DNA from: Takakia lepidozioides
Lineage: Eukaryota > Plantae > Bryophyta
Length of the DNA: 64,000 nt
Assembly (NCBI GenBank): GCA_030704615.1
Contig: CM060731.1
Location: 13,330,001-13,394,000, forward strand
Direction of reading: 5' to 3'
Each line of letters starts with the position of its first letter. Positions within the stretch are counted from its first letter, which is position 1. Below the pieces are notes generated by a model, which made no database searches, was not told the DNA's origin, and saw nothing but the letters and a program-made list of their open reading frames with translations. The translations under genes and the position numbers were made by a program. Shown here in pieces: positions 1 through 64,000 of this stretch.

Positions 1-706
1 ATGGCAGTGCGATCCCCGGCACAGAGACTGTGCAATCGGTTCGTTCTCAGGTTCCTAATGTGTTCTCGAAAGAAAAGGCCTCTCGGTGTATGCAGGACGC
101 AAATAAATCCCCTATCGTCAGCATAACAGTCCTAACAGTGTGGGCGAGCAAACCAGCTTGTCAGCGCTCTTCATATTTTTCTTGTCCTGTCAACAACTAC
201 TGGTGAAGAATTGTGATGTTTGACATGATTCTGCTGGCCCCCCGCTGGCCCTGCGTTGTCCAAGCACACTGTACTTGGTGCTCATTGATGAAATGCGCAG
301 CATGCAACGTCAGCTAGGTTCAACTGATCAGTCAAGACTCGCTTGCGTGCGATCAGGTGTAGATTGCACAGCCAACTTAGACACAGATACTTACTAGTAC
401 CGACCATCGTGGATATGAAAGTATATCATGCCCAGTGTGTTTGAACCCATCAACTTCTGCTAGCCTGATTTGATGATACATGTGAACTCCCAAATAAAAG
501 CAAAAAAAGTACTCATCGTTACGAATAAGTAGCTCATGAGTCTGCCTTGGTGCTGCAAGGAACTGACAAGCAGGAGGCGCCTCAATTCGTAGGAATGCCA
601 GCCCCACCGGTGATAACTTCAGTCTAACCAAGCACCCTGCAGCGATCTGATCAAAGGTAGGAAAAGTTTCTATGGTGAGCTACTGGTCTCGCTACTGGTG
701 TTTCAG

Positions 707-804
707 GATGATGAGTTTGCAAGTAGCACCGTGATATCAGAGTCTCGAGCGCAGCACGCTACGCTCGAGACTACAACATCATGGTGTTCTCGAAGCTGAT
801 TATC
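707..804. ncRNA. Imperfect ~100-nt fold-back, candidate MIRNA precursor or tiny MITE
   Basis: 5' arm GATGATGAGTTTGCAAGTAGCACCGTGATATCAGAGTCTCGAGCG pairs with 3' arm CGCTCGAGACTACAACATCATGGTGTTCTCGAAGCTGATTATC, including G:U pairs. No expression evidence. Confidence 0.3.
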
Positions 805-2266
805 AAGCATGCAGAGTAACGGTATTGATGCTGATGATTTTAAGAATTTACTATATATGGCAAGTTTCTCCCCTCTCCCGAGACTCTCTATGTACCGTGA
901 CGTCCCCAGCTCAGCTACATAATACTTCTCCTGGCCAGTAATCTTTACTTTGCTTCAACTTGAGGTGAGGAGACATATGGTGGCGTGTGTGTACTGCGCA
1001 CTGATGGAGCCTACACCGAAACTTCTTTACAAGTCAACAGCTAAGCGCAACACACCAAAATATAGGTGGCTGAAGAGGTTCATGGAAGAAAATGGGCTTG
1101 ATGAGAGTGACATCTACGCCCTAAGGCCCAGAGATGGCGCTGCGAAGCGGACGATTCTTCATAAAGAAATTTGGATTCTTTGTCACAATTCTTGGAGAGG
1201 AAAAACTTGCTGTGAACAACGGCTCTGCAGACGAAGACCTGAATTGTTCCATCGAGATGCACGAATTCAGTCAGAGGCAAAGGCAAACAACATTTGAAGA
1301 TCGCGTGTACCAATTCCCTCCAAAACTAAGTGGGGTTCATTTCGAACACTTGGGCGGCCCCATTCGACACTGTACTGAGGTGTTTGGGGCGTTGTGGGTT
1401 CTATCTTTTTCTCACCCTTTTGGTAACAGATTTTGGCTTCTTTATTTAGAAACGCTGGTATGGGATTAAGGCATAAGAACAATCCTAACTGGAGACACTG
1501 TAGGTCGATTAGGAATGAGAAACTTAAATCTCAGATGGTGTTTAGTACTCTTAAGCGCAAGCACTGATGATTGTTAGGATTCTCTTGATTCTCTTGTTAG
1601 GATTGCATTGTTGGGTGCTGCCTTGCCCCTGCTCTTCCTTACTGATTTGGCTCTCGCTGCCTCTACTGTGTTTGCCATCCTTTCCTAGCTCCTTTTCCTG
1701 ATTACTTGGATATAGGCAGTGTCCCTGTTGTAAGCCTTCAAAGCGTCTGTGTGGTTATTTTCTCCAAGCGCCTGTCCCCTGGGAAAAAAAATAAAAAATA
1801 AAATGTAAAAGCAGTGTTATAATGCTTCAAAATCTCTTGAATATCTTGTGTATCTTCATTGTGAAGACTTGATGTTCAATTTGGCTCCTTGGCTAGCATA
1901 TATCATACATCAATTTGCAATCTGGTATTGGATTGAATAAAATTTATTCGCATGGATATTACTATGGTGGTACTGCACAGGAGGTCACACTAGATAGACA
2001 GAAATCCAGAGATTTTACATACTGACAAAAGAAATCCAGTATGGGCCTCTGTCCCTTTTCTCTTAGAAAGGAAGTCAAAGAAAGCCTGCCCTTTCACAAA
2101 AAAAATGCCCTAGAGGTAGTTCTTCACTATCACCAGGACGATAATATTCCTGCAAGCACATAGTGTCCTGTGTAGAGATATGGAATTGAAAGCAGAACAG
2201 GAATCATTGTAGTCCATATCATTGAAGCTTGTTGATGCCTAGGACAATGTGCCAACTTTTCCACGC

Positions 2267-5200
2267 CTATGAGAATGGAACAGGAAATGGGAAATAGACC
2301 AGCAACCCAAGAAGTAAAACAAATACACCAACAGCTGTGTGCTTATCAGTAAGAGGTGTTATTTCGTCAGCTTGAGGTGTAATAGGTCCCCTTTGTAGAA
2401 ACAGAACAAGCACCACCCAATACAAAGATACATCATTGAAGATGCCGGCTAATCCCAAGAGTGCCACAGATACTCCATTTATGCGCGACCATACCTGCCA
2501 GCAGATAAATCAAGAATCACATTCAAGATCCCTTTGGATCAGTTGTCGAAAGGTTCCAACATCTGTGCAGTGGCAGAATATAGTAGGATTTTCTGTATCT
2601 GAAGTGAAAGTCTCCTCTCTCCCAAAACTCCATAACTGGTTTCAGGAGACTTGACAAAAGAAATCACTAGAGTGCAGGTCATTCTGAGAAGTCACTTTTC
2701 ACGGCCAGCTATTACATGTCTGTCGCGTGTTCATGTTCAAGTTAGGGTAGAATGGACCACCTTTCTTCCCCAGAGGGCCTGCGATATGCGTCCCCCATCA
2801 AGCTCGCCAACTGGGATGCTGTTGATGGCATTAATAAGGAGTCCTGACCATGCTGCCAATACCAGTGGGTTCACCACTAGTTGGCCCCCCTCCTTTAAAG
2901 CATCTCCCAGAACTACCTTTGCTGAGGTATTCCACATAACAAAACAGGTTAAGAGTTAGCAGACAGAGAGAGTTGTAGAATGTATGAAGACAAAAAGGGT
3001 GAACAAATATGACTGACTCTATCTAAAATGCTGCCTCAAACCAAAGATGTAAAATCTCTATTCATCGCATGGCCAGATCTGTTCCAGTTCACAATACAAT
3101 AAATGTGCGTTCTGCGAGAGAGATGGATGTGGCTTTAGATGATAGACCCTGTGGCCACTTTGGACAGAGGAATAGCTGGGAACGGGGATGGAGTGCCGAA
3201 AGATGTGGATGGCTACCTCCATTAGTGGGATTGCATGAATGGATAAACTTGGTCCTGCTCTTCCAGAAATTGGAACCAGTGTTTTGTGTATAAAGTAAAA
3301 GAAAGAATTTAATTGCGTATGGAGGAGGCGAAGAAGGCCCATGGGACACACTAGAACTCTACAAAGGAGGAAAACCCAATGACACTGGGAGACAGATTTC
3401 CTCATCAAACTTTCCTTGCCTCTACAACAACAACGAACCCACCTGGAGAGAGAGACAGAAAAAGAACGATGGGAAATTTGAACCTTACCAAGACCACCTA
3501 CAAGAAGAGACTCATGGAAAATAGAAGTAGTGACGAGTATTCCCTGGCCTTCACTGGGAGGTAGCAAAAGGCCCAGTGACACAAGGGAGAGCCCGAGTGC
3601 AGCGCCTGCTAAGGGACCTGCAACAGCCACCTCGAGCAGATCTTGACGCTTTGGCAATATGTTGATTATACGTGTTATCCCTCCGAAAGTTCCAAGCTGT
3701 AGATAGCAACATTTCAAGCAATAACAACATTTAATTTTTTTTTGGAAAGAGACCATTTCACTGCTGTAGAGGCACAGAATATATAACATTCTTACTACTG
3801 CAAGTTAGATGAGGCTGACTCGTGCACTTGATCTAATGTCTGTTTGCCATTTGACACATGATAGTACAACACTTCAAATGTTCATTGCATGGATTTGGGA
3901 TACTGACTTGGCATTTTGAATTGTGAGGATTGTACTGGTTGAGAAGCCTTTGTTTTACCAAACCTGCTTCCACTTGTTTAACAAAGCTGGGATTTTTGGG
4001 ATGATGTACTTTTCCCGCTGTGGCACAGGCAGAGCTCATGAGAGAGCTGCTGAGTCACACTCCTCACCCACTAACAAACAGAAATGAGCATAGTCTTGGG
4101 GCAAGAGAATGCATGAAGACATGACCTAAGTGAACACATTATCATAAGAGACCGGAGACTCAATGTTGAAGAAAGGGTAGCTTGAGCTGCTTGCAGAAGT
4201 CAGCCTGATATGGGCACGATGAAGACGATTCAGCAAACATGAGAAGGAGAGGAAGATAACCTGCCAACTGGGAATGAAATATGGAAAGCTGAGCTTTGCT
4301 CCCACTTTTTGGGCAGCGTAAACATGGCCTGCCTCATGTGCCAAGAGGACTGCCACTGTTACCAGCGCCCCAGATAAGCCATCTGCTAGAAGTGCCGGGT
4401 TTGCAAGGGCAGGACTACAAAGAACCACCAAACTATTAGCAATCTTGCTCTTGCTCAGTTTCAGAGGCTCAACCAAAGCTGCAGCTATGACCCTTCTTGC
4501 ATTCGAGATCTGGATAAGTTCACAAGGTCCAACTACTGCAATCAGCCTTCAGTGACAGTACTGGACCCTAATCCACGCCCCTATTGTCACCCTCTGTCCC
4601 CTAATAACTGGGCCCCATCTACAACAATAGGAGATACATGTATGACGAGAAGAATCTAATAAATAGCCTTTATTGTTTTCTTGCAAAGCGTAGGAACTTG
4701 CAAACTGCGACACAACTAGAATGCACCTTCCCTAGCACCAGAGCTGCAACATGGTGCCGGGATAGACTGCAACGACAATTAACTAAATGGTGTAAGACTG
4801 CTGCCTATAGAAACGATTGCCGAGGATAATCAGGTAAAATTCACTGGGGCTCGGTGGCAACCAATCTTACTACTGGTCAGTCAGTGATGCGAGGTTGAGG
4901 CTCCACCAGTGGTACATGTGGCACACAGTTACCTCCAAATGGGTCTTAGTTCATTTTACCCTGGAAGTCTTGATTACAAACATCCCCCAATGAGAAGCCT
5001 TGTGTTTGTCCTGGCAGATTTGGCTAAGACATGTAAGTACGTACGCCGCAGCATGGTGCCGAGGGTGACTTTGAATTCCTGCTTATTGAGGCCATACATA
5101 GAGGAATAGGTGCCAGCAAGCTTACTACCCCTGGGGTCAGCGTTTGGGCAGTTGCTCTCTACAGAAAAAACTGCCAATTGGCACATTCTCAGGTGTAAGT

Positions 5201-8200
5201 TGGCTAGCTCTAGGTATGTCTGGCTGTGGTGACGGCATGCACAGAGCAGTACCTGTCCAAATTAATCATCCCTCTGGATTCAAATTAGCTTTTGTGCAGA
5301 CGTAGACTTACAGGAAGTTGACTTGCAGGGCAGGGGAGTTGTGGAGGAGGATGGTGAAGACTGTTACAAGCCCAAAGGCTCCTGCTGCAAACCACTCTGG
5401 TACAGCTGCACCCACATGGCCATGCAATATTAATAAGAAAAACCTTCTGTAATGTTTGCTTCCCTATTCAAATAGCTCGCTGAAATGGCTCTAAACTCAA
5501 CCATTTAATAAATGAATTTTGCTCTCCTCTTCAAAGTATTCATTGGTCATAAAAGGTTAACACTGTAACATGATCTGCATCTCTTTCTTTATGTGCACTA
5601 AGGCTACATAATTAGCAAGCTTGAATCGCCATCTTGCTTTGTAGCCTGATGCCCATTCCAATGCTCTGCAAATTTGTGCATATGCAGGAGTCTTAGGGTC
5701 CCTTAAGGGTATGTCATTGCCACATTCACAGAAAACTGTAAGTAGTGCAAAGCAACAATGCTCGTAGTCGTAGAATCCTTCCACTGACCATACAGAAATA
5801 ATTTCTTCCTTCTCTCGCTTCGCCAAGCCACCCTCACCTTCCAGAAGAGACCCCTCTCTCTTGTCCCCTCTGCTGTGTATATATGTATGCCAATTGATAA
5901 TGCTCTACACACTGTTACATCAATATGGGTGAAGAACAATCGAGAAAGAAATCTTACGGGCCGTATCAGGCTCAACAGACTCTTTTGGAACCACAATAGC
6001 CACTGGTCTGTCATCCAAGGGATTTGTCAGCAGGAACAACTTATACTGGTCTGCATATTTATCCTGCAGGTAGCATCAGCGACTACATTATTCCACAACC
6101 TGGTTTATTGCCAGAGTGACAATTGCCGTACAGCATATGACGTGACTACAAAGTCTTGCACACTAAACAACGGCCCATGTCTTTCCTTGGGGGAGACCAT
6201 TGAGTTTTGAGTCCCAAAGGACTTCTCTTAATCTTCTGCAATAAAAAGCAGCTTTAAATTACACTCAGTAAGCGACAGACGTGTAGAGCCTTCAAATGAA
6301 GCTGGTTAACAGTAAAAGATGACCAACAAGAGTTGACATTTAACGATTCCATTGGTCCCAATCCTAAACCTACGAAAATACCGGGCACAGATCAGGCAAC
6401 CATGCTAATAACGAGGGGGAGGAGCCTTTAACTGTCCAAATTAAACCTTGAATGCTCATAACTACATCTGTATCACATCTGCTCTTGATTGCGACCAACA
6501 AACCATAATCCCGTGTGACATAGCTATTTGACTTGCTATTATAGAGACCACCTCCGAAAGGAGACAGTAGCCGCAAGGTGAAGTGATTTTTCTTAACACT
6601 GGCTTCAGCCGAAGTTTTTTTTAATGATAATAAATTTTAACTTGCTAATATTACAGGTTTGCAGTGAAGTAGCAACATAGCAAAACCACCAAGTGTCCAT
6701 ACCCGCAGGCGTTGTGAGAGCTTTGAGTAGGTTTTGGCAGAATCCCCTCGCAGGTTGCCCTTAAAGATCACTCCTCCCTGCTCGCATGTCCAATGCACCA
6801 TCCCATACCATATTATTACAATTTGCAAGAATCCAACAGATCCCAGTGGTTAGGCCACAAGACAACAACAGAAGAACAGTGACAATTCCCAGGTTGCTTG
6901 CTCACCTCGTAGGGTTCCTGACCTGTGACAAAGAACGTATCAAAGCCGAAGACTTGGTTTTGAAGTACATCAAGCACCTCCTTGGGAAGCCTCACCACCT
7001 CACTAGGGGGCTTAAGTCAACACATCCACCAGCCACCCCCATCACCCCATACCCAACATCCCATTACTGCATTAATGCATGGTCAAATCATTTGGGAAAG
7101 ACCAGAGAGTCTAGGCAAGTGAGTGTGCACAAAGTTGTCTCAAAGCTCAAATGTGCCTGGAACATATGCGTCAAGTCAAACATGGTGAAGGTCTAATCAT
7201 GCAACAGTTACATGCACACTGGCATTGGTCTATGAACAGGTCAAAACACATCGGGTCCTGTCAAGGTGAAAGGATTTCCAGCCCAAGGTGAGACCCTACC
7301 AGGTGTCTGACAAGCAGAAGAAATGTGGTCATGAAACATTCTGCCATTTGCTTGCCCAATTATATGGAAATACCCCTGAACACTACAAAACTAAACCGAG
7401 TGTCACAAGATGAGTTACAACCCTTCCTTGCAATTCTATCTTTGGCCCCGAGTCTATAACCAATATAAGGAAGGACAATACTTTCAAATAAAAAGCAGAT
7501 GAAAGAAAAGGGGAATACCTTCATCCCAGGAAGAGGTGACCCACTAGTTAGTTTTTCTTGTTCCTGCCAAAAAATCAAGCTCTGAGACTATACAGTTTTT
7601 GAAACAGGGTAAAAGTTTAACAGTGTAACAATAGGTTGCAGTGAAGGAATAACTTGCCTGCAACGGTAAGTACTTTGGAGAAGATGGATATACAGAGCAA
7701 GCCAACCTCAATGCAACATCTCAATCAACATTCTTCCGATTCTTGCTTAGGATAGGGACAGTCTATTGTGATTTGAAGCTAGAACTCCTGAAATACTGGA
7801 GAATCCTTTGGGTCAATAGGCGAGGAGAAACAAAAGAAAGAACGAACAAAGAAAAGGTACCAGGCCTAAACCCCCGCAAGAAACCTCACACAGAGAAGTT
7901 TTACTAATTTAAGTATGGTTGCCATAGCCTGTCGACAAACTTCAACCTATACGGAAAGAATGAAGAAAGAAAGACACGTTTATAAGGTCCAGAGAGCAAC
8001 CAGGGCTAATGCAAGAACCATTAGTGTGTGTGTATATGTTCGCATGATTAAATGAAACTGTACAGTTCTGTCCACCATTGCATGCCCTGGTTGAAGAGAA
8101 CGTGAATCAAACATACACAGTAAGAAAAGATACCTTGTTCAACCCGGCGTGGCCATTTGGGCCTTGAGCAGAATTATCAATTGCTTCGGCTGCAGTGGAT

Positions 8201-10125
8201 TCAGCAGCATCCTTTCCTACCCCCTCATTTCTGTTAACCCCCTTCTCCTGTATCTCAAAGACATTTCACAACAAGGTCTTTGATGTCATTGTCTGCAACA
8301 AATACAGAAATACAAGAACAAGTAATCAAAGTCAGTTAGCTACAATGAAGGCTATTAAAAGCAACGATCACATTCATTGTGGCAAGCTAAAGTAGAGCCA
8401 AAATCTGCAAATGATACTTCTTTTGTTGTCTCCTAGCTAGGGTAATTCCTGTTGAGTTTTTCAGCCAAAAGGGAGGAAATGGCCAATCCGTGAATGACCA
8501 CACAGTCCATGACCACAAGGCTTTGGCGATTATATGTCCCTGCAACAACTGTCATTATTGCTATGAAAAACAGTTGACAATCTAAGTTCAGCTGAAACTG
8601 CACAAATGGTACTGCAGCATGTACCTGATCATGATCCTCTTCCTTTCCTCCCTCGGATGCTCGGCACGGTAGCCATTTTCTACACATCACGCAATGACAA
8701 TGAGCTGAATTAAGGGATAAATCAGCAGCATTGTCAACTTGTCTGGCCCGAGTACAATGCAACAGAAAACAGTGGGCCTGTAGCAGTGCCTACTCCAACC
8801 TTTCCCCACTGCACTCCAGCCGAATTAGCTGGATACTTTCACTTGGGTTAAAATGACTCTTTAAGGACGTCTGTTTGGCTTGTCCGGTAATACAAGCCTG
8901 CCAGAAGTCATATAAACAATTTGCGTGATGACATCTGTAGATACACTACATTGAGCTCCACCTCAGCTCTTGCCTGCTTGTCTTCCAAATGAGAAGAGTG
9001 GCCAGGGCTTCTAACCACATAGGGAAGGGGCCAGGTGAGGCCACTTCACTTGCTTTAGAGGGTAGGCATACTCAGATTGAAAAGGAAAGAAAAGGCATAA
9101 GGGAAGCCTTTATGCTGCCTTATGCTTGGTGTGGAATGTTGTTGAGAGTAAACACTTGTTTGTGCTATTCTCAAGGAAGACGTTAGGATCTGATCACCAG
9201 CGGCAACCTTGCCATTGCTGACTCCTTTGACAAGAATACACCTTCTGTAACTCTTCAAGCCTACCTTGAAATAGGTAGATGGCTACATGGATTTACTTTG
9301 ACACTATGACCTCCGAGTGGCTCAAGGCTCAACTATGCCTACATTGAGCAATTTGAATTCAAGAAATGCTTCAAATAACCAATCCCCACCTGCTGAGCTA
9401 TGGCTTTTCTCATAGCTGCAATTGACTCCTACAGAGATTCTACCAAAAGTATTCTAGTATGAATATGTGGACGTTTCTACTCTACTTTTGGAAGGACTTA
9501 GGTCGAAGCCTTTCTTGCATATCATGGGACCTCATCAATTGCAAGATTTGTAAGCATCCATATTCACAAGTCTGACTTTTGCAGGAATTGTGCGGTTTCT
9601 ATGTAAATGCTAGCACTTGTCTAATTGGAGGAGCTGGATCATGTCCAGATGTATGATGTCGTCAAAACAGGACTAGATCCAGATGATCTAGGACTGGACA
9701 AGTCTTGACATGAGTACACCATATACTCTCTCTCTCTCTCTCACGCTCTGTCGAATTCCAGGACTCTTCGCATTAATCAGAGCAGAGCAGAACCATACAA
9801 ATCCTTGAAGCAAGCACACATTTTACCATGTTATCAAAGATCCTTCCTCAGTCCATTAGAAGGATACGCGCCACCCAGTACAAGCATAATTTGCTTTCCC
9901 ATGATAGAAAACCAACCTCCTGTCACTCCATTTAACAGCACCATTCACGCGATGAGTTGATGCTGCCAAAAACCGAGAGAGTTCCCAGGGTCTAGAGAAG
10001 GCACTCCGTCTTCCCGACAAGCCATAAAAGCGCTGCTTGTCAGAAGAAACATGTTTAGGGCTGGAGCTCCATAGCGACAAGCTGTGTGACAGAACTGGTC
10101 GAGACGCCAGCACCAATGGACTCAT
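2267..10125 (-). CDS. EGY2: Plastid intramembrane zinc metalloprotease, peptidase M50/S2P family, EGY2-like; 12 exons, ~517 aa
   Basis: GT-AG exons read by hand with consistent phase (1554 nt): 10125-9917, 8679-8625, 8247-8134, 7563-7519, 7010-6906, 6777-6703, 6063-5958, 5405-5312, 4414-4261, 3696-3489, 2921-2761, 2494-2267. Ser/Arg-rich transit-peptide-like N-terminus. Motifs VFGFDTFFVTGQEPYE, GGVIFKGNLRG, HEAGH (HExxH), PYFIPSWQLGTFG, AVAGPLAG, NSIPVGELDGGRI. Confidence 0.92.
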
Positions 10126-11171
10126 TTCTCGACTTAAAACTTGAAATGGACTCCAGAGCTCATATGGAACTACACATTCAAACACCACGCAGTGCACATG
10201 CACAACAATCGCAGGACCGGAAGCTCAAATCTCGAAAGCTGTGGTTCCACTTTCACTCTCAAGCAGACGGTTCTGTACGTCCCGGGGGAAGGACGGGTCC
10301 CGGATAGATACGATTGCCACGTGTTGAACTAGAATTCGCCAAACCCACGGTTAATGATCTTAACACGTGCGCTATTTCTTCGGTCGCTGGATTGTGGCCC
10401 GTGATTTCATAAAGGCGGCGCAAAGGCGGCTATGGCTACCGGACAATGAGAGCTTGAGATCATAGAGCTTGAGATCATAAGAGCTTCCGGGATTTGAAGG
10501 AATCCTTGCCAAGTTTCGCTGGTTAGGACAAACCTGCAAGGTTTCTTAATAAGAGGGAGTTCAGATTGCTCATAGCAGTATGAATTGTGATTACGTAGTT
10601 CAAAGCAGCTCATGCGGGTGGAGCATCAGCAGCTTGCAGAAGTGGGAGGGGGGGAGGGGAGGCACTGGTTCCTGCTAAGATCCTTCTCTCAAGAGCGGTG
10701 TCTGAAGAACAAGCTGCTCGGTGGAGCTTGTATATGCTAATGATTATGTAGGCGAATCATCTCATACCATTCCCTTTTAAATCCCGCACAAAAGATCCTA
10801 GAAGATTCGTCACCACAAAAGCTGGGGTAGCTTAGAGGAAGTACCCGGTGACTCGTGAGCAATCCCATGGCATAACTCATTACACGTCTGGTATATGATG
10901 GCAGAGGAGGCTGTTCAACACTCTTTTTATTTAGGAATGAAAAAGCCTAGTATGTACACTCCAGAGTACAAAAGGAGCAACATTGAACAAATGCTGTCGA
11001 CTGCGTTACAGAAACAGCGAGGAGTGAAGAGATCGAATCAAAGTGCGTTTAAAACCCACACTAGCTCCAAAACCCGTGCAAATAGAAGGCTATGTCTAGG
11101 CTATATAGTGTGCAGCTGATTTGCCCGAAGTGTTCGGCGACCTCTCAGCTCCACACTGACTTGGTACCGTC

Positions 11172-11384
11172 CAGGGCAGCCCATCTGATATTTTCACAGA
11201 AACAACAGAAGATGGCTCCTCGGGTTCGAAGGGGGAGGGAGGCGACACTACTTGGCCGATCTGCTTGGATCGCAGGGCAGCCCATCTGACATTTTCGCAG
11301 AAGCAACAGAAGATGGCTCCTCGGGTTCGAAGGGGGAGGGAGGCGACACTGGACTGGAAGACTTGGCCCGATCTGCTTGGACAT
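11172..11384. repeat. Tandem duplication, two copies of a ~101-bp unit just downstream of the small minus-strand gene
   Basis: CAGGGCAGCCCATCTGA(T/C)ATTTTC...GGGGAGGGAGGCGACACT starts at 11172 and again at 11273. Confidence 0.85.
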
Positions 11385-11423
11385 CGCACCTTTCAATTTT
11401 AAAAGGGACCCCGCAACGCATAG

Positions 11424-11642
11424 TTATAGGGTCGACAACCTCATTCCCCCAGTTGGAAAGTAATTGACCACAATGGGCACCCTTGACTTCACCCTTGGAG
11501 GCTGCTCTTTGCTGTTTCTGGCCCTGCTGGGAGGTATGCTCTCACTGTCGGAGGACGTCGGAGCTGGACTTGGGCTAGTGCGTGAAGATCCAAACAGCCT
11601 TGGCAAGCAGCCCAACTGCTTCGTCGAATGGGGATTCGCCAT
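11424..11642 (-). CDS. Small Ser-rich protein A (72 aa) with C-terminal PIVVNYFPTGGMRLSTL
   Basis: ATG at 11642, single exon. C-terminal motif shared with the ORF at 30247-30570. TATA-like TATAAGTA ~250 bp upstream. Confidence 0.6.
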   Translation of the reverse strand: MANPHSTKQLGCLPRLFGSSRTSPSPAPTSSDSESIPPSRARNSKEQPPRVKSRVPIVVNYFPTGGMRLSTL

Positions 11643-12648
11643 TGCTTCTTCGCCAGAGACTGCGTCAGTCTTCGACGTTGGAGATTCTATGCTGCTCACA
11701 ACACTTATCAACACGGCGACAGTAGTATTCGTAGAAGTTCGTGGAAGAGAGACCTGTGTATTCTGTGTGCGATCTACCTAGCAAGTCGGAGTGATGAGAA
11801 CATCAAATGCGAGGGAGAAATCTCACAATGGCTAATCCGGAAGCAGATATATTCCAGAGTGTGTGACTTTGATGAGAGAGTTGGCTCTCAAGCGCTACTT
11901 ATAGGGCGAGGTTTGAGACAAGGCTTGTCGATGAAGCTTCCTTCAGATGCTAGGCCCCACCAGACTGGAAGAAGAAAAAGACTTCCTCAACAAGACTCGT
12001 CAAGACTTCCTCGTACCAGTTTTGGGCATTCACTATTTCCAAACCTAACTAATTTTCCAGCTCTTTGACGGTGAGGTAAAAAGAAAGAATGTTTCCGCTT
12101 GTAGACTTTTTCAGTAGCCCCTAAAAACGCTGCCCTAACTTCTGGCCACTGGAAATTACCAGACGCAATACAGCAAGTTTATTTTGGCCTCTCAGTGCCT
12201 GGAAGGAGCAGCTCAAATGACATTGACCATTCGTTTCATGATCTTTCATGGTCTATGTGTAAAGGCCACTTATGGGTATGTGGGGGTCGATGTGGGCTCG
12301 AACCTGCCTCCAACCCACCATAATGGATTATTCCCCAACGCTACTGGGGCCTCTCATCAGGTAGAAATTTCATGTTCAAACGTTCAAACATCCTCCTCCT
12401 CAAATCCGAGAGAGTCAGCAAACAAAATCCATGCTAATTATGTAAGTATTTGTGTGGGCGACACACTTGGTCAGTGAGCTCAGGCTCACTGGCCCCTGGG
12501 AGTTCCGCAAATTTGAGTACCTATGCTGGATTTTCAAACGCTTTTGACCATGGGCTCACACTCAGAGGTCAGGCGTGCAGCTAGTACCAGGCAATGAATG
12601 CTGGGATATTCTAGGTCATAATGTCAGATGCCAGCCTCTAATAAAGGA

Positions 12649-13645
12649 GGAAGATAATAGGAATAATGTAAGAACTTAATGCAAGCGCGTCAGGACGGTC
12701 CAACCCTGACACCCGTACAGCAGCCGGCTGGGCTCGGTCAATCCCTCCCCACCCCCGCCCTCATCCCATCGGCGTCGTCGCCCCCTGCGTCGTCATTCTG
12801 CGACACCAGTCCGCCGCTTCCAGCAGTCCGCCAGTTCCCTGTAACCCCGCCTCGGGTTCAACCATCACCCCCATGTAACCCTCTGTAACTCCGCCGAGTG
12901 TAACCCACATTACCATGTAACCCTTTGTAACCCATATAACCCCATGACCCTCTGTAACCCATGTAACCCTCTATAAACACCGCAGAGTGTCACCCCCACC
13001 CCTATGTAACCCTCACTACATGTAACCCTCTGTAACCCGTACCCTGTTATGTAACCCTCACTACCCCTCTGTAACAAACCCATGTAACCCTATGTAACCC
13101 TCTGTAACACCGCAGAGTGTCGCCCTCACCCCTTATGTAACCCTCACTCCATGTAACCCTCTGTAACCCATGTAACCCTCTGTGACCCTTTGTAACCCTC
13201 ACCACCATGTAACCCTCTGTAACACCGCAGAGTGTCACCCTCACCCCTATGTAACCCTCATTCCATGTAACCCTCTTTGACCCTCAACCCTCACCACCAT
13301 GTAACCCTCACTCCATGTAACCCTCTGTGACAATCCCTCACCAGGTGTAACCCTTACCCATGTAACCCTCTGTAACACCAGTGTCACCCTCGCCACCATG
13401 TAACCCTCGTAACCCTCACAAACCCTCTGTGGCTGTAACCTATGTAACCCTCTGTAACACCGTAGAGTGTCGTCCTCACCCCTTATGTAACCCTCTGTAA
13501 CCCATGTAACCCTCTGTGACCCTTTGTAACCCTCACCACCATGTAACCCTCTGTAACACCGCAGAGTGTCACCCTCACCCCTATGTAACCCTCACTCCAT
13601 GTAACCCTCTCTGACCCTCTGTAATCACCACCATGTAACCCTCAG
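12649..13645 (+). repeat. Left TIR plus subterminal (TGTAACCC)-core satellite array
   Basis: Dozens of TGTAACCC/TGTCACCC units with recurring blocks such as TGTAACACCGCAGAGTGTCACCCTCACC; inverse of the right arm. Confidence 0.92.
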
Positions 13646-13851
13646 TATCACCGCCTCGTGTACATCATACACGTGTAAACTATCCGACGGCCGAATGGAG
13701 GTTTAAATAGAGGCCGAAACCCTAATTTGCTCTCTCCATCCGTTTCCAGATTCTTAGCTCGCTCGTTTTTTTGCTTTGGGGCATCAGCTTTCTGCAATTC
13801 CCATGGTGCCCAATCGGCTTCACACATCAATGCGAAAGATTTGTAGTTCAT

Positions 13852-14180
13852 TCAGTTCAGTATCGTCATCCCAGCAACATACAAGACAACGCTTTCCGCG
13901 CAACGATCCGTCAAATTATTACTACGGTTTTCTCTACGATTGATACGGTTGTCTCTATTCTTTTTCTTTCTCAATGTCATTCTTGTTGTTTTGTCACCGT
14001 CCCCGATGGCTATGGTATTCCTAAGATCCGCATTAGGAAAGGGTTTTGTTTCTTTCGGTCTAGCCATGCAAGCAGCCGCTCATTTGACGGGGTGCCCATT
14101 CACTCTCCTCTCGTGTATCTTTTGTTCACACACCAGCCGGGGCAGCCTACTCATCGCTTATGGATGCAATACGTATCGAA
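13852..14180 (-). pseudogene. Degenerate inverted copy of the zinc-finger exon of the element's Ulp1 gene
   Basis: Minus-strand AACMARPKETKPFPNADLRNTIAI matches plus-strand AACMARPKGTKPFPDAELKHAMAV near 15210. Confidence 0.6.
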
Positions 14181-14958
14181 TCATGCGTGTTTTGCAAGCA
14201 CTGTCAACCGGTTACATGTCTGATGGTTTATATGACTACCTCACGTGTGGTATGGTTACACACAGGGGGTTACACGGTGTTTTCTTTCTCAACATGCTAG
14301 CTTGGTAGACGGTTTAGTAATGGAGGTTTAGATGGGTTGACATGTTTGATGGGTTACGTGGATGTTGCGCTCGCGGAGCCACATAGGCTAGGGTTACATG
14401 GGTGGGGCATTACATTGACCATGTTTACCTGGAGGTTGCATACTAATGGTTTGATATGACAGGGTTACATCGATGTTGTGTTCGGGAGTCACATAGACTA
14501 GGGGTACATGAGGTTGTGACGAAGGGTTACATCATATCTGGGTACCTGACGGAGGGTTACACTCGACGTGCCTGGCATTCGAGTAACGGCCGGTTTGTCG
14601 CGCTCACAAGTGTAGGGTTACGGGTTACACTCCGCTATTCCGGGTGACACCGGGATTGCAACTCATACACGTGTGAGTCAGTGCGGATATAATTGATTGC
14701 AAGCCGCCAGATTTTAATGAACCGCCGTCTTTCGCTTAACCGACGTGCCTTACGGGTGACATCTAGCTAGCTTCGTTCTTCGTTCTTTGATCATTGTTCA
14801 GTTTTCCCCTTCTCGCAGCCATTCATATTCTTCCTGCACTCCTTGCTGTGCGTGCTCCCTGTTGTGCGTTCTTCGGAATTCTCTTGGTCTTGGTCTTTTC
14901 TTGTCTTGTCTTTTCTTGCTTGCTCTTCTCTTCTCTTCTGTCAGCTTTTTCTTTTGTC

Positions 14959-17900
14959 ATGGCTGATTGTTATTTGTTCCCTGGAGAGGCTACTATTCCA
15001 TTTGATCACTTGAAAAGGGATGGCGAACGAGTTCGCTTTTGGTACACTGAGCATGAGCATGCTACAATGATCGCGTACTGCCACACCAGGTGTAGAGAGG
15101 CCAAGGTGGAGGGAGCAAAGGGCCGGCCTAAGTTCAAATGTCCTTATTGTGGGGCAGTAAAGGTAGATAAGAGCAGATTGAATCGGCATATTGTCGATGG
15201 AACGGCCGCATGTATGGCCAGACCGAAAGGAACAAAACCGTTTCCTGATGCGGAGCTCAAGCATGCCATGGCTGTTGAAAATGTGATGAATTCTGTTCCA
15301 GCTTCTTCTGTTGATGCATATCATGCATGGATTCTGCAAAATAGGGTGGCTTTGGGTGAGATTGCAGATCCTATTGAAGTGCCTGCTGTTGTACCTTCTT
15401 CGGCTATTTCTGCTACAGAGGTTCCATCTTCTAGTGCTCCTGCTGTTTCTGTCCCTGGTCCTTCTATTCGGCAGGTTTCTAACGAGAGAGACAAGCGGCG
15501 ATTGAGCCCGCCTACCTGTCCCTATTGCAAAGAAAATCAACATTGGAAACCGGGGAAACCGGAGCTCAAGGTTCATCTTGCGAAAGAGAACTCCAGGCTC
15601 AATCCTTCTGCTACCGCATGGCCTTATTCCTCAGTTCCCATTTCCGAATGTCAATGAGAAGGGGTTTTGCCGGCATTCCAAGAATTTGTTGCGCGAGGCG
15701 AGGGCGCAGTCCATGCGACAGCTGCAAAATCAAGTTGGGTTCTATCGACAGACAATCAAGTTGGATTCCCTGCCATTTCTCTGTTTTTCAAATTTTGGGC
15801 TGTTGTCTATCCATGTAACCCTTTGTGTTACCCCCCCTGTCTCTCCTGTGGCGTGTAACCCACCCACAGAGGACCCCTTTAAAAACCCCTATGGTGTGTA
15901 ACCCACCTCTGTGTAACCCCGTGTAGCCCATCTTGTTTGTAACCCATTTTCATGTGTAACCCCTCGTGCTGTAACCTTTTTCTCTGGTGTAACCCCTCAC
16001 GCTGTATTGCGCAGGGAGTCGATATCATCTTAGAAGCGATGATATGGACAGTGTTGTTGCTGCCCACAAGGCATTTACTGCCCAGCCGGATCATGGTCCG
16101 TTAATGATAGAGGAATTGAATCGGGTGAAGGAGTATTTAGAGAGCATTGGGCATCCTGACATGCCAAAGCAGAAAAAGAAAAAAGGTGGGAGACTTACAC
16201 GAGTCCATCGAGAGAGCCAAGCCTCACATGATGATGACACGATGGACGAACTAGCTGTTGGCAATACCGACCTTGACGATGCCAGAACTTCAAATCCTCT
16301 TGTCATCACTATTACTGTAGATGGAATCAAAGGTTTGGTTGTTCCACATCCGTTGGAATTCACTCGTGGTTTTGCCGAAGGATTGATCAGTCAAATGGAG
16401 AATCTCACCGGGGAGGGGGGGGAGGAGGCAGTCATGTCAGTTTCCCAAACGCATCCCAGGTTGGGGTTCACGACTGAACTTCTGGAAAGTGCTCTTACGG
16501 CCTCAAAGGTGAAGGACCTGGTCGATGAGTATTACGGCTTTAGTCTGATGTACTTTGCACAACCTGGTGACGGAATTGCGACCTTGGATTCTGAGCTCGA
16601 AGACTTAAGATCGAGTTTGAGTACAGAAGAGTGGGGTGACCGGTCAATTAAGATCAACGGAGCTATACAGTTTTGCAAGGCAAGCCGTCGTCGCGCCGCC
16701 CATCACTTTGCGATCCAACAGAGAGAATCGTTTATCCAGCTTTGGTGTTGTGGCCTCTTCAGCGAATCACCAAGAAATGGACTTCAATGCGCGTTTGGGC
16801 ATCCAGTATATGAGAGACCTTGGGTCTGTAGTGCCTTGGTATCTCTGTAAGTGTTTACTCCATCCACTGTCACCCCTCTCGTCGTGTAACCCCTTTGTGT
16901 GTAATCTTGTAATCATTGTAACCCTCGCTATGTGGAACCTTGTAACTCAGTGTAACCCTCGTTGTGTGTAACCCTGTAATCAGTGTAACCCTCGCTATGT
17001 GGAACCTTGTACTCAGTGTAACCCTCGCTGTGTGTAATGTAACCCTCGGAGTATGTAACCCTGTAATCAGTGTACCCCTAATGGTACCCCTCGCTGTGTT
17101 ACCCTAGATTTGTTACCCTCTCGTTGTGTAATCTCAGTAGTGTAACCCATGGTAGTGTAACCCATTGCAAACTACTGTCTCTAACAGGGTGGTGTAACCC
17201 ATATCGTGTAATCCGAACCACTGTCTTGTCCTAGTCAGTGTAACCCTTACATAGTGTAACCCTTGCACTTTCAAAAACCTCGTTCCACGACTAAAACCTT
17301 TGTCTTTTCCCCGATGCAGATGAGTCCGAGCTCATGACCAATCAAGTCGCCAATGCGTTCAAAAACCTTTTTGAGGCTCAACGTGAGCTTCACGAAGTTG
17401 TGTATGGGGCCCCTCCACAATGCGATACAGGGGGCGGGGGCGCGCAGACGAGCGATGGGCCAATTTCCGCCCCGCAGAGCGACGATGTACATGACGAGGA
17501 CATCATTCCAAGTCAATCTGCCGTTGTATCTTTGTCGCAGGTTGGTGAATTGTACTCAACCCAGCTGCACTTAGGGGTGAACCTAGCAGACTTGACGCGG
17601 GATTTGCCCATGATTTCTGATACTGATACTGAAGATGATACATCAAGGTGGAACACCCAAGTGCGAACCTCTTTGTCCGCAGCCCCAGTCATTTCTTTTG
17701 AAGGTCTTAATCGAAGAATCGGGGACCCGCTTGACCCAGAGTCTGTGTATGACTTTGAATCTGGAGATGCTGGGTTGAACCCTCGATGCAGCAATGTAAG
17801 TATTTGTCAGGATCATGTGGTCAACCTCTCTCAGAATGACCCAGCCTTCGTGGGTCCCATTGATGCGCAGGGTGACTCTGCAAGGGGAGGATGCCCTGAA

Positions 17901-20303
17901 ACCGAGGGTTACACTGCACCTGAGGGTGACACTGTGCAGAGAGGAGCAGTGGGAGGTTACTGGGGTGACACTGTTCACTGGGGTGACACTGTTTACACTG
18001 CACGGGGTGTGGCTGACAATGTCGTGAGGGACATTGTCGTGGGTGACACACCATTGCCCGTGAACACTGCAACTTCCGTTGAGAGTGACATTGACATGGG
18101 TTACACTGATAGGGGTGACACCCCACAGCCAACCCACATGGTAGATGTCAGTGAGTGTAACACTGTCATGGATGACATTCCACTACCACTAGTCGTGGAA
18201 GGTGACACTCCTTTGCCACGGCCACTAGTCGCGACGGATGACGGTCTTCTGCTAGTCAACATGGTCTTGGAGGGTGCGGAGAAGGGCGACACAATCAAGG
18301 ATGGCATTGAGGAGGTTGATGCAAAGAAGAGTGACATCGACATGGGTGACACGGGGAAGGGTGTCACCGAGGAGGTTGTCAGTTGGAAAGGGTGACACAA
18401 AGCAGGGTCACACTGAGAAGCGTTTCACTGTGGAGAGTCACGAAGAGAAGGATGTTGCGGAGCATCTAGACACTGAGAAGAGTGACACTGCCAAGGTGAC
18501 ACACATAAGATTGTTACTCAGCAGAGTGACACTGGGAAGGAACCCGATGAGAAGGGTGACACTGCGAAGAGTGACACTGATAATGCGGCCAAAGAGAAGG
18601 GTGACACTGAGAAGGTAGCCGGAGAGAAGGGCGACACTGAGATGCGTGACTCTGAGGAGGTAGCTGAAGAGAAGGGTGACACTAAGAAGAGTGACACTGA
18701 GGAGGTAGCCGAAAGAAAGGGTGACATTGAGTGACACTGAGAATCGTGACACTGAGGAGGTAGCCGAAGAGAAGGGTGACACTAAGAAGCGTGACAAGGG
18801 GTTTGAACAGAAGGGTTACACTGACAGGGGTAGCACCGAGGAGGTGAGCTGTGACACTTCTGCCCTTGGTCAATCACCTCCCAGCACGTCTCAGACGAGG
18901 GAGTGCAGTCTTCAGCACTTGCAGCAAACTCAGAACAAGCACCTCTGGCTCAGAAATTCCCCCTACGGCGGCATTGTCAGGGTTGCAGAGAATCCCAGGA
19001 GGTCAAAACGGCCGCCTGCTCAAAGAAAGCGGTTGGCTGAACCCCCTAGCGCTGACAAAGAAGTATCTGTTCTTGTCGCACCCAAAAAACAGCGAACCAA
19101 ACCGAAAGGCAAAAGTGCAGGGGTCTCGGAGGTTGACGTTGTCCAGCAGCAAGAGGTCCTTGCCAAGCACTTGCGGGAGCGTTCGAGGTACCTCATTGTA
19201 CTTTGATCCTCTCTGATTTTGAATATTGATTATAACTCTTGTATGATGCATCGTAATGTTCGTAATGTGCGGTTTGTTGCAGACTAAAACAACGGTACTT
19301 GACAAAGTTCAGAATGGTGTCGGACCCTCCTGGGGCGCCCGAAGTGAAGTTTTATTATGGCGATGCCTTCCTGCTTCTAGTCCGTTACAGTTTTACTTGG
19401 AAGAGACAGATTTTGAGCCGATGTATAAAATAAGAGCAACTGTCACAGATGCATTGCTCTCGGGTTACAACAACTTCTGGAGGCCAAATTGTTTAAGGCT
19501 ATCGCACCTGAGTTTGTCATCTGTGCTCCTTTTCAATGGCATGTCATGCGTACCAATGGTAACGATCTGCAGACGCTATTCGGGTTGGTGCAAGAATGGT
19601 ACACTCAGGATGCCCGAGGGATGGTGTTCACAAAGAATCGAGATCTTGTGGACGTGGTTGTCATCCCTATTGTCTTCGAGTAAGTAATTTCAGCATTGAC
19701 TGAGCATGTTGGGTTACACTCCTCTATTCTAGACTGAGTTGCACTAGTGACTGCTGACTAGTTGTGTAACACCGTTTAGAGTTACAGTACAAGGGTTACA
19801 CTACTGGGTTACTTACACCACAATGGGTTTCATTGGAGATGTTTTTTTCTATTCTGACGTAACGGCTTTGTTTGTGTTGCAGTGATCACTGGAGTGTTGC
19901 TGTTTTAGAGCGCCGAGGTCGGATAGTACATTTGGACTCCCATAAAACCATTGCCCGACCCAAACTCATTGAAGGAATTTTGCGAAATTTTGCCATAGCG
20001 TTCTTTGATTTCATGCCTGGATCTGATGACTTCAGTTACGTCATGGAGAGGATGGAATGGTTTGAGGCCAGTGTCCCCCAACAACGGAGCTGTTGGGAGT
20101 GCGGCTATTATGCACTTTGTTTTGTGCAATTTTACTTGGAGTGGAAGTTCAATGTGAAAACCACAGAAGATCGAACCCGTCATAGGCGGGCGTTTACTGC
20201 AAGTTGGTTCAACGAGTCAACCATGATAGCTTCCCGTACTCATATGATTAGTTGGCTGTGTGACGAGATGGACAAAGACTTGGTCAGATGGCCAAAGAAA
20301 TAA
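14959..20303 (+). CDS. MULE accessory gene: two CPYC-type zinc fingers, acidic GDT-repeat region and C-terminal Ulp1/C48 SUMO-protease domain (multi-exon, several frameshifts)
   Basis: ATG at 14959. Fingers CPYCGAVKVDKSRLNRH...C and CPYCKENQHW...H. Putative introns near 15770-16014, 16847-17319, 19189-19282 and 19680-19882. Ulp1 catalytic motifs VVIPIVF/DHWSVAVL, HLDS, VPQQRSCWECGYYALCF. The single-gene model is inferred from splice signals. Confidence 0.7.
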
Positions 20304-21706
20304 ATAGCGTCTCTTGATGCATTTTTGCTTCTATGTGGTTTGTTCGTAACACTTCACAGTTTGGGTTTCATGCAATGGGCTTACATGGGGTTACACCTTA
20401 TAAGGTTACATGAAGTGGAATCATAGACAAGTACTTGGGTACACCTTTGGGCCCTGGGGCAATGGGCTTACACTCTGTGGGTTCACACATAAGTGATGGG
20501 TTACACCATGCCGGGTCTCACAACGTGGGGTTACACTTATGGGTTACATACCTGGCTATGTCAGGGTCACGTTGCTGAAACAGTATACTTTCGTGGCATG
20601 TAACCCCACCTCGACTATGCGCATTTGTTTTTTTTTTTTTTTTTCGCACTGAAGTGTTTGTGCACTGAAGTTCTCAGATTTATACTACATGGGGTTACAT
20701 ACATGAGGGCTATGTACAATGGGTTACATACGATGGGGTCACAATAGTGTGGGGGTAACATCTGGTCGGGCTACATACTTCTTGGAGTTACAACACTCTG
20801 GGTTACACTCACTCAAGAGGGTTACACAGTTCTAAGTTACACTGTGCACAATGAAAGTGGGCAGGGTTGCCTATACAAGGCTACGTGTCGTGGGGATACA
20901 TAAGATGGGTGATGTAGCATCGGGTTTATAGCGTGCACCCCAAATTGTACAATGGGTTACATGCGATGGGGTGACATCAATGGGGGTTACATGTGGTCGG
21001 GATACATACTTCTTGGGGTTACACAACAACAAGTTACACTCCGGAGGGCTACACTGGTCCATAACATAGGTTGAACGGAATGATTATCTATCTCATGGAT
21101 TACACGTCCATGGGTTACACACAAATTGGGTTACACTAGAGGGGTTACACATACAGGGGCTAGTGTTGGTGACTAAAGGTGCTCGACTTCAACATCTTCC
21201 CACTCTGTATTGAAGGGTCATGTAACCCCGGCAGACTAACCCAGACCCTGTCACATTGTAGTCACATTGTTCTCAGAGTTACACCACTGACAGCAATATT
21301 CTATGGGGTTACATACTGGGTTACACTGTTGATAGTTACATTGCAGTTACACTTGGAGTTACACCACAATGAGTTACACTGAAGAGGTTCACACTCATCT
21401 GTGTTACACTGTGTGGAGTACCACAGATGCGTTACACTAAGTAGAGCTATGTTACGTTATGAAACCCCAGACAGTGTAACCCTGCGGTGTGTCACCCCGG
21501 CCCATGGGTGTCCCATTGAGTGGGTTACATAGGTTGAATGTGGATGGAATGGCAAAGTGAATAACAACCCATGAACAGACATGTACTTCATATTAAACTT
21601 GGTGATCACAAAGTAAGTGTCATTGCCAATGGACTCAATGGTCACTTACTACGGAACCGGTCTACAAAATCTACTTTCCTGGCAAGGGACATGTTGTTTT
21701 CCATCA

Positions 21707-24700
21707 TCATTTTTTGAATGGAACTGCTTGAAGAGGGTGCAACAGACCTTTGTCGATTCTAACTTGTAAAGTGGACAGCCTCCCACGAACACAACGAAGC
21801 TCGGCAAGCAAATGTTTGCGCATTGTTTCACTCTCATTGCCAAGAAGCGACAGGGACTTCATCTCAGATTCAATTGATGAAACATCCGATGGCTCCTGCC
21901 GACCACGCTGGGATGATGCTGAGCACTCCGTAGGCTCTGCTAGATTCACAACTTCCTCCTCTGCATCAATATCTGGAAGTTCCGATTTCATCAACATGTG
22001 AAGACCTCCATGAATGGTCCCGAGCTTTGTGCCACAGAGCTTCACAATAAGCCCTTCCTTCAGATTTGGCTTCATCAATTGAAGAACGCGGATTTGATGT
22101 TTGCACAAGTTACCCTTCAAAGCCCATGGACAATCGCAACAAGCCCAGGTGGTCGCAGGTGCATAGATTGTGTAGCTTCGACCGGCCGTTTGAACACTAT
22201 CCACAATCGCCGGATGACCAGGAACAGTGGGCAAATGAACATTGACATCAGGGATCTCCCTTGCAGTCCAAACAACATTACTGATAAATTCCTCCTGTCG
22301 TACATTCCTTTTGAAGCCTTTCGATTTCAAGTTATCTCTATACCAATAGTGGGTTAGAACAGGACCCACGAGTTCGCTGATCAGCCAATCGATTCTCCTG
22401 CCATCAAGCCTTTGCTTTCCCGAGCGTAAACGAGCCTTCAAATTTCCGTGCCAAGATTCAATTGCGGCATTAGTATCCTGACTTGCGTGGGGAATATAAC
22501 GAGCCCCCGTGATCCACATGCTCAGTTTTGGGACCCATTCCATTCTGATGTAACGTAGGAAGTCACGCGCAAGCGGATAGGAATAATTCAAATCTTCCAG
22601 TCGCTCCAGCGCCCACTCTTCTGGGGTGACTCCCACACAGGCGTTAATGCCGTACATTACGTCGCCAAGCTGTTTCAAAACAGCATTGCGAGTGTATGGA
22701 TCGGGCATCTTACGCCACGAATGTTTCAGCCAAGCGCGGCGAACATGCCAAAGGCATAGAAATATTGCTACGTCCCCAAACGATTCCCTGCACGCACACA
22801 CATCAAATGCCACCCAATCCATCAGTGTAACTCTTGTCAGTGTAACTCTTATCAGAGGAACTCTTCGCAGTGTAACTCAGAAGTAAAAAGTGTCACTCTT
22901 AGTAGTGTGACTCATGTAACCCCTCGTGCATCTGGTCATGTAACTATCAGACAGCAGTGTAACCCAACACATATAACCCCTCGCAGCGCTGTAACGCAAT
23001 CCATGTTACACCGTGTAACTCTCAGAGCGACCCAACCCATACAACCCTCTGCGATGCTCCCAGTGTAACTCACATGCTATAGCAGTGCAACCTAATCCAT
23101 GTAGGACTGCGGATGACACGCCGTGTAACTCCCAGTGTAACTCGCAGTGTAACCCTCTGTCTACCTCATAGCAGTGGTAAACCCTCGGTCTAACTCACAG
23201 CAGTGTAACCCTCCGTCCAACTCAAGGCAGTATAACCATCTGTCTAACTGATAGTGTAACCCTCAGTGTAATAGACAGCACTGCAACCCAATCCATGTAA
23301 CCCCTCGAGCAACTGACAGTGTAACTCCAGTGTTACAGGCAGCAATGCACCCCCTCGTGTAACTGGCAGTTTAACTCTTACTGTGATTCTCAGTGTAACT
23401 AGCAGCAGTGTAGCCCGATCCATGAAACCCCTCGTGCATGCAACTTGTAGTGTGACTCAGAACATTGTAACTTCTAGCCGTGTACCTGATAGCATTGATT
23501 TCTGCGTCTGCATCGTCGACAACAAAAGCATTTGGCCTCCAATCTGGTTTGCTCTGAAGAAGTCGGTCGCGAAGACGTTTCATCCAGGGGCTCAAGTCAG
23601 TCGTTTTGTTTCTCGCTGATATAATATAAGCAACAGGTATGCCGTTGAGCCATTCGTCGAACACCATCATGGTATACATTGGGAACTGCAATGTCGCAAT
23701 GGTACAAAAATGAATAAGGTGAGCGTTAAAATATTGGCAACAGTTGCATGGCACTCACATTTCAGAATGCAATGAAAGGTAAAGCGTGACACGAATACCT
23801 TATTTTCGTTGGTCCCAAATGTTGCATCGCAGGATACCACACGGTTGTGTCCCAAGTCGATCATTTTCTGTTTTTGCCACTCCGTTTGTATTCCAATTAC
23901 GAACTTCAAATCACCCGCCACTGGCGCTGTCTCTTCATGGTAGAAGAAGACGCTTTCAGGATTGCTATTGACCCACATACGTACACTTTGTGCATCATCT
24001 GGATGTTTTTTTTGTAACTCTCAATCGCAAGCTTGTCGGCAATGTTTCTCACGTCGTACTCGAACAAGAAACAATCGCGACTCCACTCCATGCCTGGCTG
24101 AGACGCACAAGCTTCCTGGAGTTGTTGAGTGTGTTGTGTCATAATCATAGCTGGAGATAGGCCACTGCGAAGACTATCGACGATCCACTGTTTCATATCT
24201 TGGCTGAGACGAGGGGCATGCACGAATCGCGAGAAATGGGAAGAGGGGTCAGCTGAACCATGACATGGCTTTCCTTTTGCATCCACATGCTGTTTCTGGA
24301 AGTATGTGATGATTGCCAACTCTGAATCTAGAAAACACTGGCCAACTTTGAAGCTACACGTACACCCACGTTTGTATGACTCTCCGAAATCCGCTGCCTT
24401 ACGTCTGATTCGCTTGACTGCTGTTTGATTATCGGAGGCTGCTATCGGTTTTTCTTTTTTCTTCACAATCGGCGGGTCCGTGCGCCTATCTATCGGGCCG
24501 TAGCAGCAGTGGTACCTGCAAAAAAAGCATATAAAGCGAGGAGGGTTATCGCCATATACGACTTTGCTAGACTAGCAGAAAGAAGTGGGGCTGGGAATGT
24601 TATACAACCCTCATAAGTGACTTACTTATGCCACTGACGATAACTGTTTGCACGCGGTGTTGTCAAATCTGGCAACTCACGGTACCTTCGATCTTGAACA

Positions 24701-24997
24701 TAAAATTGGGTCTTCCCATCCACTCTACTCCTTTCTCCCTCCAGAAAGTCAGGAATGCGAGACCATGGAACGACAGCTACTTCGATGGATATCCGTTTCC
24801 CTTTTCCCTGGGAAACCTGGCGTATCCAACGGAGGTTTGTGTGATTGAAAAGCCCGTCTATGGGCAGCTGTAGGATGCATTTCAAATGAGATACCAAATG
24901 CTGCAAATGACAGAGTTCTCCCCTCATCTTTCAAACCATTTGATTCCAATGCTGCTTTGCGTTCCTCGTCTAGCACCTTCGCGGCAGCACATGCCAT
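21707..24997 (-). CDS. MULE DDE transposase with SWIM zinc finger (multi-exon; frameshifts near 24.9 kb and at the T-run near 24010)
   Basis: VPWSRIPDFLEGE, KRGCTCSF...HVDAKGKPCHG, FVIGIQTEWQ, CDATFGTN (D1), FVVDDA (D2), LCLWHVRRAW (CxxH), DTNAAIESWH (E), SWIM CDCPWALKGNLCKH. Confidence 0.88.
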
Positions 24998-25279
24998 TAG
25001 CAGCAACAATACCACCAGTACAGTACAAATCGCATAACACACGCGGCAACGCAGCGGAGCCCTCGGGACTGCACGTCGTCTACGCACCTGGTGAAAATGA
25101 CGAGCGATGATGGAGTTACACGTGGGTTTTGATGTCACCGAATCGTGTAACCCAGGTTTGAATTCAAAATATCTGACACCTCTTGGAGCCCGCCAATTTT
25201 TGCCGGGCACTAAGGGGCTACACGAACAGGGGTGACATGCGTTGGGGATAAAGGATCCGGGGTGACACGAGCTATGAGT

Positions 25280-27606
25280 GACACAATCGGGGGTTACACG
25301 GGGGGGATTGATACAGTATCGGGGTTACATGGTGGGGTTACAATGTGAGAGTTGCACAATGAGGGTTACACGAGGCGGAGCTAAAGCGCTGACGTGCAGA
25401 GGGTTACAGGGATGATGGGGTTACGAGGAACTGGAGTTACACGGAGAGGGGTATATGGGATAACATGATACAAGCTTACATTGGGGTTACACGATGCAGG
25501 ATAACATGGAGTGAGGGTTACACCTCGCGGAGTAACAGAGGGTTACATGGGTTACAAAGGGTTACAGGGTCATGGGGTTACATGGGTTACAGAGGGTGAC
25601 ATAGGGTTACATGGGAGGGTTACATGGAGTGAGGGTTACACTCAGCGGTGTTACAGAGGGATAAACGGGTTACGGAGGGTTACATGGTGGTGAGGGTTAC
25701 ACCTGGTGAGGGTTACAGAGAGTCACAGAGGGTCACATAGGGTTACATGGAGTGAGGTTACACAGGGGTGAGGGTGACACTCTACGGTGTTACAGAGGGT
25801 TACTGAGGGTTACATGGTGGTGAAGGTTACACCTGGTGAGGGTTATAGAGGGTCACAGAGGGTTACATGGAGTGAGGGTTACATGGGGTTACATGGGTTA
25901 CACACAGGGTCACAGAGGGTTACACGGGTTACGCAGGGTCACAGAGGATTACATGGGTTACAAGGAGTGAGGGATGCATAGGGATGGGGGTGACACTCTG
26001 CGGTGTTACAGAGGGTTACATGGTGGTAAGGGTACACCTAGTGAGGGATATAGAGGGTCACAGAGGGTTACATGGGTTACAGAGAGTTACAGAGGGTCAG
26101 AGAGGTTACATGGAGTGAGGATTACATAGGGGTGAGGGTGACACTGCGGTGTTACAGAGGGTTACATGGTGGTGAGGGTTACAAAGGGTCACAGAGGGTT
26201 ACATGGTTACAGAGGGTTACATGGAGTGAGGGTTACATAAGGGGTGAGGGTGACGCTCTACGGTGTTACAGAGGATTACATGGGTTACAGAGCCACGGAG
26301 GGTACGTGAGGGTTACATGGGGATGAGGGTGACACTCTGCGGTGTCACAAGGGTTTGTGTGGGTTACGGAGGGTTACAGGTGGCGAGGGTGACACTCTGC
26401 GTGTTACAGAGGGTTACATGGTGGTAAGGGTTACACCTGGTGAGGGATATAGAGAGAGGGTTACATGGAATGAGGGTTACATAGGGGAGGGTGACACTCT
26501 GCGGTGTTATAGAGGGTTACATGGTGGTGAGGGTTACAAAGGGTCACAGGGTGGGTTACAGAGGGTTACATGGAGTGAACAGGGGTGAGGGCGGTGTCAC
26601 AAGGGTTTGTGAGGGGAGGGTTACATGGTGGCGAGGGTGACACTCTGCGGTGTTACAGAGGGTTACATGGTGGTAAGGGTTACAATATAGAGGGTCACAG
26701 GGTTACATGGTGGTGAGGGTTAGAGGGTCAGAGAGGGTTACATGGTGAGGGTTACATAGGGGTGAGGTGACACTCTGCGGTGTTACAGAGGGTTACATGG
26801 TGGTGAGGGTTACAAAGACAGAGGTTACATGGGGTTACCGGAGAGGTTACATGGTTTTTGTGAGGGTTACATGGAGTGAGGGTTACATGGTGGCGAGGGT
26901 GACACTCTGCGGTGTTACAGAGGTTTACATGGAGGTAAGGGTTACACCTGGTGAGGATATAGAGGAGGCACAGAGGGTCAGAGAGGGTTACATGGAATGA
27001 GGGTTACATACGGGTGAGGGTGACACTCTGCGGTGTTACAGAGGGTTACATGGGGTGAGGGTTACAAAGGGTCACAGAGGGTTACATGGGTTACAGAGGG
27101 TGAGGGTTACATAAGGGTGAGGGCGACACTCTGCGGTGTTACAGAGGGTTACATAGGGTTACATGGGTTAAAGTGTTACAGAGGGTTACATGTAGTGAGG
27201 GTTACATAGGGGTGGGGTGACACTCTGCGGTGTTATAGAGGGTTACATGGGTTACAGAGGGTCATGGGTTATATGGGTTACAAAGGGTTACATGGTAATG
27301 TGGGTTACACTCGGCGGAGTTACAGAGGGTTACATGGGGGTGATGGTTGAACCCGGGGCGGGGGTTACAGGGAACTGGCGGACTGCTGGAAGCGGCGGAC
27401 TGGTGTCGCAGACGACGACGCAGGGGCGACGACGCGCCTGGGCGACGACGCCGATGGGATGAGGGCGAGGGTGGGGAGGGATTGACCGAGCCCAGCCAGC
27501 TGCCTTTCGATGTCTGCCGGAGGCGAAGAACCGGCGGTACGGGTGTCAGGGCTGGACCGTCCTGACGCGCTTGCATTAAGTTCTTACATTATTCCTATTA
27601 TCTTCC
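25280..27606 (-). repeat. Right subterminal (GGGTTACA)-core satellite array plus right TIR
   Basis: ~2.1 kb of GGGTTACA/GGGTGACAC units, reverse complement of the left array but about 2.5 times longer. Confidence 0.92.
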
Positions 27607-28200
27607 AATAAAGGACACGGCAGGGCCCGTTCGCTGTGAAATGGGGATCTCCCTTAAGCCTTTCCCCACAGCACTGCCGAATGGGTGGTCAGTGGCAGGA
27701 AGAAGCTCATGAATTGCGGGGGATTCTCGTGACTCTACAACGGCAGAAAATGCCACCAAAGGTTACCAAGCTAATAGATGCTCACATGTGATATTTGGCA
27801 ATGCATGAAATACCCATTTTGTTGTTCCCACTTGGGAATATGATACGGCACTTCTGAGTGTAATCTCACGTGTGTTGGCTTGGACGATACTCATGTACAC
27901 TGGGCCCGTGGGGTTAGCTTGGAGCGCAAGCTATGGACCCTGTCTGTTCCCTCTCCATATCAGCTGGCAAGTATTGCTCTCGGTATCGATGTCTTGTGGA
28001 TGTGTATCTAGAACGGAGAGCAGGTGCACCACAATCATTCCTAGCTCCTGGAACTCTGCCGTGGAGAGCCCAGGCTGAAGTTTTCCCTATTCAGAAATTC
28101 TTTTTGCAAGTTTAGACAGCTGCACATTAAAATCCTTTGTTCTTCTTCAAGCCTGGAGGTCCTCTCACAGGAAGTGATATCTCCATACGGATCAGTATTA

Positions 28201-28467
28201 ATGGCCCCCATGGAAACAGCTGTAAGCGTGCAATCTGCTGAGGTTTGTCCAGGAACGTTTGCCCGAGCCCTTTTGAGGTGGTTGAAGCGCGCTTTTACAG
28301 GTCCTACTCGCACCACCCCAGTGCCTCGGAGCGCTGAGATTTCAGATTCCAGGAGCTCCACTGTCGCACCGAAGCTAAAGCAGCATTCAGTTCCTGTGGA
28401 CATTCCAACGGCCAAGGATCCTGATCCCTTTCATGCTGCTGACACCAAATTTTGGTGGAGGGCGTGA
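28201..28467 (+). CDS. Possible small orphan protein (88 aa, MAPMETAV...TKFWWRA)
   Basis: ATG-initiated ORF in non-repetitive sequence; no recognisable domain. Confidence 0.3.
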   Translation: MAPMETAVSVQSAEVCPGTFARALLRWLKRAFTGPTRTTPVPRSAEISDSRSSTVAPKLKQHSVPVDIPTAKDPDPFHAADTKFWWRA

Positions 28468-30246
28468 TCGATCTACATGCAGAGCCTGACCTCATGAGCT
28501 AGAGTTGTGTCCAAGGAGGCACTGAGAACTGTAATATGATCTGTGGGGCGAGCGACAAAGAAAATCTGCAAACATCTGAAAAACAAGCGCTCTCAACGTG
28601 ACATGTTTGCATACTTGTTTTTCTTGAAATGCAGGTCTACAACAACTGTGTCAGATGTTGAATCCTTCTGGACAGGTCTCTTGAGTTCATCTCATGTGAC
28701 TGGTGGAAGATGGAAGTGAAAGGGATCATGGCCCCTGAGCTCAAGCTACATGTCCACAGCGAGGTCCGGACAATACATCGCGGGCGTTGGAGTGGTCTTC
28801 ACAAACTTGTACATCATGTACGAGTACATGCCCCATGGATTCTCAGGAGGTGTCTTTCCGAGGTGTGGCCAGTGTCCAAGACAGTTTATTCTTTTTTACA
28901 GTACTTGAACTACACTTTGTCCGAATGTGATTTGCGACTATCCAGCGATAGCTGATCATGGATCGTCACCCTACACCCCCTATTTACGCTCTGCATAATA
29001 CAGATTGGAATGCAGTTCAGGAAGAGACCATCAAATAAATAGTAACAAAGTGCACTGGACAGTGCAACGTGTGACGGGGATATTGCATTAGATTGTTCGA
29101 GGACCATTGCAACTGGCATAACTCTCGAGATGTAGAGGTCTAAAGGGTGGTTTTGTAAGACCAAGGACTCTGTAATCTTGCTCTAAGCTCAAGGCAGTTT
29201 GCAACAATGTTGCGAGCACTCAGGAGGGCACTGACCTCGTTCGTTCAACAACTCGTCTGATAAATACATAATTATAAATACGTAATTTACAGTATCAAAT
29301 CATGTAACCCAAACAGCATGCATATATTCCACCCATGGTATGCCACCTGCTTGCACACAGTTCTGGACGGGCGCATGCGTTTCAACTTGTAGCTGGTCTA
29401 CATTTATCCGTCACCTTGCACAGTGATCGTCAATCTAAGTCGTTTGAACAGTGTCGATCGGTCTTTATACATGTGTGCAAGTAGAATCGTCGATAAGTGT
29501 GTAATCGTCGATAAGGATTTTGTAATCCCGGAATCCATGATATATATTTAACGGTGTGCACTCAGGTCATCTGAACGACACATGTTTTCGAAATTCAAAA
29601 TTCTTGAGCACTTTGGAATCGAAAGTTGCAGTTCGACAGAAAAACGTCACACATAATGCTTGACCGACCCTGGCCTCAGTGAAGCAGTGAAACATTGAGC
29701 ATTAATTTCAATTTTCTTAGGTGACGCTCTAGCAATAATCGAATAGAGAAATTTTCCACATGAACAATTGTAGTTGAATTTTAAGCATTGAAGTTGACCT
29801 CTCCAGACTTGGGAAGTTAAGGAATATGTCACTGACTTTTTATAAAGTAACTTAGAGATATTGTAACTAATTCAGAAATGGACTCCATGTTTGATGACCA
29901 GTACAAGCAGCTTCAATTTGACGCTGACTATTTCGCAAAACAACTAATTGCAAGCTCTAGACTTGACCTTCGAACATGCTATTGGCAACCAAGCCAGAGT
30001 GGATGCCAAGGGAGAACTCTCTATATTCAGAACGCAGATGTTTATTGAAGGTGGGCTCCTTCGCCGGGAGCTTTGAAGGAGCATTTGTACACACGTAGAC
30101 CTGGAGCATTGGATTCTATTTCCCTTGATGCGGCCATCTTGGCGAACTTTGTTTGCACGGAGAACGGCATGAGGCCAATACGTGTAGATGCATTATTTAC
30201 GACAGCATTGCTCTGACAGTGGCTGCAACGCCTGCACATTCAACGA

Positions 30247-30570
30247 TCAGATGGCACAAAATTTTCCTCCCGTCGGAAAGAAGTTTACAACTAATGGCGC
30301 TTTGCTAGACTTCACTTTGCAGGCTGCACGGCGGTCGTCACTCTTGCTGGCCTTACTGGAAAACGTGGCTTCATCGGAGAGCTCAGACTGGGTGGGCGCA
30401 GTGCGCGCAGACTTGAAAATCCTCCGAACAGAAAACACATTTTTGGGTCGGCCAGAATGCTCCACCATTGGGGAGGTTGACTCTGGTCCATCTGAAACAA
30501 GCCTTTGAGATTTTCTCCGATCGCGCAGACTGCTGCCTACAGAGGTAAGCACTTCAGCTGCAATCCCCAT
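30247..30570 (-). CDS. Small Ser/Lys-rich protein B (107 aa) with C-terminal APLVVNFFPTGGKFCAI
   Basis: ATG at 30570. Shares the KVKS..P(I/L)VVN(Y/F)FPTGG pattern with 11424-11642. TATAAAA upstream. Confidence 0.65.
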   Translation of the reverse strand: MGIAAEVLTSVGSSLRDRRKSQRLVSDGPESTSPMVEHSGRPKNVFSVRRIFKSARTAPTQSELSDEATFSSKASKSDDRRAACKVKSSKAPLVVNFFPTGGKFCAI

Positions 30571-30691
30571 GATATCTTATAGAGGGAGTGTGTTCGAGCT
30601 GAGAGATAGACAGAGCTCTAGCTAGGTACCACAAATTCCGAACTGAATTATCTAAACCCAGATCTAGATCACAACACAGATAGAGACCGTC

Positions 30692-30698
30692 TTTTATA
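30692..30698 (-). promoter_or_regulatory. TATA box of small protein B gene
   Basis: Minus-strand TATAAAA ~125 bp upstream of ATG 30570, followed by a CT-rich leader. Confidence 0.45.
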
Positions 30699-31429
30699 AC
30701 AAGATGACGATTAGAGAGCATGAGGGAGATTTATGTCTGCAAGTGTGGAGAGCAAGAAACCTGGGAGTCCAGCTCGGTGTCACCGACATTGGACTTGTCG
30801 ATCCAGCATATATTACAGGAATAAATCCGGGGTATAATATTAGGGTCTTCGGTGTCATGGACATTGAACTTACCAATCGGGCAGAATGTCATCTGCCCTA
30901 CTCTGAACACGGACGCCCGCAATAGAAGCCCCATATCTGCCGCGAGAAGAAGCTCTAGAATCTGCCTAAGTAAGAGACCTAAAAAGCAGAAGAATCCACT
31001 GCCTCCTGACTATTACGTACTAGATAATGGCCACCGGGCGAACCCCGCGAGCGGCGCGGCCGCGAGCAGGGTCAACCGGTGGCCATTATCGAACATAAAG
31101 GATTTGGGGCAGATTCTGCCTTTTTGAGGCAAATTAAAATGCAGAAGATCGACGCTCCTCGGCACTATGTCCCAAGCCCTTTTAGGATACTGCCGCGGGC
31201 CCGGGCTCCCGTCCTCATGCGCGCTGCCTTGTTCCGGGCTCCCTGCCACCTCTGCTCCTCCTGATCGCTGCCTGCCTTCAAGCGAGCTCCCTGCCACGTC
31301 GCTGCCACCTCGGCTCTTCATGGCCCCTACCATCAGGCGCCTGCCACGTCGCCTCTTCCTGCCATGTGCCAATTTTCCGCCATACAATAATCATTACAGG
31401 GTATGGAAATTCCAGCAAGTCGCCATACC

Positions 31430-32330
31430 CTGTAATGATTACTGTATGGCGACCCACATGATTTTGGATGAATGAATTTATTTTTGGATGGATGGATAAG
31501 GCTAAAAATAGATGTAATCCTCTTTAGGGTTTGTATCCTCCACTTCATCCATACCTTGTAATGATTACTGTATGGCGACCCACATGATTTTGGATGAATG
31601 AATTTATTTTTGGATGGATGGATAAGGCTAAAAATAGATGTAATCCTCTTTAGGGTTTGTATCCTCCCTTTCATCGATCGTGTTTTCTCTTCAGCGTTTC
31701 TTCTCTTCGGCCTTTCTCTTCTTCGACGGGGAAGTTCTTGCTTTCCATTTTTTTTTTTCGTGCTTCATTCTCTTGCTTGAAGTTCTTTTGAACTCTCTTC
31801 AATGCTCGAAGTTCTCTTCTCTATCATCTTTGCTTTGGGTCTTTTTAAGTTTTAAATACACTTGTGAATAGATTCGAAACATAGTTTATGAACATTAGTC
31901 TATGATTCCACTATGATTGTATATTAACTCAAATGTGATAAGTTTTAGTTGAGGGTTGAGGGTTTAGGGTTTAGGGTTCGCATTGGGTGTAGTCTTGGAT
32001 AGTGGAATTTAATACACGAGGTAGTTTAGGGTTTATCTCCACTTCATTGTGTCTTGTTTTCTTAAGCATTGAAATTCTCTTGCTTGAAGTTCTCTTCTCT
32101 ATCCTCTTTGCTTTGGGTGTCTTTAAGTTTTAAATACACTTGTAAATAGATATAAACATAGTTTATGAACATTAATCTATGATTCCACTATGATTGTATA
32201 TTAAGTCAAATGTGACAAGTATTAGTTTAGGGTTGAGGGTTTACATTGGGTGTAGTCTTGGATAGTGGAATTCAATACACGAGGTAGTTTAGAGTTTATG
32301 TCCACTTCATTGTGTCTTGTTTTTTGAATT
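31430..32330. repeat. Internal direct duplications in the left arm of transposon 2 (~127-bp x2 and ~300-bp x2) with short TTTAGGG runs
   Basis: TGTAATGATTACTGTATGGCGACCCACATG... at ~31431 and ~31557. TTCTCTTGCTTGAAGTTCT... blocks at ~31768 and ~32075. GGTTTAGGGTTTAGGG near 31961. Confidence 0.8.
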
Positions 32331-32677
32331 TGTCTTTGATGAAGCTCACACTTCACAAGTTGTTTGATTGTTTTATGTTTCTTCTTTCTTCTTTGGGTTT
32401 CTCCTCTTTGTTTACCCTTCATTATAAGTGACTTTAGTATGACCGGAGATTTAATGTACAACTATATATGATTGATAAGATTTGAGTTTAATTTTGTGGT
32501 ATGTTTGGGGTTTGGGGTTTAGATTCATGGCACCTCGCGCCAAAAAATGGAAACGAAGAACTGAAATGAGAAGTGGATAAAGAGACAGAAAGCGACTACA
32601 GAAAATGAGGTAAATGCAAGGCGGAATGCTTTGAAGTGCATTGACAAAAAACTTGACATTAAGTTTGAGAGGGAGAG

Positions 32678-33402
32678 TGTCGCGTCCCTTTACCTTAAGG
32701 GCACGGGGTCGGGACACAAGAGGGGCTGCCCCTGTGGTGGGGGCAGTGGCAGCGATAGGTATAGGGGGCTGAAGCACCCTTGAGTGCCCAAGGCACTCAA
32801 GGAGGCGAAGGCGCTCACTAGGTGGAGCCCCGCACACCGGGTTGCGGTGTGGGTGGCTCCACAAGGGGTGGTGGTAGCTTAGCGGGACTTAGTGGGGGTG
32901 GCATATGACTCACCCTGGGGCGGAGACCTTGGAAGTCGTGGGGAGTCTTGGGACTCATCACGATCCATAGGGGCCGTGGTGGGTGGCCCAAGACTCACCG
33001 CGACTCATTACCGGGAGTCGAGGGTGTTCGTGGTGGTTCGCTATAAAATGACATGGTTGTTTGTGAAACCCCCGTGGACAGCTACATAAGTATATATAGG
33101 GAGTAGTAACCCCGAGAACGGTGCAAGCCCGTTGGTGACCAAAAACTAGTGAGTAAGCGAGCGAGCCGGAAAGCGACCAAAGATGGGAGGGAGCTGTTCC
33201 GGACTGCCACTACCAAAGGGAATTCCGCTTGGTTCCAAATCGTGGAGGGTTCTTTGGGAGATCAAAGGGGGACCGTTATGCCCAGTGAGCAGCCGGAGCT
33301 CCCTTCCAAGTTGGCCCGGTGGGCCAGGGTTGGGGTTAGGTTGCGTGCATCAAGTGAGTATCTATGACTTGAGGGGGAGCTTACCGAGTGAGGTGCGCGA
33401 CA
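32678..33402 (+). repeat. 5' LTR (725 bp)
   Basis: TG...CA ends, followed by the PBS; homologous to 38925-39650. Confidence 0.9.
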
Positions 33403-33499
33403 TTTGGTATCAGAGCTTAGAGTTCAGTACGCGATCGTCCTTGGGATTGGCCTCATCATGGGGTCGGGCAAGCCAAAGCGAAAGCGGAACGGCCCAAAA

Positions 33500-36400
33500 G
33501 ATGATGATCATGGTGAGCCTGATGGGGGCGACGTGTCACCAAGGCGGCCGTTTGAGGAAGCGATGCATGTTTCCGAAAACGAGCCGCTCAAGAGCGGAGG
33601 AATCTGAGGAGTCGGAGCCTGAGGAATTCCCTGAGAGCTCCAACCGACCAACAGATGCCTCCCTTGAGGCTCGATCTGTTTTCCGAGAGGCCGCCCACTT
33701 TGTAATGCGATACGTTGAAAGACTTTTTGCCTGTCGGCTAATGCCACTGTCCCACGAAGCAAGTTGAAAAGGTGAAGCCTAAGGAACCCGGCACTTCGAG
33801 GCCGTCCGAAATCGTAAGGCACTCAACACCTGGCTCTTTGAGCTAAGCAATACTTTCGGGCGGCCAAGTTGAGTACAGATGATCGGGTGGAAGTGCTCCC
33901 ACCTATTTGAGGGCTAATGCTCAACAGTGGTGGCAGAAACGCCTTCACGACCGACGTCAAGTTCGGAAACCTTGAACGGGAGTGGGTTCAAAGAATTGAT
34001 GAAGAGGCAATTGTGTGCCCCTCAACGCGTCCTAGCTCGCACGGGACAAGATAGGAATTTTGAAGCAAACAATACATTCGGGGATATGTCCAGGTTTTCA
34101 ATGTGCTGTTGCTCACAGGTCACGGACATGGCAGAACTATAAATGGTCTCAACTTTGTGCGGGACTAGCCCCATTGGCCAATCGACAGTTGGAGGAGAAG
34201 CCACCTAAGACTTTGAACGAGGCAATTGAGAGGGCTATGTTTCTCTCGGATGTCCCTAAGGGTGAAAGCAAGGCCTTACGGAGCTGACCACAAGAAGACC
34301 CGGCGGGAAGGTGACTTCCTTCCGACCGAAAAGATGGGATAGGCCACGCGGCAACAAGGGCCACGTGGAAATCGAAGGGGAGGGCCCTCACAAGTCAAGG
34401 CGGCACCCCGGTGCTTTCGAAGGAAAAGCGGGTGAGCGCCTATGGCGTACAGAAGGCGACCTTTGATGGAGTGTTGTTTCAATTGCGGGGAGCCCGGCAC
34501 ATTGCCAGACGTGCACGAAGACAATGGAACATGGACTCGGCATACACAGAGCGTCGGAAGATACCATCATTCGTTTTGGTGGAAGCGATGGTCGCTAGGG
34601 ACTTGTAAGAGTTCGAAAATTTTCTTGTTAGTTTATCAGGAAACTGGCGCCTTACGTAAAGGGAGGCAGTTATTGTTCGTAGATGGGATAATATCCGGAA
34701 CTAACGTTTCGTTGTTGGTGGACACAACAGTGATCGTCTCACTCCTTCATGACACCCACGGCAACGACACAAAACTGGTGAAACTTCTTCCACGGGACTT
34801 CCCACAATTGACGTGGGGGCCTCTATTTGATTTGCGTTCTGCCAAAGGAGAATCGCAATTGGTGACAAGGTGTCCTCTTCAACTGGGGCCTTGGTAGGGA
34901 CGTGAGAACTTCACCATCTGCGACAAGATCGATGGAGTGGATCTCATTTTTGGGATGACTTTTTTTGAGCAAATCCGGTAGCGGTTATCAATGGCCGCAA
35001 GAGAGTAGTCACGCTGCCATGTGGGAATGTGGCGAGGTCTTACGAGTGTCGGAAACGCCCAAACCCGTGGAGGGCGAATAACCTCCTTCAGCAGGGAGTG
35101 GGCCATGGAGGAGGCACATGAGCCCCAATTTTTTTGCTCTACATTAGAGAAGTAGACGGAGAAGGCGATGGGAGCCGAGCCCAGATTGGATCAAGGGATT
35201 TGGAGCAATAACCAGGAGTATGCCGGGATTTACCAAGCGTCTTGCCACCATGCGAAGAGAGTTGACCACAGATTGAGGTGATACCAGATCGGAAAACCTC
35301 CTTGCCAAGCGCCCTAACCGTTGATGCCACAGAAGAGTGGTCGAGCTGAAGACTCAACTCAAAGATCTAATGTCAAGGGTACATCCAGCCGAGTAAGTCA
35401 CCTTACGGAGCCCCGGTATATTTGCAGACAAGAAGGATGGGACCTGCGTAGGTTTGTCCGATTACATCACAAGGCTTTGATATGGTGACTATAAAAAACC
35501 GTACCCTTTGCCAAGGATCGACGATCTTTTCGATTGGTTGGCAGGAGCGAAGTATTTCAGCCGGATCGATCTGCGCTTTTGCGTTACTCACATTTTCGAG
35601 TGGCGGAAGGAGATGAGTGAAGACCGCGTGCAAACAAGGTATGGTTCATATGAGTTCTTGGTGATGCCTTTTGGACTCCCCAACGGTCCCGCGACCTTAA
35701 GTCACGCTGATGACCAGCTTTTCCAGGAATGGGGTGGATGACTTTGTGATTGTGTACACGACGACATCTTGTGTATTCGAAAACAAAGAGGAGCACCTGG
35801 AGCACCTCAAAAATGGGTGTTCTAGAAAATTGCGAGAAGGGAAGAGGAATGCCAAAGCTTCAAAGTGCGAATTTGGGGTCACAAAAGTGGAGTTCCTCCT
35901 TTCCTGGGGCATGTGATTACACAGATGGGATCAAAATGGATGACAGAAGGTTAGGCCAATCTTGGACTGGAGCCTCCGACTTTCGGTCCCGTGAGTGCGA
36001 TCCTTCCTAGGACTCGCCTCCATATACCCGGAAGTATTTTGAAATTTTGCCCAGATCGCGGGGTGCCGCTGTCAGACCTTCTTTGTAAATCCAAAGTCTG
36101 GGCATGGACACCTTTTGTGCCAAGCTTTTGCTGAATTGAAGCAGCGGATGGCGGAAGCTCCATCTTGAAAATCCCGGAGTTCGATCGTCCGTTCGAGATT
36201 CATACAGATGCGTCGACTTCGCGATTTGGGGGTGTACTGATGGCAAGATGGACGTCCAGTGGCTTACGAAAGTAAGAAACTGAATGAAGTGGAGCGACGG
36301 TGGCCGACGCACGAGAAAGAGATGAAGGCGGTGGTTCACTGTCTTGAGCTTTGGCCCACTATGTTGGTTCCAACCCAGTGAAGGTGTTCAACTGACAATT

Positions 36401-37990
36401 TCACGTTGTAATATTTTGCCACACAGCCCAAGTTGTCCCCAAAACAACTTAGGTGGCAAGATACTTTAGCGGTGTTTCGACGTGGAATCCAGTACAAACC
36501 GGGACGGACAACGTGGTGGCCGATGCTTTAAGTAGAAAGCAGCAGCTCTTGTTTGATGTACAGGGGTGAGACGGCACTCACAGAAAGGAAGATCCGGAAG
36601 GCTTGCCGGAAGGATGAGTTGGCGAAGTCCGTGATGCAGGACTTGAGATGGGGGTTAAATCGCAGTTCCACTTGCAAAAGGACTGCTTCCGGTATAAGCA
36701 AAGCGTCTCTACGTGCCGAAGGGAGGGATCATCAGATAGCCTCTGAAGAATGCCATGATAGCCCGCTTGCGGGGCCACGGCGGAGCCAAGCGCACTGCGG
36801 CACTCTAGAAAAAGAGTATTTCTGGCCCAACTGAGGAGGAGGCAGAGGAGTATGTCAAGACATCACCACATGCCAACAAACCGGAGCGAGTACAAAAGCA
36901 AGCGGGGCTGTTACACACCCTTGCCATTCCGTCCAGAGAGGACTTGGGAAAGCGTCTCGATGGTTTCATGATTGTTATGCCGCTGTCAAAAAGATTCGAT
37001 GCAATCATGTGGTGTGTGGATAGGTTCAGTAAAATGGGGCCATTTCATCCCCACCAGGAGACGGCTACGGCGCAGGAAACAGGGCGACTTTACTTTCGCC
37101 CCACGTCTTAAAGCATCATGGAGTCTCGAAGGATATTGTCTCGACCGCGATCCAAAGTTTACGAGTAAATTTTGGAAAGCACTTTGGAAGAAGATGGGGA
37201 CGAGGCTGAAGACGAGTACCCGCCTTCTGACCTACGACCGACGGCCAAACGGAAAGAGTGAATTCCGTAGTGAAGCAAATCTTGCGGAATTATGTGTCGG
37301 CAGACCAAACAGACTGGGTGGAACACTAGACGCGGCAGAATTCGTGTTATAATAACACAGAACACTCCGCAACGAGAGTTTCCCCCTTTCGTATTGGTCT
37401 ATGGAAAAGCACCTCTGGTGCCGACAAGTTGGGGCCGCCCAGTACGTTGAGGAACCGGTAGTACGTCGGTACTGGAAGAAGCGAGCGTTTGTTGAAGCTC
37501 GCAAAGTACAACATTGCCAAAGCTAGGAAACGGTATGAAAGGCAGGCGAATCGGAAGTGGAGGGAAGTAAGTTTGAGGCAGGCCCGAGGTCTGGTTGAAC
37601 ATCAAATTTCCGACTACCTCCGGAGTGAGTCCAAAGTTTCGTACCCCCGTATGCGGGACCCTTCCGCATCCGGAAGTTATGAATGAGGATGGTATGAATT
37701 GGAGCTGCCGGCAAACAGCAGGTGCATCCGTATTCCACGTCTCCTTTTGAAGCCTTACTTCAAAGATGAAGCGCGTCCGAATCGGCATCAAGTGTTGCGT
37801 CCGCCACTTGTGCTGTTGGATCATGAAAATGAACCTGAGTACGAGGTGGAGGCAGTACTTAAGTCGTGAGGTTCAAGAACCGAGAAACGGAGTATCTTGT
37901 CAAATGGAAAGGGCTTTATCATGTGGAGACATCTTTGGGGTGCGTGCCTCAAAATGGGAAACGCATCGAGGCGTTGCAGTTTTCGAAGGG
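33500..37990 (+). pseudogene. Gypsy gag-pol (PR-RT-RH-IN-chromodomain), heavily frameshifted
   Basis: Conserved peptide motifs are spread over many short ORFs in all three plus frames. Boundaries approximate. Confidence 0.85.
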
Positions 37991-38924
37991 CGACCTCAAA
38001 GCGAAAGAAGCGTTGATAGGGACATCAACCTTGGAGCGTGGGTGAGGAAATGCATGCTTAGCCCGGCTTAGCTAGATCAGGAATTCGACTGCAAAAACTT
38101 GTGTTGTACAAATTTTGTTATAAATGAAATGGTTTTCAAATGTTGTGCTTCCTATTTTGTTTGGAATGGTGATGCATGGTAGGGTTGGCTAGTGTGTAGA
38201 ATGCATGCTAGCTTACAAAAGTGGGAGAGGTAAATTGGATTAATCGTATGTTTGCGCAGTGCCGAAATCGGGTGACTCTCATCCAATCAGGGGCAAGGAA
38301 ACTTGAGCCTTCTTTAGGAGTTCACGGGTCTAGTGCCACCTGGCGCGTGCGCGTACATAACTATAACTGCGCTACCGAGGGGTTGTCTTGTAGTGCAGAC
38401 TAACGCGGAAGCTACGTGCTTCCGTTCACGTACTATAATCGTGTAACCTCGGAACGAAGTCGTAGTGCGGCTTCGGCGTGTTCCCGTACCTCAGGCCAAC
38501 ATTCCAAGGCGGACACAATTGTAGTGATTGAGGCTCACGATTGGTTCAAGGTTATCTTCCTAGTCAAAAGGGGGTTCAAAAACCTTTGCTCAAGGTGATG
38601 CCAAAAGCGGCATCATGAGCAGTCGCAAGCAATGTTGTTGCAGTAAGGCGATTCGATCCTCGGGGAGGATCGTTCTTTGGCCTTGAAGTGGGCCAAGAAG
38701 AGTGCACTGGTGGAGCTTGAGAGGCTCCACCCTTGGCCGGGACTTGGAGGAAGTCGGCCGAACTAGCTAGTGGAAAGTTGAGTCAAGTGCAGGTTTGGTT
38801 CTTTGCCATGGGACGCCATGGTATGGAAACAAACTCCTTGATGTGGGACGCCACAACTTGGATGTTCGTTTCTACAAAATGGACAAGTCGATGATGACAT
38901 TGACTCCCTATTGGTAGGGATGTG

Positions 38925-39650
38925 TGTCGCGGCCCTTTGCCTTGAGGGCAGGGGGTCGGGACACAAGAGGGGCTGCCTCTGTGGTGGGGGCAGTGGCAAC
39001 AATAGGTACGGGGGCCGAGCACCCTTGAGTGCCCAAGGCACTCAAGGAGGCAGAGCCGGCGCTCACTAGGAGCCCCCCGCACACCGGGTTGGCGGTGGGG
39101 GTGGTTCCACGAGGGGTGGGGTAGCTTTAAAATGTCTTAGTGGGGGTGGCATAGGACTCACCATGGGGCGGAAACCTTGTGGTGGGAGTCGTGGAAAGTC
39201 TTGGGACTCACCACGGCCCAATGGGGCCGTGGTGGATGGGCCAAGACTCACCGCGACTCATCATCGGGAGTCGAGGGTTTTCGTGGTGTTTCGCCATAAA
39301 ATGACTGGGTTGTTTGTGAAACCCCCGCGGACAGTCACAGAAGTATATATAGGGAGTAGTAAGTCCGAGAACGGTGCAATCCCGTTGGTGACCAAAAACT
39401 AGTGAGTAAGCGTGCGAGCCGGAAGCGATCAAGGTTTGGGGGGGATTGTTCCGGACTGCCAACAACCAAAGGGAATTTCCACTAGCCCAAATTGAGAGAG
39501 GGTCTTGTGGAGGAGCAAATGGGGACCGTTATGTCCCGGTGAGCAGCCGAAACTCCGAGTTGGCCCGGCGGCCAGTTTGGGAGTTAGGCGCGCGCATCAA
39601 AGCGAGTAACTATGACTTGAAGGGAGCTTACCAAAGTGAGGTCCGCGACA
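38925..39650 (+). repeat. 3' LTR (726 bp)
   Basis: TGTCGCG...CGCGACA, preceded by purine-rich GGTAGGGATGTG. Confidence 0.9.
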
Positions 39651-40471
39651 ACGATTGTGCGAACTTGAAACACTTGCATGAATATATGAATTCATGTTGC
39701 AATGCTAGTATATTTTATGTCTGTCATGTGATACTCAAATCAATTCCACAAATTTTTCAATGTATAATGCAATACATTTAGGTCTTATATGGTTGTACAT
39801 AAGTATAACTACATATATATAATAATATGATTACACATTCTGCCATAACAATAAGAAAAAATGTATATAACTTAGTTTGGAAGTGTTATATAAGTTAGTT
39901 AATATTGTCTGAAGATTCCATGGTTTGGATCATATTTATAAAAATGTATGGCTCTTCTCCATATTCATTGACACTTACACTTGCTCTGTTTACACATCCC
40001 ACCATACACATAAGAGAAAATGTATATAAATTAGTTTGGAAGTTTTGTATAAGTTAGTCAATATTGTGTCAATCTTCCATGGTTTGGGTCATATTCATAA
40101 AAGTGTATGGTTCCTCTTCATGTTCATTGACACTTACACTTGCACTCATCTTCAGATTTATGGATATGTAGTTTGGATATGACACTTTCATGGACCCATA
40201 CATACATCTTCCATCCATAATGAATCGCATTTTTAGAGATATATGGCCCACATGATCACCTATTGAGCTATATATATATATATTGAATAAGGAGAAAGAA
40301 GATTTACAAACAAAAATGTGCAAGGCAAAACGTTAATCATATGTAGATGGTCATTTCTTGCGAGTTGTTGATAGTGAACATCAACATACAATGAAGTGCA
40401 AAAAATAACGTCACTTCAAATATGTGATCACATAACATTTGCCAAAACATTAAATGAAAGTGTAGTCATGT

Positions 40472-43400
40472 TTATCTCACCGGCAAAGTAAGGTCACAAT
40501 TTTGACATGATACGGTCACATCGCCCTTTTCCACTCGTGTATTTGTGAAACACACGGTACATCTCATTTTGGGAATTTTTGGAAAAAACACACATTTTTG
40601 CTTAGACCGTGATATTATCATATGCAATGGTCGTTTAGCTTCTAGTCGAGCTTGATCAACTACATCATTTTGTATTGCAGCGCGCTTCTTGGAAATGTCA
40701 TGGCCCATTCGTGTCCTCCTCACATTTTCTTGTATAGCATGTATAGAACCCTTAGAAGAAACGATATTGTAGAAGGTCAATCGAAAGTGAAAGGTTTGGT
40801 AAGGGACGTAGTACACTCTTTTATCACCTCCATTTTACATGTCAATTCTTCATCACAATATCAACTTCGTAGGTTGGCAAGCTCCAACTCCAAATCATCA
40901 ATGACTTGAAGGACTTTGGGTGCAATATGACACTCACTTGTTGTCTCCATATTGGGCATTTCTTCGTTCACGTGATATTGGTACGTCCATCATCCCCCAT
41001 AGCCTCATTCGTCAATTCGGAAGTTGGAAAACATTCATTTGTGTCAGAATTCGATAAATATGTCTTTGCTATCAATTGAACTCCAATGATATGTTTACAT
41101 GAGCTGTACATAGACGGACAATCACAATAGTGAGAACTCAATGACACGTTGTACTAATGGTTTGTTGAATTTTCATTTGTCACTTGAAATAATAATAGAG
41201 CTTGATCCACCACTTTGATGACTTCATTTGGATTTGAGTTGTATAAGTCGAATAACCATTGACCGCCCGCCAGTCGACGACGATGAAATCTGTCATTTGT
41301 CCTTCTTGCAAATCTTCCGGAATCATCTACAATCCACGATATGCAAACATTTCGATGAAAAATAAATAAATAAAATAAAACACTAGTAAATTGGACAACA
41401 CTTAAACATATTGCCATATATTTCGGATCATTCTTACCCATGGCTTGACATTGCTTGAAATAAGCTCTCAATGTTGGTCTACCTATGCGTGTGTCATCAG
41501 CGGCATTCCCAATGATTGCCACAATGAGGTCTCGAATGGATCGATTGACTTTGCCTCCAAATAACGTATATTTTATCCATTCCCAATGGCGTTCCACATG
41601 ATTGGTCGTGTCCATCCCTCCATACGCAAATAGTCTTCCAAATGTTGGTCACATCTTTCTCCAAACAAGTCCTTCATTAGCCCAACCGATTCATATGTGT
41701 TCTTCCTCCCCTTGCAAATGCTTGAAATCATTGTAAAACTTCTCCAAGTTTGCATCAAACATAGCCTCATTGGCACAAAACATTAGTTCATGCAAACGAT
41801 GCCACAACGTCGTTCTTTCTTCGAGGGAAACACGAGGTAATAGGTTTTCAATCCATGCTTTCATGACATGGAAACGACATAAGAGTACTCTTCCCGCAAC
41901 TTGTTCTTTGCCAATAATCCCATCTTTCCAATAGTATGGATCAGCCCCTACAACCGCATTAATGGAACTGACATTTGTCTTGCATTTGTCTTGCATTTGT
42001 CTATGACAATGGCTGAAGTTCTCACGGTCCCAATATTGGAAAACACACTTTTTAACGCAAGCTCTATCGCCATCCCTTCTTGTCCGCTATCTTTGTCTTT
42101 GGAACATAGCATATAAAACACTGGCATATTACGACCCTTTTGATTTGAGACAACGGCGGCATACAATGGAATGTCATATTGATTTGTTTTGAAAGTAGAA
42201 TCAAATGTCCGTGATTGTCCACTAGAAAATCTTCTAGCATTAGTCACCATGAAATCCGTATAACCGCAACAAATGGTCTTTTCATTGGGTCGTGATGAGT
42301 GGGACAATAAGGTTAATAAAAAATAACCTTCATTTGTTGTTGAAGTCTAGATACTTCTACTTGAGCGGCATCCCGATCGTCGGCACACAATGCATCTGCC
42401 ACAATCCACCAACTTATTATAAACATGCGAGACTCGATCGAAATATCAATTATTATGTAGGTATAAACAAATCATTCGAGCGAGAAACTTACCATTCAAC
42501 CGCATTGAATAAGCCAATTGCTCCACTTCTTTAGGAATGAGGAAAAACCGGTATATAGCACACGAAACCATAGCTTGAATGTTTTGGTCCTCCCTCGTAC
42601 TTGCAAGCGCACCCGTTGAAGTTGATACCATTCGAGTCAAATTCTCCATTGCAAAAGCAATCACATTAGGATGCACCGGTAGAAAAAACTTGTCACCCTC
42701 AGACCCAGGACGATGTCCATTATGCTTATTATGAACATATATAGTAACTGGTTCTTCAAGATTGGTCTTCTCACTGTCCATTTCTTCTTGTAAACGAATC
42801 ACAACTTTAAGAAGAAACTTGCAATTGCTTTTTTTTTATATTCTTGCCCGTCTATCATGTGACGTATCTTGTGGGCCGTTCTGTTCCGTTTTCGATTGCG
42901 TTTTTTTCCACTTCGATGACATTGAAATACCGTAATATGTTTCGTCTCACGTGTCTTTGCATACTTCACACGTTTCAACACACCATATTTCGTGCAAATT
43001 TCATCAAGGGCCATCTCCAAAGACTCTTTGGGAAACATTGTAAACCTCGTCCCAAAACGACTTATTACACACATTACATGATGTAATACATTGTTTGACA
43101 AATGATGGTAGAATACCACCTTGTCTTCCATCAGTGCTCCAAGTATTCTTTACCGTAGCAAGCGTTTGGTACAATGGTAAGTGATTGTCACCATTTTGAA
43201 CGTGAGCTTCGGTAATGATGGACACCCAATTTTCCAAGCAAGGCACTTGCCTATTTTTTGCATCAGTTCTAGGAACTAAACTCTTACCTCCTTCAAAATA
43301 AGCACCATGTAGTTGCATTGAAGATTTTTCTATTCAAGGGTTTCTATTCAAGGGATCATTTGCATATATAGGACGTCCATGACTATGAGTAGGTGGTCGG

Positions 43401-43810
43401 AAATTGGGATCAACTTTATGAATACGTGCAAATGTTGGCAAAACATTTGCCTCTAAACATTCAATCATGAGGCTCCTACTTCCAGATGTAAATTGAATAA
43501 ATTTTGGAGAACATTCTATCTCTATATTCCCGAAAGTGCATAGAGAAGGGTCGTCACCCATTGCACGTGGTTCCACATCATTGTCAATATGGAAAGTTTA
43601 ATATGTCTCTTCGTGCTCGTCAAATTCGGATTCGTGTGTTGTCTCCAATCCACCATCAATATCCGACTCAACATCCGAAAGCTGAAAATATGCTTCATCA
43701 AAAAAGGGAGGTGAAAAAATCTCCTCCAAACTTGCGACATATTCCAACTCATCCTCAAAGTCCGAGAGATAAATAAATGCATCATTTGCAAGATCATCGT
43801 CATCTTCCAT
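40472..43810 (-). pseudogene. Transposase of transposon 2: acidic N-terminus, integrase-type H2C2 finger, FAR1/WRKY-GCM1-like finger, MULE DDE, SWIM, C4 ribbon (frameshifted)
   Basis: EAHVQNGDNH...CITSCNVC; FQCHRSGK...HNKHNGH; TFDSTFKTNQYDIPLY; IVIDKC; LLCRFHVMKAW; DTTNHVERHW; SWIM YCDCPSMYSSCKH at ~41090-41135; CTVC...CQNC. Confidence 0.8.
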
Positions 43811-46800
43811 ATTGATTTTCTAAACCCCTAAACCCTACATTCTCTTACATATTTGTTCAAGGGTATTGTATGATAAAATGATAAAGGCGTGAGATGAAAT
43901 AGTATATCTATTTATATCAAAGACAAAGAGGATAGCCAAAGCAAAATAAGGCTTGTAGCTATGAGACTAAGCTATGAGACTAGACTGACATAGAACATGC
44001 AAATAAGAATACCCAGATATTGAAGGAAATGAGAGTTATTCAGAAGATTAAACAAAGAGACAAAAGAACATACAAAACAAAAGTAGGGTCTTAGCTTTGG
44101 GATAGGACAACAACCAACATTGAGATGACAAACACTTAGAAGAGAGAAGCAAAACAATACAAAACAATAAAGGAGTTCATATGGAGATTAGGTTACACAT
44201 GTATGAACTTTATCCAAATCAAATGTATGGATGACAATTTGAAGAAAAAGATTGTAATATCAAATGTTAATTTAAAAATATATATATAAGTTTTTTTATA
44301 TTGTAATTCTATATATTGTAGTCATCATAGTTGAGTTTGTATTTTTAAAGCCAACATAAACACAAAATGAAAATTAAACCTAACAAGTACATACTCTAGA
44401 TGTATCAAACATAGTTCATGAAGAACATAAGATAGTGTTTTAATATTACTAAATGGGTTTCAACTTTTTCATATAGATGTTATTATTATTATTATTATTA
44501 TTATTAAATTAAATGATTTATTTCTGTGTTTTTATTCAACATGTTCTCTATATTACTAAATGGGTTTCAACTTTTTCATATAGATTATTATTACAATTCT
44601 TATTAAATTTATTAAGCTAAATGATTTATTTCTGTGTTTTTATTCAACATGTGGAATAGGGCATGTTCCAGACGCCATACACTGCAATGATTGGTGTATG
44701 GCGACCCACTGGATTCCCATACACTGATCATTGCACTGTATGGCGACCCACTGGATTCCCATACACTGATCATTGCACTGTATGGCGACCTGCTGGTCCC
44801 GCCATACACTGCACGGATTAGTGTAAGGTGGCAGCGACGTGGCAGCCCGTCAGGGGTGGGGCGACGTGGCAGGAAGCTCGCTTGAAGGCAAGCAGCGATC
44901 AGGAGGAGGAGAGGTGGGGGATGAGTGGCAGGGAGTGTGGACAAGTAGCGCGGCATGAGGACGGGAGCCCGGGCCCGTGGCAAATCCTAAAAGGGCTTGG
45001 GACATAGTGCCGAGGATCGACGCTCCACGGCGCTGGCGCATTCTGCATTCCTAATCGGCAGTTTGATTGCCATAATCGGCTGTTTGACTTTTATTATGGC
45101 CTGCAGCCAATCAGGGCCTCCAAAATCTGCCCCCAGAATTCCTATACACCAGGAAACGCGTCCCCTAGGGCGCATTATGGCACCTAGTTCGTCCTAGGTC
45201 TCAGCCTACCGGCCTCGCCCTAGTGACTCACTAGGAGCCATAATGCGCCCTAGGGGGCGTGTTCTCTAGTACGTAATTGGAATGGGGGAGTATTATTGGG
45301 GCTACAAACCCCAGACGTCGCTATTAGAGCTACGATAGCCAAAACAATCTTGCCACGATGTGGCAAACTCCCTTGACAAGTGAAGGGCCAAACCCTGCGA
45401 AACATTGGGTGGAAGCTGTAATACGACCTCCAATTACGTAGGGGTGGTGGTAGGAGCCGCGGCGGATAAAGTGTCTAGCTGTCAGGGAAGTTATGAAGGT
45501 TGCAGCCTTCATAATTTTCCTGGAACGCCTTAATTGTGGCATATAATCGCCCTAGAAATACAAAGCAAAAAAATAGGTCAGGGCTTTATATACTACGGAA
45601 TGGGCCGCTTCATGTTAAAAAAAGAGTAAAAAAAAGCGGTCGAGGTGCCCAAGAAGTGTAAATTATGGTGTCACTTGAAGGGCTATCGTACACCTTAATG
45701 ACATCCAACATGTGATTTGAAGTTTGAATCCACAACCACTAGTGAAGCGGTTTATGCACTCACGTAAATATTGGTTGTCCGCCGACTGATGACATTTTGG
45801 CTAGCCCGGTAAGGTGAGACACTTTTTTGAAACGGGCAATAAACTGGTGGGCAGAGTGTCATATGCCTAGCCATTCCATTGTATAATAGTCGGCACATTT
45901 TGACCTGAACCACCACAAGAAAAGGTCAAGAATCTGACGTGTAAGAGACCTAAAGATAGGGGGATTGCATCACAGTGACTAATTCTTGACTATTACAGTT
46001 TTGTATCCTTATAGCGTGTGGGAGGAGCCCGGCCCGCAAAAGAAGGAGTTGCCCAACGATTGGAGAAAATAGTCGGCTCCCCTTGAGTGTTTCCACAATC
46101 ATGTGGAGCTCGGTGGCCGGGTGCTCATTTTGGACTTTAGCATGACGTGGTAGAGGATACCTCTGTGCTTCCTTTGTTCACAAGTGCCCGTCAAGTATCT
46201 CGAGCTCTGCTCTTTATCAAACTGGCTATAGCAAGTCGTGGTGGGTCTGCAACGAGCACACGCAGATAAGACACTGCAATCAATTTGCCAGTACTCGTTT
46301 GCCCAGCTCCTATCCCATTTTAATCGGGTCCACTACAAACGCGCTAGCTCGACGACCGAGCCTGCCCCCATACATCTAAAGCAATATGTCTACCCGGCCA
46401 TGTTTGTCCATTTCCTCCCTTTAACGGTGGGCCCGTACATGGAAGGCCATTAAGGCTTAACCCTCAAATGACTAGCGCCATTTTGGTGGCCCCACTAAAA
46501 AATAGTGCATAGCCTCATGGATAAGGGTGTAACTTTTTACCCCCAATCATCCATACAGATGAACCTTATACTTATGAACCTTATGTGCATATCTACTACA
46601 TCCATATCTTGTGAAAAATGTATGCAATTTGACCATTGCATTTGGGAGATTATAACAAAATAATCTACCCCAATTTATAGATATATTTAAGATGGTATGG
46701 AAAAAATGGTCTGAGCACTAAATTCGAGTATTAAGTTGAATTTTCTGAGGCATGTGCCGTCCATAATTTGATTATATGGTACCTAAGGGACTCTCTCTCC

Positions 46801-47416
46801 CAAAAAGCAAAACAAAATTCCAGAAACCGGGATAGGCTACTTTGCACTTGAGCAAGTAGCAAAATGGTCGGGTGTTTGTGCCTTGCCTGTGCATAACCTA
46901 GGTGACCCTAGGTTCAATCCTTCAACATGTGCCTTCAAACCGTCCATTGGGCCCGAGCGATGGCTTGGGTGTTGAGTAGTAGGCTCTGTAAATTCATTGG
47001 ACGATAAAGAAACTTTATCTTTATCTTTATGTGAGATCTGGGGGCTAAATTGTCATGGTTTGGCTTCTTTCCTAAGTGATATTTGTTTTTTAATTCCCTT
47101 GGTAAATAAGTGCACACTAACCTTGCATTGTCCAAAAACTTTGGCATTTTCATAAATTGTGACTCCTACATGTTATTTTCAAGATTGCACATTTGCATTG
47201 GCCTGCCACGTGGGCAAATCAACGATTTTAGACACCGGGTTTCCAACCCTTTTGAAATATTCTAGGGAGCAGAGCTTTTATTACTGTAGGGCGTTGTAAA
47301 TTTCCACATGTGGTTCTCCCTACCGGTCTGCACACTTTATCTTCAAGAATCATGTCCATCCACTCTCATCCATGAAAGCTAGATCATGGCATGAAATTTT
47401 GGCTGCAATGTACCAA

Positions 47417-50400
47417 GAGAGAGAGAAGACTTTGGCAGAGGCCGGAGTAACTAAGAGCCACTTCGCCTTATGGCTACTGCCCCCTCTCGGGGGTGGGCCC
47501 TCTCTAAAAGGTGTCCAGAGGACACTAAGTGTCTTAGAGGAGCATGGTACCTAGGGTACCCTAGGTACCCCGGTAGCCAGAGAGGGGTTAGCTTCGAGTT
47601 TACGTTTGTTAGTAATAATGGCTGTGAGGGAGCGAAGAGCTGTGAGGTGTATTGCTTTGAAACATTTATGAATGGAGATGATAAGGAGTTTGAAGTTAGT
47701 GTGAAGTGCATCGATACTAGCGTTATGAATGCCACCTCTAGTTCCTGCCGTGATGACCGTCAAAGTACCAGTGGTCCAGCCCTTATGCCTGAGTGCAAGG
47801 ATAAGTGGTGCATATTTTAGCGTTTTGTCTAGCTTTGAGTCAGCAGGGTATCGATCATGGCAATATATGAACTCAATAAAGTGGATGGTGAGGTTGGGGG
47901 TTGAGGCGGTGGGTGGGGGGGAGTTTATGGGTAAACCATCCACAAACAAGATGTCCGGGCAAAGTCTGGCGGGGCATGTGCAAAGGGAATGGGAGCAAGT
48001 GCAAGGGAGAAGCCAGTGTGGGACTGTATGGTCTGGGGGTTGTCCTTGGTAGGTACCAGCGTTTATTAGCGAGAACCATCTAGTTTCGGCACGATGTAGA
48101 AGGAGTTTGTGGATGTGCCAAATTGCTTGGTTGTGACAGGTTATTTGGAGCCCATGGATGATCGGGTGTTTACATTGGCTAAGAAGGTGTGGCCAGGTAT
48201 CACGTTTCATCTATGTATGCATCAAAGGCATATAAGCATGTCTGGGCTACCCTCCATTGGTCGAACATCTCTACCTACGAAAACTCTTGAATAGGTTGGT
48301 GGATGGAGATAGCCAGGTTGGCGATGGCTGCAATGAGATTACGATCAGAATGGTGATGGTGAGAAGATGGGCGAGAATGGTGGTTGCGGATGAGAAAGAG
48401 CGAGGTGAGGTTGTCTGTGAAGATATAATGTGGAGGGGAGAATGAGGACAGTTGGGTAAGCGCTTCAAATATTGCCATCAGTTCTGCGCGAAGTATTGTA
48501 GCAGGACTAGGGAGTCTGTGTGCGATGCCCTGATTGGTAGCGGCATGCTATACTCCATAACCGGCGTGGGAGCCGGTGAGGGAGCCGTCGGTGGGAGTGG
48601 GATGGAGGAAATTTGGGAGGTATAATTTGGCGGTAGGATGGGAGGGGTGGGAGGGGTGTATATTGGGCAAGGGATGGGCGCGGGAACGCCCTTTTCCATG
48701 CCTTGCTTAAGTTAATGCTAGGGAGTGGATCAGGTGGATTTGTGAGGTCTGGGTGTGTGATATGGTGGGGCAAGATAGTGGTTTTTAGCTAGTGGGTGCG
48801 CTTGAGGAGATGGTCTAGTAAGGCAGGGAAAGTGGGAAGTACGTTGGAATACGTGTTTGTTGGGGAGGAGTGTGTGGCCATATGGGCCCATTGGAGGGCC
48901 TCATGTGTGAGGGGGCCTGAAGGAGGGTGAGCAAATCCCCTCCCTGTCCATACGTGGTGGGTGGCATGTCTGGTGGCCCCGAAGATGCAGTCTCGGGGAT
49001 GGGGGCTGGAGAAAGATGTGATTCCTAATGGGCATGTAAGTGGGCTCGAATAGTATGAGTGAGTGAGTTCGAAAGTGGTAATGAGCAGAGAGAGGATATC
49101 AGGGGGGAGAGTATTATGAGCCAAGGCTTAGGACAGTTTTGACAGGGAACGAGGTTTTTTTGGGAGGAGTGTCATAGAGGTAGCGGGTAACAAGCCAGCT
49201 AAGTTCGGTGGCGAAGTCTTGGCGGGGTGGGTGGATGTGAGTGTCACCGTGGGAGGGAGTAGAGTATTTAACCCAGAGCCATGCTAGTCTATCATTGGGA
49301 ATGAGGCCTGCAAGAAAACGGCCGTTGAAGGTGTAGATAGTGGACATACGAGGGCCTTGATAGATTGTGGGAGAGGTGTGCATGATATCTTTATCTGGGT
49401 TGCATTCAGTAATATCTATATATACATTGGGAGCTGTGAGTGGTTGATGTATGTGACGGACATCTTTGGGTTGGGTTGGGGAAGTATGTTGTTGGTGGGT
49501 ATGCGTGAGGTAGTTGGTGTTGGTACGTTTGTGGAATGCGGTGAGGAGTGTGAGATTATGGGTTGGGTTGCAGTCATCATGTGAGCCAAAGAGGTCGTCC
49601 TCGATTTGCCATGAGTTATCATCAGTTGTGTAGTCAGCCCATTGGCAGAGGTAATATGTATCAACACGTGTGGCCCCATATGAGTCTGTAGAAGTTTGGG
49701 TTTTAATACGGATGATGGCTCCGATAACATATGCGTCTGGGTTATCTGGGTGGTCATGATGAGTTGTAGGGGTGCCTGGTGAGGGGGGATCTAGGGTGAA
49801 AGTAGTTTGCGTAGGGGAGGGCGTGTGGACGCGGACGGGAGGGGACTGGGTGGAGACCTTATCCGGGTGGGGAGGGGGTATAGGGGAGGTGGATATGGAT
49901 GGGATCTCTAGCGTCGTGTGTGTCTGAGGTTTGGGAGGCCCTAAGCATGTGGAGAATAGAGGGGGATGGGCTTGATCTATAGGCAGGCAGTAAATCGCGT
50001 TGGGTATGGGGAAAGAGTGAGCAGGGGAGGTCGCATTCAAGGGTACATGATGCGGATGGATGGCAGAATAGGGTTTGTAGGTGTTGGAGGAACCGGCAGG
50101 TTTGGCGGTGGCACGAGAGTGTTTAAGTGTGAATTCCCCCGGGTTATAAGTTTAGTGCCAGTGGCGGTGGTAAGTTGGGTGAGATGAGTGATATGTCGTT
50201 CTTTAAAATAGGTAAGGAGGGGACGTTTTTGGCGGGGGTGAAGGCGTTCAAAAAGGGAGAGGGAAGGGCTGGTATTTAGAGCGTGTTCTAGTTGTGATAT
50301 CGTGTTAGGATAGCCTAGTAGGTCGGTTTGTATGCTGATACGCATTTGTCGTAGGATGAGTAGAGTACGGGCCGTGGGGAAGTGTAGGCAGGATTGGGAG

Positions 50401-52260
50401 TGAAGAGATGGGAGGGCTAAGAGTCCATTAAATTTGTGAGCTAGGAATTTCAGAAGACCGCGGTAGATAAGTCCCAGGCGCCCAGGATCATTGAGAGCTT
50501 CTTGTAATTGGGTACGGAGAGTTCGAGCATATGAAATAATCAGGGGGCTGGAGCCGACGCCGTAACAATCTGTCGGGAGTTGGGTGAGGGCACTAGGAGT
50601 ACTGGTAGGCAAACCACATATTCGCTTGGTGAGTTGAGTGATGTGTTTGTCTAGTATTTTGAGGTCTAGTAGGGAGAAGGGAGCAGCGTGAAAAGAATAT
50701 TGGACTTGTGGTTTAAGCACAGAGCTTATGATTGATAGTTTGGGTCTAATGGAGATAGGGGATTTAAGAAGAGCAAGGCTTTTGTTAGAGAGTTTAGCAA
50801 GTGTGGTGGACTTCTGCACATGCCAAGTAAGTGATGGAACTAGCTGGATGCCTAAGTATGTGTAAGGCTCATCAGGTCCCAGAAACGGAAATGAGTTGTT
50901 TAGGTAATGGATATAGAGTTTACAATGGGAAGCAATCTCGGATTTTGTTAATTTACTGTGATGGGTTGTTGCGGTAACGGCGCACTTATGGAGGCTAAGT
51001 TCCATGCCAGACCTCTCCCTAGATGGTACCGCGTAGGATAGGAATTGGGGGGGTAATACCATAGTATGAACCAGAGTATTTTCGTAGTGCTGTTGGTATA
51101 GATGTTGCCAAAGAGTTGGATTAGTGAGCTTGGCATCTTCAAGGGCTGAGAGGACGTATTGTATTTGGCGGGTTGTGCTACGTGTGGCTCGGAAGCCCTC
51201 CTGGGGGTCGCTCTCTGGAATATGATGTTGTTCTCCGTAACTGGAGAGCAGCAAGGTCAGTGTGCTGATAAACAGTTTATAGATAGTGTTGGCGAGGGCT
51301 ACGGGTCTGTAGTTGCCGAGGTCAGTAGGGTCGTCTTTCTTGAATAGCAGGATGGTGCGACTATGTTTCCAAGTGGGTGGGATACGTTTGAATTGGTAAC
51401 ACAGTTTGAAAAATTTGAAGAAGAGGGTATGAAGATGGGGGTCAAGCGCTTGCAATATAGTGTTAGGGATCATATCTGGTCCAGGGGCTTTTGATTTGGA
51501 CAGCCTTTTAAGGCATGAGTTATACAGATCTAGCGTGAATAGGTCCTTTATGCGGTCCGTGGGTATACCTCGTTTGTCTAATGAGAATCCATCTAGGTCA
51601 TACCATGGGTAATGCTTCACTTTACATAAACAGTTGGGGTGGTGGTGCTCAGGGTGGAGGCAGTTCGTGATAGCAGGCGTATAGGAAGCAAATGCTTGTA
51701 TCCATATTTCTTTGTTGATAGCAGTGGGGCTTGTTAAGAGATGGCCCAGCCGATGTTTAAGGCAGTCAATTGACGGATTAAGCGTGGGGTTAAAGATGGC
51801 TTTGTGTGCTCTTTTAGGATGGTCATGGAGGAGCTAGCCAAAGGAGGTAACAAACTTTTTGTGGTTATCGCTAGCTTTCTGTTTGGTTATAAGATATGCG
51901 GCTTTCTTTGCATCCCGGCCGAGCTTGGCGAGGGCAGCAACCCAATTCGGGATAGCACTGTGGTCCATAAGAGGGGGCAGGAGGGCTTGACATACGGGGA
52001 GGGAGTTTAGGCAGGTAATTGCGGGGGTCGCGTCTCCATCCTGTGGGATGATTGTTGGATGTGGAGTTAGGGATAATATAAAGGGCACGTCGTATGGTAT
52101 GATGGGTATTAAGGTGAGAGGTCTCCAGGCCCGTTTTTGTGTGCGGGTAAGGTAACCTCTGTTTTGTTTGGAACGGGCAGTCTGGGAGGTCCTGGGGGGC
52201 CACACATGTTGCCAACACACTTTTGAATATTTCTTGAATGATGGTTGTGAGGGTTCGCTC
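47417..52260 (-). mobile_element. 5'-truncated non-LTR retrotransposon (RLE-encoding, Dualen/RandI-like architecture)
   Basis: 12-bp TSD GCAATGTACCAA at 47405-47416 and 52261-52272. (CT)n 3' end. RT, RNase H and C-terminal CCHC plus PD-(D/E)xK endonuclease. Confidence 0.88.
47551..52260 (-). pseudogene. LINE polyprotein: RT (internally deleted), chromodomain, PCIF1-like MTase-like domain, RNase H, CCHC, RLE
   Basis: KAPGPDMIPN, NYRPVALANTIYKL, QEGFR, YTYLGI (RT); YVIGAII...YLCQWADY...NSWQIEDDL (chromo); YSSPLTC...RDCIFGA...WTGRGFAHPP; TDGS, ILRAELMAI, IFTDNL (RNase H); HLLSQC..CHNQA, PDIL...IEFIYCHD...KTLKYAPL (RLE). Confidence 0.8.
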
Positions 52261-55200
52261 GCAATGTACCAACTATATTAACATTCAAATATACGAGTCC
52301 GGTTGATGTGGCGAATACAAATGTCAACCTTGGAGAGAGATGATGCCAACTGGAGTTCGCTTAAATAAAGTCACTTCTCTTTGTGGGCATTGCCCATTGT
52401 TGGCGGTGGGCACTATTAGATAAGACCTACCTAGGAGGTGACCAGTTGGCCACTTTCAATCTTGCATTTGTTGTTGATCTTGGATATTAATTAGTCCTAC
52501 AAAGTTTAAAAAAAGACTATTATAGTGGGTCAATTTTTTATCATGTAACGTGGGCCAGACAGACATAGGGCCCTGGACGGCGATCATAGAATAGACAAAA
52601 CATGCTAATCCCTCAATGCCATTGCTGTTTAACTTTTAATATCTAATAACTTCTTGTAAGTTAAATTTGATCTACCTTAATTTTATTGTGATTTTCTATA
52701 TAGAATAGTAGCTTCATCGGAACTTTTTTTCAACTTGTTTGTTTATTTTCCAAATTATACCCAACCACCAAGCTACCCACCACATTCTCATCTCAATTTG
52801 GTGTGTTTTGATGTATATAATCAAGCAATATCCCTGAAACAAAACCTTGGCCTGACCCATAGATCTCAACCGTACTACCTCTAAACCTCCATGCACTCCA
52901 TTTCACCAATATTAGATCCTACCTCACCGCACTCATCCTCAAAAAACGCAAGATCAAAAGCGGCACTACCCACAAGGGTCGAAAGAGACAAGCAGTGTTT
53001 TTATAGTGTTTTTGGAAAATAGCATATTTGGCCAGAGTTTGCATATGCATGGTGCCATTTCATCCTTGCGAGACGGGCGTTACAACGAGCTATAGATAAG
53101 GGGAATTGGGTGAGATAGGGGAAATGGTCAAACCTGGAAGCCAGGTGAGATCACGGAGTAGGGGAAATGGTCAAACCTGGAAGCCAGGTCACGTGGAAGC
53201 ACAAGCTTGCGAGCTGAGAACGAGAGATTCCAAAACGCGGGACCGCTGCAGACTGTTGGCGGGAGCCGACCCCCTCTCTTTGCCAACCCAAAACCTAAAA
53301 TAACCCCAGATCGGGTTCAATCAAACCCGGATCTGGGCCCTACACCTGGTCAAATAAAACTTGGCCAAATTTCAGCCCAAAATAATAAAATCCCAGAAAG
53401 TTATTCAGTTTTATCGTTTTGAAACGGCCAGTTTTTGGCAGGTGGGCGTTTAAGGGTTAAGGGCCCAGTGGCCTTTGTTGACTTCGGAGAATCAGTGAGA
53501 CAGTGAAAAACAGACATAATTTTGAGAAACAAAAAAAACCAAAAATTCTGAGGATATATTATGTAATTTGCTACCTCTTGTATACAGTGGCGAAATTTCA
53601 GGTCAAGCGATTGAAATTCAAAGAAAATGCCACCGTTCAATGTGGGGACGAATTTTTGGGCTGTTACAAAAGTAAAGTAATTTTCTCTTGGGTTTTTCAC
53701 TTTTTCCATCACAGGATGACATTCATTTATTCTAAAACCCCTACCCTTCCATCTACTTGATATCTTACATCCAATGAACTAAGCAGCACCTCATTTTGCC
53801 CAAAAATGAGATGTTGGCACTTGGTCAAAGCAGGGGTCACTTTTGAGTTTACAAGCAGCTTGTGAAGCCAGAGTTTTTCCTCTCCCTCCTCCATGTGCAT
53901 CCATACCCACCTAAGCGCCTCCTAATATGATTGCATGAGTGGGATTTGAACCCAATATTCTGCCCCACTTGGCAGCTCATACATGAACACAAGGGGGAAC
54001 TGTATGGCCCCCCAAGTGTGCACCCCCGCTTGGGAAGGGGACTAACACCTATGACCTCTGACAAAATTCCCTATAGCAATACCTCCTGTTGCACCATACC
54101 AGAGCCAGTATTTGCAACATATGCCAACAACTCAAAACAGGACACGCCTAAACTACCCAATTTGACAAACTGAATATACTATACTACACAGTGCTCCCAA
54201 GCGACACAGCTCTAATATATCCTCTTCACACATAACCCGAACATATAACCACCTACACCTAACGTAAGCAAATGTCAATGGTATTTGTTATTAGACATAG
54301 TCTAGCTACCACATAAAAAAAAATTTGGAACGACCTGGACAGTCCCTCATCAACTCCTTATCCAAAATTCATGTAGAGAGAGAGATGAAGCCAGCCGAAG
54401 CCAGCATTAAGTAAGAGCCTACTTCCACACAAGTATGTTTCAGACTTTTCCCTCATAGAAAATATTTGTGTACACATCGATTTTTACTTCAGATACACTG
54501 TTACTTTGTAATCATTCCATGAATATAGACAATTTACCTAAGTCTGTCTATCTAGTGTTCTAAAATCCAGCAAATAAAGAAAGGCAGACAATTCATTTTA
54601 GTTTTATAGCCCTGCCTTCACCACAGAAATGAGGTCCAAGGCATCTGCACATCAGTCTCGGTTGAGTGCAGGGCACAAGAGGGAAGAGAGGGAGGGAGAT
54701 AGAAAGGGAGGAATACTACCTTTGTGATATTGATTATAGCATATTAAACCTTAGTGCAAAAAAGAGGAATTTTCTACAGCTATGGGGGGCTGTCACTCTT
54801 CTCATCCATTGATGGTCTAGCCTGCTCTGTAGCATCTCTCTCACAGTATAATGCTCACTACATTCCTCGATAGCGAGGTCTAGTTAGAAGAAGCATGATC
54901 CAGAGCACTCTCAATATTCCTCCCCGACAGCAAATTATTAAGGTGGTTGCTTAACATCCTTCCTATGTACCGATGGAACACCTAACCAATACCTCCTGAT
55001 GGATAGGTACATATTAAGGGTTACCGCAAATATTCCTCTGGTCTTTCCCAGTTTCTGGTGGATGGACACTTTCCCAATGTTAATTGAGCTGTAGGTACTC
55101 AACTCAGACTCAACTAGGTACCAGGAAACTCTTAGCCCCATCTATATTGACAAACCTAGCAAAATATAGAGGAACATGTTAATCATTGCTTTTGTGCAAA

Positions 55201-56102
55201 CATCTTTGCAAATCTGCAAGGACTCATGTGCACAATCAGTTACAATTAGAGAGCAATGCCGCCAACTAACCTCCCATGTCCCAAGCAGTGAGATTCCAAG
55301 AGGTGGATTAAAAAGTTCTGTCTGTAAACCACCAAATTAGGTCAACATACTACCCTATTTCACATGTTGGATGGTCAAAAATATACTTGCGTGTGTGTTT
55401 TGGGGATTCACATCCAATGGAAACGCCCTCTTTAGCTATGGAATTACCACACTGTCTTAGCAAGTTGTTTGGACAAAATAGAGCTATGTACAGGTTGAAG
55501 TGGTCAAGGCATTGCAAAATGCAACCAAAGTGTGTTGACTACGGTAGTCGAATTGGGAGAGATTTCATCTAAAGAACACATCAGCTTGAAATTGAAGAAA
55601 CGTAAGCTCTATATGATCAAACGTTCAACAACGTTTCAGGTGCTGGACCAAGAGGGTTGGGCAAAACTTAGTTATCAGCAGAGTCACACTACATGAATAC
55701 AGCGATTGCATGGAAAACAGAGTATATAAGATAGGGAGGATTTTAGGGTCAGAGAGAAGAAAAGAAATGTCAGTGAGTAAATTTGAACGAAATGTCAAGG
55801 AACGAAATTCCAACGGACGAATTCCAACAGACGAAATGCCAGCGGAATACTCCAGATAAGGCCGCCCGTCATGTTGGGTCTGACAAGGCCTCACATCTGC
55901 AGATCTAGGTCTTCTCGACCAGGTGAGTTTCCGTTGTAAAGGATGTGAGGTTGTCTTTTGTTATGAGGGATCAGGAGAGAGAGTTTTCAACATCTCATTG
56001 CATCAACCTGAGGCTTTGGTTCTGATAGAGGAGGGTTTGGCCTTTGCGGGAGGAGGGCTGGCGGTCAGGAATGTGATCGAGGAGAACTCTGAGGAAGGAG
56101 AG

Positions 56103-58670
56103 ATGGGGACAAACAAGATGAAGATAGTTGACCTGGAGAAGGGATGGAACTTTATTTACGAGAAGGGCATCGCCAAGTTGAGGGAAAAACTGGAGGGTGT
56201 GCAGCCTGAGAAACAATTAGACGCCAAGGAGTATTCTGATCTGTACACAGTAGTGTACAGATGTGGCATCCTCAAGTCGTACACAATTGTGTACAAACCA
56301 GAATACTCCTTAGCATTGAACTGTTTCTCCTGCACACCCTCTACTCACTAGGGCAAAGCGACCACTCATCAAATGACTGTCTATATCTATCGAACAGTTG
56401 TTGTGAGAAGTTCGGTTCCTGATTGCACATGTTGTAGAGGGTGTGCAGGAGAAACAGTTCAATGCGAAGGAGTATATGGATCTGTACACAGTAGTGTACA
56501 ACATGTGCATAAGGAACCGAACTACTCACAACAGCTGTATGATAGATATAGACAGTCATTTGATGAGTACCTGACTACGGTCGTTTTACCCCTAGTGAGA
56601 GGAAACCAGGTGAGTGTATGCTGAGAGAGTTTGTTTCCAGTTGGAAAAATCACAAATCATGATCAGGTACATGTCACGTTTTTTTCAGTATCTGCATCGC
56701 ATCAGCAGTAACTTGCTTCCCAGCCTCGTTGAGGTGGGCCTGCTATGTTTTCGTGACCTGGTTTATGGAAACTCAAATACCAGGTGAAAGATTTGGTCAT
56801 CTCCTTGATTGAGCAGGAGGGTGAGCAAATCGATCGTTTGTTGCAGAATGTGCTCGACATGGTTGTGGAGATTGATGTTGAAGCTCACACGCTCCAAGAC
56901 ACTGTTGCTTGCTACTCTCCCAAGGCAGAGTCTTGGATGCAAACGGATCAGTGTGCGCAGTATATGCTGAAGGTGGAGAATTGCTTAAGAAGAGAGGAGG
57001 AAAGAACTGGCTATTACATTCAAGCTAGCAATCAGAAAAGTTTATGAAGAAAGTTGAGCATGAGCTCCTTTTACAATATCAAACTCAGCTGTTGGAGTGG
57101 TGCCCTGCCTTACTAACAGATGACAAAGTGGATGACCTTTCACGTATGTATAGATTGTTCAGCAGGATTCCCAAGGGCTTCTCAACTATCTCTGGCATCT
57201 TCTCTAAGCATGTTGCAGATGCAGGAGCTACATTGGTACAGGAACAGCAAGCTAAGGATGCAGATGCAGCCTCTGCATATTTGGTCCACCAAGATGTTGA
57301 CCAAGTCGAGGATGCAGTATTGGACAAGCAGACTTGTAAGGGTGCACATATTGCAGCCTCTGCATACTTGGTCCAGCAAGATGATAACCAAGCTGAGGAC
57401 GCAATATTGGTGACCAAGCAGGCTAAGGGTGCACCCTCAAATGCAGGAAAGGTATATTTGGTCGAGAAGGATGCAGTTTCAGTAACCTGGTTGATGCAAG
57501 ATCTGCATTGGTCAAGAAAACCAACATAGCGGAGAAAACAGAAACCATCATGAGGGAACTGTACAACAGCATGCATTAGTTGTACGCACTATGGAGCTCG
57601 TGAGCCAGCTCCACGATAGATATTCTCATTAAGTTGGCAAATATTTTGCCAACCATCCCCTATTCCAGAGGGCATGGAGGGAAGCCCTTGAGCTGTTTTG
57701 CAACAAGCTGGATGTGGCCAGGTGCATCACAGAAGCTGAGCTGATGGTCACGTTCTACGACAGCTTATTGATTAACGTTGGAATTGAGAAGCTGAGTGAT
57801 GGAGCAGTTGAAGAGACCATTCAAAGATGGTAAAACTTCTTCGGTACATCAATATTGACAAGGACCACTTGGCAGAGTTATGCAGGAAGAAACTGGCTTT
57901 GCAGACTCTTGTCCCATGTAACCGCTAATGTCAGTCATGACCGCAGCTTTCTGATGAAATTGAGGCAACAATGGGGTGAACAATATATCTCCAAAATGAA
58001 GGGCATGATCACAGACCTCACAGTACTGGCACAGGAGAACCACAGCCTGTTCGAGGATTATGTAGCCCACAATGTAACTACCTCAAACAGGACCTCGAAA
58101 ATTGATTTTTCAGTGAAAGTTCTCACCTCCAGGTTCTGGCCGAGGTACAGTTCTTCGGACCTTGCTTTGCCTCTAGAGATGGTTGAATGTGTTCAGGTGT
58201 TCAATGAGTTCTACGAGACAACAAAAAAGCGTCGGAAGTTGAGGTGGATATATTCTTTAGGTTCAGTATTACAAGCGCAACGTTTGATGCCAAGCCCATT
58301 GAGCTCATTGTTTCCACCTATCAGGCTGTAATTCTTCTGCTATTCAACGTATCATACAGGTTGAGCTACTCTGAGATTAAGAGGCAAGTGAATCTAGAAA
58401 TGGTGAGACTCTCAGATTGCTTCATTCTTTGTCACGTGCCAACTACAAGATTCTGAAGAAAACCCTGGTACAGAACCTGTGGAAGAGACAGAATGGTTTG
58501 AATTCAATGCCAATTTCACTCAAGAGATGAGTCGGGTCAAGATTCCCTTGCCACCCTCAGATGAGAAGAAGACAGCCATACAGGATGTGTACAAGGATAG
58601 GCGCTACGCCATTGATGCAGCAATTATGCGTGTCATGAAGAGTCGGAAAGTTTTGTCACAAAATATGTAG
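56103..58670 (+). pseudogene. CUL1: Intronless cullin-1 retrocopy with frameshifts, internal inversion and truncated C-terminus
   Basis: [115 protein letters not shown]. No introns across 2.5 kb. Confidence 0.88.
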
Positions 58671-58749
58671 GGTAAAGGCTACAGGTATAATATCCTGTAC
58701 ACTGCTGATTGGTTACAGAGTTTGAGCACTTCGTAAAATGGGTGTGGAT

Positions 58750-59300
58750 GTGTTGAAACGTTTTTGTGAGGGTTCTTACCACCACGGTCTGCAGGCATAC
58801 TTATCTTGCATGCCTCACCAACTGTGCAGTTTCTGCATCTCTATCATGCTTAAGGAGAAGGCATGAGATCGATAGGTTCCTTGAAGCTGCTACCTTGGGA
58901 ATCCTGCTGAAGTGGCAGTATATACTTGAGAGGTCATCGGCCATGCACCTTATAAAGACTCCATAAAGCATGGCAGTGCTAGTGAACCCTATGGGTGCAG
59001 GGTGCTCCTTTTCTAGCGCTACATGACTGAACATTGTGAGAGAACATTTACACTGTTAGCTTGAATGTATGGCCAATCCTTTCCTTCTCTCTTTTCAGGC
59101 CCTCGGCCTTCAGCATGTAGAGTGCAAAAGAATCCTATTGAATGCAAGTTGCTGCCTAGCGAGAGTAGTAAGCAGCACACTATCTTGGAGCGTGTAAGCT
59201 TCAAGTCCGTTCTGTTATGCATCCATCTCTACCACATCAATCTCCTCAAAGAGGCCGTCAAGGGCAATGTATGATCGATTTGCTCGGCCTAATTGGTCCT
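58750..59300 (-). pseudogene. CUL1: Second, inverted CUL1 fragment (cullin repeat region)
   Basis: LEKEH...DDLSSIYCHFSRIPK. Minus-strand DNA resembles 56820-57240 (GAGCAAATCGATC, ACACGCTCCAAGA, TACATTCAAGCTA). Confidence 0.7.
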
Positions 59301-60964
59301 ACATATTTGATTACACCATAGAAACCTGGAGTGGAGCAGTGGGAACCAGGTGAGGTTGATTGAAATGGCAGGTTTGGCCTCCCAATTCAATGACTGGGAC
59401 TTGAACGTGAATGATTGACCAGTGTACCTCACCCCAATAGCGAACCTACAGTAGTTGGTCTGCACTAATGAATCACTTCGAATGGTTGTGACACGAACGT
59501 ATGTCAGAAATGAAATGGTGCTTTATAACGTCCGCGAAAGAACGTATGTCAGAGAAAGAAAGAAATCGGAAGAAATTACTCTCCTGTGCCACGGACCGAG
59601 AGTTGGTACCTGATTATCAACCTGGCCAGTGATGGACTTGCAACTCGGGAAAAATCTTCGTTGCAATGCGGCAGCCAAGCTCCAGCCGAAGATTCTCAGC
59701 TACTTCCCTACACTGCGCCAAAAACGGAATCCATGTGCCGGCTCTAGAAGATTTTCCCTAAGCTCTGCCCATGGTGCCCTGAGATCACATTCAGTACACA
59801 AGTATTTTCTGACGTTAAGTTAGTACTATCTTTGGTGCAAAGATGGTTTCAAGAATCGAGGGATGTGAAGGAAGATAAATATACGTTCAGGTCTACTCCA
59901 GAGCTTTAGAAATCTGGAAGACGGAGGACTGTATTGCACTGTGATCTGTAATATTCAGACCCTCCAGTCCTCAGAAATCTTGACTAGTCAACTAGCCTAA
60001 GTCGACTTACGTTGGAGCAAATGCGGAATCAAATGGGTGTGAGCCTCAACACAAGGAGCGGCTCTGGGGACGTCTGGACCCCGCCATAGCTGCAGGTGCC
60101 TGGAGGTTCCGTCCCCAGCTACTTGACTGCGCCCGCACTGCCCGGGATGTGAGATGCTGATCATCTACTTTTCTAAGAATCTTCGACAGAACATCCATAT
60201 ATGTACCATCGTCTTCAATGATATTTTAATGGTATATGCTCTGTACTGCACGGATGATGTGTGGGCGTTACGCTATTTATACGCGTACTGTACCCGAAGA
60301 TTGACCTAACTAGAGTATTCTAATGATACTCGATTGGAGGTTCCACTTCTCACAGAGCTTCGGCAGTACAGTTAAGCAGGAAGAACCGGGAAAGAATTAT
60401 ATGTCCATTCAAAATTCAGGCTGGACATTAGTAGTGTGATTGTCAAGACTACTCCAATGCTTCATTGTCGGGGCCAGGCCATACTGCAGGCTATTAATGA
60501 GACCCAAGTTCGGGCGCCAATATACTGATCAGAGATGAGCTTGGGGATTGGATACCTGAGCAGCTCGAAACTGAGAACCTACATTGATTACTATGGATGT
60601 ACATACGTACATACATGTATTTCCCACTTAATTATCGACATGAGAACTTGAGGTTGGTGGTAAGTTTGTGAAACTAATTTCCGCAAGCAGCTCAAATGTG
60701 TCTGCAGAAATGTAACAGTATTATTAGTGCACGTAAAAGGTTTTGAACTTAGTAGAAGAACAGCAGTCGAGCTCAGACGGAGCTCCAAAGGTGAAAAAAA
60801 ATTCAGAACCTTTATACGTCATTTGGAGGCCCGAAGGATCTAACAGAACAGAACCATATGTACCAGTGAGTCAACTCATGAAGTGGTTGTTATTGGCTAA
60901 GCTGGCTTCAGCCGAAGTCTCTTGAGAGAAATAGTCATATAACAAAAAGTAAAGTCCACCTACT

Positions 60965-61440
60965 TAGTTGGGCTACGTATTTGAGTCCGTTGGGCCGGCC
61001 CACCTTGTCTCGCTCAAGAACTCTGTGGACAGTCTAATTCGACACGCTTCTTCATCATCTTGACATCAGGCTTTCAAGAACAAGGGCGCAAGCTGCTCCA
61101 CGCACGCAGCTAGCTAGAGCGAGTACTGTTGGACGTGGTTTTATGACTCTAATTCATGATGCGAGCCGTGCACAATTGCTGGATCAATAGCATAGCGCCT
61201 GTCCTTCCAATCCACATCCTCTATCACTTTTCTTCTCTGTCGAAGGCGGCAAGCAAATCTTGATCAATAGATCTAATCTTGTCAGTGAGCTCAATCGGCT
61301 TGGCAGCAAACTTCCGCTTATCTTTATACATGAACATAAGCGAATATATCCAACTCAACTTGTCACGTAGTTGGCCAAAACCCTACCTCAGAACTGTCAC
61401 TGACAAATTTATCAAGACTTGAGTTTGAGGTAACGTTCTG
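60965..61440 (-). pseudogene. CUL1: Third CUL1 fragment (C-terminal region including winged-helix end), with deletions
   Basis: Minus-strand translation across frameshifts gives [57 protein letters not shown]. Confidence 0.7.
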
Positions 61441-61879
61441 GACCACATATTAAAAATCGCATCCGGTTCTCTATAACGTTGCAGCTGTGGCCGGCTGACA
61501 GGTACGTATAGAGGGACTTGAAGAAAGGAAAGCTACAGAACGCGTTCTAAGCATATTAGAACGACCATAGCGGGCCCTTCTCGCGACCGACGGACCACAG
61601 TGGGCCCTCCTCTTGATCTGTGTGCCCAGAACAGCCAAAAAAAGTATAGAGCCAACCGAAGCGAGTGTAAATAAGAACATCTTTCGATTTCAGGGGTGGG
61701 CTCTATAAGTGGAATCGCACCACGACTATACCACGACTTCCATTTTGCGGTTGTTAGGGATGAGTCATAGAGATCCATGAGCACCTACGGCAATAATAGC
61801 GAATGTAATCCAACCATGGATCACAATCATGATGATCAGTGAAGTGTGAAGGGTGCACCCCACCCTTCCCTGTACTTGG

Positions 61880-62816
61880 TGAGCTTAAAGCGCCCTGCAC
61901 GCATTGTTTGCCCTATTTCCCCACAGCGAAGCATTTTTCGATATCTTTGGCGTCCAAATTGGCTTTTTGTTTTGCCAAAAAATAGGCCTTACACGCAACG
62001 GTGGCATTTTCTTGATTTCCATCCTATTGCCCTAGATTTTGGCAGGTCATTGGGGGGTAGGAAAATAAAGTCCGGTCAAAATTTTAAAATTCTTTGAATT
62101 CCAAAACTTATAGGAATTTTCGAATTTTCCACCCAAGGGTTACTCACTTTGGGAAAATCCAACTTACCAACTTGGCCCTTAAACGCCCACCACGTCCATT
62201 TCGGGCTTTGGGTTTAGAAAATTCTGAATAACTTTTTACATTCTCCATGGAATTGTGTGAAAAAAAAATATAGTGTTCTTGGGCACATGGCACACCAAGA
62301 TTCATTGCCTGATTGCCTTGGATCTGCCAGGTTGCAAAGAGGTCTCATCAGGCAAGGAGGGGGTCACGAATTGATAAAGGTAATTCCCGTTGTTATTCAC
62401 ACGAGTGTGAGTGGGGGAGAGAAACATGGGATTTTCCCAGGTTTGACCAAGTGGCAACATCACATGCATTGGCCAAATTGGATACTTTTTGGCTTGTTGG
62501 ATGAGGGATCTCAAGGGGATGAAACCATGCTAATTTCGCCTCAATCCCATTTGATCCCGTCACTCAAATCTTTAAGCAATTACCAAAAATGGATATGTTT
62601 CTCAAAAGTGCCCAATAATGGGGCCCACATTCAACGGTGGTATTTTGTGGATCTGGGGCTGATTGGCCTCAAATTTGGCAGGTGGATGCAGGAGGAAGGT
62701 GCGTAATGTGCGGTCAAGTTCTTTAAAAAGTTAATTTTCTGAAAGTTACACCAATTTTTCACTTAAGGGGTCATGTTTTTTGAAAAAGTCAAACTACGGC
62801 ACCGGGCGTTTAATGG
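61880..62816. repeat. MITE-like repeat related to 53440-53700, with CCCTTAAACGCCC-type inverted ends
   Basis: CCCTTAAACGCCC at 62176 and GGGCGTTTAATGG|TTAA at 62804-62820. CAACGGTGG(C/T)ATTTT blocks at ~61996 and ~62632, and inverted at ~53625. Confidence 0.5.
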
Positions 62817-63285
62817 TTAAGGGCAATGTCCGGGAAATAATTTCAGTTGAACCAGCCAGTAGCCGCTCATTCCCAGCAGCAATCGGCTAAGTGGGTTGGG
62901 CAGTCGGTTGCTACCCCTTAGTGGTAACTATACCCGGTCAATTTCTGAGAATTTGTTTTTACAACCGGTAATATTCCTAATGATTTATTTTGTGTTAAGC
63001 TATAAATCCGGCCCTTATAAATATCAACCTGTTGTCAACACAAGTGTCAAATGCACAACAATAAGTAAATAATAATAATAATAAATAATCACAACCAGTT
63101 TTAAGCAATTCAAACAAGTGAAGAACATTGTATCCTTATAGAAGTTGGACCTGTCAATGCCCTCAAACCACATGGAGGCCAAGAATTGAACCCGTGTGGA
63201 CAGGTGAGCTGTGATAGCAGGCAGGGAGTGCAGGCAGGGAGTGCAAGCAGGCGTGGGGCTGAGGCTGCGAGAGCAACGTCCAGAC

Positions 63286-64000
63286 CAGTGTTGTGCGGGT
63301 ATCCGCTTAGGCGGGTTGAAACCGGCGGTTCCGGTTCCGGTTCCTTGGAACCGGTACCGGACACTGGAACCGGAACCCGGCGCCCAGGAACAGGAACCGG
63401 AACCGGGGAGCAAGGACGAGCCGGTTCCAGAACCGGACCCAGCGGGTATGGGTTTTTCCAGGAACCGGCAGGAACTGGAACCGGGGGTCAGTGGCGGTTC
63501 CGGATCCGGTTCCCGCACTAGGGTTTTGTTTTTTTTGTTTTTTTTTCCCCTGATCTGTCGTCTCTCACCTCCAATCTGCGCGATCTGCTGCAGTAGCGCG
63601 ACTTCAGTAGGGAGCAGCGCATAGCAGCACGGGGAGGAAGGAGCAACGCGCCTCAGAGCGGGGGAGAGGGATCAGCGCGTGGGGCAGCGCCTCGGCGCGT
63701 GAGGGAGGGAGCAGCGTTTTTTTTTTTTTTGGGTTGGTTTTCCTGGTTCTGTAGTCTCGCACCTCCCACCTGCACGATGTGCTGCAGCAGCGCGAGCATC
63801 AGCACGGGGAGGGAGCAGCGCAGGGAGGTAGCATCGTAGGTAGCAGTAGTTTTGTTTTTTCTTCCTTCCACGTTGTATCGTCTCTCACGTCTGTTTTTGA
63901 ATAGTGAGGAAGTTCACTTAGATGACAACAAGGAGTTGATTGCAGAGGCCGAGTTGTTTGAGATAAAATGATTTCTTTGTGTACTCTACACATTAATTTA
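63286..64000. mobile_element. Probable end of a TIR (hAT-like) element with GGAACC/CCGGTT subterminal array; runs off the window
   Basis: CAGTGTTG start followed by a dense AACCGG/CCGGTT array at 63320-63515. The other end and TSD are not in the window. Confidence 0.4.

Follow-up and report, generated by a model that had tools for sequence, protein, structure and literature searches.

A moss foldback MULE that looks like a separately evolved version of the Arabidopsis transposon self-protection system

Introduction

What does a transposon gain from repeating one short word throughout its own DNA, and what reads that word? The question is raised by a locus of the moss Takakia lepidozioides, lying within a 64-kb stretch of contig CM060731.1 (the window). 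Here TGTAACCC or GGGTTACA occurs 168 times between positions 12649 and 27606 and once in the remaining 49 kb (exact matches, counting both strands' forms), just as an earlier note on this DNA had it: dense in the element, nearly absent elsewhere. The 7-mer GTAACCC is found 178 times inside and 4 times outside. The element carries, besides its transposase, a second gene (the helper) with a zinc finger and a protease domain, and as a whole has the look of an independently evolved counterpart to the self-protection system of Arabidopsis transposons.

The element and its genes

The element is a foldback MULE, 14,958 bp long, flanked by a 9-bp target-site duplication (TSD), within the 8-11 bp usual for MULEs. 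Its terminal inverted repeats (TIRs) begin with GG, in keeping with G/C-ended MULE termini, and are composite, with subterminal tandem repeats, as in foldback-type MULEs. The TIR segments are 97-99% complementary, so they are not the degenerate ends, or non-TIRs, of VANDAL elements. The Takakia copy is a young, recently inserted, frameshifted member of a moss foldback MULE family; both of its genes are frameshifted, the 1-2-bp deletions reflecting either decay or errors of assembly, and it was not found in any sequencing run recorded as RNA. The ends are laid out as follows.

12640..12648, no strand: left 9-bp TSD, AATAAAGGA, the same letters standing at 27607-27615
27607..27615, no strand: right 9-bp TSD, a perfect match to the left
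12649..12836, + strand: outer left TIR, 97% complementary to the right end, motif-free (0 motifs at <=1 mismatch)
27366..27606, - strand: outer right TIR, motif-free, from motif count and end complementarity
12837..13650, + strand: left subterminal foldback arm, an array of TGTAACCC in tandem units, 35 exact sites, 61/kb
25281..27365, - strand: right subterminal foldback arm, an array of GGGTTACA, longer than the left, 73 exact sites

The motif-free outer left TIR is likely the region where the transposase recognizes the end. The transposase itself is a DDE enzyme with CxxH motif, MULE domain and SWIM finger. Pfam finds MULE (weakly) and SWIM, and homologues carry PF10551.

24686..25000, - strand: probable exon 1, start approximate, frameshifted, boundaries inferred from GT/AG
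23799..24515, - strand: exon 2, first catalytic D, frameshift near 24000
23486..23685, - strand: exon 3, MULE domain, second catalytic D
22788..23485, - strand: intron 3, with the motif and GAGTTACA variants
21707..22787, - strand: last exon, CxxH motif, catalytic E, SWIM finger; C-terminal frameshift relative to a related locus, L068

The helper gene runs towards the transposase gene.

14005..14121, - strand: decayed, stop-containing paralogue of the finger exon (aa 68-106) in inverted orientation, 75% identical to exon 1 in nucleotides and 54% in amino acids
14200..14640, - strand: motif block upstream of the helper gene, 6 exact and 11 near sites
14959..15759, + strand: exon 1, frameshifted in the window copy at 15512 and 15669
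15139..15213, + strand: single C2HC zinc finger, C-x2-C-x12-H-x7-C, like classical C2H2 (Pfam zf-Di19/C2H2)
15517..15528, + strand: apparent second CPYC, not a finger
15760..16014, + strand: intron 1, 7 exact motif sites, phase 0 with the indels of contig L004, size matching a 226-nt join in contig X2
16015..16846, + strand: exon 2, remote member of a family of all-helical domains of ~300 aa, with a long coiled-coil-like helix
16847..17319, + strand: intron 2, 13 exact motif sites, 33-bp tandem unit, phase off by one in the window copy
17320..19187, + strand: exon 3, acidic low-complexity linker, several frame breaks
19283..19679, + strand: exon 4, N-terminal part of the C48 domain, frameshifted in the window copy, intron phases matching on both sides
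19680..19882, + strand: intron 4, GGGTTACA sites
19883..20303, + strand: exon 5, catalytic core of Peptidase_C48 with H, D, Q, C (Pfam E 1e-4)
20304..21706, no strand: spacer between the convergent genes, 20 exact motif sites

How the word is distributed

Subterminal arms, introns and spacer are full of the word; the outer 188/241 bp of the TIRs and most exons have none. Every block to which the earlier note had pointed (upstream of the helper, in helper introns 1, 2 and 4, in the spacer, in transposase intron 3) is there. Blocks hold 25-40 sites per kb (<=1 mismatch), as against 0.5-0.9 per kb outside the element, and with the arms excluded the top 7-mer still reaches z=35.8, against a simulated maximum of ~4.7. 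The inverted arms contain 108 of the 168 exact sites; 59 are internal, and only 4 of those 59 fall in coding sequence (p=2e-16).

Could so dense a word be the residue of neutral slippage, a satellite seed that spread by copying through the element and was tolerated nowhere but in non-coding sequence? Many blocks are indeed tandem arrays, and a variant, GTGACAC, has also invaded the low-complexity exon 3 of the helper, where it occurs 21 times and encodes G/S-D-T peptide repeats. But the blocks differ in unit length and in flanks, and yet keep the same 8-bp core: the 10-nt flanks are near random between internal blocks (0.18-0.35), those of the arms somewhat less so (0.41-0.45). Nor would slippage lead one to expect the same phenomenon, with other words, in many related lineages, where the word often consists of dispersed single sites in short introns. 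This explanation has little chance of being right. Motif-free outer TIRs and a word placed mainly in introns and spacers, in the Takakia element and in relatives, make up the pattern of VANC, whose short motif lies in non-coding clusters, in introns and spacers (PMC5735166).

The helper protein

The spliced helper model was searched exon by exon. The earlier note had given the protein two CPYC zinc fingers; it has one. L004, an independent Takakia contig 98.4% identical to the window copy, has an additional CT at 15512, G at 15669 and G at 16018, and the first two additions are present also in run X1. Restoring the L004 indels keeps exon 1 open as far as 15759 and puts the second CPYC out of frame. 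It is rejected as a finger because a 2-bp deletion in the frameshifted window copy creates it, and the relatives likewise have a single finger each. In the finger that remains, C, C, K and H are invariant in 8 sequences at 18-27% identity. Its profile matches C2H2 fingers and, weakly, UBZ-type fingers; its structure model is of low confidence (pLDDT 46), too poor for a meaningful fold search. A direct homologue search with the finger exon brought up only the Takakia copy and generic C2H2 proteins.

The middle domain belongs to a family of at least 157 proteins that has no Pfam entry, and fold searches with it brought up coiled coils and no structural match beyond them. No chromatin-related domain turned up in searches of the helper, and feature searches of the ESM Atlas came back empty. 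Finger, helical domain and protease very probably constitute one gene, to judge from the exon structure: a putative RNA contig from a diverged relative (in a run only guessed to be RNA) agrees with intron 1 to the base, and in related locus L065 the helical domain and C48 share one stop-free ORF of 942 aa. The idea that finger and Ulp1 domain form one polypeptide thus stands as regards the gene, on indirect support.

The protease retains the catalytic residues ascribed to it earlier, H, D and C, along with Q, all invariant in four families at 18-27% identity. Among profile matches, SENP8/DEN1 (3e-7) and a Ulp1-like enzyme (9e-7) precede Chlamydia Dub1 (1e-4) and SENP1/2 (2e-3), which suggests, by sequence profile, that the domain lies closer to the deneddylase SENP8 than to SUMO proteases. 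A homologue search with the protease exon found none. To call the protein a de-SUMOylase was to overstate the case, both because of this affinity and because several relatives that keep the word have no protease.

Relatives, and what reads the word

Direct searches with the finger and protease exons having failed, relatives were reached through the transposase. Those at 33-45% transposase identity have the same layout, each with its own enriched word. Fifteen related loci exceed the null with their own word; no word rises above it in L003 (transposase only), in the decayed L031 and L043 or in six control regions. The words, GTCCTTC, GTGACAC, ATGTTTC and TTCACT among them, are unrelated to that of the window or shifted from it, and lie mainly in introns and spacers in L002, L014, L061, L067, L008 and L001. 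In L005 the word is ATGTTAC, in L008 GTCCTTC and in L065 GTGACAC. The VANDAL-like logic proposed earlier, a family-specific word amplified in non-coding compartments, therefore holds across the clade.

Telomere mimicry and a role as splicing signal were considered and set aside: words differ among relatives, and the word stands in both orientations relative to transcripts.

Might a host factor, for example a Myb protein of telomeres or teloboxes, read the word, enabling the element to recruit host activators? AGGGTTA, which occurs 112 times, resembles telomeric repeats. But internal sites fix GGGTTACA, not the telomeric flanks, and a fixed host reader would not permit the unrelated or shifted words that relatives use. 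The idea is very improbable.

A stronger contender, though still unlikely, is the transposase. It would read the word, the arms boosting its loading as in Muta1, where subterminal repeats strengthen binding and excision (PMC5499845); internal copies would extend binding and, as with AtMu1 and MURA, the local hypomethylation it can bring about, and the finger-protease gene would be a separate cofactor. The preponderance of sites in the arms fits this, as does the ability of AtMu1 transposase, by itself, to bind a motif and hypomethylate. So does L001, with a word related to that of L065 and a transposase 70% identical to the one there but no finger gene in 21 kb, and words broadly follow transposase clades. 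However, L002, L006 and L014 carry the word chiefly in their interior, with few copies at or close to the TIRs, transposase-only L003 has none, and L008/L067, with which the window copy groups in the transposase tree, have the word least like its own, GTC[AC]TTCA.

The trees point, weakly, in different directions. The window copy and the L005 clade share GTTACA and, in the helix, K-x-R-L. The transposase tree rejects their grouping (p-AU 0.023), whereas the helper tree prefers it, not significantly. For the transposase, the alignment used the exons of the window copy as its anchor and took in just four deep lineages. The conflict is weak, because the shared GTTAC core may be ancestral. As to whether the motif co-varies with the helper rather than with the transposase, L003 speaks for and L001 against.

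Finally, the helper may bind the word in the service of transposition, bridging the ends, aiding insertion as MURB is thought to do, or stripping ubiquitin-like tags from transposase-DNA complexes. In its favour, sites are densest beside the ends in the Takakia family, the protease is nearest to SENP8, and the searches found no chromatin-related domain. Against this, sites in introns and spacers, well away from the ends, predominate in relatives, and a whole subclade has lost the protease while keeping finger, middle domain and word. I consider it improbable.

A proposed mechanism

I propose, at a probability of about 0.4, that the helper is the reader of the word and serves to keep the element active. 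The word would be a binding site that selection maintains and that local tandem duplication has multiplied throughout the non-coding compartments, and its reader the element's own helper protein. The single classical-type finger would supply the base contacts. One such finger normally reads 3-4 bp, so specificity for 8 bp needs extra elements. The long helix of the middle domain may oligomerize the helper, in which case only dense clusters of the word, that is, the element itself, would be bound well. Bound helper would keep the element transcribable in the face of host silencing, and C48, a dispensable add-on, would strip nearby chromatin proteins of a ubiquitin-like tag (SUMO or NEDD8/RUB). 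The identity of the reader, its oligomerization, the effect on chromatin and the substrate of the protease are what I infer. Counting against the helper as reader are L001, the concentration of about two thirds of the sites in subterminal arms, which in Muta1 promote transposase binding, the low-confidence finger model and several decayed elements that keep the word with no helper visible.

Comparison with known systems

The closest parallel is VANDAL/VANC (PMC5735166, PMC10398659): a MULE with an accessory gene; short family-specific words which tandem duplication has built up into dense clusters of one orientation, within non-coding tandem repeats of introns and spacers; an accessory protein whose variable region contains tandem peptide repeats; and words that differ between related families. 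The moss helper differs in having a C2HC finger and a new helical domain with no match to DUF1985/DUF287 or PMD, and the moss element has long, intact foldback TIRs where VANDAL has degenerate ones, and two genes where VANDAL has three. No exon or relative gives a Pfam match to DUF1985/DUF287, and no VANC/MAIN-type match appeared by sequence or by fold in PDB (a copy that may be without VANC21, 9LNK; the globular part was folded together with the rest of the middle domain). The element is not a VANDAL, because its helper is without the VANC domain. VANC is MAIN-like and specific to dicots (PMC13547354), and the want of a detectable relationship fits the independence from VANC claimed earlier. 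An anti-silencing factor fused to Ulp1 was already described in KIU (PMC13317346).

Kaonashi/KIU (Hoen 2006; Sasaki 2022, via reviews PMC13317346, PMC6117577) also has a MULE-borne C48 with intact catalytic triad at the end of an accessory protein, fused to a presumed sequence-specific factor, and there too the protease comes and goes among relatives. But KIU belongs to non-TIR angiosperm MULEs and has a VANC-type N-terminus, while the moss element is a TIR MULE with an unrelated one. With the foldback MULEs Muta1 (PMC5499845), Tm1 (PMC3169594), FARE and FB-NOF it shares the 9-bp TSD, subterminal tandem arrays that are asymmetric, and composite TIRs whose outer part is unique; it departs from them in its second gene and in the word's filling introns and spacer as well. 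In AtMu1, MURA and Spm TnpA an element-encoded protein likewise has a short, repeated motif as its binding site and is able to bring about hypomethylation locally, but binding is confined to termini and subterminal regions, AtMu1 transposase peaking at TIRs and TnpA acting at termini (bioRxiv 10.64898/2026.08.24.746577), unlike the moss element with its internal sites.

Implications

For the dicot-specific VANCs it is established that accessory proteins counter silencing in a sequence-specific manner. A moss reader of unrelated structure obeying the same DNA logic, if true, would be a case of convergent evolution. In its broadest and more tentative form, the view is of an ancient, clade-wide anti-silencing system of moss MULEs, independent of VANC, in which a finger and helical-domain protein co-evolves with its word and optionally delivers a ubiquitin-like protease; reader, word and C48 would then have evolved twice in land plants. 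The middle domain brings to light a previously undescribed protein family. Families with and without protease, each with its own word, make the role of C48 in MULEs, and the co-evolution of reader and motif, testable in a transformable moss.

A motif concentrated in one element

The feature under study is a foldback MULE with two convergent genes, one for the transposase and one, here called the helper, with a finger in exon 1, a helical middle domain in exon 2, an acidic linker in exon 3 and a C48 protease in exons 4-5. It is listed with side observations from the window.

12649-27606: MULE element, TIRs starting GGAAG, perfect 9-bp TSD
13719-13728: telobox-like AAACCCTAAT, immediately inside the left arm; the related loci L002, L061, L065 and L067 show a roughly ten-fold enrichment of words like it
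17900-18830: 21 copies of the motif variant GTGACAC inside coding exon 3, encoding G/S-D-T repeats; the exon 3 word GTGACACTG is the main word of the distant relative L065
40001-45000: AT-rich (GC about 0.37), CHG-depleted block, in all probability a further transposon, containing tandem repeats of 108 and 42 bp
49114-51620 (-): ORFs of a retroelement, matching RVT_1 and a chromodomain weakly

The earlier note called the motif dense in the element and nearly absent elsewhere, and so it is: TGTAACCC, the 8-bp word, occurs at 168 sites within the element and at one in the remaining 49 kb. It also fills the places named for it, since (allowing up to one mismatch) there are 61 sites/kb in the arms, 25-40 in the block upstream of the helper, three helper introns, the spacer and a transposase intron, and 0.5-0.9 in the window beyond the element. 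By compartment, the word is missing from the outermost stretches of the two TIRs (188 and 241 bp) and from helper exons 1, 2 and 5, and coding sequence holds 4 of the 59 internal exact sites (p=2e-16). The motif-laden element is a real feature.

Orientation of the word is constant inside each block, without relation to the direction of transcripts, and the tandem unit varies between blocks. The 10-base flanks on either side have a similarity of 0.18-0.35 in internal blocks, which is chance level, and of 0.41-0.45 in the arms. The conserved part of the blocks is the 8-bp core alone, the pattern expected for a site to which a protein would bind, and it is quite improbable that the word is neutral.

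The helper gene

Two CPYC zinc fingers had been claimed for the helper, and there is only one. With the indels of L004, an independent contig, exon 1 is open through to 15759, and the sequencing run X1 has the same insertions; in the corrected translation (P0071) the second CPYC falls outside the reading frame and is rejected as a finger. The finger, C-x2-C-x12-H-x7-C, has C, C, K and H invariant across eight sequences at 18-24% identity, and a profile search matches it best to classical C2H2 fingers (E 1e-4). At 14005-14121 (-) the finger exon has a decayed paralogue in inverted orientation, with a basic tail after it; this may be what remains of a second small finger gene, or it could pair with exon 1 as a hairpin.

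Compared with two contigs from run SRR15431198 that are 98.4% identical to the element (the sample is Takakia lepidozioides, PMC9021317, which makes this moss almost certainly the host), the window copy is missing 2 bp at 15512 and a single base at both 15669 and 16018, and differs by indels at the transposase C-terminus. Exons 3 and 4 and the transposase contain additional frame breaks. The breaks are either decay or assembly error.

The proposal that finger and Ulp1 domain form one polypeptide holds in the main. With the L004 indels applied, intron 15760-16014 is in phase. Its removal should leave 226 bases (479+2-255) between positions 15636 and 16116, and exactly that number is seen in one contig, which belongs to a diverged relative and to a run presumed to be RNA. 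The phases of introns 3 and 4 agree; that of intron 2 is shifted by one in the window copy. In L065, the middle and C48 domains share a single stop-free 942-aa ORF downstream of the finger exon. A predicted finger-middle-C48 fusion is thus well supported.

The middle domain belongs to a family of at least 157 members for which no Pfam annotation was found. Exon 2 is a remote member (hhalign E 0.0027) and the sole segment of the 64-kb window to match the family HMM (E 6e-6 when the sequence is searched singly). The fold of the family is confidently predicted as all-helical with a 63-residue helix (pLDDT 87.5), and fold and structure searches gave no match beyond coiled coils. The protease is, as stated earlier, of a type that keeps H, D and C: H, D, Q and C are retained in four families, and its profile is closest to SENP8/DEN1, less close to SENP1/2.

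Relatives and their words

About 60 related loci, their DNA apparently bryophyte, were reached via the transposase (33-50% identity) in ENA, JGI and Logan assemblies. The convergent finger-middle-C48 gene recurs in L008, L067, L065 and the decayed L031/L043; in L002, L005-7, L014, L061 and L063 the gene consists of finger and middle domain, without protease. Fifteen loci exceed a Markov null for their own word, and none does so among six control regions, the complete transposase-only element L003 and L031/L043. The word is significantly non-coding in 6 of 8 relatives tested and sparse close to the ends of L002, L006 and L014. Arms as huge as those of the window element are particular to the Takakia family.

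Words of related loci
ATGTTAC: L002, L005/6, L063, L044
ACGTTAC: L014
A[GT]GTTAC: L061
GTC[AC]TTC: L008, L067
GTGACAC: L065
ATGGTTA: L021
ATGTTTC: L033 clade
TTCACT: L041

Gene order is altered within the ATGTTTC clade, since there a middle-domain/C48 gene lies upstream of the transposase in the same direction (L033:2178-5421; L050:1118-4896; L041:956-1243). Several relatives have a small extra same-strand ORF 3' of the transposase (L002:4029-4508, L065:4893-5351, L001:11478-11972), those of L001 and L065 weakly homologous (E 3e-4). L001, a sister of L065, has different unannotated same-strand accessory ORFs (11361-14230), one BAH-like by eye with no Pfam match, and two words, CGTGACA and CAGTGTTCC. 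Upstream of the L005 element (2651-7130) the minus strand carries another group of ORFs, similar in size to the first and possibly an adjoining related element.

Which protein reads the word

I propose, with a probability of about 0.4, that the helper reads the word and mediates anti-silencing. In favour of this are the sites in the interior of the element, away from its ends, and the absence of the word from the transposase-only L003. As to co-variation of motif and reader, a union of the window and the L005 clade is rejected by the transposase tree (p-AU 0.023) and favoured, not significantly, by the helper tree; window and clade have GTTACA and the finger-helix pattern K-x-R-L in common, but the GTTAC core may simply be ancestral.

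A reading by the transposase itself is the main rival, somewhat less probable. The AtMu1 transposase is able to bind DNA and hypomethylate alone, and L001 has a related word and no finger gene. The foldback arms of the window element resemble those that strengthen transposase binding in Muta1 (PMC5499845). It is unlikely that the helper is instead a cofactor of transposition, and still less likely that a host factor reads the word.

Under the proposed reading by the helper, the DNA logic would be like that of VANDAL/VANC (PMC5735166). The element is nonetheless not a member of that group, because its TIRs are intact, VANC is MAIN-like and dicot-specific (PMC13547354), and the VANC-defining DUF1985/DUF287 have no Pfam match in the element's exons or the helper's relatives. 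The idea of coupling a reader to a C48 protease has a precedent in KIU, a VANC-Ulp1 fusion that has been described (review PMC13317346); in a limited library, no paper on such moss elements was found. What is new here is an unrelated putative reader module, together with a clade-wide set of words.
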